Shown: piece by piece, positions 1 through 42,921 of the stretch
Layout: each line of letters starts with the position of its first letter
Numbering within the stretch: the stretch's first letter is position 1
IMG/VR virus record: IMGVR_UViG_3300022542_000376
Direction: 5' to 3' (one strand)
Source: a virus
Length of the DNA: 42,921 nucleotides
Translations under genes and position numbers: made by a program
Notes under the pieces: model-generated
Databases searched by the model: none
Seen by the model: the letters and a program-made list of their open reading frames with translations, nothing else
What the model was told of the DNA's origin: nothing

Positions 1-141
1 AGCCAAAGACGAGTCCGATGCAGGACAGGCAGCCCTGATAGATGATATGCCACCCACTCACGCAGCGGACGGTACGGACAAGTCCACTATTGACGAGACT
101 GACTACTGGACGGACGTGGATGACCTGGATGAGACCGGCAC
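1..141. repeat. Terminal overlap identical to 42781-42921 (circular closure signature)
   Basis: Base-by-base comparison of the two window ends. Confidence 0.97.
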
Positions 142-1222
142 AACTGAGAATCCTGACCTTACCGTTGAGACCATTCAAGCTTTGATGGTGACACACGTAG
201 CAGGCACTTTCGGCGCCGAAGACACAGAACTAAATAAGTACAACTACTCGCCCGACCAAGGCACCACCGTTTATACAGATGTGGAGGAGGGCGGTCGTGT
301 AATCCAGGTCGGGGCGGAGTTATCTGGAAGCCCCGTTAACTGGTGGACTCATGCAGGCTATTTTCCCTGGACGCCGGAGACCACTTCGCGTTCATGGACA
401 GAGGCTATCTTCGAGGCGTCTCAGTACGGCATCAGCCTCATAAATACTAAGACTGACCAGATGACAGTGCAGGTCATCTTCTTCGGGTCGAGCCATGAGT
501 GGAGCCCACCAGCCGGGGAGATTGAGTGGCTCTCAGGTATCATTGCAGCACAGTCAGGGCTCTCTGGTGTCCTAATCAGAGACCGTTCCCTCTCAGGTTC
601 CATTGGGAGTGTATCCGTGCTTACAGGGCTGTTAGTGCGAGATAGACCACTATCGGGCCTCATAGATAGCCAGTCTGGGCTATCAGGCTCATTAGGAAGG
701 CTTCGTTCTCTCTCAGGCTCAATAGATGCTGTCTCTGCACTTGTAGGCGCTCTGGAGGTGCTGAGGGAGCTACAGGGAGTCATTGCTGGCCAGTCTCAAC
801 TCACAGGCAACATAACTCGTGACCGTAAGTTGGCAGGCTCTATCGACGGACAATCCTCCATGTCTGCCACACTAAATGTTCTCATAGCCTTGCAGGGTAC
901 AATTGATGGTCAGTCCGGCCTCTCTGCTACGTTGAATGCTCTCTTGGCCCTGCAGGGTGCTATCGATGGACAATCCTCCCTCGATGGTACTCTTTCCATG
1001 GTGTACGGTCTGGGGGGTACTATCGAGGCCGTCAGTACCATATCAGGTAACCTTGTAGTGCTGTTTAGTTTATCGGGCACCATAGCCTGTGTATGTGTTA
1101 TTGATGGCAATCTAACTATCATACACCCATCACCACTACGGCTTGATGCTGCTGCAAGGGCCATACCACATCCTCTATTTGGTGATGCATGGCAGCAACC
1201 GAAGGAGCCTCCAGATGGCTAA
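2..1222 (+). CDS. Tail fibre protein, C-terminal part (continues 42101-42921 across the junction; whole protein about 634 aa)
   Basis: Same reading frame as 42101-42921 once 42780 is subtracted, with no stop between. Contains 20 decapeptide repeats. Stop TAA 1220-1222 overlaps the next start (ATGGCTAA). Confidence 0.8.
   Translation, partial: AKDESDAGQAALIDDMPPTHAADGTDKSTIDETDYWTDVDDLDETGTTENPDLTVETIQALMVTHVAGTFGAEDTELNKYNYSPDQGTTVYTDVEEGGRVIQVGAELSGSPVNWWTHAGYFPWTPETTSRSWTEAIFEASQYGISLINTKTDQMTVQVIFFGSSHEWSPPAGEIEWLSGIIAAQSGLSGVLIRDRSLSGSIGSVSVLTGLLVRDRPLSGLIDSQSGLSGSLGRLRSLSGSIDAVSALVGALEVLRELQGVIAGQSQLTGNITRDRKLAGSIDGQSSMSATLNVLIALQGTIDGQSGLSATLNALLALQGAIDGQSSLDGTLSMVYGLGGTIEAVSTISGNLVVLFSLSGTIACVCVIDGNLTIIHPSPLRLDAAARAIPHPLFGDAWQQPKEPPDG
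527..1126 (+). repeat. Coding tandem repeat: 20 x 30 nt (decapeptide x-L-x-G-x-I/L-x-x-x-x), alternating as a 20-aa super-repeat
   Basis: Track ORF aa 161-360 align in exact 10-residue register (WLSGIIAAQS/GLSGVLIRDR/SLSGSIGSVS ... VIDGNLTIIH). Confidence 0.9.
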
Positions 1223-1943
1223 AGCTAGGGAAGATGTAGTCATACCCGGGGCCGTGGCCAGAGTAGACATTAGTATGCCTGGGGCCTCATCTGGCGGTGC
1301 AGGTGTATGTGCTCCTGTAGACACCAACCTTGACGAGAACCCGTCCTTTGAGGTCAACCTCAATGGCGTGACAACAACAAATTGTACTATCGAGAGGTCT
1401 GGTACCAAGGTCGAGTATGGTTCCTACAGCTGCCGAGCGGAGGCAACAGGAATCCCTGTGATACTGTTCAAGAAGCGAGGGGTTGATTACTTTTCTATAG
1501 TGGCAGGCAGGGCATATGTCCATTCCGTTTTGGCTCAGCTTGAGACGGGTGACACTGGGATGGCGCAGATCGCTATACAGTGGTACGATGCAGGCGAGAA
1601 CCTTGTTTATACTCATAACTCTAGCCTCTACTCCCTTAGCGATTCGGCCTGGGAGGTAATGCAGGTAGTGGGCACGGCGCCTGCCAATGCCGTGTATGCT
1701 CAACTTTATTGCCTCGCTATCCTTAGTAGTGGTGAGGCCATCTACCTCGATGGTCAAGAGTTCCGGTGTGCTCCGTCTTACGTTGGGCCTTATATTGATG
1801 GCGATCAGGAGTCGTGTCTTTGGGAGGGAACCGTTCATCAGTCGGTTAGCATCCGTGAGGCAGCGCTTTCCCGTCCACCTGTGGGACTTGGTGTAGGTGC
1901 AGAGCCTATACCATTGGCAAGGGCTAAGAGACAGAGGGAGTAA
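1215..1943 (+). CDS. Tail-associated protein with a carbohydrate-binding-module-like (jelly-roll) domain, 242 aa
   Basis: ATG 1215 preceded by GAAGGAG (1201-1207). The track start 1143 lies inside the upstream gene. NPSFE...W...Y..G pattern resembles CBM4/9-type modules. Lies next to the fibre gene. Confidence 0.6.
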   Translation: MAKAREDVVIPGAVARVDISMPGASSGGAGVCAPVDTNLDENPSFEVNLNGVTTTNCTIERSGTKVEYGSYSCRAEATGIPVILFKKRGVDYFSIVAGRAYVHSVLAQLETGDTGMAQIAIQWYDAGENLVYTHNSSLYSLSDSAWEVMQVVGTAPANAVYAQLYCLAILSSGEAIYLDGQEFRCAPSYVGPYIDGDQESCLWEGTVHQSVSIREAALSRPPVGLGVGAEPIPLARAKRQRE

Positions 1944-1949
1944 CACACT

Positions 1950-3065
1950 ATGGCTGGAATTGACGTTTTCGTTACCGTAGAGGACATAACCACTAAGATG
2001 CTCACCTATGAGAGCATTGAGCTACACAGGGCTGACACGCTAGGAGGGGCGTATGCACTGAAGGAGACCGAACCTCTCGTGGCGGATACCTACTACTACA
2101 CCATTAACAACAGCGATGGCAACCTCAACCACTGGTACAAGTTCCGCTTTCATCATGCCACGGGACCTGTCAACTCACCCTTCTCCAATCCGTTCCGAGT
2201 TGATGGTGTTACTAGGCTGAGAGGGCGGCAGGCTGCTCTGGCTAAGTATGGTGCGGGCATAGTCATTGCCAACACGGGCACTGTAGCAACTAAGATCACT
2301 ACCTCTGACTACCGCTTCAAGACTCCTCTATTTCGTACAGACCGAGGCAAAGGTTCCTGGGTGTTAGTTGCCACAGGGAACAGAGTAGGGGATATGCGGA
2401 TAGTCAAGTCCTCCGACCCGACAGCTGGCGACCTTGATGTATCACCTGACTTTAGTGGTGCCTTGGCTGATGGTGATGAGGTAGAATGGCATACTCTGGC
2501 CGACCCTACCGTATGGAACGATGCTCTCAATAGAGGTATGGTTCGCTACTCCTACATGGATAGGGTGCCTCTGCAGGGTGTATCGGGTCAGGAGGAGTAC
2601 GACCTGTCCATGATACCTTGGCTTATTGATCCTGAGCAAATCCATGATGTGAGGCACTACCCTGTCTCTACTGTGGATATTGACAAGCCTTATGGCATTG
2701 GAGGCAAGTGGTGGCGGCCTCGATGGGACAGAGAGAGAATTATCCTCCAAGTCCACCCTGCTACCACCGATGTACTGTACCTGGAGTGTACGCGGCCTAT
2801 GCCTCCACTCTACACTGATGACTCAGCGGCCCCACCTGTCTGTGCTGAGGAGCTAGTGGCAGCCTTGGCCTATGATGAGGTACTGGCTTGGCTGAGTCGT
2901 CCTACCAATGGTACATCTGAGGAGCGAGAGAGTTGGAGGAAGCAGCGTAGGGCACACTTGCCTGAGTTACGTCGTCTACTGTATAAGCACCGGCCTAAAC
3001 CTAGGTACGGCCCTGTGCAGCTTCCCTACCCACCAGTATCTCCATCAAGATTTAAGGCGAGGTAG
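1950..3065 (+). CDS. Virion/tail structural protein, 371 aa, function unknown
   Basis: ORF in the late operon; GGGAG upstream of the ATG; tightly packed with neighbours. Confidence 0.6.
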   Translation: MAGIDVFVTVEDITTKMLTYESIELHRADTLGGAYALKETEPLVADTYYYTINNSDGNLNHWYKFRFHHATGPVNSPFSNPFRVDGVTRLRGRQAALAKYGAGIVIANTGTVATKITTSDYRFKTPLFRTDRGKGSWVLVATGNRVGDMRIVKSSDPTAGDLDVSPDFSGALADGDEVEWHTLADPTVWNDALNRGMVRYSYMDRVPLQGVSGQEEYDLSMIPWLIDPEQIHDVRHYPVSTVDIDKPYGIGGKWWRPRWDRERIILQVHPATTDVLYLECTRPMPPLYTDDSAAPPVCAEELVAALAYDEVLAWLSRPTNGTSEERESWRKQRRAHLPELRRLLYKHRPKPRYGPVQLPYPPVSPSRFKAR

Positions 3066-3067
3066 CC

Positions 3068-4918
3068 ATGCCTGAGATTCTACACAATATAGCAACGGTT
3101 CAGATCGGCACCGAGTCCTATCAACTGGTGCGTAGGGGTACGGAGGGCACTCTACGCAGAGAGTTTGTGGATGAGCCACCATGGAGCGAGGGCATGCCTA
3201 ACATCCTGTCCGAGCCCTCTGACACATGGCACCTAGGTGGGTTGAAGTCCCGCCCAGGCTTTCCAGGCACATCCGAATATGGCTCAAACACCGATTGTAG
3301 GTGGCCGAACAGGATACTACCTGGGCCACAGGTATCTACTATCACCCTGACTGGTAGCGTAGGCCGGCCTACCCGCTTCTTCGAGGCTCTAGGTCACCTG
3401 TTTGTTCTTGCAGGGAGAAAGGCCTACCGCATTGACCCTGCGGATGACTCAGTGGTAATGAGCAAGGATTTGTACAGTTGGTCGGAAAACTATAATGACT
3501 ACTTCATTGATGGGCTGAGATGGGAAGGCGACATTGGGATAGTAACCTGGCGTAGTAACGACGATGACTTGGATATTATGTCGAAGGTTACAGCCCTAGG
3601 GACTCCTGATACGTGGGTCTTGCCATCACCAACAGCGCACGCGACCTGGATGGCTGCAGGCATTGACCGCCTGTTTTGTGTTGACATAGAGGGGCTACTC
3701 AAAAACATAGTCTCAGGACTCGACCCTACAGATCCTTACAAACACTCGGACCTCATCCAATGTGGAGACACCTCATCGGTTCCTACTGGGCTTGTGGCCT
3801 ATGGCAAGACGGTGCTCGTTGGAAAGCCCGAAGGGGTGTTTGGTGTTGACGCTGAGGGCCTTGGAGTTCCTCTTGTCAAGCGCATCCAGCGGAATGATGA
3901 CAACTTCAGGGGTATGACAAACGTTGACCCCTATGTGTTCCTTCCACACGGCCGAGGAGTGTACCGCTGGGTGCCTGGTTACGTTGAAAGCGTAGGCATT
4001 GAGAGAGAGCTCCTCAACGAGTCTATTGTCAGGGGTGGGTTCAACGCCTTTGCTGTTGATGGCAGATGGATTCTTGGTGTCATAATGATAGGTGGCATTG
4101 GTGGAAGTGCCATGATTATGATGGCCAGGGACCGTACCGAGGACGAGGCTGGGTTTGGCCCTTATGTCTGGGATACTCTTGTCTATTTGGTGGGGGTGGA
4201 TTGCGAGGCAATACACGTCTCTAGCCTCTGGGACCCTCCTCGTGTTTTCTTTGGGCATGATTACAATGTAGGCTACTTCAAGGTTTCCTCGGGTGGTGGC
4301 GCTCCTGATGTTGTTGGCACCGATTATCGCTTTGCTACATCAGGCAAGCGTTACACCCGCAAGTACGGCTTTGGTGATAGAGGTGTTAAGGACTTTGTCA
4401 AGGTGGTCGTAGTCGGTGAGGGACTAACGGCCAACCGTTACTGGGAGGTATACTACAACGTGGACGGGGGAGGCTATTCCAAACTCGACGTTGACGGTAA
4501 TGACATGAAGATAGACTCAGATGGCCGTAAGACCTTCTACCTCCCCAAAACTGCTGTAGGCCACGAGATTCGGTTCTACCTTGAGTGCACAGGCGATTCC
4601 AACAGCTACCCACCTGAGCTAACCTACTTCGAGCCTTTCGCGGTTCCTCAAAGCCGCAAGGTCCCCCTCATACCCATCACGCTCAGGCTGGCCGAGGGGA
4701 CTGGCCATGGTGTTGGCAGGGAAGCGCGAGGAGCCGATAAGCAGCTTAACGACCTTATCACTCTATCAGAAAGTGCCACGGCTATAGACCTGAAGGGCCC
4801 TTGGGGTGACTTCTCAGGCTGGGTGCGCAAGGTAAGAGTGGTGGACATGGTGCAGGAAGGCTCATCCCCACCAGAACTAATCACCGAAGCCCTGTTGCAG
4901 CGAAGGGAGGAGTCATAG
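3068..4918 (+). CDS. Large tail structural protein, 616 aa (nozzle or tubular-type candidate)
   Basis: ORF in the late tail block; GAGG upstream; size and position only. Confidence 0.55.
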   Translation: MPEILHNIATVQIGTESYQLVRRGTEGTLRREFVDEPPWSEGMPNILSEPSDTWHLGGLKSRPGFPGTSEYGSNTDCRWPNRILPGPQVSTITLTGSVGRPTRFFEALGHLFVLAGRKAYRIDPADDSVVMSKDLYSWSENYNDYFIDGLRWEGDIGIVTWRSNDDDLDIMSKVTALGTPDTWVLPSPTAHATWMAAGIDRLFCVDIEGLLKNIVSGLDPTDPYKHSDLIQCGDTSSVPTGLVAYGKTVLVGKPEGVFGVDAEGLGVPLVKRIQRNDDNFRGMTNVDPYVFLPHGRGVYRWVPGYVESVGIERELLNESIVRGGFNAFAVDGRWILGVIMIGGIGGSAMIMMARDRTEDEAGFGPYVWDTLVYLVGVDCEAIHVSSLWDPPRVFFGHDYNVGYFKVSSGGGAPDVVGTDYRFATSGKRYTRKYGFGDRGVKDFVKVVVVGEGLTANRYWEVYYNVDGGGYSKLDVDGNDMKIDSDGRKTFYLPKTAVGHEIRFYLECTGDSNSYPPELTYFEPFAVPQSRKVPLIPITLRLAEGTGHGVGREARGADKQLNDLITLSESATAIDLKGPWGDFSGWVRKVRVVDMVQEGSSPPELITEALLQRREES

Positions 4919-5574
4919 TGCCCACCACCGAGGAGCGCCTTAGGCGAGTTGAGGCACAGCTTGGCACCCTTCTTGAGGACCACCGTATTGGTTCCGCCCT
5001 ACAAGGGCCATTCCCAGTATCAGACACCTCTATGAGGTACAGGCGTGTTGGTAGTGGGATTTACTATCTCCCTGGCACTGTAGCCGCAGTCCAGGACAAC
5101 ACTAGGAACATGGCCGTAACTGCCAATAGGATATATGCCTTGCCTTTCCTCGTGGTCAACAGGTTGCGCGTTAACCGATTAGCTAGCTATACCCAGGCAG
5201 GTGCAGCCGGCAACAGCCGCATGGGAATATATCGTGATGGGGCAGACCTGGTTCCTCATTCTCTAGTCTCAGGCTCAGGTTCCGTTGCGGTTGGAGCTAC
5301 AGCTAATTACCATGATTTCAGTCCTCCTGTTACTCTCCACCGAGGCTTATACTGGATAGCACTTTGCTTTAGCGCTACTCCTACCATGTTCAGGCTACCC
5401 TATGAACAGGGAGTGGCCTGGGAGATTCTAGGCCGTCAGATTGGTATTTCGACTGCCTTCTCAATAGGCTGGATAGCTAATCACGCCTTCGCGCCCTTAC
5501 AGAGTATATTCCCTTCTACGGGCTTGGCTAAGGCAAGAGACCTGCCCCTCATGTGGATCAGGCTAGTACCGTAA
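4918..5574 (+). CDS. Tail-module protein, 218 aa, unknown function
   Basis: GTG start overlapping the upstream stop (TAGTG), with GGAGGAG 5 nt upstream. Confidence 0.55.
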   Translation: MPTTEERLRRVEAQLGTLLEDHRIGSALQGPFPVSDTSMRYRRVGSGIYYLPGTVAAVQDNTRNMAVTANRIYALPFLVVNRLRVNRLASYTQAGAAGNSRMGIYRDGADLVPHSLVSGSGSVAVGATANYHDFSPPVTLHRGLYWIALCFSATPTMFRLPYEQGVAWEILGRQIGISTAFSIGWIANHAFAPLQSIFPSTGLAKARDLPLMWIRLVP

Positions 5575-5584
5575 AGGAGATAGT

Positions 5585-5794
5585 ATGCTAGAGCGTACAA
5601 CAGGTAACACAGGCAACCCTATCCAGGACGGCATAACCCGTGCGGGCTTGGTGAGTGCAGTACAGGCAGTTGTGGCCTTCACTGTTCTCCGATGGGAGTG
5701 GCTCACGGTGGAGGAACTGGCCCTGCTAGAAATCCCTATAGTGTTCGTTGCTGTAGGTCTGTGGGGAATATATGACCATGTTAGGAGGAGGTAG
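5585..5794 (+). CDS. Holin candidate, 69 aa, two predicted TM helices and a basic C-terminus
   Basis: AAGGAG RBS. Hydrophobic stretches AGLVSAVQAVVAFTVL and LALLEIPIVFVAVGLWGIY, ends in RRR. Lies immediately upstream of the endolysin. Confidence 0.55.
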   Translation: MLERTTGNTGNPIQDGITRAGLVSAVQAVVAFTVLRWEWLTVEELALLEIPIVFVAVGLWGIYDHVRRR

Positions 5795-5796
5795 GA

Positions 5797-6861
5797 ATGG
5801 ATACTGACACCTGGATAGCTAGTGTATCCTGGGATTACCCGGGACTGTGTGGCCAGGACGACACGAAGATTCCCCTGGCTAATGTTTGGTTCCGTGTAGC
5901 CTATGGGCTTGGCTACCTTGGCGATGCCTACGTGACGAAGATGCGTAACCGCTACGAGGCGCAGGGCATCGGTTTCTACGGTGTCATCGTCCCATCAGGA
6001 ACCTCCAACTGGCCATTGCAGCGGTCGCAGGCCCTTGCTGCTCTACGCCTCTGCCGTGGACTGGAGTTTGACGTGGAGCCCTATGGTGGATACCTCGGCT
6101 CCGAGGCAGGTCTACAAGCTTGGGTTGATAACGTTTTAGCTCCTCTCCGTTTCGACCATCCTGATGATGTGAGAGGCAAGGATATCTCCCTCTGCTACGA
6201 TCCTAGAGAGCAATGGCTAGACGGCTGGGACTTCCCTCGTGCTGTCAGCCTCAGTGACTCCCTAGCTCCAATGGTCTACACGGGAATGTTCGGAGCACAT
6301 GCCGTCTGGGGTAATCCCATGAAGGCAATCCAACAAGCCCGTCAGCAGTGTCCTGATGAGAAGGTCTACCGGCCAATCCTGCAAACCTACAGCATCAACC
6401 CTGCCGACACGCTGACTTCATTCAAGGAGGCCCTACGGCTAGGTGGCAAGCCAATCCTGTTCCGTCGCGGAGTAACACCAGTGGAGACGTGGCGGGCTAT
6501 TGAGGCCATCCCAGTCGAAGGCCCACCACCCGCCGTACCACATCCAGTCCCACCAGAGGAAGGAGAACTTACAATGAGTCAGTATGAGGAGTTGAAGGCG
6601 GAGATTCACCGCCTAGACAAGCGAATTGACCAGATACCTGCTGGCCCTCCTGGTCCTCCAGGTCCACCTGGACCCCCTAGTGGCGGCTTTGCCCCTCCTC
6701 AAGGGGCTGTTTACACCACCGTAGTCAGTGGTGACACTGCTGGAGGAATCGCAGCAGAGAACGGGATTACCTTCAATCAACTCAAGGCGTTGAATCCAGG
6801 CCAGCCCCGTTCAGGCAACTGGAACCTCATCTATCCTGGGGAGAAGTTCAGGGTGCGCTAG
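5797..6861 (+). CDS. Endolysin: glycoside-hydrolase-like TIM-barrel domain (FDVE motif), coiled coil, collagen-like PGPPGPPGPPGPP linker, C-terminal LysM
   Basis: LysM signature YTTVVSGDTAGGIAAENGITFNQLKALNP...IYPGEKFRV at the C-terminus. Last gene of the late operon, directly after the holin candidate. Confidence 0.8.
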   Translation: MDTDTWIASVSWDYPGLCGQDDTKIPLANVWFRVAYGLGYLGDAYVTKMRNRYEAQGIGFYGVIVPSGTSNWPLQRSQALAALRLCRGLEFDVEPYGGYLGSEAGLQAWVDNVLAPLRFDHPDDVRGKDISLCYDPREQWLDGWDFPRAVSLSDSLAPMVYTGMFGAHAVWGNPMKAIQQARQQCPDEKVYRPILQTYSINPADTLTSFKEALRLGGKPILFRRGVTPVETWRAIEAIPVEGPPPAVPHPVPPEEGELTMSQYEELKAEIHRLDKRIDQIPAGPPGPPGPPGPPSGGFAPPQGAVYTTVVSGDTAGGIAAENGITFNQLKALNPGQPRSGNWNLIYPGEKFRVR

Positions 6862-8642
6862 GAACCCCAAATAGGACTTACACTGGCCTTGAACGGAGTG
6901 TGAATCCCAGGGAGCACATGGGCCAGGTCCTCAGGGAACTCTACTACACCATCCACTAGGATTTCATCATGCACCTGTAGGGCCTGATCCATGCCTAGTT
7001 TGTCACACTTGAGCATCGCTCGCTTGACTACACCAGCGGCGCTTCCCTGTGGGATGTAGTTAATAGCACACTTTTCAATATGCTCATAAGGAGCTGTGCC
7101 TAGCTCAGGCAGTTTGCACCTGCGTCCATCTAAGGTCTCGGCATAGCCTCTACTGGGGCCCTCCTCAATCTGCCGTTGTATCCAGTTGTAGGCAACCTTG
7201 TACCTAACTATCCATACTTCGCGGCAGTCGGTACACACAGATATAGGCAGCTTGGAGTGCTCCGCTAGGGTCTTGATTTTGGCATTGAAGGACATGGCAA
7301 AGTTGAAGTCCTTGGCCTTTCGCCTCACTGTTGAGTTATCTGGGTTGGAGTCGGGCCATAGGGTAAGTTGTGTATCAGCATGGACACTGCCCCCCTCCTC
7401 GTACACCTTCATCATCACAGGGTCTTGGGAGGCGTAGGCTATCATCCTCATCTCAATCTCACTATAGTCAGCCCAGGACCAGGCCCCTGAGTCTGGTGCA
7501 AACACATCCCTGATGGGCTTAGGAATGTTCTGCATATTGTCGTCATACGAGGCTAACCTTGATGTGCTAAGGTCTAAGCGGAAGTGTGTATATGCTCTGT
7601 CCTCACCCAGCCACTTCCGCAGGTAGGTGCTTAGTAGCTTGGCCACCTCTCTGTATTTTAGCACTACACCTGCTAGGGGGTCGGATAGCTCTGATAGTAC
7701 CTCGTCATCCGTTTTAAGCTGCTTCTTAGACCTAGTGAAAGGCAGCCAGTTCCCTCTCTGTGCGAGTATGAAGCCCACCTGCTGTGGACTGCTAGGATTG
7801 AAGAACTCTTTGTCACAGATGTCCTCATAGAACAGCTTTTCCTTACTATACTTCTCATACCAGTTGCCTACGCGGTTTGGTCGTAGGGCCAGCCCCCGCA
7901 TGGACATTCTCATCAGCAATGGTATGATACGGATGTCTACTTGGTAACAGTCCTTCATCTGAGGGCTGACGTAATATGAGGTAGGTTCCGTTGGGTCGTA
8001 CCCTTCAACTAGGTTAGGCTCATAGCTCCATGTGTGACCATCTGGCTCCCACCATGCACCACCACCCAGCTTGCTATGCAATCGTATGGTGGCTAGACAG
8101 TCTCTCATGCACTTGTGGGCGACTGTCTCGGTGGACAAGTCCAGCATGTTCTGGCGGGCCGGTAGGATGTCACTAATAGCGGCGATTATCATAGAGAGGT
8201 AGGCTCTGGCCATATCCTGTAGTGAGCCTACAGGCAACCCTTGCACACGCCCCATAAGGGATGAGTCAGCTAATAGTGGATGTTCCCTTGACCCATAGTA
8301 GACTGGCCCTATAAAGCCATCACCATCAGGGACATCTAACTCCTCCCGTGTCAAATAGTTGTCCAGGGCGTGGAGGTCATAGGGAGCATTGTGGAATGCC
8401 TTAACGCAAGGGCTGGCCAGTAGTCTCCAGGCCAAGGCCAGGTACTTGGATGTATGCCATGTAGGGAAGTAGACTGCCTCACGCTCATTCAGTCCTATAC
8501 CAAAGCCAATCATGCGACGGTCTTTGAGGGAGACAGTCTCAGTGTCCACCGAGATTAGAGTAGGGGTCTCCTGCTCCAACCGTGCTATGAGTTGGTCCTC
8601 AGTGTAGTTGTTAGGGCCAAGGTAGGCTATGTCAGCCACCAC
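6858..8642 (-). CDS. Family A DNA polymerase with 3'-5' exonuclease domain
   Basis: Exo motif VDTETVSL; pol motif A ADYSEIEMRMIAYASQD; motif B RRKAKDFNFAMSF; motif C QVHDEILVD. Start uncertain: GTG 8642 or 8639 just after the upstream stop, while the track gives GTG 8693. Confidence 0.93.
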   Translation of the reverse strand: MVADIAYLGPNNYTEDQLIARLEQETPTLISVDTETVSLKDRRMIGFGIGLNEREAVYFPTWHTSKYLALAWRLLASPCVKAFHNAPYDLHALDNYLTREELDVPDGDGFIGPVYYGSREHPLLADSSLMGRVQGLPVGSLQDMARAYLSMIIAAISDILPARQNMLDLSTETVAHKCMRDCLATIRLHSKLGGGAWWEPDGHTWSYEPNLVEGYDPTEPTSYYVSPQMKDCYQVDIRIIPLLMRMSMRGLALRPNRVGNWYEKYSKEKLFYEDICDKEFFNPSSPQQVGFILAQRGNWLPFTRSKKQLKTDDEVLSELSDPLAGVVLKYREVAKLLSTYLRKWLGEDRAYTHFRLDLSTSRLASYDDNMQNIPKPIRDVFAPDSGAWSWADYSEIEMRMIAYASQDPVMMKVYEEGGSVHADTQLTLWPDSNPDNSTVRRKAKDFNFAMSFNAKIKTLAEHSKLPISVCTDCREVWIVRYKVAYNWIQRQIEEGPSRGYAETLDGRRCKLPELGTAPYEHIEKCAINYIPQGSAAGVVKRAMLKCDKLGMDQALQVHDEILVDGVVEFPEDLAHVLPGIHTPFKASVSPIWGS

Positions 8643-8643
8643 A

Positions 8644-8901
8644 TCACCAGTTGACCCTCCCGTATCCCTCAACAGGCATCTCGAACTTTCCACTGATTGT
8701 GATTTGTATCTGATACTTGCCTAACTTGATAAAGAGGCATCCGTCTCTCAGTAGGGTTTCCTTATACGGAGGAGGCATATATGTGGTGAGGTCGCGCACC
8801 AGGCCAATCATGTTCTCTGCATCGGCGTGAGCCATGATCTCATGGGCTGTGAGTTGAGGTTCAGGCTTATGAGCATGAGAGCCCCTGTGTGCCTTAGTCA
8901 T
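8644..8901 (-). CDS. Hypothetical protein, 85 aa
   Basis: ATG with GGAGAGGG upstream; packed in the operon. Confidence 0.55.
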   Translation of the reverse strand: MTKAHRGSHAHKPEPQLTAHEIMAHADAENMIGLVRDLTTYMPPPYKETLLRDGCLFIKLGKYQIQITISGKFEMPVEGYGRVNW

Positions 8902-9231
8902 CTATTCCCTCTCCCCACGGGTGATCTGCGCCATTGTCTCCATGAAACGCTCCTCACCAAGGGCTATCATCTCATCCCAATCGTAGCCTAGTTCGTAGGC
9001 TAGCAGCCTGAGTTGAGTCACCGAATCGGCAACTGCGATCATTGCCTCCGCACGGTAGGCTTGCCACCGACCGGAGTTTCGACGCAGATGGTCACATGCC
9101 TCTAGCTTGTATGTAGCCTTGGCTAGGTCACCTATCTGGTACGAGAGGCAATGCATCCTCATCGTACGGTGACAAAGTGGAAGTCCAGTGGCCTTTACTG
9201 CGAGGTCCCTGAGTGCGCTAATAGGAGTCAT
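8902..9231 (-). CDS. MazG-like all-alpha NTP-pyrophosphohydrolase-fold protein (tentative; acidic metal-binding motifs look degenerate)
   Basis: Helix pattern ...IGDLAKA... and AEAMIAVADSVTQLRLLAYELGYDWDEM resembles MazG/dCTPase helices. ATGA overlap with dcd. Confidence 0.35.
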   Translation of the reverse strand: MTPISALRDLAVKATGLPLCHRTMRMHCLSYQIGDLAKATYKLEACDHLRRNSGRWQAYRAEAMIAVADSVTQLRLLAYELGYDWDEMIALGEERFMETMAQITRGERE

Positions 9232-9785
9232 GACTCTCTCCTCCTTGGCTTGAATGGCTCTGGTTTGATTCCCTGATCTTGGTAGCGAGACCCTAAGTGA
9301 GAACTGCCATAAGGCCGCTCACATGGACGTGCCATACGCTGAAAGGTCAACTGGGCGATAGGGATACCTGGGTGCAGGACTATAGGTATCTTTGCCACGT
9401 TCTGTAGCTCTAGGGTCAAGTGGCCCCTGAACCCTGGGTCAATGTATCCTGCTGTAGCGTGGACAACTAGGCCTAACCGCCCCAATGACGACTTGCCTTC
9501 TAGCCGTGCCACTAGGGACTGTCCCACGCTGATGAACTCCTGGGTAGTGCCTAGCACAAACTCTCCCGGATGGAGCACGTAGTGGGTAAAGTTCACCACA
9601 CGCCCTAGCGACCTAATCGGTGGATTGGCCAGGTCAATCTCAGAGAGCCTACCATGGTCAGCGACCCATAGGTACTCTGAGAGTTCCATGTCGTAGGAGG
9701 ACGGTTGGAGCCTGTCGTCATCCCAAGGCTCAATGGTCAACTCCTGGCCACGGCACATCCGTATCTCAACGTCGGATAGTATCAT
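9228..9785 (-). CDS. dcd: dCTP deaminase (Dcd/dUTPase superfamily)
   Basis: MILSD N-terminus, GKSSLGRLGL, GYIDPGFRGHLTLELQN (catalytic Glu context), C-terminal YGS...SRYQDQ; collinear with E. coli Dcd from memory. Confidence 0.9.
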   Translation of the reverse strand: MILSDVEIRMCRGQELTIEPWDDDRLQPSSYDMELSEYLWVADHGRLSEIDLANPPIRSLGRVVNFTHYVLHPGEFVLGTTQEFISVGQSLVARLEGKSSLGRLGLVVHATAGYIDPGFRGHLTLELQNVAKIPIVLHPGIPIAQLTFQRMARPCERPYGSSHLGSRYQDQGIKPEPFKPRRRES

Positions 9786-10598
9786 CTATTCCTCCTTCCT
9801 AAAGATGATGATGTCCTCGTCATCGACGGTCTTAATTCCCTTAGCTGCCATGGGAGCACGGTACGAGGACATGGGCTGTAACCACTTGTACCACTCCTCG
9901 AGCCTAAATCCGCTCCTAGTGGCATGGCGTATGATGCGCTCGGATAGAATCTCTCGCTTCCCTGCTCGTGTGGCGTCCTTCGAGATGATGGCCATTGGAG
10001 CATTAGGGACTAGCCTCGCAGCAAGCCGCTTATAGACTAGAACCATAGCCTGCTCAAAGTAGAATGGGTTGAGCCGGCCCAGGTTCTGTGGTGATGCCTG
10101 CTTGCCCCCGTATGCAGCGATCTTGTCAGGTGTTATTTGCTCGTCATCGCGGGTCTCACCTCCGCTGCTGAGGAAGTTTGCATAGGGAGGGCTGAATATG
10201 GCAGCATCACATAGGTGCTTGAGGTCTATGAGTTTTTGGCGGCAGTCACCTTCATAGAGGAACAGACTACCTTCAGCCTCATCGAACGGGCCAGTAGTGT
10301 TTGCCTTCCTGATAAGGTCAGCATACTGAGGCTCAATGTCTATAAGGACAACGTTGCGCCCTTCTAGCATAGCAAGCATGAGAGTGCCCGTGCCTCCAAA
10401 TGGGTCTAGGATGGTATCCCTAGGCTCAGTCAAATATCTTACTAGCTCCTGGATGAGGTACATATTGGCCTTGGCTGGATGCTGAAACACCTCCCCCGGA
10501 AATAGTTGTCTGCGCCAGGTTGTGTCACGGCCAGGGAACAGGATATGTCCGTCCTCGTTGCGTTTGTAGTTAGGCGCAAACTCCTTGTCAGTTACCAT
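9786..10598 (-). CDS. SAM-dependent amino-methyltransferase, probably a DNA N4-C or N6-A methyltransferase
   Basis: Motif I ILDPFGGTGT, then LIDIE, then motif IV IFSPPY about 65 aa downstream (motif I before motif IV). Confidence 0.8.
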   Translation of the reverse strand: MVTDKEFAPNYKRNEDGHILFPGRDTTWRRQLFPGEVFQHPAKANMYLIQELVRYLTEPRDTILDPFGGTGTLMLAMLEGRNVVLIDIEPQYADLIRKANTTGPFDEAEGSLFLYEGDCRQKLIDLKHLCDAAIFSPPYANFLSSGGETRDDEQITPDKIAAYGGKQASPQNLGRLNPFYFEQAMVLVYKRLAARLVPNAPMAIISKDATRAGKREILSERIIRHATRSGFRLEEWYKWLQPMSSYRAPMAAKGIKTVDDEDIIIFRKEE

Positions 10599-10881
10599 TA
10601 CCGTTTCCCTCCTCCACCTGGGCCGCCTTAATCAACATTCTCAATGCCTTTACTGACCTGGCAGCCTCGGTATCATCTGGACTGTCCCCCTCATAGAGTG
10701 CATCTAGTATTGCGGTTCCCGTCTCGGGGTCCTCTAAGGATATCCTTAAGCCTGTGAGGAGGAAGTACAAACCCGTGCTCACTAGTTCCATAGGGACTCC
10801 ACAATCCTGCATCCTCTGTAGCCCATCTCCTACAACCACCTCCGCAATTGCCTGTATCCTCCTCCTAGTTTCGTCAGACAT
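10588..10881 (-). CDS. Hypothetical acidic protein, 97 aa
   Basis: ATGTCTGA stop-start overlap with the upstream gene. Confidence 0.55.
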   Translation of the reverse strand: MSDETRRRIQAIAEVVVGDGLQRMQDCGVPMELVSTGLYFLLTGLRISLEDPETGTAILDALYEGDSPDDTEAARSVKALRMLIKAAQVEEGNGNGN

Positions 10882-11596
10882 CTGGCCTGCCTACCTTCCG
10901 CAACAACTGTTGTGCCATTTTGAGCCCCATACCTTCCACTGCTGCCAACTCCTTTGCACTAGCCCCTAACACATTCCAGATGGTAGCGAAGCGGTCGATG
11001 AGAGCCTGTGCCCGTACTGCACCTATATTAGTGCCCTTCATAATGTTCATCAGGCCCTCTACCTGCGGGTTTGGGTGGAAGTCTATCATTCGCAGATACC
11101 TGTTGAACGTGGTGTGCTCCTCTTTCTGGTCGGCCTTGTAGAAGGCCACGAGTGCAGTGGCAGTTGAGGCTAGATCAGGTGTAAAGTAGACCTCCACGTA
11201 TTTGCTCACCTGGTAGAGCCATGCGTAGGCCGCCTGCAAGGGCAACCGAAACTCCTTGGCAGGAAACATGATGCGCTTGGTGGTGCTCTTGGTGGGCAAC
11301 CATACAACAGTCCCTACTCCAGAGGATGTTGCTACCCCCTCCATTAGGAGCTTCAAACGGACATCAGGGTGAGCCTGTCTCTGCCGCCGTAACTGGTCCT
11401 CCACTGCATCCGTGTTGCTGAGGAGTTCCAACCAGGTCTTGCGCTCCACCTGCTGTATACCATCGTTGAGGCTAGGCCACTTGTAGTCCGCGTAGCCTCT
11501 CTCATTGATGCTCTCCCACTCGCAGGGGATGGACTGCCTAAGGAGGGGAACAATCTCTGCCGGTTCGTGTGCGTCTGCTAGCATAGGGTCAGACAT
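10874..11596 (-). CDS. ERCC4 (XPF/Mus81/Hef-type) structure-specific nuclease with C-terminal (HhH)2
   Basis: GYADY...VERKTWLEL nuclease signature; C-terminal NIGAVRAQALIDRF...VEGMGLKMAQQLL helix-hairpin-helix pair. Confidence 0.7.
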   Translation of the reverse strand: MSDPMLADAHEPAEIVPLLRQSIPCEWESINERGYADYKWPSLNDGIQQVERKTWLELLSNTDAVEDQLRRQRQAHPDVRLKLLMEGVATSSGVGTVVWLPTKSTTKRIMFPAKEFRLPLQAAYAWLYQVSKYVEVYFTPDLASTATALVAFYKADQKEEHTTFNRYLRMIDFHPNPQVEGLMNIMKGTNIGAVRAQALIDRFATIWNVLGASAKELAAVEGMGLKMAQQLLRKVGRPDV

Positions 11597-11783
11597 GGGA
11601 GTTCTCCTCTCCCATTCGATTCAACTCCTCCAGGCAGATACGGATGAGTGTACCACCAGGGCGATTCACCTTGAGCCTCTTCTCCCTGATGTAGCCGTAC
11701 AGAGTGGACTTGTTGACCTTGATGTGGTCTGCCGCCTCTGGTACTGTGAGCCATACACAGGAGGCATCATGCTTGTGCTCCAT
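11589..11783 (-). CDS. Excisionase/MerR-type helix-turn-helix DNA-binding protein, 64 aa
   Basis: LTVPEAADHIKVNKSTLYGYIREKRLKV motif; AAGGAGG RBS. Confidence 0.65.
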   Translation of the reverse strand: MEHKHDASCVWLTVPEAADHIKVNKSTLYGYIREKRLKVNRPGGTLIRICLEELNRMGEENSHV

Positions 11784-11785
11784 GA

Positions 11786-12034
11786 CTAGTCCTCCTTCTT
11801 GATAGAGACTCTATAACATCTACCAGGAACGCTACATACGGAGGATGCTCTGTCTACCACCCTCCAATGTACACTGCGGGCAAAGATGAGATGCAGGTGG
11901 AGGTGGCCAAGTGGAGGCTTCCACTCCTTAGCGTGTTTGTTGAGGTAGTCGGTGTTTGTAGCACCTCCATAGCAGTAGTCGTCACCGTATCCCGTTGGCC
12001 TGCCTTTGCTCCTCTGACTAGGGATTTGCTTCAT
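11786..12034 (-). CDS. Hypothetical protein, 82 aa
   Basis: ATG with GAGAGG upstream; overlaps the upstream gene by 17 nt. Confidence 0.5.
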   Translation of the reverse strand: MKQIPSQRSKGRPTGYGDDYCYGGATNTDYLNKHAKEWKPPLGHLHLHLIFARSVHWRVVDRASSVCSVPGRCYRVSIKKED

Positions 12035-12851
12035 TGTTCCGCCTCTCTATCTGGATGCGATCACCCGATGACATACCTATAAGATTCACCACAGAGTCCC
12101 AGCTAGGGTTCTCCAGCTTAGCACCCTCGAGGTCAAGGTTGTAGCCACACTTGGTTAGCTCACCTGTAAGTGCCTTATCGGCTTTGGCCATCCTCACCGC
12201 CACGTCCACGAAGCGGTAGGTGCCATTGAGGCCTTCCATTATCCTCTTTCCAGTAGGCAGCGACTCAACCCTGCCATCCCTGCCCGTAGGCATGCTCTTG
12301 TATTCGTCGGTGAGGTGGTGAGTAGCCACCAGGTTCTTCTTGACACCTGCCCCTGTGTTGTAGATGTCACGGATGGCGTCATTGGGATTGCCGTATTCGA
12401 TCTGGAGGAGTTGCTCCCTTATAGGCTTGTTCTGCTTCTCACACTCCTCCTGTAGCTTCTGCAGGCGGGCATTTATCCTAATCCTTCTAGCCAGAGTCAT
12501 TGTGTCGATCACAATGCTCTTGATCTCAGGATCAGTCAGGGCACCTACGCACAGCACAAGGAAGTAATCCCAGAGTTCTATGCAGCCATGAACCCGCACA
12601 GTGTCCAGTTGGATAGGTGCGGGTAGCTCAAACACGGTGATGTCATGGCCCTTCCAGGTGCCCTTGTGGTTCTGCCCTGGATCGTATGATACGGTGAGTA
12701 TGTCTAGGTCCTTGAACAACTCATCGTACCTGCCTCCGTACAAGGCTCTCTCAATGCCCATATCGAAGGCGAATCCAACTATAGGTGGAGGGGCAGAGTA
12801 GGCAAGTGTGGTCTTGCCTGTAGCCTCCTCACCTTCAATTGACAGTAACAT
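12018..12851 (-). CDS. RecA-superfamily ATPase, Sak4-like recombination protein candidate
   Basis: Walker A GEEATGKTTLA at the N-terminus; Walker B-like SIVIDTMT. Confidence 0.55.
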   Translation of the reverse strand: MLLSIEGEEATGKTTLAYSAPPPIVGFAFDMGIERALYGGRYDELFKDLDILTVSYDPGQNHKGTWKGHDITVFELPAPIQLDTVRVHGCIELWDYFLVLCVGALTDPEIKSIVIDTMTLARRIRINARLQKLQEECEKQNKPIREQLLQIEYGNPNDAIRDIYNTGAGVKKNLVATHHLTDEYKSMPTGRDGRVESLPTGKRIMEGLNGTYRFVDVAVRMAKADKALTGELTKCGYNLDLEGAKLENPSWDSVVNLIGMSSGDRIQIERRNNEANP

Positions 12852-13099
12852 TATGCACCATTCCCTCCTACATCTATAGGCACAGTGGCCATGAACTCCT
12901 CGACTGCCCCTTGCTCGAACTGATCCGCCTCGGGGCGGCGTGTCGCCTCTACATATGCACGAGCGTAGTTGGGGTGCCTGAGCGCAATTATGAGGCCGTA
13001 CCGTAGGCCCATGGTGGCTGATGCAACATGGAGACGCCTAACGTGGGCTTGTGTCCAGTATAACTGAGTTAGCCTAACTATCTCATCCTTGGTTGGCAT
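12851..13099 (-). CDS. Hypothetical protein, 82 aa
   Basis: ATG 13099 with GGAGGA 5 nt upstream, preferred over the track GTG 13117. Confidence 0.5.
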   Translation of the reverse strand: MPTKDEIVRLTQLYWTQAHVRRLHVASATMGLRYGLIIALRHPNYARAYVEATRRPEADQFEQGAVEEFMATVPIDVGGNGA

Positions 13100-13277
13100 G
13101 GGATTCCTCCAGTGCACCCCTCATCGCATCGATAAGTTCGGACATCTCCTGTATGCAGATGCACTTGTTGACCTTCTCCTCAAAGCGCCTGCACTTCATG
13201 TGGCCATCCTTGATGAGCCTGTCTACTAGGCTCTCGGCGTATTTCTTTTGGCGGTCGGTAGGTAAGTGGCAGGTCAT
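13083..13277 (-). CDS. Hypothetical protein, 64 aa
   Basis: GAGGAG RBS; ATGA overlap with the upstream gene. Confidence 0.5.
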   Translation of the reverse strand: MTCHLPTDRQKKYAESLVDRLIKDGHMKCRRFEEKVNKCICIQEMSELIDAMRGALEESHANQG

Positions 13278-13567
13278 GGCTCCTCTACTCTCTCAAACCC
13301 ACAGTGTTCTCTACACTGGCCACAGAAGCCAACCGGGTTGTCCTCACTTACATCCGACGCAGGGTGTGGTGGAGTGCCACAGCAATCGCTGAGCCACTCC
13401 TCGTCCTCGTAGTCGGCAGGCAGGATGGCTTGTCCCATGATGTGCCTGTCGAGTGCATCCTTCTCGTGTGGTGTTAGCACTGGAGCCTCCTTTGACTTCA
13501 ACCAGGCCTCATACCCGTGTGTAGGGCACTGGTCGTCAGGGCTGCGGGGTAGGCATGTACAACTCAT
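13274..13567 (-). CDS. Cys-rich hypothetical protein, 97 aa
   Basis: GAGGTGG RBS; ATGA overlap; CxC...C...CC...CGQC..C pattern. Confidence 0.5.
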   Translation of the reverse strand: MSCTCLPRSPDDQCPTHGYEAWLKSKEAPVLTPHEKDALDRHIMGQAILPADYEDEEWLSDCCGTPPHPASDVSEDNPVGFCGQCREHCGFERVEEP

Positions 13568-13758
13568 GTCGCCACCTCGTGCCTGATGGTACCCTGAGCT
13601 AGTGCCTTCCTCAGCCCCTCAACCGGTAGCCTGATGACATGTCTATCCCAGGCGCCTTGACTTAACTTGGTCTCCTCCACCAACCAGGCCCAGCCTAGCT
13701 CCTCCTCCTCCAGCCATATTGCCTTGTTCTTCCTTCTGAGTACCTCATACTTTCTCAT
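13564..13758 (-). CDS. Hypothetical protein, 64 aa
   Basis: ATG 13758 with AAGGAG 8 nt upstream. The track start 13878 would overlap the upstream gene by 134 nt. Confidence 0.45.
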   Translation of the reverse strand: MRKYEVLRRKNKAIWLEEEELGWAWLVEETKLSQGAWDRHVIRLPVEGLRKALAQGTIRHEVAT

Positions 13759-14203
13759 GAAGCTCTCTCCTTGCCATCTCATGCTTGATGGCCCTCTGCT
13801 TGCGGCTGAACATTTCCTGTACGTGAGATGGCATACCATCCCCCATGGGAGCACCCGTCTCCTCGTCCATCGTGTCATCCATTTTGCCCTCGATCCGCCT
13901 CAGCATCCGATCGATGTTGCGGAGGTGGCTATCTTCAAGCTCTCGGATGGAAATGACCCTACCCTCCTTCGTGACCCAGGTATCCTTGGCCGCCATGAGA
14001 TAGCGGGGTAGTGGTGGAGGGAGTTCCACCCAATCGTCCAGTATGTCGAAGTCGTCGGGCGGCGCATTGGCCGCGGCTACCAAGTCGGCAAACTGTGGCG
14101 TTGGGTGGTCATAGTGGTGCCCACACAGGCTTGGCTCTCCTGGTATCAAGGGCCAGGTGGTAGTCCCTTCCTCGTGACAACCTCTTACGCTACACTCAGT
14201 CAT
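13745..14203 (-). CDS. Hypothetical protein with N-terminal Cys/His zinc-finger-like motif, 152 aa
   Basis: AGGAGG RBS; CSVRGCH...CGHH at the N-terminus. Confidence 0.55.
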   Translation of the reverse strand: MTECSVRGCHEEGTTTWPLIPGEPSLCGHHYDHPTPQFADLVAAANAPPDDFDILDDWVELPPPLPRYLMAAKDTWVTKEGRVISIRELEDSHLRNIDRMLRRIEGKMDDTMDEETGAPMGDGMPSHVQEMFSRKQRAIKHEMARRELHEKV

Positions 14204-14856
14204 GTCCGTACCTCCTGTGCTATCTTGTTGGCGTCACAGAGCATCTTGTAGGCGCAGTAGCCGCACTCCCAGTCCTCGTTGTAGGTGAACTGTGGTGGTG
14301 GCTCACCTATCTCGCAATAGTGGAGGTAGACTTCCTTCCGCTCTAGCATCCAGGCCCAATGTCCAGCTATCTCGGAGGGTAGAGCCTCACCATGCCAGCA
14401 CATGAAATCAGGGAATGGAGGCTTGTAGCTTCCCATCAGGTGAACCACAGCCAAGGTGCATTTGGTGTGCTGTTCACAGTGAAGGTAGCTAAGTACCTGC
14501 CTCTCCCATGTGACTGGCATCCGCTCTAGGAACTTCTCCAGGGATATGCGGGTGGACTTCATCTCTCCTGCCTGGTCGAAGTAGTCAAGGAAGTCCATGT
14601 CATAGTGGATGCCATCCACCTCACCCTGTAGATGCTGGCGGTGAGCCTTGAGTAGCACCTGCTCAAGACCCACCCCAACAACAAACAACATGGTTTCCTT
14701 TGGGGCAGGCGGGAGTGGACGGAAGCGGTTATACCAACTCCTCGTAAGGCAATAGATTAGCTCGGTGACATGAGGGTGCTTCTTCTCCAAGCGGATTTCC
14801 TCTGCCAGGTCAGCGAGCATCTTGGTGGCTAGGTGGCTATCTTCCGCCCACTTCAT
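14200..14856 (-). CDS. PD-(D/E)XK exonuclease, Cas4/RecB-like with a four-Cys cluster
   Basis: One N-terminal Cys (ELIYCLTRS), D...EMKST core, C-terminal CGYCAYKMLC (CxxCx5C). Confidence 0.72.
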   Translation of the reverse strand: MKWAEDSHLATKMLADLAEEIRLEKKHPHVTELIYCLTRSWYNRFRPLPPAPKETMLFVVGVGLEQVLLKAHRQHLQGEVDGIHYDMDFLDYFDQAGEMKSTRISLEKFLERMPVTWERQVLSYLHCEQHTKCTLAVVHLMGSYKPPFPDFMCWHGEALPSEIAGHWAWMLERKEVYLHYCEIGEPPPQFTYNEDWECGYCAYKMLCDANKIAQEVRT

Positions 14857-14866
14857 GATCTGCCTC

Positions 14867-15106
14867 CTACAACTGACCTGCTCTCTCAGCGATGCCGACG
14901 AGGCGTGCGTTGAGGTGCTGTAGCCCTTGCTCGATACGGGCTGCTACACTCTCAATGCCTACAGGGGTTGGGGCCTGATTGGCCTTCTCGTCATCTGGTG
15001 GTTGTATCCTACCCACAATCTCATGGGAGGATTTCAGTAGGTCCTCAATGCTCTCAAGGCGTCGCGGTAGATTGGGCCTCTCCGGTGTCGTTCCAATATC
15101 TGCCAT
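14867..15106 (-). CDS. Hypothetical protein, 79 aa
   Basis: AGGAGGG RBS. Confidence 0.5.
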   Translation of the reverse strand: MADIGTTPERPNLPRRLESIEDLLKSSHEIVGRIQPPDDEKANQAPTPVGIESVAARIEQGLQHLNARLVGIAERAGQL

Positions 15107-15118
15107 TGAATATCCCTC

Positions 15119-15313
15119 CTAGTCTACAATGTCCTCGGCTAGTACCCTAGTTAACCGATGCACATCGCTTCCTATATCAGCGAGCCTACCAACTAGGAGC
15201 ACAGCGGCTTCACTCTCCTTGTCTCCAACCTTATGGGCAAGGAACGTAAGTTCGCCTGCGAGGGCTGCTAACTCTGCACCTCTTTGGAGTCGTTCGTTCC
15301 TGTCTAGGGTCAT
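15119..15313 (-). CDS. Hypothetical protein, 64 aa
   Basis: ORF in the operon; RBS weak or too close to the start. Confidence 0.4.
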   Translation of the reverse strand: MTLDRNERLQRGAELAALAGELTFLAHKVGDKESEAAVLLVGRLADIGSDVHRLTRVLAEDIVD

Positions 15314-15316
15314 CTC

Positions 15317-15955
15317 CTAACTCGCCTTGTGCAGAACGCCCTCAGCGTCCCGTGTCAGCCTGCCAGCATCAAGGTAGGCCTGTAGCAGCTTGCGTTCGGT
15401 GATAGCAGTGACCACCTTGGGATTCTTCCTAACCTGCTCATCGCCTAGGGCAGCCGCGTAGAAGTCCTTCTCGTTCTTGCCATCGGCTATGCCGAACACA
15501 TGCTCGTCAAAGCCCTTCTCTACTTCCTCCACAGAGCCAAGGCCCTCAACAGCTACGATCTGCCACATGTCCTCGGTGATGGTGCCCCAAGCCCCGGACT
15601 CAGCATCCCTGTTGCGGCGACTGGCAGGTAGCATGCGCCACTCCTGCATCTTGCCGACAAGCTCCTTCAAGTCGTGGGCATCTGGAGCTAACTTCTTGTA
15701 GGACTTGGCTAGAGCGTCCCATCGTGTCTCAGTTGAGCCAGAGTAGGATACGACTATTGTGCCCACTGGGAATAGATACGGGGACGTTGCCTCGATCACC
15801 TCTAGGTCTACGAACTTGAACTCAATGACCTTGAACGTGCCCCTATCACCTTCCCTGTCGATGGCGTTGTACTCTTGGAGTCTACCCCTGATATGCCTCA
15901 ATGGTGAGATCGCATCAGTGGTATCTAGTCCTGGTTCAAATGGTTCCTGTGTCAA
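15317..15955 (-). CDS. Hypothetical protein, 212 aa (an ssDNA-binding role is possible from position only)
   Basis: TTG start with AGGAGGAG 4 nt upstream; lies between the helicase-like ATPase and the recombination genes. Confidence 0.5.
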   Translation of the reverse strand: MTQEPFEPGLDTTDAISPLRHIRGRLQEYNAIDREGDRGTFKVIEFKFVDLEVIEATSPYLFPVGTIVVSYSGSTETRWDALAKSYKKLAPDAHDLKELVGKMQEWRMLPASRRNRDAESGAWGTITEDMWQIVAVEGLGSVEEVEKGFDEHVFGIADGKNEKDFYAAALGDEQVRKNPKVVTAITERKLLQAYLDAGRLTRDAEGVLHKAS

Positions 15956-15969
15956 TGGACTCCTCCTGA

Positions 15970-16767
15970 TTACGGTAGAATTATCTCATCGGATGGTACA
16001 AATAGCAGTGTCTCCCTGTTGAACATCACCTCCCTTGGCTGGATAATATCCTCGGCATGCCTCACCACGTCGAAGTTTACTCGTAGGCGCTCTATCTTGT
16101 CCTGGCCTCCTTTCCTGGTTACCTTGACAATTGTATCGGCCCACCATGCGAATACGGCGGACCCTAACATGTCCTCCTCATCAGCACCAAGTTCCGCTCC
16201 CTGCTCATCAAGGGTGCCCTTCCTGGTATGGTGGATTAGGATAAGGCTAAAGTTGTGTTCCCCTATCAGTTTGTCCAAGGCATCTACAAATATCCTTGCA
16301 GAGTTGGGATCGAGGATGTTGCCTGATAGTGTCTTGTATAGAGGGTCTATGATAAGGATTGTTGGCTTGATAGCGGTTAGCCATCTGCTGAGGACTGCCA
16401 TCCCTGCCTTACTGTCTAGCTTGAGGTAAGGTTCCGTCCAGACATAAAGGTTGCCACGGATTCTTCCTGTCCTTCCATTCACTGCCTCCCAAGAGTGAAC
16501 CATCTTAGTGAACCTCTTGTGAAGTAGAGGATGTGGTATCTCAAACTGGAGGTAGATGACTCTATGCTCGCCTTTAATGTCAAAGTGAAGATAGGGTACA
16601 CAGTCCACCAGAGATAGGCTCAGGGCCTTAGCTAGCATCGACTTGAAACTATTTTTCCTGCCATAGATTATGGCCTTGTTCTGAGCATAGAGGATACCAT
16701 TGCCAATGTATGCCTCAGGGTAGTTGGGTTTCCATTTGAGGAAGTCGCCTAGCTTTTGTGGTTCCAT
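15970..16767 (-). CDS. RepA/DnaB-like RecA-fold ATPase (AAA_25-type), replicative helicase candidate
   Basis: Walker A YGRKNSFKS, Walker B ILIIDPL, LILIHHTRKG motif. ATG 16767 forms TAATG with the upstream stop. Confidence 0.7.
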   Translation of the reverse strand: MEPQKLGDFLKWKPNYPEAYIGNGILYAQNKAIIYGRKNSFKSMLAKALSLSLVDCVPYLHFDIKGEHRVIYLQFEIPHPLLHKRFTKMVHSWEAVNGRTGRIRGNLYVWTEPYLKLDSKAGMAVLSRWLTAIKPTILIIDPLYKTLSGNILDPNSARIFVDALDKLIGEHNFSLILIHHTRKGTLDEQGAELGADEEDMLGSAVFAWWADTIVKVTRKGGQDKIERLRVNFDVVRHAEDIIQPREVMFNRETLLFVPSDEIILP

Positions 16768-17042
16768 TAGGCCCCTTCCCGTAGTCCTAACCTGAGCCGC
16801 CACTTACTGACCGTAGACTGGTCTACACCTAATCGGGCACCTACCTCCTCAAGAGTACCAAGTATGAGCAATGTTTCCATGGGTAGGCCATGCTTGTCCT
16901 CTAACAGTTCCATCAGGCGTGTCTTACAGGGGTCAGGTGGGAGCGTAGGTGTATCCTCAATATGGCCTTTGCCAACACGCTCTAGGCCACGCTTGGCAAG
17001 TATGTCACGGCGGATACGCTCCTTGAAGCCTAGCCCTGGCAT
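16767..17042 (-). CDS. Helix-turn-helix DNA-binding protein, 91 aa
   Basis: GARLGVDQSTVSKWRLRLG HTH; GAGGAGG RBS. Confidence 0.6.
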   Translation of the reverse strand: MPGLGFKERIRRDILAKRGLERVGKGHIEDTPTLPPDPCKTRLMELLEDKHGLPMETLLILGTLEEVGARLGVDQSTVSKWRLRLGLREGA

Positions 17043-17914
17043 GGCTCCTCCTCTTGTGCCTGGGCCTCGGCGGGAGTACCCAGAGACTCGGCTATCTCAT
17101 TCGCCAGAGGCACATACGCCGACTTGAACCCACCATCCTGCACCATCACGTACTCAAACAGGCGGTCTAGTAACGCCCGCTGCTCGGCGGTGGCCGGCTC
17201 TAGCTTTCGTACATCACGTCGCCACTGTTGCTTGGCTTGGAGGAACGCCTCCTCCGCTGCCTCTATCTTCTCAAGCAACTCGTCGCACCGCCTAGCGTGT
17301 TCTGCCTTCGCCTCGTCCAGTTCGCTCTTGGGCACCGCCAAGCCAGTGAACACGACACTCCCGCTCTGTAGTAGTTTGGCTTCCGCTGCCTCGGCCCTAG
17401 CCTTCATCATCCGCCAGCCATTGAAGTAGGAACTACACTCGTGCATGGCTCGCTTGCCTCTTGCATTTCGGAGGGACAACTCAACGGTCAGCTTAGCAAC
17501 GTCGTCATCCGCTGCCTCAGCCCACTCCAGTAGCTCCTTGGGGAAATCAGATGCGTTCTTCACCATGTCCATCCATGCCTCTGCGTCCTCGGCCTGCTCG
17601 ATGGCCGCATCCCGCTCAGCTAGGAACTTAGCCGCGTCATCGTGCGCTCTCAAGAAGCGGGCATTCGTGGCAGCAGCCCATCTCCGCGCCCCATCCCTCT
17701 CTCCCATCACATCCATAGTCACCGTGTTCGCCCTGTCCCGCTCCTCTTGGGCCTGCTGGAGTTGGTCACTGAGGCTGACAATGGTGTTGTAGCTATCCGC
17801 ACTGATGAGGGCAATTTGGTGCCAGTCCTCCGACATCTTACGGACGCTAGGGAACTGCGCATGTTGCTTGGCCTTCAGGGCCAAGAGACCTAATTGCGCC
17901 AATGGTCCAGCCAT
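17030..17914 (-). CDS. Coiled-coil protein, 294 aa, unknown function
   Basis: ATG 17914 forms TGATG with the upstream stop. The track N-terminal extension to 18193 overlaps the upstream gene. Confidence 0.55.
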   Translation of the reverse strand: MAGPLAQLGLLALKAKQHAQFPSVRKMSEDWHQIALISADSYNTIVSLSDQLQQAQEERDRANTVTMDVMGERDGARRWAAATNARFLRAHDDAAKFLAERDAAIEQAEDAEAWMDMVKNASDFPKELLEWAEAADDDVAKLTVELSLRNARGKRAMHECSSYFNGWRMMKARAEAAEAKLLQSGSVVFTGLAVPKSELDEAKAEHARRCDELLEKIEAAEEAFLQAKQQWRRDVRKLEPATAEQRALLDRLFEYVMVQDGGFKSAYVPLANEIAESLGTPAEAQAQEEEPCQG

Positions 17915-18402
17915 CACTTCACCTCCAGCGCGTCCAGGGCGGCACAGGCAGCAGCCAGTTTGTGTAGTGTCGGGATGTTTATTGAAACGACGGCGGTGTT
18001 GCGCCAACGCTGCATCCTCATGCCGTTGATAATAGCCCGCTTGAGTGGCAGAAGCGCGGCCGCTACCTGCTCCCTCGCCTCCGGTGGCAGCCAGCCCTTG
18101 CCTACGTCGGTATAGAACGGTCCCTTGCCTGGGCGATCTGTGTAAGGATAGTTGCAATCTGGGCCACAAGGTTGCGGGCCTGGAGCGCCGCAAATACAGC
18201 CCTTGCCTGCGTCGGGGGAGAGGGCGGCACGGGCTAGCTCAGCCTTTTGCAGCAGGTCGGCCTCCTCTTCATCCTCGCCTTCCTTGCAGTTTGCCGCACG
18301 TACACGAAGGGCTAATTCGCACCATTCAAGCGCCGCGTCCTTCGCAGCGATGGCAGCCTCCAGGCGGGCGACCTGGGCCTGTAGTTCCTGCTCTTTACTC
18401 AT
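17914..18402 (-). CDS. Coiled-coil plus Cys/Pro-rich protein, about 162 aa (start uncertain: 18402, 18429 or 18471)
   Basis: ORF in the operon; no strong RBS at any of the three candidate ATGs. Confidence 0.5.
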   Translation of the reverse strand: MSKEQELQAQVARLEAAIAAKDAALEWCELALRVRAANCKEGEDEEEADLLQKAELARAALSPDAGKGCICGAPGPQPCGPDCNYPYTDRPGKGPFYTDVGKGWLPPEAREQVAAALLPLKRAIINGMRMQRWRNTAVVSINIPTLHKLAAACAALDALEVK

Positions 18403-18413
18403 GACTTCATCTC

Positions 18414-18965
18414 TTAGTTGCAACTCCATGGCCAGCTTGACATCCAGGGTGCCCAACCTTGCTCTATCCATATCTCATAGGCAATGGCCGCGTTCTTTAC
18501 AGGATCATCCCAATCTGTCCAGTAGTTCCAGCCTCTTGCTGTGAACCTCCAGGCATGGACGGGCATCAGTTGGAACAATCCTTTGGCCCCACTGGGATTG
18601 CTCTCCAGGGGATCGAGCCCTGACTCGCTACAGGCGACTGCTGTGGCTGTTGCACAGTCCCAGGGGTAGGAGCAGATAATAACCCCAATGCCTTCAGTTG
18701 GTGCTGGAGCCGCTTCAAGTATCGGCGTGGGTATTTGCGTTCGAGGAATGGGTCGGGGCGTAGGTGTGACATCTATCATCCCTTCCTTTCCCGGCGTGGG
18801 CGTAGCCGACCACGCTTCCTCCGTGATGGACTCGGTTTGGTTCCCTTCCTCTGAATCTTGTGTTGTGGCATCTACCTCCTCACCCTCTGGTAGTACCACC
18901 ACGACTCTACTAGGGATAGTATCACGCAGACCCCCATCCCTATAGCCGCTCCAAGTAGAAACCAC
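18414..18965 (-). CDS. Lytic transglycosylase (SLT domain); 5' end unresolved
   Basis: CSESGLDP...GAKGLFQLMP...AAIAYEIW SLT motifs. The frame stays open upstream to 19091 without a canonical start (see findings). Confidence 0.8.
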   Translation of the reverse strand: MVSTWSGYRDGGLRDTIPSRVVVVLPEGEEVDATTQDSEEGNQTESITEEAWSATPTPGKEGMIDVTPTPRPIPRTQIPTPILEAAPAPTEGIGVIICSYPWDCATATAVACSESGLDPLESNPSGAKGLFQLMPVHAWRFTARGWNYWTDWDDPVKNAAIAYEIWIEQGWAPWMSSWPWSCN

Positions 18966-18994
18966 ATTGCGTCCGTCATCTCCTTGTTGAACAT
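18872..18994 (-). CDS. Small single-TM protein, 40 aa (MFNKEMTDAMWFLLGAAIGMGVCVILSLVESWWYYQRVRR), or a frameshifted anchor of the SLT protein
   Basis: ATG with GGAGG 5 nt upstream; hand-translated; below the track size cut-off. Confidence 0.45.
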   Translation of the reverse strand: MFNKEMTDAMWFLLGAAIGMGVCVILSLVESWWYYQRVRR

Positions 18995-19098
18995 GGTTGC
19001 CTCCAAGCTGACTAGCCCCAACAATAGCTGCTATACAAAGGCATGTGGAGGCTACCGCCAGGGTGTAGCGCCCTATGCTCCACCTCTCAAGTTAGGCA

Positions 19099-19350
19099 TC
19101 ATTGGCTCCTCTCTACTCGGCCGATCTCATCATGCAGAGCAGTATCGGCATGTTCACGGTCAGACTCCTCTTGGTTGAACCTGTCCTCTAGCTCCCGCAG
19201 GCGTATGCGTGTGGCCGACAGCCTCTCGTCGATACCACTCATACGCTCACCGTGACCTAGTAGGGTATTCTTGAGGTCAGTCGTGAGATCACCAACACGC
19301 TCACCGAGGTCCTCAATGTTGGCCTTAAGTTTGGCTATGTCACCGTTCAT
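19099..19350 (-). CDS. Coiled-coil protein, 83 aa
   Basis: AAGGAG RBS 6 nt upstream. Confidence 0.6.
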   Translation of the reverse strand: MNGDIAKLKANIEDLGERVGDLTTDLKNTLLGHGERMSGIDERLSATRIRLRELEDRFNQEESDREHADTALHDEIGRVERSQ

Positions 19351-19467
19351 GACAGTCTCCTTTCTGCTACATCACAGGCCAGTAGGGCCAAGGAGCCAGG
19401 TGAGTAGCCAGTGAGGAGCACCCGTTGGTGTGACGTGAGACTCCCCGACCCTACAGGAATGTGATGT

Positions 19468-19638
19468 CTAGACATCAAATTTGACATTTCTCCAAGGTAA
19501 CTCCATTACCTCCAACAGCCTCTTAGACACACCACACCTGACACAGTATATGCCTACGACTAGTTGTAGTGGAGACCTGGGCTTAGACCACTTGTGGCCA
19601 CACCTTCTACAGAGGTACCTTCGCCACCAACCAAGCAT
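19468..19638 (-). CDS. Cys4 zinc-ribbon protein, 56 aa (CRRC...CVRC)
   Basis: Hand-translated: MLGWWRRYLCRRCGHKWSKPRSPLQLVVGIYCVRCGVSKRLLEVMELPWRNVKFDV. Follows the TM-peptide ORF by 3 nt. Confidence 0.55.
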   Translation of the reverse strand: MLGWWRRYLCRRCGHKWSKPRSPLQLVVGIYCVRCGVSKRLLEVMELPWRNVKFDV

Positions 19639-19641
19639 GAG

Positions 19642-19740
19642 TTAGCCCCAGGCCTCTATCAGCTTGACTGTGACATAGGCTGTGATAGCTACGGCCCAGA
19701 TAGCCCAACCCAGGTACGCTATAGCCTTCCAGTACATCAT
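19642..19740 (-). CDS. Single-TM peptide, 32 aa (MMYWKAIAYLGWAIWAVAITAYVTVKLIEAWG)
   Basis: ATGA overlap with the stop of 19737-19931; hand-translated. Confidence 0.5.
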   Translation of the reverse strand: MMYWKAIAYLGWAIWAVAITAYVTVKLIEAWG

Positions 19741-19931
19741 GCCGTCCCCCTCCCGGGTGGTTCTCTCTGGGCCTCTAGACCCGCCTCATAGCCAGCCTGC
19801 CAACAAGGGCAGTCGCTTGTAGTGTGCTGCTCACTAGGCTGGTCGCAAGCAGCGGTGCAGATGTCCTCCTTGGGAGGGCCTCGTATCTCCCGCTCACTGC
19901 GGATGATGTCCTCTGGTGCCATATCCATCAT
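19737..19931 (-). CDS. Hypothetical Cys-containing protein, 64 aa
   Basis: AAGGAG RBS; ATGA overlap with the upstream gene. Confidence 0.5.
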   Translation of the reverse strand: MMDMAPEDIIRSEREIRGPPKEDICTAACDQPSEQHTTSDCPCWQAGYEAGLEAQREPPGRGTA

Positions 19932-20137
19932 ATCTGCTCCTTCACTGCCAGCCCACAGGCCGACTGAAACTTCCTTAGCTCGAACCTAGTGTTGTCGTTG
20001 TAGAACATCCCCGCAAGGACATAAATGGTGTAGACAATTGCCTCTGGCCCTGTGATGCCTGGTGCGTGCCTTGTGGTATGCTCTAACTGTGCCCTCATCA
20101 CCCTAGCTACTGCCTCATGGTGTTGCTGAGTAAACAC
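19928..20137 (-). CDS. Hypothetical protein, 69 aa
   Basis: GTG start with AAGGAG 4 nt upstream. Confidence 0.5.
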   Translation of the reverse strand: MFTQQHHEAVARVMRAQLEHTTRHAPGITGPEAIVYTIYVLAGMFYNDNTRFELRKFQSACGLAVKEQI

Positions 20138-20583
20138 TATGCTCCTTTCCTAACTTCTACACCCACCGCCCCTGAGGAGGACTGGCCACGTTTCCGCTGA
20201 GTCTCACAGCCCTCCTCTAGGCGGACCCAAAGGGAGAAGGGCGATGGAGGTAGAAGTTATTTGCTCCTGCTTCCCCCGCTGCCCTGGTGATAATCATAAC
20301 CAGGGTGCGGTCCACCTTCACCATCTGGCCGAAGCCAGGGGGGTGCGGCGAGGGCAGAGGGGGTGGCAGGAACCACCCTAATTGAATACCTCATCTTGGC
20401 ACTTCTGACACAGACCTGATATAGCATACTCCTTTCGACTCAGCCCATCCTTGAACTCTGTAGCAGGGCCACTACAGCCAACAGGTGAGGCAATACACCT
20501 GCTAGACTTAATAGCTGTGGTGCGGCCCCATTAGCGTTCTAGGAGGGCTTCTATCTCAGGGTGTTTCTCACTAGGCTCAGGCA
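20138..20583 (-). other. ORF-poor, hairpin-rich 446-bp stretch inside the early operon (candidate structured RNA, origin or processing region)
   Basis: No ORF of 60 aa or more. At least six 5-10 bp stems listed in findings. The only candidate ORF (20257-20427, 56 aa) is low-complexity with an RBS 1 nt from the ATG. Confidence 0.4.
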
Positions 20584-20757
20584 CTAGAATACTCCATTCG
20601 GTTTGGGGCACTCACATCCTAAGTACCAGACCTTCTGAGGCTGGCCGTGGAAGATGATAAGGCCTTGCTTCTCCTCACGTTCACATAGACAGGTTGAACA
20701 TCTAAGGATCGTGTCCATGTGAGGTTGCCTAGACACACGGTAGAATCCTATTCGCAT
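20584..20757 (-). CDS. Cys-rich zinc-ribbon-like protein, 57 aa (CSTC...CEC)
   Basis: AAGGAG 9 nt upstream of the ATG. Hand-translated: MRIGFYRVSRQPHMDTILRCSTCLCEREEKQGLIIFHGQPQKVWYLGCECPKPNGVF. Confidence 0.55.
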   Translation of the reverse strand: MRIGFYRVSRQPHMDTILRCSTCLCEREEKQGLIIFHGQPQKVWYLGCECPKPNGVF

Positions 20758-20779
20758 GGTTCGCTGCTCCTTTCAGAGT

Positions 20780-20843
20780 GGGCCGGTAGGCTGGGTCAGG
20801 GTTGAGGATGCCTCTCACTATTCAGTTGTAGACCTACCGGCCC
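20780..20843 (-). promoter_or_regulatory. Perfect 11-bp inverted repeat (GGGCCGGTAGG / CCTACCGGCCC) with a 42-nt loop, intergenic
   Basis: Read directly at 20780-20790 and 20833-20843; lies between the stop at 20855 and the start at 20757. Confidence 0.75.
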
Positions 20844-20854
20844 TACTCGCTAAC

Positions 20855-21343
20855 CTAGCCTGTTGCTACAGGCTCGTCCTCGCAGACCATCTCGTACTCT
20901 GATTCCTCTTGCATACGGTAGCCCGTTACCTTCTTGGTGATCTGGCAGTTAGAGCCAGCAGGGAGGCCATTGAACTCAACCCGTAGCCCTTGCTTGAAGC
21001 CAGGTAACTCATTCAGGGAAAAACTGTAACCGACCTGGCCGCTCCACTTTACCAGGGTACGGCGTGGCTTTTTGTAGGTTTGGTCTGGATGTTGCCCTAA
21101 TAGATAGGTATACAGCTTGTCCACGTCGGCGTGAAGGGCATCCGCTGCCTCTGGGCCGTTGGCAGGTTCTTGGGGCCAAAGGCTAAGACTGCTAGGAGTC
21201 AAATTCCCGATGCGATAGCGCCTTTGCACAAACGAGGGCAAGATGTCCTCTATCTTGTCAAGCAGGTCTAGCTCCCCAGTAACCTTGCGTAGCCAATAGA
21301 GCGAGGTTTTCCTCTGCTCACGGTAGGCATCATGCTCACTCAT
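20855..21343 (-). CDS. Hypothetical protein, 162 aa
   Basis: ATG 21343 (MSEHDAY...) with AAAGGAGAG upstream and an ATGA overlap with the upstream small ORF. Confidence 0.55.
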   Translation of the reverse strand: MSEHDAYREQRKTSLYWLRKVTGELDLLDKIEDILPSFVQRRYRIGNLTPSSLSLWPQEPANGPEAADALHADVDKLYTYLLGQHPDQTYKKPRRTLVKWSGQVGYSFSLNELPGFKQGLRVEFNGLPAGSNCQITKKVTGYRMQEESEYEMVCEDEPVATG

Positions 21344-21465
21344 CTGACTCTCCTTTCTCCATAATACTCCCTCAGCCAGCAGGTCAGGCAAGTGCAAGGA
21401 TATGACCCCTCACCTGGTATCCTACTAGTTGAGACTGTACCACATTGAGGGCAATACTTAGTCAT
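21340..21465 (-). CDS. Zinc-ribbon protein, 41 aa (CPQC...CTCLTC)
   Basis: ATGACTAA overlap with the upstream stop; hand-translated. Confidence 0.5.
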   Translation of the reverse strand: MTKYCPQCGTVSTSRIPGEGSYPCTCLTCWLREYYGERRVR

Positions 21466-21685
21466 CAGGTTCCACCCCACATGCCTTAAGGAACCTCTCC
21501 CTGTCAAACTGTGGGTTGTCAGCAGCAAGGTGGTCAGCAAGGCGCTCTGCCACCCTACGCTTTGACTCCAACATCAGGTGCTTGCTATGGACGGCAGCAA
21601 TTCCCTCTGGCTCAGCCCTAAGGAACTTTGCCAAGTCGTCGTAGTGCCTAGTGTTGTACCTAGGATTGGTTGGGTACTCAGGCAT
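21458..21685 (-). CDS. Hypothetical protein, 75 aa
   Basis: GGAGGG RBS. Confidence 0.55.
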   Translation of the reverse strand: MPEYPTNPRYNTRHYDDLAKFLRAEPEGIAAVHSKHLMLESKRRVAERLADHLAADNPQFDRERFLKACGVEPDD

Positions 21686-21688
21686 AGT

Positions 21689-22366
21689 TTATCCCTCCAC
21701 TTGCCTTGAACTTGGTAGGACCGACACAATGTTACCTGCATTGACACCTGCATGGTACGCCTCTGGCTGGACATTTACCGTCCTGCCACGCCTCAGGTCA
21801 GGATACTCCTGGTGCATAAAGGTATTAGTCTCCTCAGTGAGATTGACCACTAGCGCACGAGTGTTTGCATCCTGGCCTAGCTCCAACTCCTGCAACCTCT
21901 CACCTATCCGGTTGATGGCACCTAGCAGGAACGATCCCTTCCAAGCACTGTTGACTGGTCGCCCGAGAAACTCCTGCACCCCTGCCTGAGTAGATGCAAG
22001 TATCTCTAACTGGCCAGTGAGCCAAGAGGCCATCTCCTTGACCGCCTCAACATTGTGCTTGCGGCCAAGGATGTGACTCTGGCCATTTGAGATGACTGTG
22101 CGGCAGAAGTTGTGTCGGGCGATTGCACTGAGGAGAAAGCGTTTCCACTGTACTGCCCCTACATCAAACATCTCATTTAGTACAGGGCAGGGCTCAGCAC
22201 CCTCCTCACACTCTGCATCGGCCATGTCTAGATTATACCTGAGGAGCATGGCCTGTAGCCGCTCCATTGCCAGAGACGCTTCATGCTCAGTGGCAGCCTC
22301 ATCAGATGCAAGGCGTAGTAGTACTCGCACCTTCTCAAGGATACCTTCTGGTGGTGCGGTGGTCAT
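21689..22366 (-). CDS. DUF2786-like protein, 225 aa
   Basis: N-terminal ILEKVRVLLRLASDEAATEHEASLAMERLQAMLLRYNL matches the DUF2786 pattern from memory. Confidence 0.55.
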   Translation of the reverse strand: MTTAPPEGILEKVRVLLRLASDEAATEHEASLAMERLQAMLLRYNLDMADAECEEGAEPCPVLNEMFDVGAVQWKRFLLSAIARHNFCRTVISNGQSHILGRKHNVEAVKEMASWLTGQLEILASTQAGVQEFLGRPVNSAWKGSFLLGAINRIGERLQELELGQDANTRALVVNLTEETNTFMHQEYPDLRRGRTVNVQPEAYHAGVNAGNIVSVLPSSRQVEG

Positions 22367-22488
22367 GGCCTCATCTTGCCAAACCAGCGGATGAAGGAGG
22401 ACCTAATATGGCCTCTGCACTTAGCACAGTAGCCACCATACACCCTCCTTCCATGCTTACTGTGGCATAAAGGATTGCGACACGGCAT
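22363..22488 (-). CDS. Zinc-ribbon protein, 41 aa (MPCRNPLCHSKHGRRVYGGYCAKCRGHIRSSFIRWFGKMRP)
   Basis: AAGGAG 8 nt upstream; ATGA overlap with the next gene. Preferred over the track ORF 22371-22571, which is in another frame. Confidence 0.55.
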   Translation of the reverse strand: MPCRNPLCHSKHGRRVYGGYCAKCRGHIRSSFIRWFGKMRP

Positions 22489-22586
22489 CGCTCATGCTCC
22501 TTTCTCTGGCTACTCCAACCGAGGGGCTGGCAGGGTCCACACCTGCGTCCAATGATATATCCTTGGCTCACAGCCCCTTGGTGAGA

Positions 22587-22754
22587 CTAACCCTCCGTGT
22601 ACTCCTGGCGTGGAGCCTCATCTATCAACCGTATGATGCATGATGCCCTTCGCCAGTTCTCCGGGGGCCCACTGATGTTGGCCAGGACCTCACGGACGAA
22701 GGCCATATCGTCCTCATTGATTTCCAATGTGATGGCCTTCCACTTGTCAGGCAT
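22587..22754 (-). CDS. Hypothetical acidic protein, 55 aa
   Basis: AAGGAGGAG 7 nt upstream of ATG 22754; hand-translated. Confidence 0.55.
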   Translation of the reverse strand: MPDKWKAITLEINEDDMAFVREVLANISGPPENWRRASCIIRLIDEAPRQEYTEG

Positions 22755-22906
22755 TGTGGTACTCCTCCTTTTGCTAGACCACCCGGTGCTGTTACCAAGG
22801 GGAGCACCTCCGATTCGTTGGAGGCGTTACCAGCAAGGACACAATTAGTTGTGTTCTCCCTCGCCTTAGCAACAGCACTGGAAGGTCTAGCCTCCCAGTT
22901 GCCATT

Positions 22907-23086
22907 CTATTCCTCGAACTCCTTTGGCCAGTGCTCCCCAGCCAAGGCTTCGTGCTTCCCTAAGGCGTAGAACCATGTGTCGAAGAGGAGTTCAAGCGCA
23001 TGGCGGAAGCACAGGCATAGTTGGCTTCCATAGATACCTCCAATAAAGAAGGCAGCATTCGCTCCGCAAGTCTCACACTTTGGCAT
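22907..23086 (-). CDS. First early gene: Cys-containing protein, 59 aa (MPKCETCG...CLC)
   Basis: AAGGAG 4 nt upstream. Lies about 40 nt downstream of the leftward promoter. Preferred over the track ORF 22960-23154. Confidence 0.55.
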   Translation of the reverse strand: MPKCETCGANAAFFIGGIYGSQLCLCFRHALELLFDTWFYALGKHEALAGEHWPKEFEE

Positions 23087-23125
23087 GGTACTCCTTTCGC
23101 GCTACTCACCAACTTGCTACCTACC

Positions 23126-23154
23126 AGTTTAACCCTATAACTTGCGCTTGTCAA
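23126..23154 (-). promoter_or_regulatory. Sigma70-like early leftward promoter (TTGACA, 17 nt, TAAACT)
   Basis: On the minus strand, -35 is at 23154-23149 and -10 at 23131-23126; correct position upstream of the first early ORF. Confidence 0.6.
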
Positions 23155-23351
23155 GTGATAACTGGTTAACTTGGCATAGAACTTGTGTGCTAGTAGATAT
23201 GATTAAGTGCATATACATTACCATGCCAACCCGCGCCACAGTCTAACTGTTAACCCGCACAATCAATAACACAATACCGCCATAGCCTCAGATACAGTAA
23301 ACACATTAAGGTGTTGTTTTAGTGTATAATCACGAAAGCCCGAGAAATCGC

Positions 23352-23380
23352 TTGACAGCTAATGTCCTGGGGTGTAAGGT
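23352..23380 (+). promoter_or_regulatory. Sigma70-like rightward promoter (TTGACA, 17 nt, TAAGGT); a perfect TATAAT also sits at 23325-23330
   Basis: Read directly; lies upstream of the 23489 gene. Confidence 0.45.
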
Positions 23381-23488
23381 GAAGATGGTAGTCAGCACGT
23401 TAACAATCATAGACGCGGCTCAGAGTGGCGAGAGCCCAACTTGGGGCCGCAACTAATAGAGATGGCGACATCTCAGGAAGGAATCCCA

Positions 23489-24109
23489 ATGCCAGAACAG
23501 GAGACTGTGACTCTCGCATCCGAGGGAGCGAGAATCAAGCGTCTGGAAGCTGACTTGGCAGATGCAGTCAAAGCGCAAGAGACTGCTATCACGGCCATGA
23601 CCAAACGCCAGAAGGATGCCAGCACAGATGAATTGCTGGCACTGGCCGATGACGTTCGAGTGGCCAAGTCGAAGTGCGATGGCGTGCAAGCCACAATCAA
23701 CGCCAGCCAACGTACCATCGGCCGACTCGAATGGGAAGCCAAAAGCGCAAAGCTGACGGCCGTTCTTAACCCCATTGCTAGTCAAGTGCGCCAAGCCATC
23801 GTGAACGCCAAAGCCACCATGACAGAGTTCAAGGTGACTGGGGTGGTGGTGACTGTGACAGACGTGGACAAGGCCGATGTTATGGTCGCAGTCAAGCCCA
23901 CGGGCCCAGACGTTCCAAAGCCGCCCGCGAAGCGTGGGAGTGGCGGAGGTGGCGGTGGTGGAGGTGGTCGCGTTCCACTGACTGTTGATGACACCGAGTA
24001 CGCTAGTGCAAACGCTGCGCTGATGGCCATATTCCCCGACTTCGAGGGCAAGATGGGGCGTCAGGCAATCATAGCCAAGCTGGAGAAGGCAGGCCACACG
24101 GTCAGCTAA
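23489..24109 (+). CDS. Coiled-coil protein with a Gly9 linker and a small C-terminal domain, 206 aa, unknown function
   Basis: ATG 23489 with GGAAGGA 6 nt upstream; promoter before it and intrinsic terminator after it. Confidence 0.6.
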   Translation: MPEQETVTLASEGARIKRLEADLADAVKAQETAITAMTKRQKDASTDELLALADDVRVAKSKCDGVQATINASQRTIGRLEWEAKSAKLTAVLNPIASQVRQAIVNAKATMTEFKVTGVVVTVTDVDKADVMVAVKPTGPDVPKPPAKRGSGGGGGGGGGRVPLTVDDTEYASANAALMAIFPDFEGKMGRQAIIAKLEKAGHTVS

Positions 24110-24119
24110 ACTGCATATA

Positions 24120-24159
24120 CCCCCTAGCAATTAAGTGCTGACTACTGCTAGGGGGTTTT
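24120..24159 (+). terminator. Rho-independent terminator (10-bp stem CCCCCTAGCA/TGCTAGGGGG, 16-nt loop, TTTT)
   Basis: Stem at 24120-24129 and 24146-24155, T-run at 24156-24159. Confidence 0.8.
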
Positions 24160-24366
24160 GCTTACCTTCCCTCACAGAACATTAGTTCTGATAGGAGTGG
24201 GGGTGTTTGTGCTGGCCAGCTATAGACGCTCCCTATACCGCCCACCCATCATAGCCACCACCTATCCGAAGCTATGCCTACGATCGGGGTATCCTATACA
24301 CACACGTAAGGCTCTCCTCGCCATTTTTACCAAAATCACAAAACGACCCGAACACATGTTCCACCC

Positions 24367-24627
24367 TCAATGGACATGAGGCTTCACATAGTCATCGTAT
24401 AGGTTGGGGCCATATCCCATGAGTGCCTCAGTGGGCACAAAACCTGCACCAGTGTTACTAACAGATAGGTGGTACTGCCTGAACACCATGATGACACCAA
24501 TAAGACAATCAAACCAGCCATCGGCCTGCTGTACCATCTCTAGGGCTGCCATCTCAGGCACCCAGATGGGACAGGATAGCCAATGTGGTAGGTTGTGTAC
24601 TGTAGCTTCCAACTCGCGCTTGTTCAT
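24367..24627 (-). CDS. Hypothetical protein, 86 aa
   Basis: Last ORF of the leftward mini-operon. Confidence 0.5.
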   Translation of the reverse strand: MNKRELEATVHNLPHWLSCPIWVPEMAALEMVQQADGWFDCLIGVIMVFRQYHLSVSNTGAGFVPTEALMGYGPNLYDDYVKPHVH

Positions 24628-24631
24628 AGCT

Positions 24632-24739
24632 CTACCAGAAGGGTATTGCTAGGATGTTGTTGATGATAAAGCCTACCATCATAACAAAGATGATGAGCCA
24701 GATGACATAGGCTATAGCACCTCCAACTGTGACTTTCAT
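24632..24739 (-). CDS. Single-TM peptide, 35 aa (MKVTVGGAIAYVIWLIIFVMMVGFIINNILAIPFW)
   Basis: ATGA overlap with the upstream stop; hand-translated. Confidence 0.5.
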   Translation of the reverse strand: MKVTVGGAIAYVIWLIIFVMMVGFIINNILAIPFW

Positions 24740-24957
24740 TGTATCTTCCTCCCTGGCACTATTGATGGCCTTAGATAGCCACCAAGTTGTTCGGCATGGA
24801 TTTCCTCTTTGCTGGTTGGATCATAAGGGCCCTTGTGCCTGAACTCTCGCTCCTTTCCACAATACTTGCACTCGGCCTTGTTGCCATCAGAGCCTTGAGG
24901 CCTAAACATCCAGTGATGGGCCTTGGTGGGAGACCTTCTACAGTAACCAGGCTTCAT
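24736..24957 (-). CDS. Basic Cys/His protein, 73 aa (C...HH...CKYC)
   Basis: ORF overlapping the upstream gene by 4 nt. Confidence 0.5.
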   Translation of the reverse strand: MKPGYCRRSPTKAHHWMFRPQGSDGNKAECKYCGKEREFRHKGPYDPTSKEEIHAEQLGGYLRPSIVPGRKIQ

Positions 24958-25532
24958 GACAGGAACCTCTTTAGCTTCTCATGGATGATCTTTGTCCTCT
25001 GTTCATCTCTCCTGTTCATTAACTTTACAATCCCAACCCCTGTGGCCTCTATCTCTACCTTTAGCGCTATAAGCTTCTTGGCACTCTGCTCTAGTTTGAT
25101 AGGGTCCTCGGTAATGAGAATCTGTCGGTACAGTTCTGCCCTGCGCCTCACTAGTCTCCTTCTGTGCAGTTTCACCTCGTTGCTCAATTGGTGCAATGCT
25201 CCGGTTCCATCTGGCCGTCCGCCTCGTCTGTGCTCTTTCCTCCATTCAGACTTATGCAGGTGGTAGACAATCATCCACTTGCCTAAACAGGCCATATGTA
25301 GGCGGCTATACCTGAGGCCTTCCCTCTTGCCAACCCTTCTCTTGCCGGTAGGCTCCTCAAACTTATCTCTCTTGAGGGATGCCCGGCGGAGCTTCTGGAC
25401 GGCCTCCTGCACCTTTCCAAACCGAGTCATCACTAGTGCATGGAGTTCTCCAACTTTAATTAGCTCCTTGCAATGCTGGCAAAGGGCAGTCTCGGTGATC
25501 TTTTTATTTACATGTAGTAGGCCTATGAACAT
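24954..25532 (-). CDS. Highly basic protein, 192 aa, unknown function (regulator candidate)
   Basis: ATG 25532 with GGAG 6 nt upstream, downstream of the promoter at 25566-25594. The track start 25736 lies upstream of that promoter. Confidence 0.55.
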   Translation of the reverse strand: MFIGLLHVNKKITETALCQHCKELIKVGELHALVMTRFGKVQEAVQKLRRASLKRDKFEEPTGKRRVGKREGLRYSRLHMACLGKWMIVYHLHKSEWRKEHRRGGRPDGTGALHQLSNEVKLHRRRLVRRRAELYRQILITEDPIKLEQSAKKLIALKVEIEATGVGIVKLMNRRDEQRTKIIHEKLKRFLS

Positions 25533-25565
25533 GAACGACTCCAATACTCTTATTACTACAAGTGT

Positions 25566-25594
25566 ATAATAGCATGGGGGTCGTCTCATGTCAA
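25566..25594 (-). promoter_or_regulatory. Sigma70-like leftward promoter (TTGACA, 17 nt, TATTAT)
   Basis: On the minus strand, -35 is at 25594-25589 and -10 at 25571-25566. Confidence 0.65.
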
Positions 25595-25767
25595 TATGGG
25601 TAGTGTGTGTACACTCTTTAGCATTATATGACTCCCACACGACCCCTCCATAGTTACACTCTCTATGTAATAGATGTTTAGTAGTCGTCTGCGCCTTCAG
25701 ATGGCTATAAATGCACACCATTACACACGAAAACACTCAAATAGCTACGCATATCACTCCAAATAGC

Positions 25768-25797
25768 TTGACAGCCACCCCTCAAACGTGTTACAAT
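25768..25797 (+). promoter_or_regulatory. Sigma70-like late rightward promoter (TTGACA, 18 nt, TACAAT with TGn extended -10)
   Basis: TTGACA at 25768-25773 and TGTTACAAT ending at 25797; first late ORF starts at 25810. Confidence 0.65.
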
Positions 25798-25809
25798 GAG
25801 AATGGAGAG

Positions 25810-26487
25810 ATGGAACCTATGGAAACTCCAGAAGGCGTCCAGATCGTGCCCACAGGCCAAGCAGAGCCCAATCCTGACGACATCGAGCAGACTCTAAGGG
25901 CCCAACTTCCTCTATTTGAGAACCCAAGGAAGGCTGACTACCTCGCAAATAGGGCCTGTGGGTTCAGTATCAGAGAATCTGCTGCCCTTGCTCACGTTGC
26001 ACAGCACACTATCTCTGACTGGAGGCGCAATGACCCTGTATTTGCTGAATGGGAGGGCCAGAGGCTAACATACCTTCAGACCAATCTCCTTGGCATCGTC
26101 CAGAGGGCAAAGTTTGCCCGCAATATGATGCTAGGCATGATTATTGATGGCAAGGTGTTGCAGAAGGCAGCCTTTAGTGGCCTGGCCAGTTTAATAGAGG
26201 TGGAGAAGGAGTACCTCCTCAAGCTGGCCCGCAAAATGTACGATCCGCAGGCCCTTCTGGCCCTTGAGCGAGCCTGTGGTGAGGCACCTGATGACGGTGA
26301 TACTAATATCAGTATTGAGAAAGCTGTTGTCCTCGTGGATGGCCGAGAGGTGACGACAGTAGAGGCCAAGCAGGCTGCTGCTAGTCAACTACTAGAGCAG
26401 TTCACTGCCAATAGAAACAAGTTCATTGCAGATGATCGGGACGGGGAGCTAGTTGAAGGCAAGGTAGTCAATGTTGACGGTGAGTAG
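25810..26487 (+). CDS. terS: Small terminase subunit candidate (HTH-containing), about 225 aa
   Basis: Lies immediately upstream of terL. HTH-like FSIRESAALAHVAQHTISDWRRNDPVF. Start at 25810 or 25819; the track start 25711 lies upstream of the promoter. Confidence 0.55.
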   Translation: MEPMETPEGVQIVPTGQAEPNPDDIEQTLRAQLPLFENPRKADYLANRACGFSIRESAALAHVAQHTISDWRRNDPVFAEWEGQRLTYLQTNLLGIVQRAKFARNMMLGMIIDGKVLQKAAFSGLASLIEVEKEYLLKLARKMYDPQALLALERACGEAPDDGDTNISIEKAVVLVDGREVTTVEAKQAAASQLLEQFTANRNKFIADDRDGELVEGKVVNVDGE

Positions 26488-26616
26488 CCTAATCAAGTAC
26501 CTCAAGGCCAAACAGTGCCTCTATCCACAGATGCACTTAGAGACTATGTTACGCTTTGACAGGCTACTGACCTGCCATGAGGTCGGTGTGAGGACGTGGA
26601 GAGGTTGGCGTAACAA

Positions 26617-28038
26617 GTGGTAACGGCAACTAGGCCTCCACAACTGTCCCAGGTAGGTGCCCTGGCTATCGCTGCCCGTGATGGCGACCAGCGGACCTAT
26701 GCCAAGGCTGTCCATAACTATGAGTATGAGTTCTACCAGGATGCCTGGGCACATGGCCTAGAGACTCTCAACGAGGTAGTCATCGTTTGCCCTCCTGATA
26801 CCTACAAGTCCACAACCGTTCGCCACTTTGTTGAGCGGGCCATTGGGAGGAACCCCGACATCCGCATCCTCTGGATAATGAACGCTGGCGATCAGGCCAT
26901 GAAAAATGTTATGGCCGTCAGGCAAACCATAGAGGGCAACAATGTCTACCGTCAGGCATTTGGTATTGCAGAGGATAAGGACTCCCAATGGACTAACTCT
27001 GTTCTGTTTGTCAAGCGGGACTACAAGGGCCCTGACCCTACTCTCATGGGTGCTGGCATTAATGGTCCTTATCAAGGCCTCCACTTTGATATTGTTATCC
27101 TCGATGACCTCACTGACCAGGAGGACCCTCGCAGTCCCACTACCATGTTGGCCCAGGAGGAGAAGCTCCGTGGGGTCATCATTGACCGTGTGTTGGAGGG
27201 TGGACGTATCATTGGTATCTGCACTCGTTGGGGTGAGACCGACCTAGTGCCCACCTTTGCCGACATGGGTTTTACTATAGTCGAGATGCCTATTGTGGGT
27301 GATTACCCTTGGGGGCCAACTCTCTCACCTACACGCTTTCCCCCTGAGCGCGTCGAGATCATACGCCAGAAGAAGGGTGATGTCCTCTTTGCCATGACCT
27401 TTATGTGCAATCCACAGGCTGTTGGGGGTAATCTCATCAGCCGTGAGCATATTGGTTACTGGGAGAAGGATACATTCCCTACGAAGTCGATGCCCTTCTT
27501 CATGGGAATAGACCCATCAGCTTCCCTCAAGACCTATGCCGATCACTCCGCAATAGCTACAGTGGGAATAGATTGGAAAACGAGGGTCATGTACCTCGTA
27601 GACATGTGGTGTAAGAGGGTAGAGACTCCTGACCTTGAATCCCAAATCGTCAGGAAGTTTAGGCGCATGGGTGCTATACGGAGGATAGGCCTTGAGACTA
27701 AGGGTTTCCAGTTGAGCCTGTTGCAGGGTATGAGGAGGCGCTACCGGCTTCCGTTTAAGGAAATACCCTACCGCACCCGCCGCACCCAGATGCAGAAGGT
27801 AATAGCAGTTGATAATGACAAGGTGGGCCGGGCTCTCTACCTTGACTCTCTATTCTCTAGTGGACGGCTATTGATTCCAAGGGGCCTTCCGCTAGTAGAG
27901 GGTATTTCCCTCGAATCGGAACTTTGCACCATCCCTAATGGTAAAATGGACGACCGCATGGACGCCTTGGCCTTTGCCTGTGTGCTTGCTGAGGGCGCTA
28001 TGCCTATGAGTCTCAAGGTCCGGATAAGGGGGTTCTAG
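26617..28038 (+). CDS. terL: Large terminase subunit
   Basis: Deviant Walker A VCPPDTYKSTT, Walker B IVILDDLTDQED, nuclease-domain MGIDPSAS...HSAIATVGID...DDRMDALAFA. Confidence 0.88.
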   Translation: MVTATRPPQLSQVGALAIAARDGDQRTYAKAVHNYEYEFYQDAWAHGLETLNEVVIVCPPDTYKSTTVRHFVERAIGRNPDIRILWIMNAGDQAMKNVMAVRQTIEGNNVYRQAFGIAEDKDSQWTNSVLFVKRDYKGPDPTLMGAGINGPYQGLHFDIVILDDLTDQEDPRSPTTMLAQEEKLRGVIIDRVLEGGRIIGICTRWGETDLVPTFADMGFTIVEMPIVGDYPWGPTLSPTRFPPERVEIIRQKKGDVLFAMTFMCNPQAVGGNLISREHIGYWEKDTFPTKSMPFFMGIDPSASLKTYADHSAIATVGIDWKTRVMYLVDMWCKRVETPDLESQIVRKFRRMGAIRRIGLETKGFQLSLLQGMRRRYRLPFKEIPYRTRRTQMQKVIAVDNDKVGRALYLDSLFSSGRLLIPRGLPLVEGISLESELCTIPNGKMDDRMDALAFACVLAEGAMPMSLKVRIRGF

Positions 28039-29990
28039 TGGCAGAGATGACAGAAGTTGATGCCGCCTACGTCAACCGCCTTCGAGAGGAGTTAAAGACC
28101 GAGTTCTCAGGTCTCCATAAGCGTATGTCTGAGATTGAGTCGATACGCTACCTGGAGGATGACATAGGGCTGCCCGCAGAGGAACGCTCCTCTGGCCTGG
28201 AGATCCGCATTGGCGCGACAGGTGAGTTGATCGAGAACGTTAAGGCTGCTCTCACCTCCAATGTCCCTGTGGTGGTCTTCAAGCCTTTGCGCTCTGGTTC
28301 TGATGCTAAGGAGAACAGCAACAAGCGGGAGAAGTTCTGGGCGGAGTACCTCAAAACTATAAACACTCCTGTGCCTGTGTTCCCTGAGCTTGCGGATGCG
28401 CAGGCTGGACCTGGTGTTGGTATCCTCAAAGGCATGTTCTACCCTTGGCCAAAGACAGAGCGTAGACGCCTCAAGAGTGAGCCCGGAACAAAGGCAGGGG
28501 ATAAGGCCTATAAGGATCGCCAGAAGGCCCTTAAGCGTCTGTGGGGGCCGCCCTTTAGGACCATCACCATCCATCCCCTTACGTTCTTCTTTCGCCTTGG
28601 TGATGGCAACCAGATTGTAGAGTCTATTGAGCACTCCTACAAGCCTAGGCGTGTCCTTGAGAAGGCCTATGGCAAGTTTGGTGTTCAATCGGAGCCTGTG
28701 AAGGGTGATGAGGCCCTGCGGCAAGCTGGAGTTGCTGGGCAGCCCGATGAGGAGATCAGGCCACTCCCCGCTGGTGCAGACACCTCCACTATGGCCCTTG
28801 TCACTGAATACTGGAACCCTGAACTCTACCAGGTCTATGTCAACAATGAGAAGGTGTGGGAGGAGAAGGATCCTAGCGTCCGTTATTTCCTGGCTGTGGG
28901 GCGCACTACCAGCAGTAAGGACCCCGACAAGTTTGGTATGTCTGTGGCCGAACTAATGAGGCACAACGAGCCTACTATCAACCGTGCCCTTACGCGCGTG
29001 GCCGAGGCTATGGAGATAGTTGTTCGTCAACGTCAGACCGTAGAACTTCCTGAAGGTTCTAGTGAGGGCCTGATGGATCCTCCTCGAAGGCTTGTTACCA
29101 CGGGGGAGGGTGAGGGTGGTGAGTCTAACGAGCCTGTGGCTCGCACCTGGAGGTTCAAGGCAGATGTGGCCGAGGCTCTACCCGCTGGTGCCAAGCTTGT
29201 CAATGTCTTTGAGGGTGCCGAGAGTGTCTTTGGCGCCTTGCCCTTCATCCAATTTATGATGCAGATTCTAGGTACTCATGGTGTCTCACCTATCTTCAAG
29301 GGTATCCCACCTGGTGCTGCTGGCTCTGGCTACCGTGACAACTCCATCTACCTTATGGCTCTAAGTCAGTTCCAGTACATCCTAGACTCCTTCGCCGCCT
29401 GTGTCACCGAGTATGTCCGCTGGATGGAGGAGCAGGTTGTAAAGAAGGCAAAGCAGGAGGTGTTTGTGAATGATCTCTCGCTTACGCCCGAGGACATACG
29501 TGACTTTCCCTCTATCATTGAAATCCACATTGAGCCTCTTCTACCGCAGAACATCATCGCTATGGGCCAGTTCTACGCTCGTATGCACGCCGAGGGTCAC
29601 GCAACCCGCCGCATGGTTATTGAGAAGGGTATGCGGGAGCAGCAGCCTGAGGAGATCATCCGTGAGATGTACCTCGAGGATGCCCAGGCCATGATGCAGC
29701 CCATACTCATTCGAGATGTCCTCCAAACTGTGGGTGCTATACCGCCACCTGCGCCGGCCCTGGTTGGCCCTGATGGTAAGCCTATCAGCAGTGGTGGTAA
29801 CGGTGCTACTGGCGGCCCTGGAGGTGTAGAACAACTCATGGCCGAGATCATGAGTGGGAAGGGCACCAGAGGACAGCGTCCCGGTGCTGGTGAGGCTGGT
29901 CAGGCTATGGGTGGCTACACCCGTGCTGGCCAATCTCGCCAACCGCCAGAGGAGGCCGGAGCTTCGCCCGGATTGGAGCAGCCTGTCTAA
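28038..29990 (+). CDS. Portal protein candidate, 650 aa
   Basis: Size and position directly after terL (TAGTG overlap); Gly-rich acidic C-terminus. No motif-level confirmation. Confidence 0.65.
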   Translation: MAEMTEVDAAYVNRLREELKTEFSGLHKRMSEIESIRYLEDDIGLPAEERSSGLEIRIGATGELIENVKAALTSNVPVVVFKPLRSGSDAKENSNKREKFWAEYLKTINTPVPVFPELADAQAGPGVGILKGMFYPWPKTERRRLKSEPGTKAGDKAYKDRQKALKRLWGPPFRTITIHPLTFFFRLGDGNQIVESIEHSYKPRRVLEKAYGKFGVQSEPVKGDEALRQAGVAGQPDEEIRPLPAGADTSTMALVTEYWNPELYQVYVNNEKVWEEKDPSVRYFLAVGRTTSSKDPDKFGMSVAELMRHNEPTINRALTRVAEAMEIVVRQRQTVELPEGSSEGLMDPPRRLVTTGEGEGGESNEPVARTWRFKADVAEALPAGAKLVNVFEGAESVFGALPFIQFMMQILGTHGVSPIFKGIPPGAAGSGYRDNSIYLMALSQFQYILDSFAACVTEYVRWMEEQVVKKAKQEVFVNDLSLTPEDIRDFPSIIEIHIEPLLPQNIIAMGQFYARMHAEGHATRRMVIEKGMREQQPEEIIREMYLEDAQAMMQPILIRDVLQTVGAIPPPAPALVGPDGKPISSGGNGATGGPGGVEQLMAEIMSGKGTRGQRPGAGEAGQAMGGYTRAGQSRQPPEEAGASPGLEQPV

Positions 29991-30295
29991 TGCCCATTAT
30001 AGCTGGCCCTGAGCTAGACAAGATCAAGAAGGAGCTAATCGAGTGGTATCTAACCACGAGAGAGTGGCTCATCAACACCCTAGAGGAGGGTGGCTATCCC
30101 TACGGTGCTCATGAGCTATCACCTGCGGAGCAACTCCAAAAGTTTATGGCGATGACTCCTGAGGAGTGGCGCTACATGACAACTAAGCTGGCCGAGAGGT
30201 ATCGTGGTCGGCCCGACCAGCGTGAGTTGGTTGAGGCTGACCTCAGAGACTACACGACTCGCATGACTCGGATGATGGGAGGTGTGGCAAGATGA
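29990..30295 (+). CDS. Hypothetical head-module protein, 101 aa
   Basis: TAATG overlap with the portal stop. Confidence 0.55.
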   Translation: MPIIAGPELDKIKKELIEWYLTTREWLINTLEEGGYPYGAHELSPAEQLQKFMAMTPEEWRYMTTKLAERYRGRPDQRELVEADLRDYTTRMTRMMGGVAR

Positions 30296-31080
30296 TACGC
30301 AAGGTGTTTGTGGGTGGCAAGCCTTACCTGTTGGACGAGGATGGCATCATGCTCCCACCTGTCATGGGAGGGCAGGAAGTCTATGGCCCACCTGTTCCTT
30401 CAGATTATGTGCCTCCGGTGGGTTCGCAGACGCCCCCTGGTGGCGTCTATGACGCTGTTACTGGGCAGCCACCAGGTACTCCCATAATGCCCAACCCTGA
30501 TGACTACTGGGTTAAGATGGACTCGGATCCAAACTCTCTCACGTTTGGCCAGGAGTTACCGGCGTCACCTGGTGAGGCAGGGGCCTGGCAAAACGTCTAC
30601 TCCTACAACAAAGACCTGGCCGACTACTTAGAGTTCGGTACGCCTGGGGGCCCTGGTGGCCCTGGAGCCACTACTGGCCCTACCGCTGCCGAACTGGCCA
30701 TTGAGCAGTCGAAGGTGCAGGCCGCTAACATGGCCAATTACCTTGATGGTGTGATACGAGGTGTTGAGGCCGAAATATCCGCTGGCCGTCTTAGCCTTGA
30801 ACAGGCTGAGGCAGAGTTCAATCGCCGCATGGATGCTCTTGGTGAGGCTGGCACTCAGATGGCTGCGATGTGGCAGTGGACTGTGCCGGAGGATGCTGGT
30901 GCTCTACATCCTGACATCAGGGCAAACCTGGGCATGGAGCCCTGGGAGTCTCAGCCTATGACCTGGGACCCTTATGCCCTTGCACAGCAGATTATAGCTG
31001 AGACTCCTGAACTCACCGGTCAGCCAATTGCAACCGATCCAATTCAAGAGGCCATTGAGCTGGCCCAGGGGCTCATCTAG
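30292..31080 (+). CDS. Pro/Gly-rich head-module protein, 262 aa
   Basis: ATGA overlap with the upstream gene. Confidence 0.55.
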   Translation: MIRKVFVGGKPYLLDEDGIMLPPVMGGQEVYGPPVPSDYVPPVGSQTPPGGVYDAVTGQPPGTPIMPNPDDYWVKMDSDPNSLTFGQELPASPGEAGAWQNVYSYNKDLADYLEFGTPGGPGGPGATTGPTAAELAIEQSKVQAANMANYLDGVIRGVEAEISAGRLSLEQAEAEFNRRMDALGEAGTQMAAMWQWTVPEDAGALHPDIRANLGMEPWESQPMTWDPYALAQQIIAETPELTGQPIATDPIQEAIELAQGLI

Positions 31081-31091
31081 GAGGTTCCATT

Positions 31092-31904
31092 ATGGCTCCT
31101 GAATACCCTTATCAGACCTGGCAAAGGCTCTTTGGGCGCGGTTGGCCTTCGTTCGCTGAACTAGCCGCTTTGTATGCTAGGCGAGGCATCAAAGCCGCAC
31201 CTGGTTCATATGAAGGCAACATAGCTCTCCAGAAGGCTGTGCTAGGAGGCTGGGACCCGTATGCACCAGTTCCTAAACCTGCACCTAAACCTGCACCAAA
31301 GCCTGCCCCTAAGCCTACGGGCAAGCCTGCGGAGTATATAACTCGTTCTCCGTCTTCTACTGCGATGCAGATCGAGCCTGGGATGTGGCAGGCTATTGAG
31401 GAGGAGCGCCTTGAACTAGAGCGCCAGATTGCTGCGGAGTTAGCTCGGCTGGAGGCGGAGCGCATTGAGCTAGATCGGCAGCGGGCGGAGGCGGAGCGTT
31501 GGGCTATAGAGGGGAAGCTAGCCGTCTCACCTATTGACTTTGTAGCCTACGAGTTGTACAAGCGTGAGTTAGAGGCAGGAGGCTACACACCCAAGACTGG
31601 CGCAGCGGCCACCGATCCTGAGATTCAAGCTATGGTCAGCCAGATAACAGGGGAGGTAGGTGGTGGCGGCTATGGTGGAGAGTTTGGCACCTACATTCCT
31701 GCTATCCAACAGTGGTCACGCTCAGGGTTCCAGGATGTGAGCCCTGATGAAATGGCAATCATTAGTAGTTTCCTGAAGGCGGGACTAACTCCCTCCGGGG
31801 ACGGGGAGGAGTTCAGCTATGACCCTCAGGAATACTTCCGTGAGATGGAAGAGGGATTCGTCCCCTTCATCCAGACACCAGCACAAACCCGTTATCAGTT
31901 CTAA
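31092..31904 (+). CDS. Protein with a (PKPA)4 repeat and a coiled-coil segment, 270 aa
   Basis: AGGAGG RBS. The 12-nt tandem repeat at 31269-31331 encodes VPKPAPKPAPKPAPKPTGKPA. Confidence 0.6.
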   Translation: MAPEYPYQTWQRLFGRGWPSFAELAALYARRGIKAAPGSYEGNIALQKAVLGGWDPYAPVPKPAPKPAPKPAPKPTGKPAEYITRSPSSTAMQIEPGMWQAIEEERLELERQIAAELARLEAERIELDRQRAEAERWAIEGKLAVSPIDFVAYELYKRELEAGGYTPKTGAAATDPEIQAMVSQITGEVGGGGYGGEFGTYIPAIQQWSRSGFQDVSPDEMAIISSFLKAGLTPSGDGEEFSYDPQEYFREMEEGFVPFIQTPAQTRYQF

Positions 31905-31914
31905 GGAGGTTATC

Positions 31915-32172
31915 ATGCCAGATGGAAGGCCTTATGGAGTAGGGTCTGCTGTAGACACTGACCCACGCCGACGCCGGATGTTACAGGTTACACAGGGCTT
32001 TCTGAATCAAGGACCTGCTAGTGCCGGTGCAGAGCCTCGTACTCGCCCTAGCACGTACCCAGATGTTAGAGGGTTTGCCAGCACCCCTGTTGGCAAAATG
32101 CTCCTCAGGAACATTATGGCACGGATGCAGGGGGCACGAGGACAAGCTCAGCAGAGGCCTATTAGGAGGTAG
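31915..32172 (+). CDS. Small basic protein, 85 aa
   Basis: ATG 31915 with AAGGAGG 5 nt upstream. The track start 31819 overlaps the upstream gene. Confidence 0.55.
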   Translation: MPDGRPYGVGSAVDTDPRRRRMLQVTQGFLNQGPASAGAEPRTRPSTYPDVRGFASTPVGKMLLRNIMARMQGARGQAQQRPIRR

Positions 32173-32174
32173 CC

Positions 32175-35100
32175 TTGCCTAACTTCTGGGAGTATGAGCC
32201 TCAAACAGAATACTCCTCCCGTCGCTCTGGCCGATTCAGGCGTCGGGCTACCCAAACGGCCTTTAGGCGGTTTGCGCGTTCTGCTATGCAGCAGCGTGGC
32301 TACGACCCTGACATGCTTACTCCTCTAGGAACTGATGTCTCCTTGAGCCCTGGGGAAATGGAGAGCATGGTTCCTGGTGCTGAGCAGCGGCTAAGGAGGA
32401 TGCAGGACCAACTCAAGCGCCTTGCTGACATGGCCGAGATGCCTCAGTTGGCGTTTGGGGCTACACCAGACCCTATGGGAGAGGTTGCCAAGGCCTACAC
32501 TGGGGCTACTCCACAGGAGCGTAGTGCTGCTACCTCTCTTGTAGGTGAGGACTATCTACGCCACCAGGAGCTACTAAAGGAATACTCCCCTGAGCAGATA
32601 GAGATATGGCGGGATGTGGCCCGCCGCACTGATAAAATCATGTTGGAGTCAGGGCTAGAGGGGCCTCATCTAGTGAATGGTAAGATGCTCAAGGATGTCC
32701 ATTGGGATGAGGCACAGGAGGAGGCTGTTCAGCAGGCTATCAAATCACTAAGCTGGGATGAAGTTAAGACTATTAGCCCTAGCAAGGGCCTCTTTGGTGA
32801 TCTTCTAGGCAACTTTGGCAAGTTCATGTCCTGGATGGAACATGGTGCTGGCCCTCTGATAGGTGGCCCGCTGGCTCGTACTGCCGATGAGGGCTTTCCC
32901 TTCCTCGACCCTGAGGGCCATACTGCCTTTGAGCGTGGTGCTGAACTGAGCCGACCTGTGGCCCAAGACCTACTCGAAGGCACTGCTATGCGCTTTGAGA
33001 TGATGGAGGAGGGATTTGAGGAGGTCACAGGCATCCATACCCGTATAGTCAGTGATGCTACTAGGAGTCAGGTTGCAGAGGATATACTCACAGAAGTCAT
33101 CAACCCTGCTGCCCTAGTCCTTGTGGCACCTATAGTCATGCAGGGTACAGCAGGCCTCCGTGGTGGTGCCCTTGCCAACAAGATGGCGTCTAACCTCCTT
33201 GGCACCGGCATGGAACCTGAGTTGGTAGGGGGAACTGCTAGAGGGCTGACTGCTATTTGGAGGGGTGGCCTTGGGGTCCTACAAACTGTCCCCAGGAATG
33301 TCAGGAATACTCGTGTATTCCAGGCTGCTCTACATGGTGAGGCCACTGTACCTAAGATGGCTAGAGCCACGGATGAGGTCGTAACATCCTTCCGGGGGGC
33401 CGAGAAGGGTGGGATGGAGATGGGCCTGTTTGGTACTGAAGGGTCCGGCCTTTATGTGACCGGTGACCGCGCACTTGCGGAATCCTTTGGCGATGTACAA
33501 GAGATTCAGCACATCGCCCCTCGGAATCCTCTCATTGTCAAGAATGAGCCCCTCTATATACTTAGGGAGGACCCTAGGGTGTATGAGGTAGTCAGTTCTA
33601 CTGATTCCCTTTGGGCGCGGCTGAACAAGGAGGCCGTGAAGGAGGGAAAGCTCACTGCCGAAATCGTAGCCCAGAAGGGCACTCACTCCCCCTTTGGGAT
33701 GGAGGCATGGCCTAGAGCGATGAGGCGGACCTCACGCATCCTGGCACAGAAGATTCGTGCGGCGGGATATGATGCCGTTAGGGTACTTGATGTGGATGGT
33801 GCCTGGGAGGTACTGTTAGATCCTAGTCTGACGCGTGATATTTTGGCACCGAATCTACTTAGACGGGCTGAGGAGCTATTTACCTCCTCCAAGAAGGCTG
33901 TAGCAGAGGCCCTGCAAGAGACTAATGCCTACCGTGCAGGAGTCAAGGATGGAAGGCTCTCACAAGAGGCTCTTGATCAGTCTCTTATGGCCTTGGGGCA
34001 GCGTCGCAAGGAGTTCACCAAAGCACGTAAGGCTCTGAACACTGCTCGAATCACTAGTGAGCATGATGAGGTGGTGGCCAGTCTCCGTAGCGCTGGTGTG
34101 AATGATGAGACTTCAGGCCTTATTGGTCGTGCCTTTGAGCAGAGTGCTAAGAAGGTAGTGGCAGAGGAAGTCCTCCTCAACGCTAAGTGGTGGAGGCAAT
34201 GGCCTGCTGCCGTTGTGGGGGTCATCACAGGAACTCCACCTGGAGTTGTAGGCCGTCTGGCTAACCGACGCGAGATACTCCTAGGTGCCCTCCGCCGCTA
34301 CACAGCCGAAACCACTAACCCTATCTTCTCGGATGTCCAAAAGATGTTGAACAAGGAACTCCCTCATATCACCTACATTGGTGAAACCAAGTGGGCTAGT
34401 GAGGCTATGGGCACCTACAAGGCCTACCATGTCATCCAACATCCTGAATGGTATGATGGCCTTTCCTATGCTCTCAAGAAGCGTATGGGTGACGCTCAAG
34501 AGGCAATGCGTATCCGTCTAGAAGCAGCAAAGGCTATGGGCTATCCCATTAAGGCTCTGGATGGTGCCTATCTAGAGCAACTATGGGAAATCCCACAGTC
34601 ACACCTGACCGTTGGGGACGTACCTCTACCTGGCCGTGTAAGTGTTGCCAAACCCCGCCTCTTTGATGACTACATGAGGGGCATCAACCAGGGCTTTGTC
34701 CCAAAGGAGATGACTGTTGAGGAGCTAATGCAGCACTCCTCTGGTCTACTCGATCAGGCTATCTCCGATGCCTGGATGCGCCAAGAGGTTCTTCGTCGCT
34801 TTGGCAAGGTAGGTGGTAAGACAAGGCCAGGTACGGCAGCGTTCCGTCATGTTCTCTACAAGGGTTGGAGTGGCCCTGAGGATATAGTAAACTGGGTCAG
34901 CAAGATAGATGCCCCTGTGGGCTCTAACATCCGTGGCATTGGCAACCTGTCTGCTGCCTTCCGTGGCACCGTGTTCGGCCTCGCTGACATTGCTGTAACT
35001 GGTGTGCAGTGGCCCCTATCAATTGCCCACGGTGGCTTTCAGGTGGGCCTCGGAACCCTTACCAGGTCCTTGGAACTGGCTGGTATCGACCTCTTCCATG

Positions 35101-36974
35101 TCTATGCGAAGGATGCAACCTTCATGGGTCGCCTTGTTGATGGTGCGGAGCATGGGCTTCATGTAGGTATCGGCCCCTCATCCATTACGCTCAAGGGTGG
35201 CACCGTCGTAAAGTATGCTCCGAAGGTGGGCAAGACCATAGATAAGCCTATCTCCAAGGCTATTGATGTGCTGGCTCAGGCACAGTTTGGCCATGCTTTG
35301 ACCTTTGTGCGGCTTCGCATGTATGAGGGCAACCTTATACTCCTCAAGATGGTGGGTAAGAACATTGATGACCCTGCTGTGCGCCGCATGGCTGCTGAGT
35401 GGGCTAACTCCTGTACTGGTGCCTCCCGTGGGGCCATGACTAGAGGCCGTCGGGCCCTTGAAAGCATCTCTCTCACCTCCGTCCAGATGACAAGGGCTAA
35501 CCTCTCCGTCTATGGCCAACTAATCTCACAGCTTAGTCCCAAGGCTGGCCGTATGGAGCGTCTGAGGGCTGCTGTGACTCTAGCCAACCTTGGTGCATAC
35601 ACCTACGGCATTCAATACCTATTCAACTCTGCCTTTGGTGATGGGCCTCAGGAGTGGATACCTGGCCGCTCCGACTGGGCCACTATCCGTATTGGTGGCA
35701 CAACCGTACCCATCATGCCCCAGCGTTCTATCCTCAGAGCCATGGACAAAAGCATCCGAATCATAGAGGACTATGCCAAAGAGGAGCCTGACACCAGCCT
35801 GTCTGATATTGCTAAGGCATGGTCACAGGTGGCTGTGGGTAAGGGCTCTCCTCTGGTGGGTGCTCCTTTGGCTGGCCTGTTTGGTATTGGCTTTGAGCCT
35901 GAAACTGGTCAGTTCCATGTTGGTGACCTTTCACTCAAGGGTAGAGCTATGGGAATAGCCCCTGTACCTCCCCTTGTGGAACAGATTGCCTTCCAGGAGC
36001 GCGATGTCTTGTCACTCACTACTGCTGGTCTTGGCTTCAACCCCTATGATACACTATCAGGTAAGTTGCTCCGTGAGCAGTTCAGTAGTGTCACCAAGGA
36101 GGAGTTGAACTGGGAGAGCCCCGCTCATTCTGCCCTGATTGAGGATACTCCTGCACTTAGTAAGCTGTGGGAGAAGTCTAAGGAGGAGTCCCGCGAGTAC
36201 GGCTCTCAGTCTGCTATAACCTCCTTTGAGATCAAGCAGGAGATCGAGCAGGGTGAGCAGGATAAGGGTATTGTGGTCCTAGCTGAGGCAGTCAAGTCTG
36301 GTGACCCTATGGCTACCCAGAGGTGGTCCGATGCCCGTGGTAGTTTCCTTGGCTGGCGTGATGGCAAGTGGGATGAGAGGTTCACTGCGCGTGATCCTAA
36401 GACAGAGATTGGTGTCCTAGTCCAGGAACTCTATGCCATCAACCCTAAAAGTCCTGAGTTCACTACCTCTAGTGGAGTAACTGACTGGAGTGCCTTCAAT
36501 GATGCCAGGGATGCTGTCAAGGCTAAGATGTCTCAGGCTGATAGAAAGGCTATTGAGGACAAAGAGAAGTTCATTAATCCTGTGGCAGAGGCCATTGACA
36601 AGGAGTTTAGGGCTGCTCAGGACTCTCTACGCCCTCTCTGGGACCTAGAGGATGGAGTCTGGGAGCGTCTCCAAGGCAAGTATCCTGACTTCCAACAGTA
36701 CCCTAACATACAGGGTTTCAAGGACGCTAAGGTCCAAGAACTAATTAACAATGGTGTGCCACAGGAGGACATTGCGTGGCGGCTTGAACGGTTGCCTATC
36801 ATCTCCAAGATTGGTGAGCTAGTCCAGACCATACGGTTCCAATATCGGATGCAGCACCCTGATGTGGATGCTCTCTGGGTCAAGTGGTATGGCGGCACAC
36901 CTGCTAGACAGCAAGCACAGGCCAGGGGGTCATCAACAACTCGTGGACGCTTTGGTCAGCGAAGGAGTCGTTGA
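32175..36974 (+). CDS. Giant 1,599-aa protein, putative packaged/ejected polyvalent virion protein with an ART-like block (aa about 400-552)
   Basis: TTG start with AGGAGG 5 nt upstream. Uninterrupted ORF between portal and scaffold. Motifs FRG / GLYVTGD..AESFG / AAGYDAV / AWEVLLDP. Confidence 0.6.
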   Translation: MPNFWEYEPQTEYSSRRSGRFRRRATQTAFRRFARSAMQQRGYDPDMLTPLGTDVSLSPGEMESMVPGAEQRLRRMQDQLKRLADMAEMPQLAFGATPDPMGEVAKAYTGATPQERSAATSLVGEDYLRHQELLKEYSPEQIEIWRDVARRTDKIMLESGLEGPHLVNGKMLKDVHWDEAQEEAVQQAIKSLSWDEVKTISPSKGLFGDLLGNFGKFMSWMEHGAGPLIGGPLARTADEGFPFLDPEGHTAFERGAELSRPVAQDLLEGTAMRFEMMEEGFEEVTGIHTRIVSDATRSQVAEDILTEVINPAALVLVAPIVMQGTAGLRGGALANKMASNLLGTGMEPELVGGTARGLTAIWRGGLGVLQTVPRNVRNTRVFQAALHGEATVPKMARATDEVVTSFRGAEKGGMEMGLFGTEGSGLYVTGDRALAESFGDVQEIQHIAPRNPLIVKNEPLYILREDPRVYEVVSSTDSLWARLNKEAVKEGKLTAEIVAQKGTHSPFGMEAWPRAMRRTSRILAQKIRAAGYDAVRVLDVDGAWEVLLDPSLTRDILAPNLLRRAEELFTSSKKAVAEALQETNAYRAGVKDGRLSQEALDQSLMALGQRRKEFTKARKALNTARITSEHDEVVASLRSAGVNDETSGLIGRAFEQSAKKVVAEEVLLNAKWWRQWPAAVVGVITGTPPGVVGRLANRREILLGALRRYTAETTNPIFSDVQKMLNKELPHITYIGETKWASEAMGTYKAYHVIQHPEWYDGLSYALKKRMGDAQEAMRIRLEAAKAMGYPIKALDGAYLEQLWEIPQSHLTVGDVPLPGRVSVAKPRLFDDYMRGINQGFVPKEMTVEELMQHSSGLLDQAISDAWMRQEVLRRFGKVGGKTRPGTAAFRHVLYKGWSGPEDIVNWVSKIDAPVGSNIRGIGNLSAAFRGTVFGLADIAVTGVQWPLSIAHGGFQVGLGTLTRSLELAGIDLFHVYAKDATFMGRLVDGAEHGLHVGIGPSSITLKGGTVVKYAPKVGKTIDKPISKAIDVLAQAQFGHALTFVRLRMYEGNLILLKMVGKNIDDPAVRRMAAEWANSCTGASRGAMTRGRRALESISLTSVQMTRANLSVYGQLISQLSPKAGRMERLRAAVTLANLGAYTYGIQYLFNSAFGDGPQEWIPGRSDWATIRIGGTTVPIMPQRSILRAMDKSIRIIEDYAKEEPDTSLSDIAKAWSQVAVGKGSPLVGAPLAGLFGIGFEPETGQFHVGDLSLKGRAMGIAPVPPLVEQIAFQERDVLSLTTAGLGFNPYDTLSGKLLREQFSSVTKEELNWESPAHSALIEDTPALSKLWEKSKEESREYGSQSAITSFEIKQEIEQGEQDKGIVVLAEAVKSGDPMATQRWSDARGSFLGWRDGKWDERFTARDPKTEIGVLVQELYAINPKSPEFTTSSGVTDWSAFNDARDAVKAKMSQADRKAIEDKEKFINPVAEAIDKEFRAAQDSLRPLWDLEDGVWERLQGKYPDFQQYPNIQGFKDAKVQELINNGVPQEDIAWRLERLPIISKIGELVQTIRFQYRMQHPDVDALWVKWYGGTPARQQAQARGSSTTRGRFGQRRSR

Positions 36975-37246
36975 TGAAAACTTGGGCAGAACGTGTAGCA
37001 ACTGCTGAGTCCTCCAAATGTGGTCACTATGGAGGCTGTGGCTGTGCAGCCTTTCAGGGCTGCTGTATGGAGTGTCCTCTGCCCGCGTCGGCATGCGATC
37101 GGCCATCTGGCTGGGGGCACAAGCATAACCTGCTCCGTGACGATGAGATGCGTGAGTTGAAACGAGGAGGAGTACCAGTGCAGGACATAGCCAATAAGTT
37201 TAGCATGTCAAGGCGGAATACCTTTCGCGTCCTAGCAGGGGGGTGA
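36974..37246 (+). CDS. Cys-rich protein with a C-terminal helix-turn-helix, 90 aa
   Basis: GAAGGAG RBS. Eight Cys in aa 16-42, then GVPVQDIANKFSMSRRNTFRVL. Confidence 0.6.
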   Translation: MKTWAERVATAESSKCGHYGGCGCAAFQGCCMECPLPASACDRPSGWGHKHNLLRDDEMRELKRGGVPVQDIANKFSMSRRNTFRVLAGG

Positions 37247-37256
37247 CATTATTGAT

Positions 37257-37286
37257 TTGACAAACTGTGCTCAGACATGCTACGCT
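37257..37286 (+). promoter_or_regulatory. Possible internal promoter (TTGACA, 18 nt, TACGCT) ahead of scaffold and capsid
   Basis: Perfect -35 but weak -10, in a 61-nt intergenic gap. Confidence 0.3.
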
Positions 37287-37307
37287 TAGACCAGACTGGA
37301 GAGTACC

Positions 37308-38282
37308 ATGCCAGATAAGCCACCTGAACCAGACCCAGAGATAATCGCTCTCGCCGCAGCGATTGGTGATGATCTTATACCTGATGTTGAAGCTCCTGCA
37401 CCTCCAAAGCCGGTTCCTGGAGAGAAGAAGGGTGAGCCCCCTGAGGGCGAGCCTGGCACTTCCGGTGAGACGGCTGAGGAGACTGTAGAGAGGGTTAAGA
37501 AGGAAGCCGAGGAGGCTGCTAAGGGCAAGCCCAAAGATGGGGACAAACCTCCAGAGGGGGATAAGCCCCCAGAGGATGACCCCCTCAAGGGTGTTGAGCT
37601 TAAAGTGCTCCTCGAGCATTCTGTCCTAGGCCCTGCACTTCAACATTGGTCTGACATTGCGGGCAACACGCGGATAGCCAATGCTCTTGAGAAGGAGCGT
37701 GAGTCTCTGGCTGCTACTGCGAAGCTCACCGCTGAGGAGGAGCAGTCGGATGCACACTTCGCCTCTATGACCAAGGAGCAAATCGCTGAGGAGATCAGTG
37801 ATAACGATGAAGCCGCGGTCAAATATGCCCAGTTTAAGGCCAGACTACAGGCCGGCACCGGTGGTGGCCTCAACCCGGAGGCAGTAGCAAAGGCCTCCGA
37901 GGTCTATGCTGTCAGCGCCCAGGTGCTCCTCAATACTCAGATGTTGGAGGGTTCAGAACTTCCGCCCGAAGTGAAGGAAGGGTTGAAGCCTGAGAACTTC
38001 AACAAGCCAGGGGGCGCAGGCCTCACTGCCTGGGGAGAGGAAATCTACAAGGCCCTCGTGACCCATGAGGCTCAGATAATAGCTGAGCGTCTCAAGGAGG
38101 AAGGTTGGGAGGCCTACAAGCAAGAGCACCTGGCGGAGACAGACGGAGAGAGGCCAGCTGCCATTGGTGGCCGTAGGGCAGAAGGAGTACCTGATCTCAT
38201 CGGGACTCCCACCGATCAGTTGTGGGATGGTGCTTTCAGGGACAGACCCCAAGATGCGAAACCAAAGGAAGGAGCAAAGTAA
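37308..38282 (+). CDS. Scaffolding protein candidate, 324 aa, acidic and helical
   Basis: Lies immediately upstream of the capsid gene; PE/KE-rich N-terminus; GGAGAG RBS. Confidence 0.6.
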   Translation: MPDKPPEPDPEIIALAAAIGDDLIPDVEAPAPPKPVPGEKKGEPPEGEPGTSGETAEETVERVKKEAEEAAKGKPKDGDKPPEGDKPPEDDPLKGVELKVLLEHSVLGPALQHWSDIAGNTRIANALEKERESLAATAKLTAEEEQSDAHFASMTKEQIAEEISDNDEAAVKYAQFKARLQAGTGGGLNPEAVAKASEVYAVSAQVLLNTQMLEGSELPPEVKEGLKPENFNKPGGAGLTAWGEEIYKALVTHEAQIIAERLKEEGWEAYKQEHLAETDGERPAAIGGRRAEGVPDLIGTPTDQLWDGAFRDRPQDAKPKEGAK

Positions 38283-38285
38283 CAC

Positions 38286-39221
38286 ATGGCTGACCTAACC
38301 ATGCTTGAGGCGGCCAAACATAGCCAGGACAAGGTTGAGCGTACGGTGGCCAAGACCATCGTAGAGGCTTCTCCTATCCTGGAATACCTCCCCATCAAGA
38401 TCATCAATGGCCCTGCCTACCGTTACCACCGTGAAGCTACCCTTGGTGGCATTGCGTTCCGTGGTATTGGTGGGACCTACACCGCTGATTCCGGAGTTAT
38501 CAATCCCGAGTTTGAGCCTCTGGTTATCATGGGTGGTGAGGTCTCTATCGACAACTTCGAGGTTGACGTGATGGGCAACCTCCTGGACCTCAAGGGCAGT
38601 AAGTACCGGATGAAGGCCCGTCAGGCCGGTATCACCTTCTCGGAGTATTTCTTTGAGGGTGACACCGTTGTAGACGAGTTCTGCTTTGATGGCCTTCGCA
38701 AGCGCCTCGCCGGCAACCAGATCATGCGTGCGGCCGATGGTGGGGCCGTTCTAACTCTAGCCATGCTAGACGAACTCTTGGATGCTGTCATTGGCGAGAA
38801 CTCGCAGAAGGTGCTCTTTATGAGCCCCTTCATGCGCCGCGCCGTGACTACTCTTTGTAGGGCCCAGACTGGTACTGCCCTCATCCACTTCACGCAGGAT
38901 GCCTTCAACCGGCAGCAAATAGCCTACGCCACCTGTCCCATCCGTGTTGTTGTCCGTGAGGACGATGGCAGTACCTTCTTCAACTTCGACGAGGACGATG
39001 CAACGGCTGGTGGTGGGAACATGGATACCACTTCTATCTACTGTGTGCGGTTTGGCCAGGACTACGTTCATGGCATCTCCAACAAGGCTCTACCTGGAGT
39101 CAAGGACTTTGGAGAGACAGAGGCCGCACCCAAGCACCTGGGCCGTATCGAGTGGTATCCTGGTCTAGTGGTGAAGCACCCTAGGGGCGCTGCAAGGCTT
39201 TGCCAGATCGACGACGTGTAG
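38286..39221 (+). CDS. Major capsid protein candidate (HK97-fold type), 311 aa
   Basis: Position after the scaffold, size, and an N-terminus typical of capsid families; no search run. Confidence 0.7.
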   Translation: MADLTMLEAAKHSQDKVERTVAKTIVEASPILEYLPIKIINGPAYRYHREATLGGIAFRGIGGTYTADSGVINPEFEPLVIMGGEVSIDNFEVDVMGNLLDLKGSKYRMKARQAGITFSEYFFEGDTVVDEFCFDGLRKRLAGNQIMRAADGGAVLTLAMLDELLDAVIGENSQKVLFMSPFMRRAVTTLCRAQTGTALIHFTQDAFNRQQIAYATCPIRVVVREDDGSTFFNFDEDDATAGGGNMDTTSIYCVRFGQDYVHGISNKALPGVKDFGETEAAPKHLGRIEWYPGLVVKHPRGAARLCQIDDV

Positions 39222-39242
39222 GATTAGCAGGGAGGAGTAGTC

Positions 39243-39533
39243 ATGGAGAACCTACCACCTGGTGTTGTGGAGGAGGATGGCGAGTTGTACCGCTATGTCC
39301 CTAAGACCTCAGCGGATGGTAAGGAGTGGCATCAGCGGAGATTAGTTACCCTTAACTTCAAGGAGGCAAGGGCAAAGAGGGCTGACTTCTACCACCAGGG
39401 CCTCCAGACATGGATTCTGGAAGGCTATAAGCAGGAGAAGGACCGAGCGCCTGCTGACATCATGGCGGATGCTAGTACCTCCGTGACTACCCTTGTTGAT
39501 GATTCAGGGGACATGGAAGGAGAATCTGAATGA
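39243..39533 (+). CDS. Hypothetical head-associated protein, 96 aa
   Basis: GGGAGGAG RBS. Confidence 0.55.
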   Translation: MENLPPGVVEEDGELYRYVPKTSADGKEWHQRRLVTLNFKEARAKRADFYHQGLQTWILEGYKQEKDRAPADIMADASTSVTTLVDDSGDMEGESE

Positions 39534-39970
39534 CCCCCAGAGACAAAAACCTACAGCTAAGAGACTACACTGCACCCCTGGTAGCCTCTGGCAGCACAAC
39601 GGCTATTGAGTGCGAGGGTGGCTTCTATGCCATCGTTAGGTGTGTCGGTAAGATCATTACCGATGCCGATGAGAAGTTTGACCTCGTTGTCGAGGCCTCG
39701 GTGGACGATGAGGCTAAATACGGCAAGATAGGTGCCTTCCCTCAAATCGTGGCCACCGACGACGGCATCGTGATCGCCAGAGTAGTCTACGTTCCCAGGC
39801 CTATCTTGGCTACCCCTGTTGAGGTAACTCATGTGCGTATCACATGGGTATCCGAGGGCACTACTCCTAGTTGGCCCGTGGACATCTGGCTTGAGCCTCT
39901 GGTGTCCCTCGCACCACCAGCGAGAGATGAGGGACTGCTCCAGGGTCTCTGCGAACTCAAGGCCGCATAG
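39530..39970 (+). CDS. Beta-rich head or connector protein, 146 aa
   Basis: ATGA overlap with the upstream gene. Confidence 0.55.
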   Translation: MTPRDKNLQLRDYTAPLVASGSTTAIECEGGFYAIVRCVGKIITDADEKFDLVVEASVDDEAKYGKIGAFPQIVATDDGIVIARVVYVPRPILATPVEVTHVRITWVSEGTTPSWPVDIWLEPLVSLAPPARDEGLLQGLCELKAA

Positions 39971-39993
39971 CTTAGTCAGGGATTCCTCCCTGA

Positions 39994-40053
39994 GAGGTGG
40001 GCAGGCCATAGTGATGGTTTTGTGGAGGCTGTCAGTGGTGGCCTGCCTGCCTC
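39994..40053 (+). promoter_or_regulatory. Strong stem-loop (14-bp stem including 2 G-U pairs, 32-nt loop) after the head gene block; no T-run
   Basis: GAGGTGGGCAGGCC at 39994-40007 pairs with GGCCTGCCTGCCTC at 40040-40053. Confidence 0.6.
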
Positions 40054-40098
40054 CTGGAGGTGGCTGACGCTTAGGTATTAACACGGAGGAACGGCCTT

Positions 40099-40314
40099 GT
40101 GAACCCTTTTGCTGTACTCTTTGCCAGGTTTAAGGGCAATCCGGGATTCGAGGACATGGAGAGTGAGGGTGACCTCTGGGCTGCTATCAACAGGAACACA
40201 ATCAGGGTGGCCAGGGTGGACGAGAGGACAAGGGTTGCCCTGATGTTCATCCTACCTACGATGGGTTTCCTAGTAGCTGTACAGTTAGTTTGCTTGGGAG
40301 TACTGATAAAGTAA
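40099..40314 (+). CDS. Hypothetical protein with a C-terminal TM segment, 71 aa
   Basis: TTG start with GGAGGA 6 nt upstream. Confidence 0.45.
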   Translation: MNPFAVLFARFKGNPGFEDMESEGDLWAAINRNTIRVARVDERTRVALMFILPTMGFLVAVQLVCLGVLIK

Positions 40315-40340
40315 TGCTCTTGGTGGAAGGGAGGATAGAT

Positions 40341-40448
40341 ATGACAAGAAAGCCTTGTCCTGGTGGAAAGCAACGCAGTGGTGGTGCAGGTAGGGAGTTG
40401 GGTAGAGGTGGTCGGCGGGGGCCTATCGGCAAGCCTGGACGGAGGTAA
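40341..40448 (+). CDS. Arg/Gly-rich basic peptide, 35 aa (MTRKPCPGGKQRSGGAGRELGRGGRRGPIGKPGRR)
   Basis: GGGAGGA 5 nt upstream of the ATG; hand-translated; below the track cut-off. Confidence 0.5.
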   Translation: MTRKPCPGGKQRSGGAGRELGRGGRRGPIGKPGRR

Positions 40449-40450
40449 CC

Positions 40451-40723
40451 GTGCCAGCCGAGAGCGAAAGACAGAGAAAGGCGGCAGGGGTGGCCCTAGC
40501 TGTCAAGCGTGGTGAGGCACCTGCATCTACGCTCAGGGGTGCCTCCAAGCAGATGGCCAAGATGACCCGTTCGCAGTTGGAGGACTATGCCCGCAAACCT
40601 CACAAGGCTCAGACCACCTCTAAGGTTGCTGGCCTTCACAAGGAACACAAGTCTAGGGCCAAACGTGCAAAGCCGAAGTCCCACCGTAGGTCATCTCACA
40701 AGTCTAGTAAGGGAAGGAGATAA
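40451..40723 (+). CDS. DUF3008-like basic protein, 90 aa
   Basis: GTG start with GGAGG upstream. QRKAAGVALAVKRGE...LRGASKQMAKMTRSQLEDYA matches the DUF3008 pattern from memory. Confidence 0.55.
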   Translation: MPAESERQRKAAGVALAVKRGEAPASTLRGASKQMAKMTRSQLEDYARKPHKAQTTSKVAGLHKEHKSRAKRAKPKSHRRSSHKSSKGRR

Positions 40724-40725
40724 TC

Positions 40726-40860
40726 ATGCCTACACGAGTCCAGAATCTCAAAAAGGAACTGGAGAAGGCCAAGGGAGCCAGTGCTAACCACTTTGAGCAG
40801 CTTCAGGGGCAGATAGATGTTCTGGTGAAGTACCTAGGGGCATCTGAGAAAAGGAAGTAA
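40726..40860 (+). CDS. Small helical protein, 44 aa
   Basis: ATG 2 nt after the upstream stop with GGAAGGAGA upstream; hand-translated. Confidence 0.45.
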   Translation: MPTRVQNLKKELEKAKGASANHFEQLQGQIDVLVKYLGASEKRK

Positions 40861-40863
40861 CAC

Positions 40864-41277
40864 ATGGGCTCCTTCAGTGATGAGATTGAGAACCAGGTCC
40901 TCGACCAGGTATTTGGTGCGTCCGACTACGCCGAGCCTGCCACTCAATATATAGGGCTCTCTAAGGCCGACCCTGGGGATGATGCCTCGGGCCTGGACGA
41001 GCCCTCTGGTGGCTCCTACGCTCGCGTCGCTGTAGACAATGACAAGGTTACCTGGAGCGCCGCTGCTGCTGGTGCCCTGGCCAATGCCATCCTTATCCAG
41101 TTCCCTCAGGCTACGGGTGACTGGGGCACTATCACTCACTTCTGTGTTTGGGATCACCTTACGGCCGTTCTTGCTGTTAACCTCATAGGCCATAGCAGCC
41201 TCAGCGTCGCAAAGGCCATAGATACTGGTGACACGGCTAAGTTTGCCATAGGCGAGCTAGATGTTACGTTGGACTAA
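40864..41277 (+). CDS. Conserved phage virion protein (tail-fibre-associated family), 137 aa
   Basis: ENQVLDQVFG...YIGLSKADPGDDASGLDEPSGGSYARV...WG.ITHF pattern is recalled from many phage structural modules. Confidence 0.55.
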   Translation: MGSFSDEIENQVLDQVFGASDYAEPATQYIGLSKADPGDDASGLDEPSGGSYARVAVDNDKVTWSAAAAGALANAILIQFPQATGDWGTITHFCVWDHLTAVLAVNLIGHSSLSVAKAIDTGDTAKFAIGELDVTLD

Positions 41278-42104
41278 TGGCCCGTCTAATCTTTACCAAC
41301 AAAGACCTCTCGGGCCGAACCATCAAAGGTCAGCCCTTCTCTTACATCGGGCGTTGCACGGGCACGGACATCAAGTTCGTTGGTGACTGGACGAATCTCT
41401 CCTACTTTCAGAACAACTTTGTCCGGCCTGACTTCTCACGGGCACAGACCCGTTGGAGTTACGGGCGGTTCAACACCTTCGTAGACCCTCAAACCAGTCG
41501 GGATATAGAGATGAGTGACCCTGACACGTTGAAGGCAGCAATAGACGAGAGCATGAGCAGGCTAACGGCCGAAGGACGCTGGGCCACGGCCTTGGCCTAC
41601 GAGGAGGCTACTGCCGCCGACAGGCTAGTTGTCCCAGACATCCAGGAGGGGTCTTACACCGTCTCCTGGGCTAACGGAATACCACTCCTGCTTCGCAACC
41701 TCGGAGGGGACGTTGAGAAGCTGATGGAGGTCTTGAAGGCTATTGCTGACGGAAGGCCGCACGTTGTTGACCACTGTTTCAAGCAACATGACGCCGACCC
41801 TTCCCAAGCAGTGTGGGACGACTCAGAGGAGCCTACCCGTAATATAGAGGGAATCACCGTCACCGACTGGGGTGTCCTAGCCTGCAACAGGGAGGGGAAG
41901 GAATACCGCAAGCGCTGGTCTGCGCTCCCCAGCCCGACTAACCCCCACGACCGAGTAGAGGTGGCCGAGCTAATCGAAGCCGAGATTCTGGCAACCATCG
42001 GCCTAAGGGTGACCTTCTGGATTCGGAACATCCTTCCTTGGAGGGCATATGCCTGTACCGGCATACATGGTAGGGACTGGTTCACGCGAGAGGCTGTAAG
42101 GTGA
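41277..42104 (+). CDS. Tail-module protein, 275 aa, N-terminus weakly pentapeptide-repeat-like
   Basis: TAATG overlap with the upstream gene; lies directly upstream of the fibre gene. Confidence 0.55.
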   Translation: MARLIFTNKDLSGRTIKGQPFSYIGRCTGTDIKFVGDWTNLSYFQNNFVRPDFSRAQTRWSYGRFNTFVDPQTSRDIEMSDPDTLKAAIDESMSRLTAEGRWATALAYEEATAADRLVVPDIQEGSYTVSWANGIPLLLRNLGGDVEKLMEVLKAIADGRPHVVDHCFKQHDADPSQAVWDDSEEPTRNIEGITVTDWGVLACNREGKEYRKRWSALPSPTNPHDRVEVAELIEAEILATIGLRVTFWIRNILPWRAYACTGIHGRDWFTREAVR

Positions 42105-42921
42105 TTGTTGGGGCAGGAGGGGCAGAGGAGCGGCACACCAGCAATGCAACCGCTACGGGCCTGTGGGCTAGCCCCGTCTATATAGAAATCCACACGGTCA
42201 AAAAGTACACTGGCGCGGCCTGTTACTACTTTAAGCAGCTTGCTACTGGTAATGCGCCCCAGAGCGCAAATCAGGCTAGCGGGTGGTGGTCGTGGGCCAA
42301 TTGGTTCTCAGGGTTTAATGATGGCACCTACAGGCTAATCTTTAAGCTGTGCAACGACGATGGCGGGAGGTTCATAGGCTGGAGCAAGGGGACACAGACC
42401 TATGAATCCAAGCTGACTATGTGGAAGGGGCCAAGTGCTGGCACCGTGCTGGTGGACTCAGGCGCGACACAGTTCACCGCCGCTATGTGGCACCGAGTCA
42501 AGCTGGAGTTCGCTGCTGGGCATTGGACTGCTTGGGCTAGTGACGACGGTGCTGCCTGGACGCAGGTATTCACCTACAATGATAGCGGAAATTTTACGAC
42601 TATGGGCGTCATGCACATGAGCCTAAACGCCTCTACTGACGAGACCAAGGGAGAAGCCTACGGCCAGCAGTATGCGGACGATTGTATCTACTGGGACGAC
42701 GATGGGGACAACTGGAACTCACGCATCCCTGCTGACGACTTCCCCCGCATCTCCCTGGCACATATGCCTAACACTGTCGGAGCCAAAGACGAGTCCGATG
42801 CAGGACAGGCAGCCCTGATAGATGATATGCCACCCACTCACGCAGCGGACGGTACGGACAAGTCCACTATTGACGAGACTGACTACTGGACGGACGTGGA
42901 TGACCTGGATGAGACCGGCAC
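42101..42921 (+). CDS. Tail fibre protein, N-terminal part (ConA/LamG-like lectin-type domain); continues at 2-1222
   Basis: GTG start overlapping the upstream stop (GTGA), with GAGAGG 7 nt upstream. Hand-translated with no stop to the window end. Missing from the ORF track because the window ends. Confidence 0.75.
   Translation, partial: MIVGAGGAEERHTSNATATGLWASPVYIEIHTVKKYTGAACYYFKQLATGNAPQSANQASGWWSWANWFSGFNDGTYRLIFKLCNDDGGRFIGWSKGTQTYESKLTMWKGPSAGTVLVDSGATQFTAAMWHRVKLEFAAGHWTAWASDDGAAWTQVFTYNDSGNFTTMGVMHMSLNASTDETKGEAYGQQYADDCIYWDDDGDNWNSRIPADDFPRISLAHMPNTVGAKDESDAGQAALIDDMPPTHAADGTDKSTIDETDYWTDVDDLDETG
42781..42921. repeat. Terminal overlap identical to 1-141
   Basis: Base-by-base comparison. 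Confidence 0.97.

Follow-up and report, generated by a model that had tools for sequence, protein, structure and literature searches.

The giant gene and its place in the head module

The window, a stretch of 42,921 nucleotides of viral DNA (IMG/VR record IMGVR_UViG_3300022542_000376), carries an exact 141-bp direct repeat at the contig ends, so that the unique, circularly assembled and complete phage genome amounts to 42,780 bp. Its largest ORF opens with TTG, runs for 1,599 codons and encodes a protein of 176.5 kDa with a pI of 6.8; the second-largest ORF in the window has 650 aa. An earlier reading made from the DNA letters by themselves (hereafter the sequence-only reading) had singled this gene out as the largest, at about 11% of the genome, and the measured share is indeed 11.2%. 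With stops expected at roughly 3 in every 64 codons, chance cannot account for a frame that stays open over some 1,600 codons, and its coding status is confirmed by collinear homologues. Two of these, P0002 and P0006, start with M..(F)W(E/Q)YEP, a stretch that falls opposite residues 4–9 of the giant protein in the alignment. Because these starts align there, and because a Shine–Dalgarno sequence stands upstream (Table 1), the TTG start is real, as is the Arg-rich RRSGRFRRR stretch that had been pointed out near the N-terminus. Accordingly, the public gene call P0001 (1,562 aa, from the ATG at 32286) is truncated, with 37 codons missing at the start.

The gene order is TerL, putative portal, four small ORFs, giant gene, scaffold candidate and major capsid protein. 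TerL and the capsid gene are verified by family matches, and the latter is 41% identical to annotated major capsid proteins by tblastn. Family searches gave no match for the portal candidate; its counterpart in the related contig L004 shares 55% identity with it. Collinear counterparts of the 101-, 262- and 270-aa ORFs also occur in L004, the third of them bearing LysM; the 117-aa ORF has no tblastn match in that contig. Immediately downstream of the giant gene, the 91-aa ORF shows a weak match to HTH_7 (E 0.006). The location between portal and scaffold proposed by the sequence-only reading thus holds as regards the head module, while the names portal and scaffold are positional, both genes being without family matches. 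The giant gene follows TerL and the portal candidate and precedes the capsid gene in the window, and does so in six related contigs too (L001–L004, L012 and L013). The search for a gene resembling a tape measure found none in this genome; the one further ORF of such a size on the tail side, with 616 aa, lacks family and phage matches and does not look helical by eye.

Table 1. Coordinates of the giant gene, its modules and its neighbours in the window
Feature	Position	Strand	Remarks
Large terminase (TerL)	26617-28038	+	phrog_38, E 2.4e-66
Putative portal, 650 aa	28038-29990	+	named for position and size alone
Four small ORFs (101, 262, 270, 117 aa)	29990-32172	+	between portal candidate and giant gene
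Shine–Dalgarno AGGAGG	32164-32169	+	5 nt upstream of TTG start
Giant ORF, 1,599 codons	32175-36974	+	TTG start
Conserved basic N-terminus, residues 1-60	32175-32354	+	pI 10.7; 'Nterm' HMM in ~20 relatives
FWEYEP motif	32184-32201	+	within conserved basic N-terminus
RRSGRFRRR, residues 16-24	32220-32246	+	Arg-rich
Core module, residues 195-391	32757-33347	+	19/19 close relatives, ~30/165 family proteins
Hydrophobic helix ILTEVINPAALVLVAPIVM	33084-33140	+	within core module; Kyte–Doolittle 2.0
Lineage-specific insert, residues ~392-560	33348-33854	+	'ART-like block' of the sequence-only reading
Long antiparallel alpha-helical hairpin, residues ~550-639	33822-34091	+	predicted by AlphaFold2; opens conserved chassis
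Helical module, residues 561-860	33855-34754	+	homologue comparison and AlphaFold2
Family-defining module, residues 861-1300	34755-36074	+	HMM envelope 905-1300
Gly-rich hydrophobic segment, residues 924-954	34944-35036	+	within family-defining module
C-terminal helical module, residues 1301-1599	36075-36971	+	pLDDT ~80 (19-sequence AlphaFold2 run)
Arg-rich C-terminal tail	36882-36971	+	pI 12; end of C-terminal helical module
Small downstream ORF, 91 aa	36974-37246	+	TGATG overlap with giant gene; AAGGAG at 36962-36967
Scaffold candidate, 324 aa	37308-38282	+	named from position only; no family match
Major capsid protein	38286-39221	+	phrog_212, E 1.6e-61

A protein family recurrent in metagenomes

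The giant protein has no match in Pfam, PHROGs or NCBIfam, whether searched whole, as seven segments or as four module consensuses; the one sub-threshold exception is PF18305 at residues 134–189 (22.0 bits against a cut-off of 23.5). Sequence and profile searches of the PDB were likewise negative, and tblastn of GenBank phages returned nothing for any of four queries (full protein, insert, family-module consensus, ART block of the relative P0103); plasmids searched by tblastn gave no match either. An exhaustive HMMER search, in contrast, retrieved 268 representative proteins at E≤1e-3, counted at the 50% clustering level, 212 of them at E≤1e-10. All members come from metagenomes and none from cultured phages. 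The giant gene defines a family that lacks annotation and recurs in metagenomes. A scan of GTDB with the close-family alignment found none, and with a broader subgroup only three MAG contigs, in bins assigned to Gemmatimonadaceae, Burkholderiales and Actinomycetes, which yields no reliable host assignment.

Nearly all family proteins have between 1,200 and 4,200 aa and share one layout, in which a variable N-terminal half (median 850 aa, 5–95% range 637–1,369) is followed by a module of about 400 aa and then by a tail whose length stays near 300 aa. The family-defining module, with its motifs KNTxFGxxDxxVxGxQ, DGLHxGxGPS, QFG...YEGNL and MTRA, is present in all of the approximately 160 family proteins retrieved. 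This most widely conserved module also contains the Gly-rich hydrophobic segment that the sequence-only reading had noticed. The core module, which holds SNLLGTGMEP in addition to its hydrophobic helix, is more narrowly distributed (Table 1). No internal tandem repeats were found in the giant protein. The nearest relative, P0002, is 71% identical and has no insert.

Predicted structure of the back half

An initial AlphaFold2 run, based on a 19-sequence alignment and covering residues 600–1599, modelled the family module poorly (mean pLDDT 58), and a Foldseek search of the PDB with this model came back empty. It was superseded by a run with 48 sequences, which gave a pTM of 0.67, with residues 564–1394 at pLDDT 85–97 and overwhelmingly alpha-helical; in the family-defining module pLDDT is 75–95. 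The sequence-only reading had found the monotonous helical character of a tape measure lacking; on this confident model the protein is not short of helices, although by Foldseek it is unlike tape measures. The hairpin consists of segment helices H356–397 and H403–445, with pLDDT above 90 from segment residue 370 (residue 564 of the protein). A local Foldseek match relates it to the hairpins of AcrA/MexA (76 aa, rmsd 1.2), but at E ~0.7 homology was rejected and the hairpin treated as a generic coiled coil. Confidence is lower upstream, with pLDDT 50–77 in the core module and 26–47 in the insert.

Against BFVD, whose matched models are chunks of split proteins bearing names taken from UniProt, the 48-sequence model gave nine Foldseek matches at E≤1e-3. 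At the top, with 2.2e-9 and 3.3e-9, stand two later chunks from proteins that carry the name 'Large polyvalent protein associated domain-containing', and chunks so named extend from E 2e-9 to 3e-5. Up to E 7e-3 the names also include PolyVal ADP-ribosyltransferase, helicase, methylase and type I restriction enzyme, as well as lysozyme, LT_GEWL and zeta-like kinase. At the level of predicted fold, the back half is thus similar to the rear portion of the polyvalent proteins of phages; the comparison is between predicted models, with 11–13% identity, TM 0.28–0.46 and rmsd 13–16 Å. Tape measures in BFVD match at E 0.05–0.5 only, and an 'internal virion protein' at E ~0.4–0.5. A search of the PDB with the same model gave no match at E≤1e-3, solved ejection proteins included.

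The suggestion of a pore-forming domain was not supported by comparison of the family. The conserved helices have family-mean Kyte–Doolittle values of 1.0–1.3, with 33 of 154 members reaching 1.6, and on this scale those 154 members share no conserved canonical transmembrane or pore-forming segment; the idea of a conserved transmembrane pore was rejected.

The insert and the variable slot

Between the core and the helical module lies a spacer of 50–390 aa in 22 relatives, none of which matches the insert of the window. Absent from P0002 and unique among 165 family proteins, the insert is a lineage-specific addition at a variable slot. No relatives of it were found in Pfam, the PDB, GenBank phages, IMG/VR or JGI metagenomes, though a word-indexed search with the insert alone missed even its parent protein and is uninformative as a negative. 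Searched by itself against Pfam, ART families included, the insert had no match at E≤10, and phmmer against the PDB gave matches at chance level only.

Its supposed relation to ADP-ribosyltransferases (ART) is less clear-cut. The insert does not resemble the ART domain of P0036. There is weak similarity to the ART-PolyVal domain of P0103 (two-sequence blastp E 0.003, Smith–Waterman z 4.2), a score that 4 of 1,000 shuffles reached. Candidate motifs are FRG (406–408), GLYVTGD (425–431), AGYDAVRV (530–537) and WEVLLDP (544–550); an S-T-S motif is lacking, and the spacing of the ART-motif candidates (FRG, GLYVT, WEVLL) is atypical. The insert is no more than a candidate ART.

In several relatives, the region upstream of the chassis does carry recognised domains, and these are always N-terminal to it. 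PF03496 (ADPrib_exo_Tox) occurs in P0036 (E 1.6e-14) and P0116, both of which show a classic R-S-E ART domain; among 30 scanned members, PF18760 (ART-PolyVal) was detected in two and ParB_N in one. One relative bears MutS_I.

Discussion

The reading that we favour, with confidence a little above even, is that the product of the giant gene is an internal virion protein, to be grouped by type with the polyvalent proteins of phages. The class was defined by Iyer, Burroughs, Anand, de Souza & Aravind (2017; PMC5512222), and ART, ParB and MutS-I are among the domains listed for it (PMC5512222). Like its members, the giant protein is a single very large polypeptide encoded among the virion genes of a phage that packages by portal and terminase; it has a modular layout with variable inserts of the effector type, and its relatives bear ART, ART-PolyVal, ParB and MutS-I domains. 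Unlike them, it does not combine two or more effector, enzymatic or nucleic-acid-binding domains, having one orphan insert instead, and the Pfam LPD, MPTase and MuF-C domains are not detectable in it. The polyvalent reading put forward by the sequence-only reading is supported in part, by the conserved head position, the BFVD match at E 2e-9 and the domains of the relatives; since no effector domain is recognised here and there is at most one cargo block, the protein is not literally polyvalent. Given the likeness of its back half to polyvalent proteins, packing into the head and ejection with the DNA would be its most likely fate.

Precedents for such a fate differ in how closely they fit. 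Proteomics detected gp47, a 2,811-aa polyvalent protein, in virions of the short-tailed Stx phage phi24B, and a role in ejection, after encapsidation, has been proposed for it (bioRxiv 10.64898/2026.04.10.717836). Comparison of the giant-protein family with gp47 by hhalign and hmmsearch was not significant, and the gp47 gene comes after the tail genes, whereas the giant gene lies near the portal candidate. The polymorphic MuF toxins and the MuF/SPP1 gp7 minor head proteins (Jamet et al. 2017; PMC5576092) share with the giant protein a gene position after the portal (here the portal candidate) as well as the principle that a constant carrier brings a variable payload out of the capsid. The link to MuF toxins made by the sequence-only reading is not supported, however: the N-terminal MuF domain (PF04233) was not found even at E≤10 on segments, the polarity is reversed, with a variable part that is internal or at the N-terminus and a constant stretch of ~700 aa at the C-terminus, there is neither a C-terminal toxin nor an evident immunity gene downstream, and the giant protein is 3–10 times larger. 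Alt of phage T4 is an encapsidated and injected ADP-ribosyltransferase (summarised in PMC5512222). The concept of a host-modifying enzyme packaged in the head is common to both, and two family members bear PF03496; yet the insert is no demonstrable ART, and the giant protein has no sequence relation to Alt, is far larger and possesses a conserved helical chassis. As to short-tailed-phage ejection proteins (T7 gp14–16, N4), the resemblance lies in a large, mostly helical protein and the lack of a tape-measure-like gene. In the N4 virion RNA polymerase gp50, which has two companion ejection proteins, the N-terminal region serves injection and the C-terminal region encapsidation (PMC13434306; PMC5512222). 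By analogy, the constant C-terminal region of the giant protein could serve encapsidation. To solved ejection proteins (T7 gp14–16 and, as far as deposited, those of Schitoviridae with their vRNAP) it showed no significant sequence or fold similarity in searches of a PDB copy that may hold only some of them, and Pfam scans of the whole protein and of seven segments detected no lytic transglycosylase domain. A virion RNA polymerase was rejected, as neither a metal-binding motif of the D-x-D-x-D/NADFDGD type nor an RNA-polymerase fold match was found.

Alternatively, the whole protein might serve genome delivery. It would then be a purely structural component of an internal core or ejectosome, comparable to T7 gp15/gp16 or the N4 ejection proteins, and the 170-aa block a structural or host-range spacer rather than an effector. 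It is the chassis, not the inserts, that is universally conserved; the insert, having no counterpart in the nearest relative P0002, is dispensable for the core function and shows neither a detectable enzymatic family nor a confident fold, and the genome has no detected tape-measure-like gene. We nevertheless regard this explanation as rather unlikely, for relatives hold genuine enzymatic or nucleic-acid-binding domains as cargo in the corresponding place, the insert has weak ART-PolyVal-like motifs, and the solved ejection proteins give no fold match. Still less probable is an accessory factor of head assembly or of the portal that is never ejected, akin to MuF/SPP1 gp7 or to an internal scaffolding core, with a part in building the procapsid or in holding the end of the DNA. 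The site downstream of the portal candidate is typical of MuF-type genes, which are found just downstream of the portal (PMC5576092, PMC5512222), and the Arg-rich composition of both termini could reflect DNA binding. However, the MuF domain is absent, a separate scaffold candidate adjoins the capsid gene, and neither the size of 1,200–4,200 aa nor the enzymatic cargo of the relatives is easily explained in this way.

That the protein shows no sequence homology to any virion component would suit a protein outside the virion, such as a factor of host takeover or replication or one associated with a membrane, whose gene sits in the late operon by chance. Against this, a position in the packaging and head module that is strictly kept across divergent phages, the likely translational coupling to adjoining head-module ORFs suggested by the sequence, and the predicted fold kinship to a class predicted to be encapsidated make such a role very improbable. 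A role as tape measure or elsewhere in the tail, which the sequence-only reading had already argued against, is the explanation to which we give the least credence. The protein is admittedly very long and mostly alpha-helical, and no tape-measure-like gene was found among the others; but its gene follows the portal candidate and precedes the capsid gene instead of standing behind tail chaperones, and the collinear contig L004 has a separate 758-aa tail-region gene downstream of two small ORFs. Moreover, neither PHROGs nor Pfam gave a tape-measure match, Foldseek placed tape measures at E 0.05–0.5 as against 2e-9 for polyvalent proteins, and the AlphaFold2 model is globular, not an extended coil.

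If the giant protein is an internal virion protein of the polyvalent type, three parts may be distinguished in it: a conserved putative delivery chassis (residues ~561–1599) made up of hairpin, helical module, family module and constant tail; the N-terminal core (residues 195–391) together with the basic, Arg-rich termini; and, between core and chassis, the variable slot, occupied here by a unique candidate cargo block of about 170 aa. The protein would be made late, alongside the head genes, and the chassis would take it into the procapsid near the portal, from where it would leave through portal and tail, before or with the DNA. In the manner of short-tailed-phage ejection proteins, the helical chassis might then aid passage of the genome across the envelope, possibly by forming a conduit, and the cargo block would enter the cell and act on a host target, perhaps enzymatically.

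It is tempting to go further and to suppose that the conserved C-terminal 700–1,000 aa represent an undescribed universal carrier domain, of a fold shared with annotated polyvalent proteins, that loads very large proteins with their cargo into capsids and conveys them through the tail into the host. The region upstream would be the natural slot for cargo, and the N-terminal halves of the 268 representatives, 640–1,370 aa long and for the most part unannotated, would form a large reservoir of novel early-injected anti-host or anti-defence effectors, the 170-aa block among them. We put this forward tentatively, as a possibility that we hold to be less probable than not. The giant protein with its insert and P0002 without it offer a natural pair for studying what the insert does. 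To our knowledge, few phage proteins that are co-injected with DNA have been studied experimentally; since proteins injected in this way act before phage gene expression, they are prime candidates for pre-emptive counter-defence. Should the chassis prove to be a packaging and ejection module, it would provide a sequence handle for finding virion-delivered proteins in metagenomes, its cargo domains could be harvested for functional screening, and it may itself be a candidate vehicle for bringing foreign proteins into capsids.

The giant gene and its neighbourhood

The window ends in an exact 141-bp terminal direct repeat (1–141 and 42781–42921) and is therefore taken as a complete genome of 42,780 bp that was assembled as a circle. 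The giant gene is indeed the largest, as the sequence-only reading had stated; its 1,599 codons, open from a TTG, make up 11.2% of the genome, and the next ORF has 650 aa. Since a perfect AGGAGG lies 5 nt 5′ of this TTG and the N-termini of two relatives, P0002 and P0006 (M..(F)W(E/Q)YEP), align to residues 4–9, TTG 32175 is the true start, so that the Arg-rich stretch RRSGRFRRR (residues 16–24) is translated, both as previously proposed. The public call, P0001 (1,562 aa, from ATG 32286), lacks 37 conserved N-terminal codons (window 32175–32286), including FWEYEP and the Arg-rich stretch. No tandem repeats were found within the gene.

Features of the head region and modules of the giant protein (residue numbers follow the 1,599-aa protein from the TTG start)
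Feature	Position	Length (aa)	Evidence or occurrence
Small-terminase candidate	25711–26487		weak PHROG matches
TerL	26617–28038		phrog_38, E 2e-66
Portal candidate	28038–29990, after TerL	650	position
Four small ORFs	between portal candidate and giant gene	101, 262, 270, 117	
Giant gene	32175–36974 (+)	1,599	
Conserved basic N-terminus	residues 1–60		
Variable stretch	residues 61–194		
Core module	residues 195–391		all 19 close relatives; ~30 of 165 retrieved proteins
Insert	residues ~392–560		in no other family member
Helical module	residues 561–860		
Family-defining module	residues 861–1300		all ~160 retrieved proteins
Helical C-terminal module with Arg-rich tail (pI 12)	residues 1301–1599		
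ORF 3′ of giant gene	36962–37246, including AAGGAG	91	TGATG overlap
Scaffold candidate	37308–38282, between 91-aa ORF and major capsid protein	324	position
Major capsid protein	38286–39221		phrog_212, E 2e-61

The gene had been placed between portal and scaffold. Its location in the head module stands, TerL and the major capsid protein being recognised by PHROGs, but the portal and scaffold identities are inferred from position, and neither candidate has a match in Pfam, PHROGs, NCBIfam, PDB or GenBank phages (for the portal candidate, by tblastn against 50,697 phage records). In six of six related contigs (L001–L004, L012 and L013), the giant gene lies 3′ of TerL and of a 600–977-aa gene in portal position, with one to eight small ORFs in between, and upstream of capsid-region genes. 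L004 and the window are collinear at the level of individual genes (identity 66% for TerL, 55% for the portal and 77% for the capsid protein). In the more distant loci (L001–L003, L012 and L013), the window's portal and capsid proteins gave no tblastn match at E≤1e-4, whereas the chassis, i.e. the conserved helical back half of the giant protein (residues ~561–1599), still aligns, with E-values down to 1.6e-59. Hence the chassis either is under unusual constraint or has passed from one phage lineage to another.

Judging from AAGGAG and the stop/start overlap, the 91-aa ORF looks translationally coupled to the giant gene; it shows a weak resolvase-type HTH match (PF02796, E 0.006), unexpected in a head module. 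Just 5′ of the giant gene, L013 encodes a papain-like Peptidase_C1 (7345–8271) and L004 a LysM protein (8700–9458) that shares 44% identity over 140 aa with the 270-aa ORF of the window (31092–31904); both are candidate partners of the giant protein, for processing or for peptidoglycan binding.

The phage is very poorly annotated, most tail-side ORFs, like the portal and scaffold candidates, having no PHROGs or Pfam match. Since no tape-measure-like gene was found on the tail side (from ~39.2 kb through the junction as far as 6.9 kb), a short-tailed morphology is likely. A 616-aa ORF, the sole other one of similar length in this region, looks non-helical by eye and has neither a family match nor a tblastn match in the GenBank phage records. 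An ORF starting at ~42.2 kb crosses the 3′ end of the window and continues as the ORF listed at 47–1222; by eye it resembles a lectin-like (LamG/ConA-like) beta-sandwich, which makes a tail fibre or receptor-binding protein probable.

A family with a constant chassis and a variable N-terminal half

The sequence-only reading had recognised nothing in the ~1,400 residues outside its 'ART-like block' (the insert), and the curated libraries were equally silent. Pfam gave no match for the giant protein as a whole, in seven segments, for the insert alone or for module consensus sequences, and none was obtained with PHROGs, NCBIfam, PDB sequences (by single sequence or profile) or 72,556 plasmids, nor, by tblastn with the protein or the family consensus, among the GenBank phages. 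Scanning the N-terminal 200 aa alone yielded a sub-threshold match at residues 134–189 (window 32574–32741) to PF18305 (DNA_pol_A_exoN, described as a 3′–5′ exonuclease C-terminal domain; E 2e-4; 22.0 bits, the cut-off being 23.5). When 5.8 billion protein clusters were searched by word index, 19 proteins came up, all of 1,361–1,839 aa and all free of Pfam domains. HMMER, run exhaustively over 1.84 billion representatives with residues 195–1394, gave 268 at E≤1e-3 (212 at E≤1e-10), nearly all of 1,200–4,200 aa. The ten family clusters looked up comprised metagenome or MAG sequences only, none with an informative name.

In full-length members, the stretch preceding the family module varies in length (median 850 aa, 5–95% range 637–1,369) and the one following it is nearly constant (median 300 aa, interquartile range 276–320), which indicates a constant C-terminal chassis joined to a variable N-terminal half. 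The spacer between core and helical module measures 50–390 aa in 22 relatives. In P0036, a protein of 4,199 aa that occupies 20% of its 61-kb contig, core and module lie 2,853 aa apart. P0002, the nearest relative (71% identical downstream), has a 50-aa linker at the insert position. Where the core meets the variable slot, several relatives share a (G)GG[RE]L motif: it is found in P0002 (404), P0006 (514), P0013 (402), P0014 (410) and P0016 (479 and 562), and as GGGEL in P0010 and P0011 (394 and 362). It flanks an insert on both sides in P0016, and P0006 has a degenerate GGRR ahead of its insert and one copy behind; at the equivalent position (~residue 390, nt ~33345) the window protein has no such motif. 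The motif may be a processing site or a linker.

The insert is lineage-specific and has the G+C content of its flanks. No relatives of it were found among family proteins, Pfam, PDB, GenBank phages, IMG/VR or JGI metagenomes, and in none of the top 150 matches of the exhaustive search does the best-scoring stretch fall there; a word-indexed search with residues 401–600 returned nothing and missed even the parent P0001, being uninformative for short queries. A Pfam scan of 53 family members located ADPrib_exo_Tox in two (P0036, residues 1836–1962, E 1.6e-14, YRG...STT...EAEF; P0116, residues 463–579), ART-PolyVal in two, one of them P0103 (~residues 368–494; E 1.3e-6, 29.6 bits, just below the 31.2-bit gathering score), and ParB_N and MutS_I in one each. 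Every located ART domain is N-terminal to the chassis, like the window insert. Compared by eye with the P0103 domain, the insert presents [FH/FR]G, G-L-[YF]-[VF]-T, AGYD[AG]V and [YE]VxLDP in order, a likeness with weak statistics (two-sequence blastp E 0.003 over 34 residues; Smith–Waterman z = 4.2, a score reached by 4 of 1,000 shuffles); this candidate ART does not contain an S-T-S motif.

Predicted structure

AlphaFold2 performed poorly over the family module with 19 sequences (mean pLDDT 58). With 48 sequences, including matches from the exhaustive search, residues 195–1394 were modelled with a mean pLDDT of 74 and a pTM of 0.67, residues 564–1394 reaching 85–97 and the insert 26–47, as expected in view of its lack of homologues. 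The modelled fold is overwhelmingly alpha-helical with few beta-hairpins and opens with a long antiparallel hairpin (residues ~550–639), so that the earlier description was wrong in so far as it denied the protein helical character.

A pore-forming domain had also been suggested. The Gly-rich hydrophobic segment once quoted lies at residues 924–954, and the conserved hydrophobic helices of the family module (932–950 and 1132–1150) have a family-mean Kyte–Doolittle value of 1.0–1.3, with only 33 of 154 members reaching 1.6; a conserved canonical transmembrane pore is thus not supported. The only strongly hydrophobic helix is that of the core at 304–322 (2.0). Helices with latent membrane activity are possible.

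Foldseek returned nothing from the PDB at E≤1e-3. Locally, the confidently modelled hairpin (window 33822–34091, 2 × 42 residues) can be superimposed over 76 aa on the hairpin by which AcrA/MexA docks to TolC (rmsd about 1.2 Å, E about 0.7), a likeness that probably reflects generic coiled-coil geometry, intriguing as it is for a protein that may need to cross the periplasm. Against BFVD, nine matches were obtained with E≤1e-3. Three of them, the two top-ranked (2.2e-9 and 3.3e-9, with about 805 aligned columns) and one at 3e-5, correspond to later pieces of split proteins that bear the name 'Large polyvalent protein associated domain-containing protein'; other matches, up to E 7e-3, include PolyVal ADP-ribosyltransferase, Helicase/UvrB, Type I restriction enzyme, DNA methylase, LT_GEWL and UDP-GlcNAc (zeta-like) kinase. 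Although this comparison is between predicted models (11–13% identity, TM 0.28–0.46), the functional coherence of the significant matches argues for a real kinship of the chassis with polyvalent proteins rather than generic helix matching. The clear full-length tail or tape-measure homology that the sequence-only reading had named as evidence against itself did not appear, tape measure and 'internal virion proteins' matching at E 0.05–0.5 only.

Discussion

The reading with the best support makes the giant protein a polyvalent-type internal protein that is packaged in the head and ejected. This reading draws on analogy with the class concept of phage polyvalent proteins (Iyer et al. 2017, PMC5512222), whose listed domains include ART, ParB and MutS-I, with N4 vRNAP, in which, as quoted there, the C-terminal region is required for encapsidation and the N-terminal region serves injection, and with phi24B gp47, a polyvalent protein of 2,811 aa that was detected in virions and has been put forward as an ejection protein (bioRxiv 10.64898/2026.04.10.717836). 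The gene for gp47, however, follows the tail genes, and gp47 has no sequence similarity to the giant protein. Fold-level BFVD matches and the relatives carrying ART, ParB and MutS-I domains favour the polyvalent assignment made earlier, but strict membership fails, as the giant protein does not have multiple recognised domains; the suggested link to MuF proteins fails outright.

By analogy, the constant helical chassis would serve encapsidation and passage or conduit formation, the basic termini may contact DNA, and the cargo slot would in this phage hold an orphan 170-aa block; packaging, ejection and any catalytic activity of the protein are inferred. Giant virion-delivered polyvalent or ejection proteins are a known kind, and a specialist would not be astonished by this one. 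The family, its chassis and its insertion slot appear to be new, since they are absent from the curated libraries that were searched (Pfam, PHROGs and NCBIfam) and from the cultured phages searched. The family is nevertheless fairly large, is modelled with confidence and lends itself to direct testing; it may also offer a route to injected effectors.
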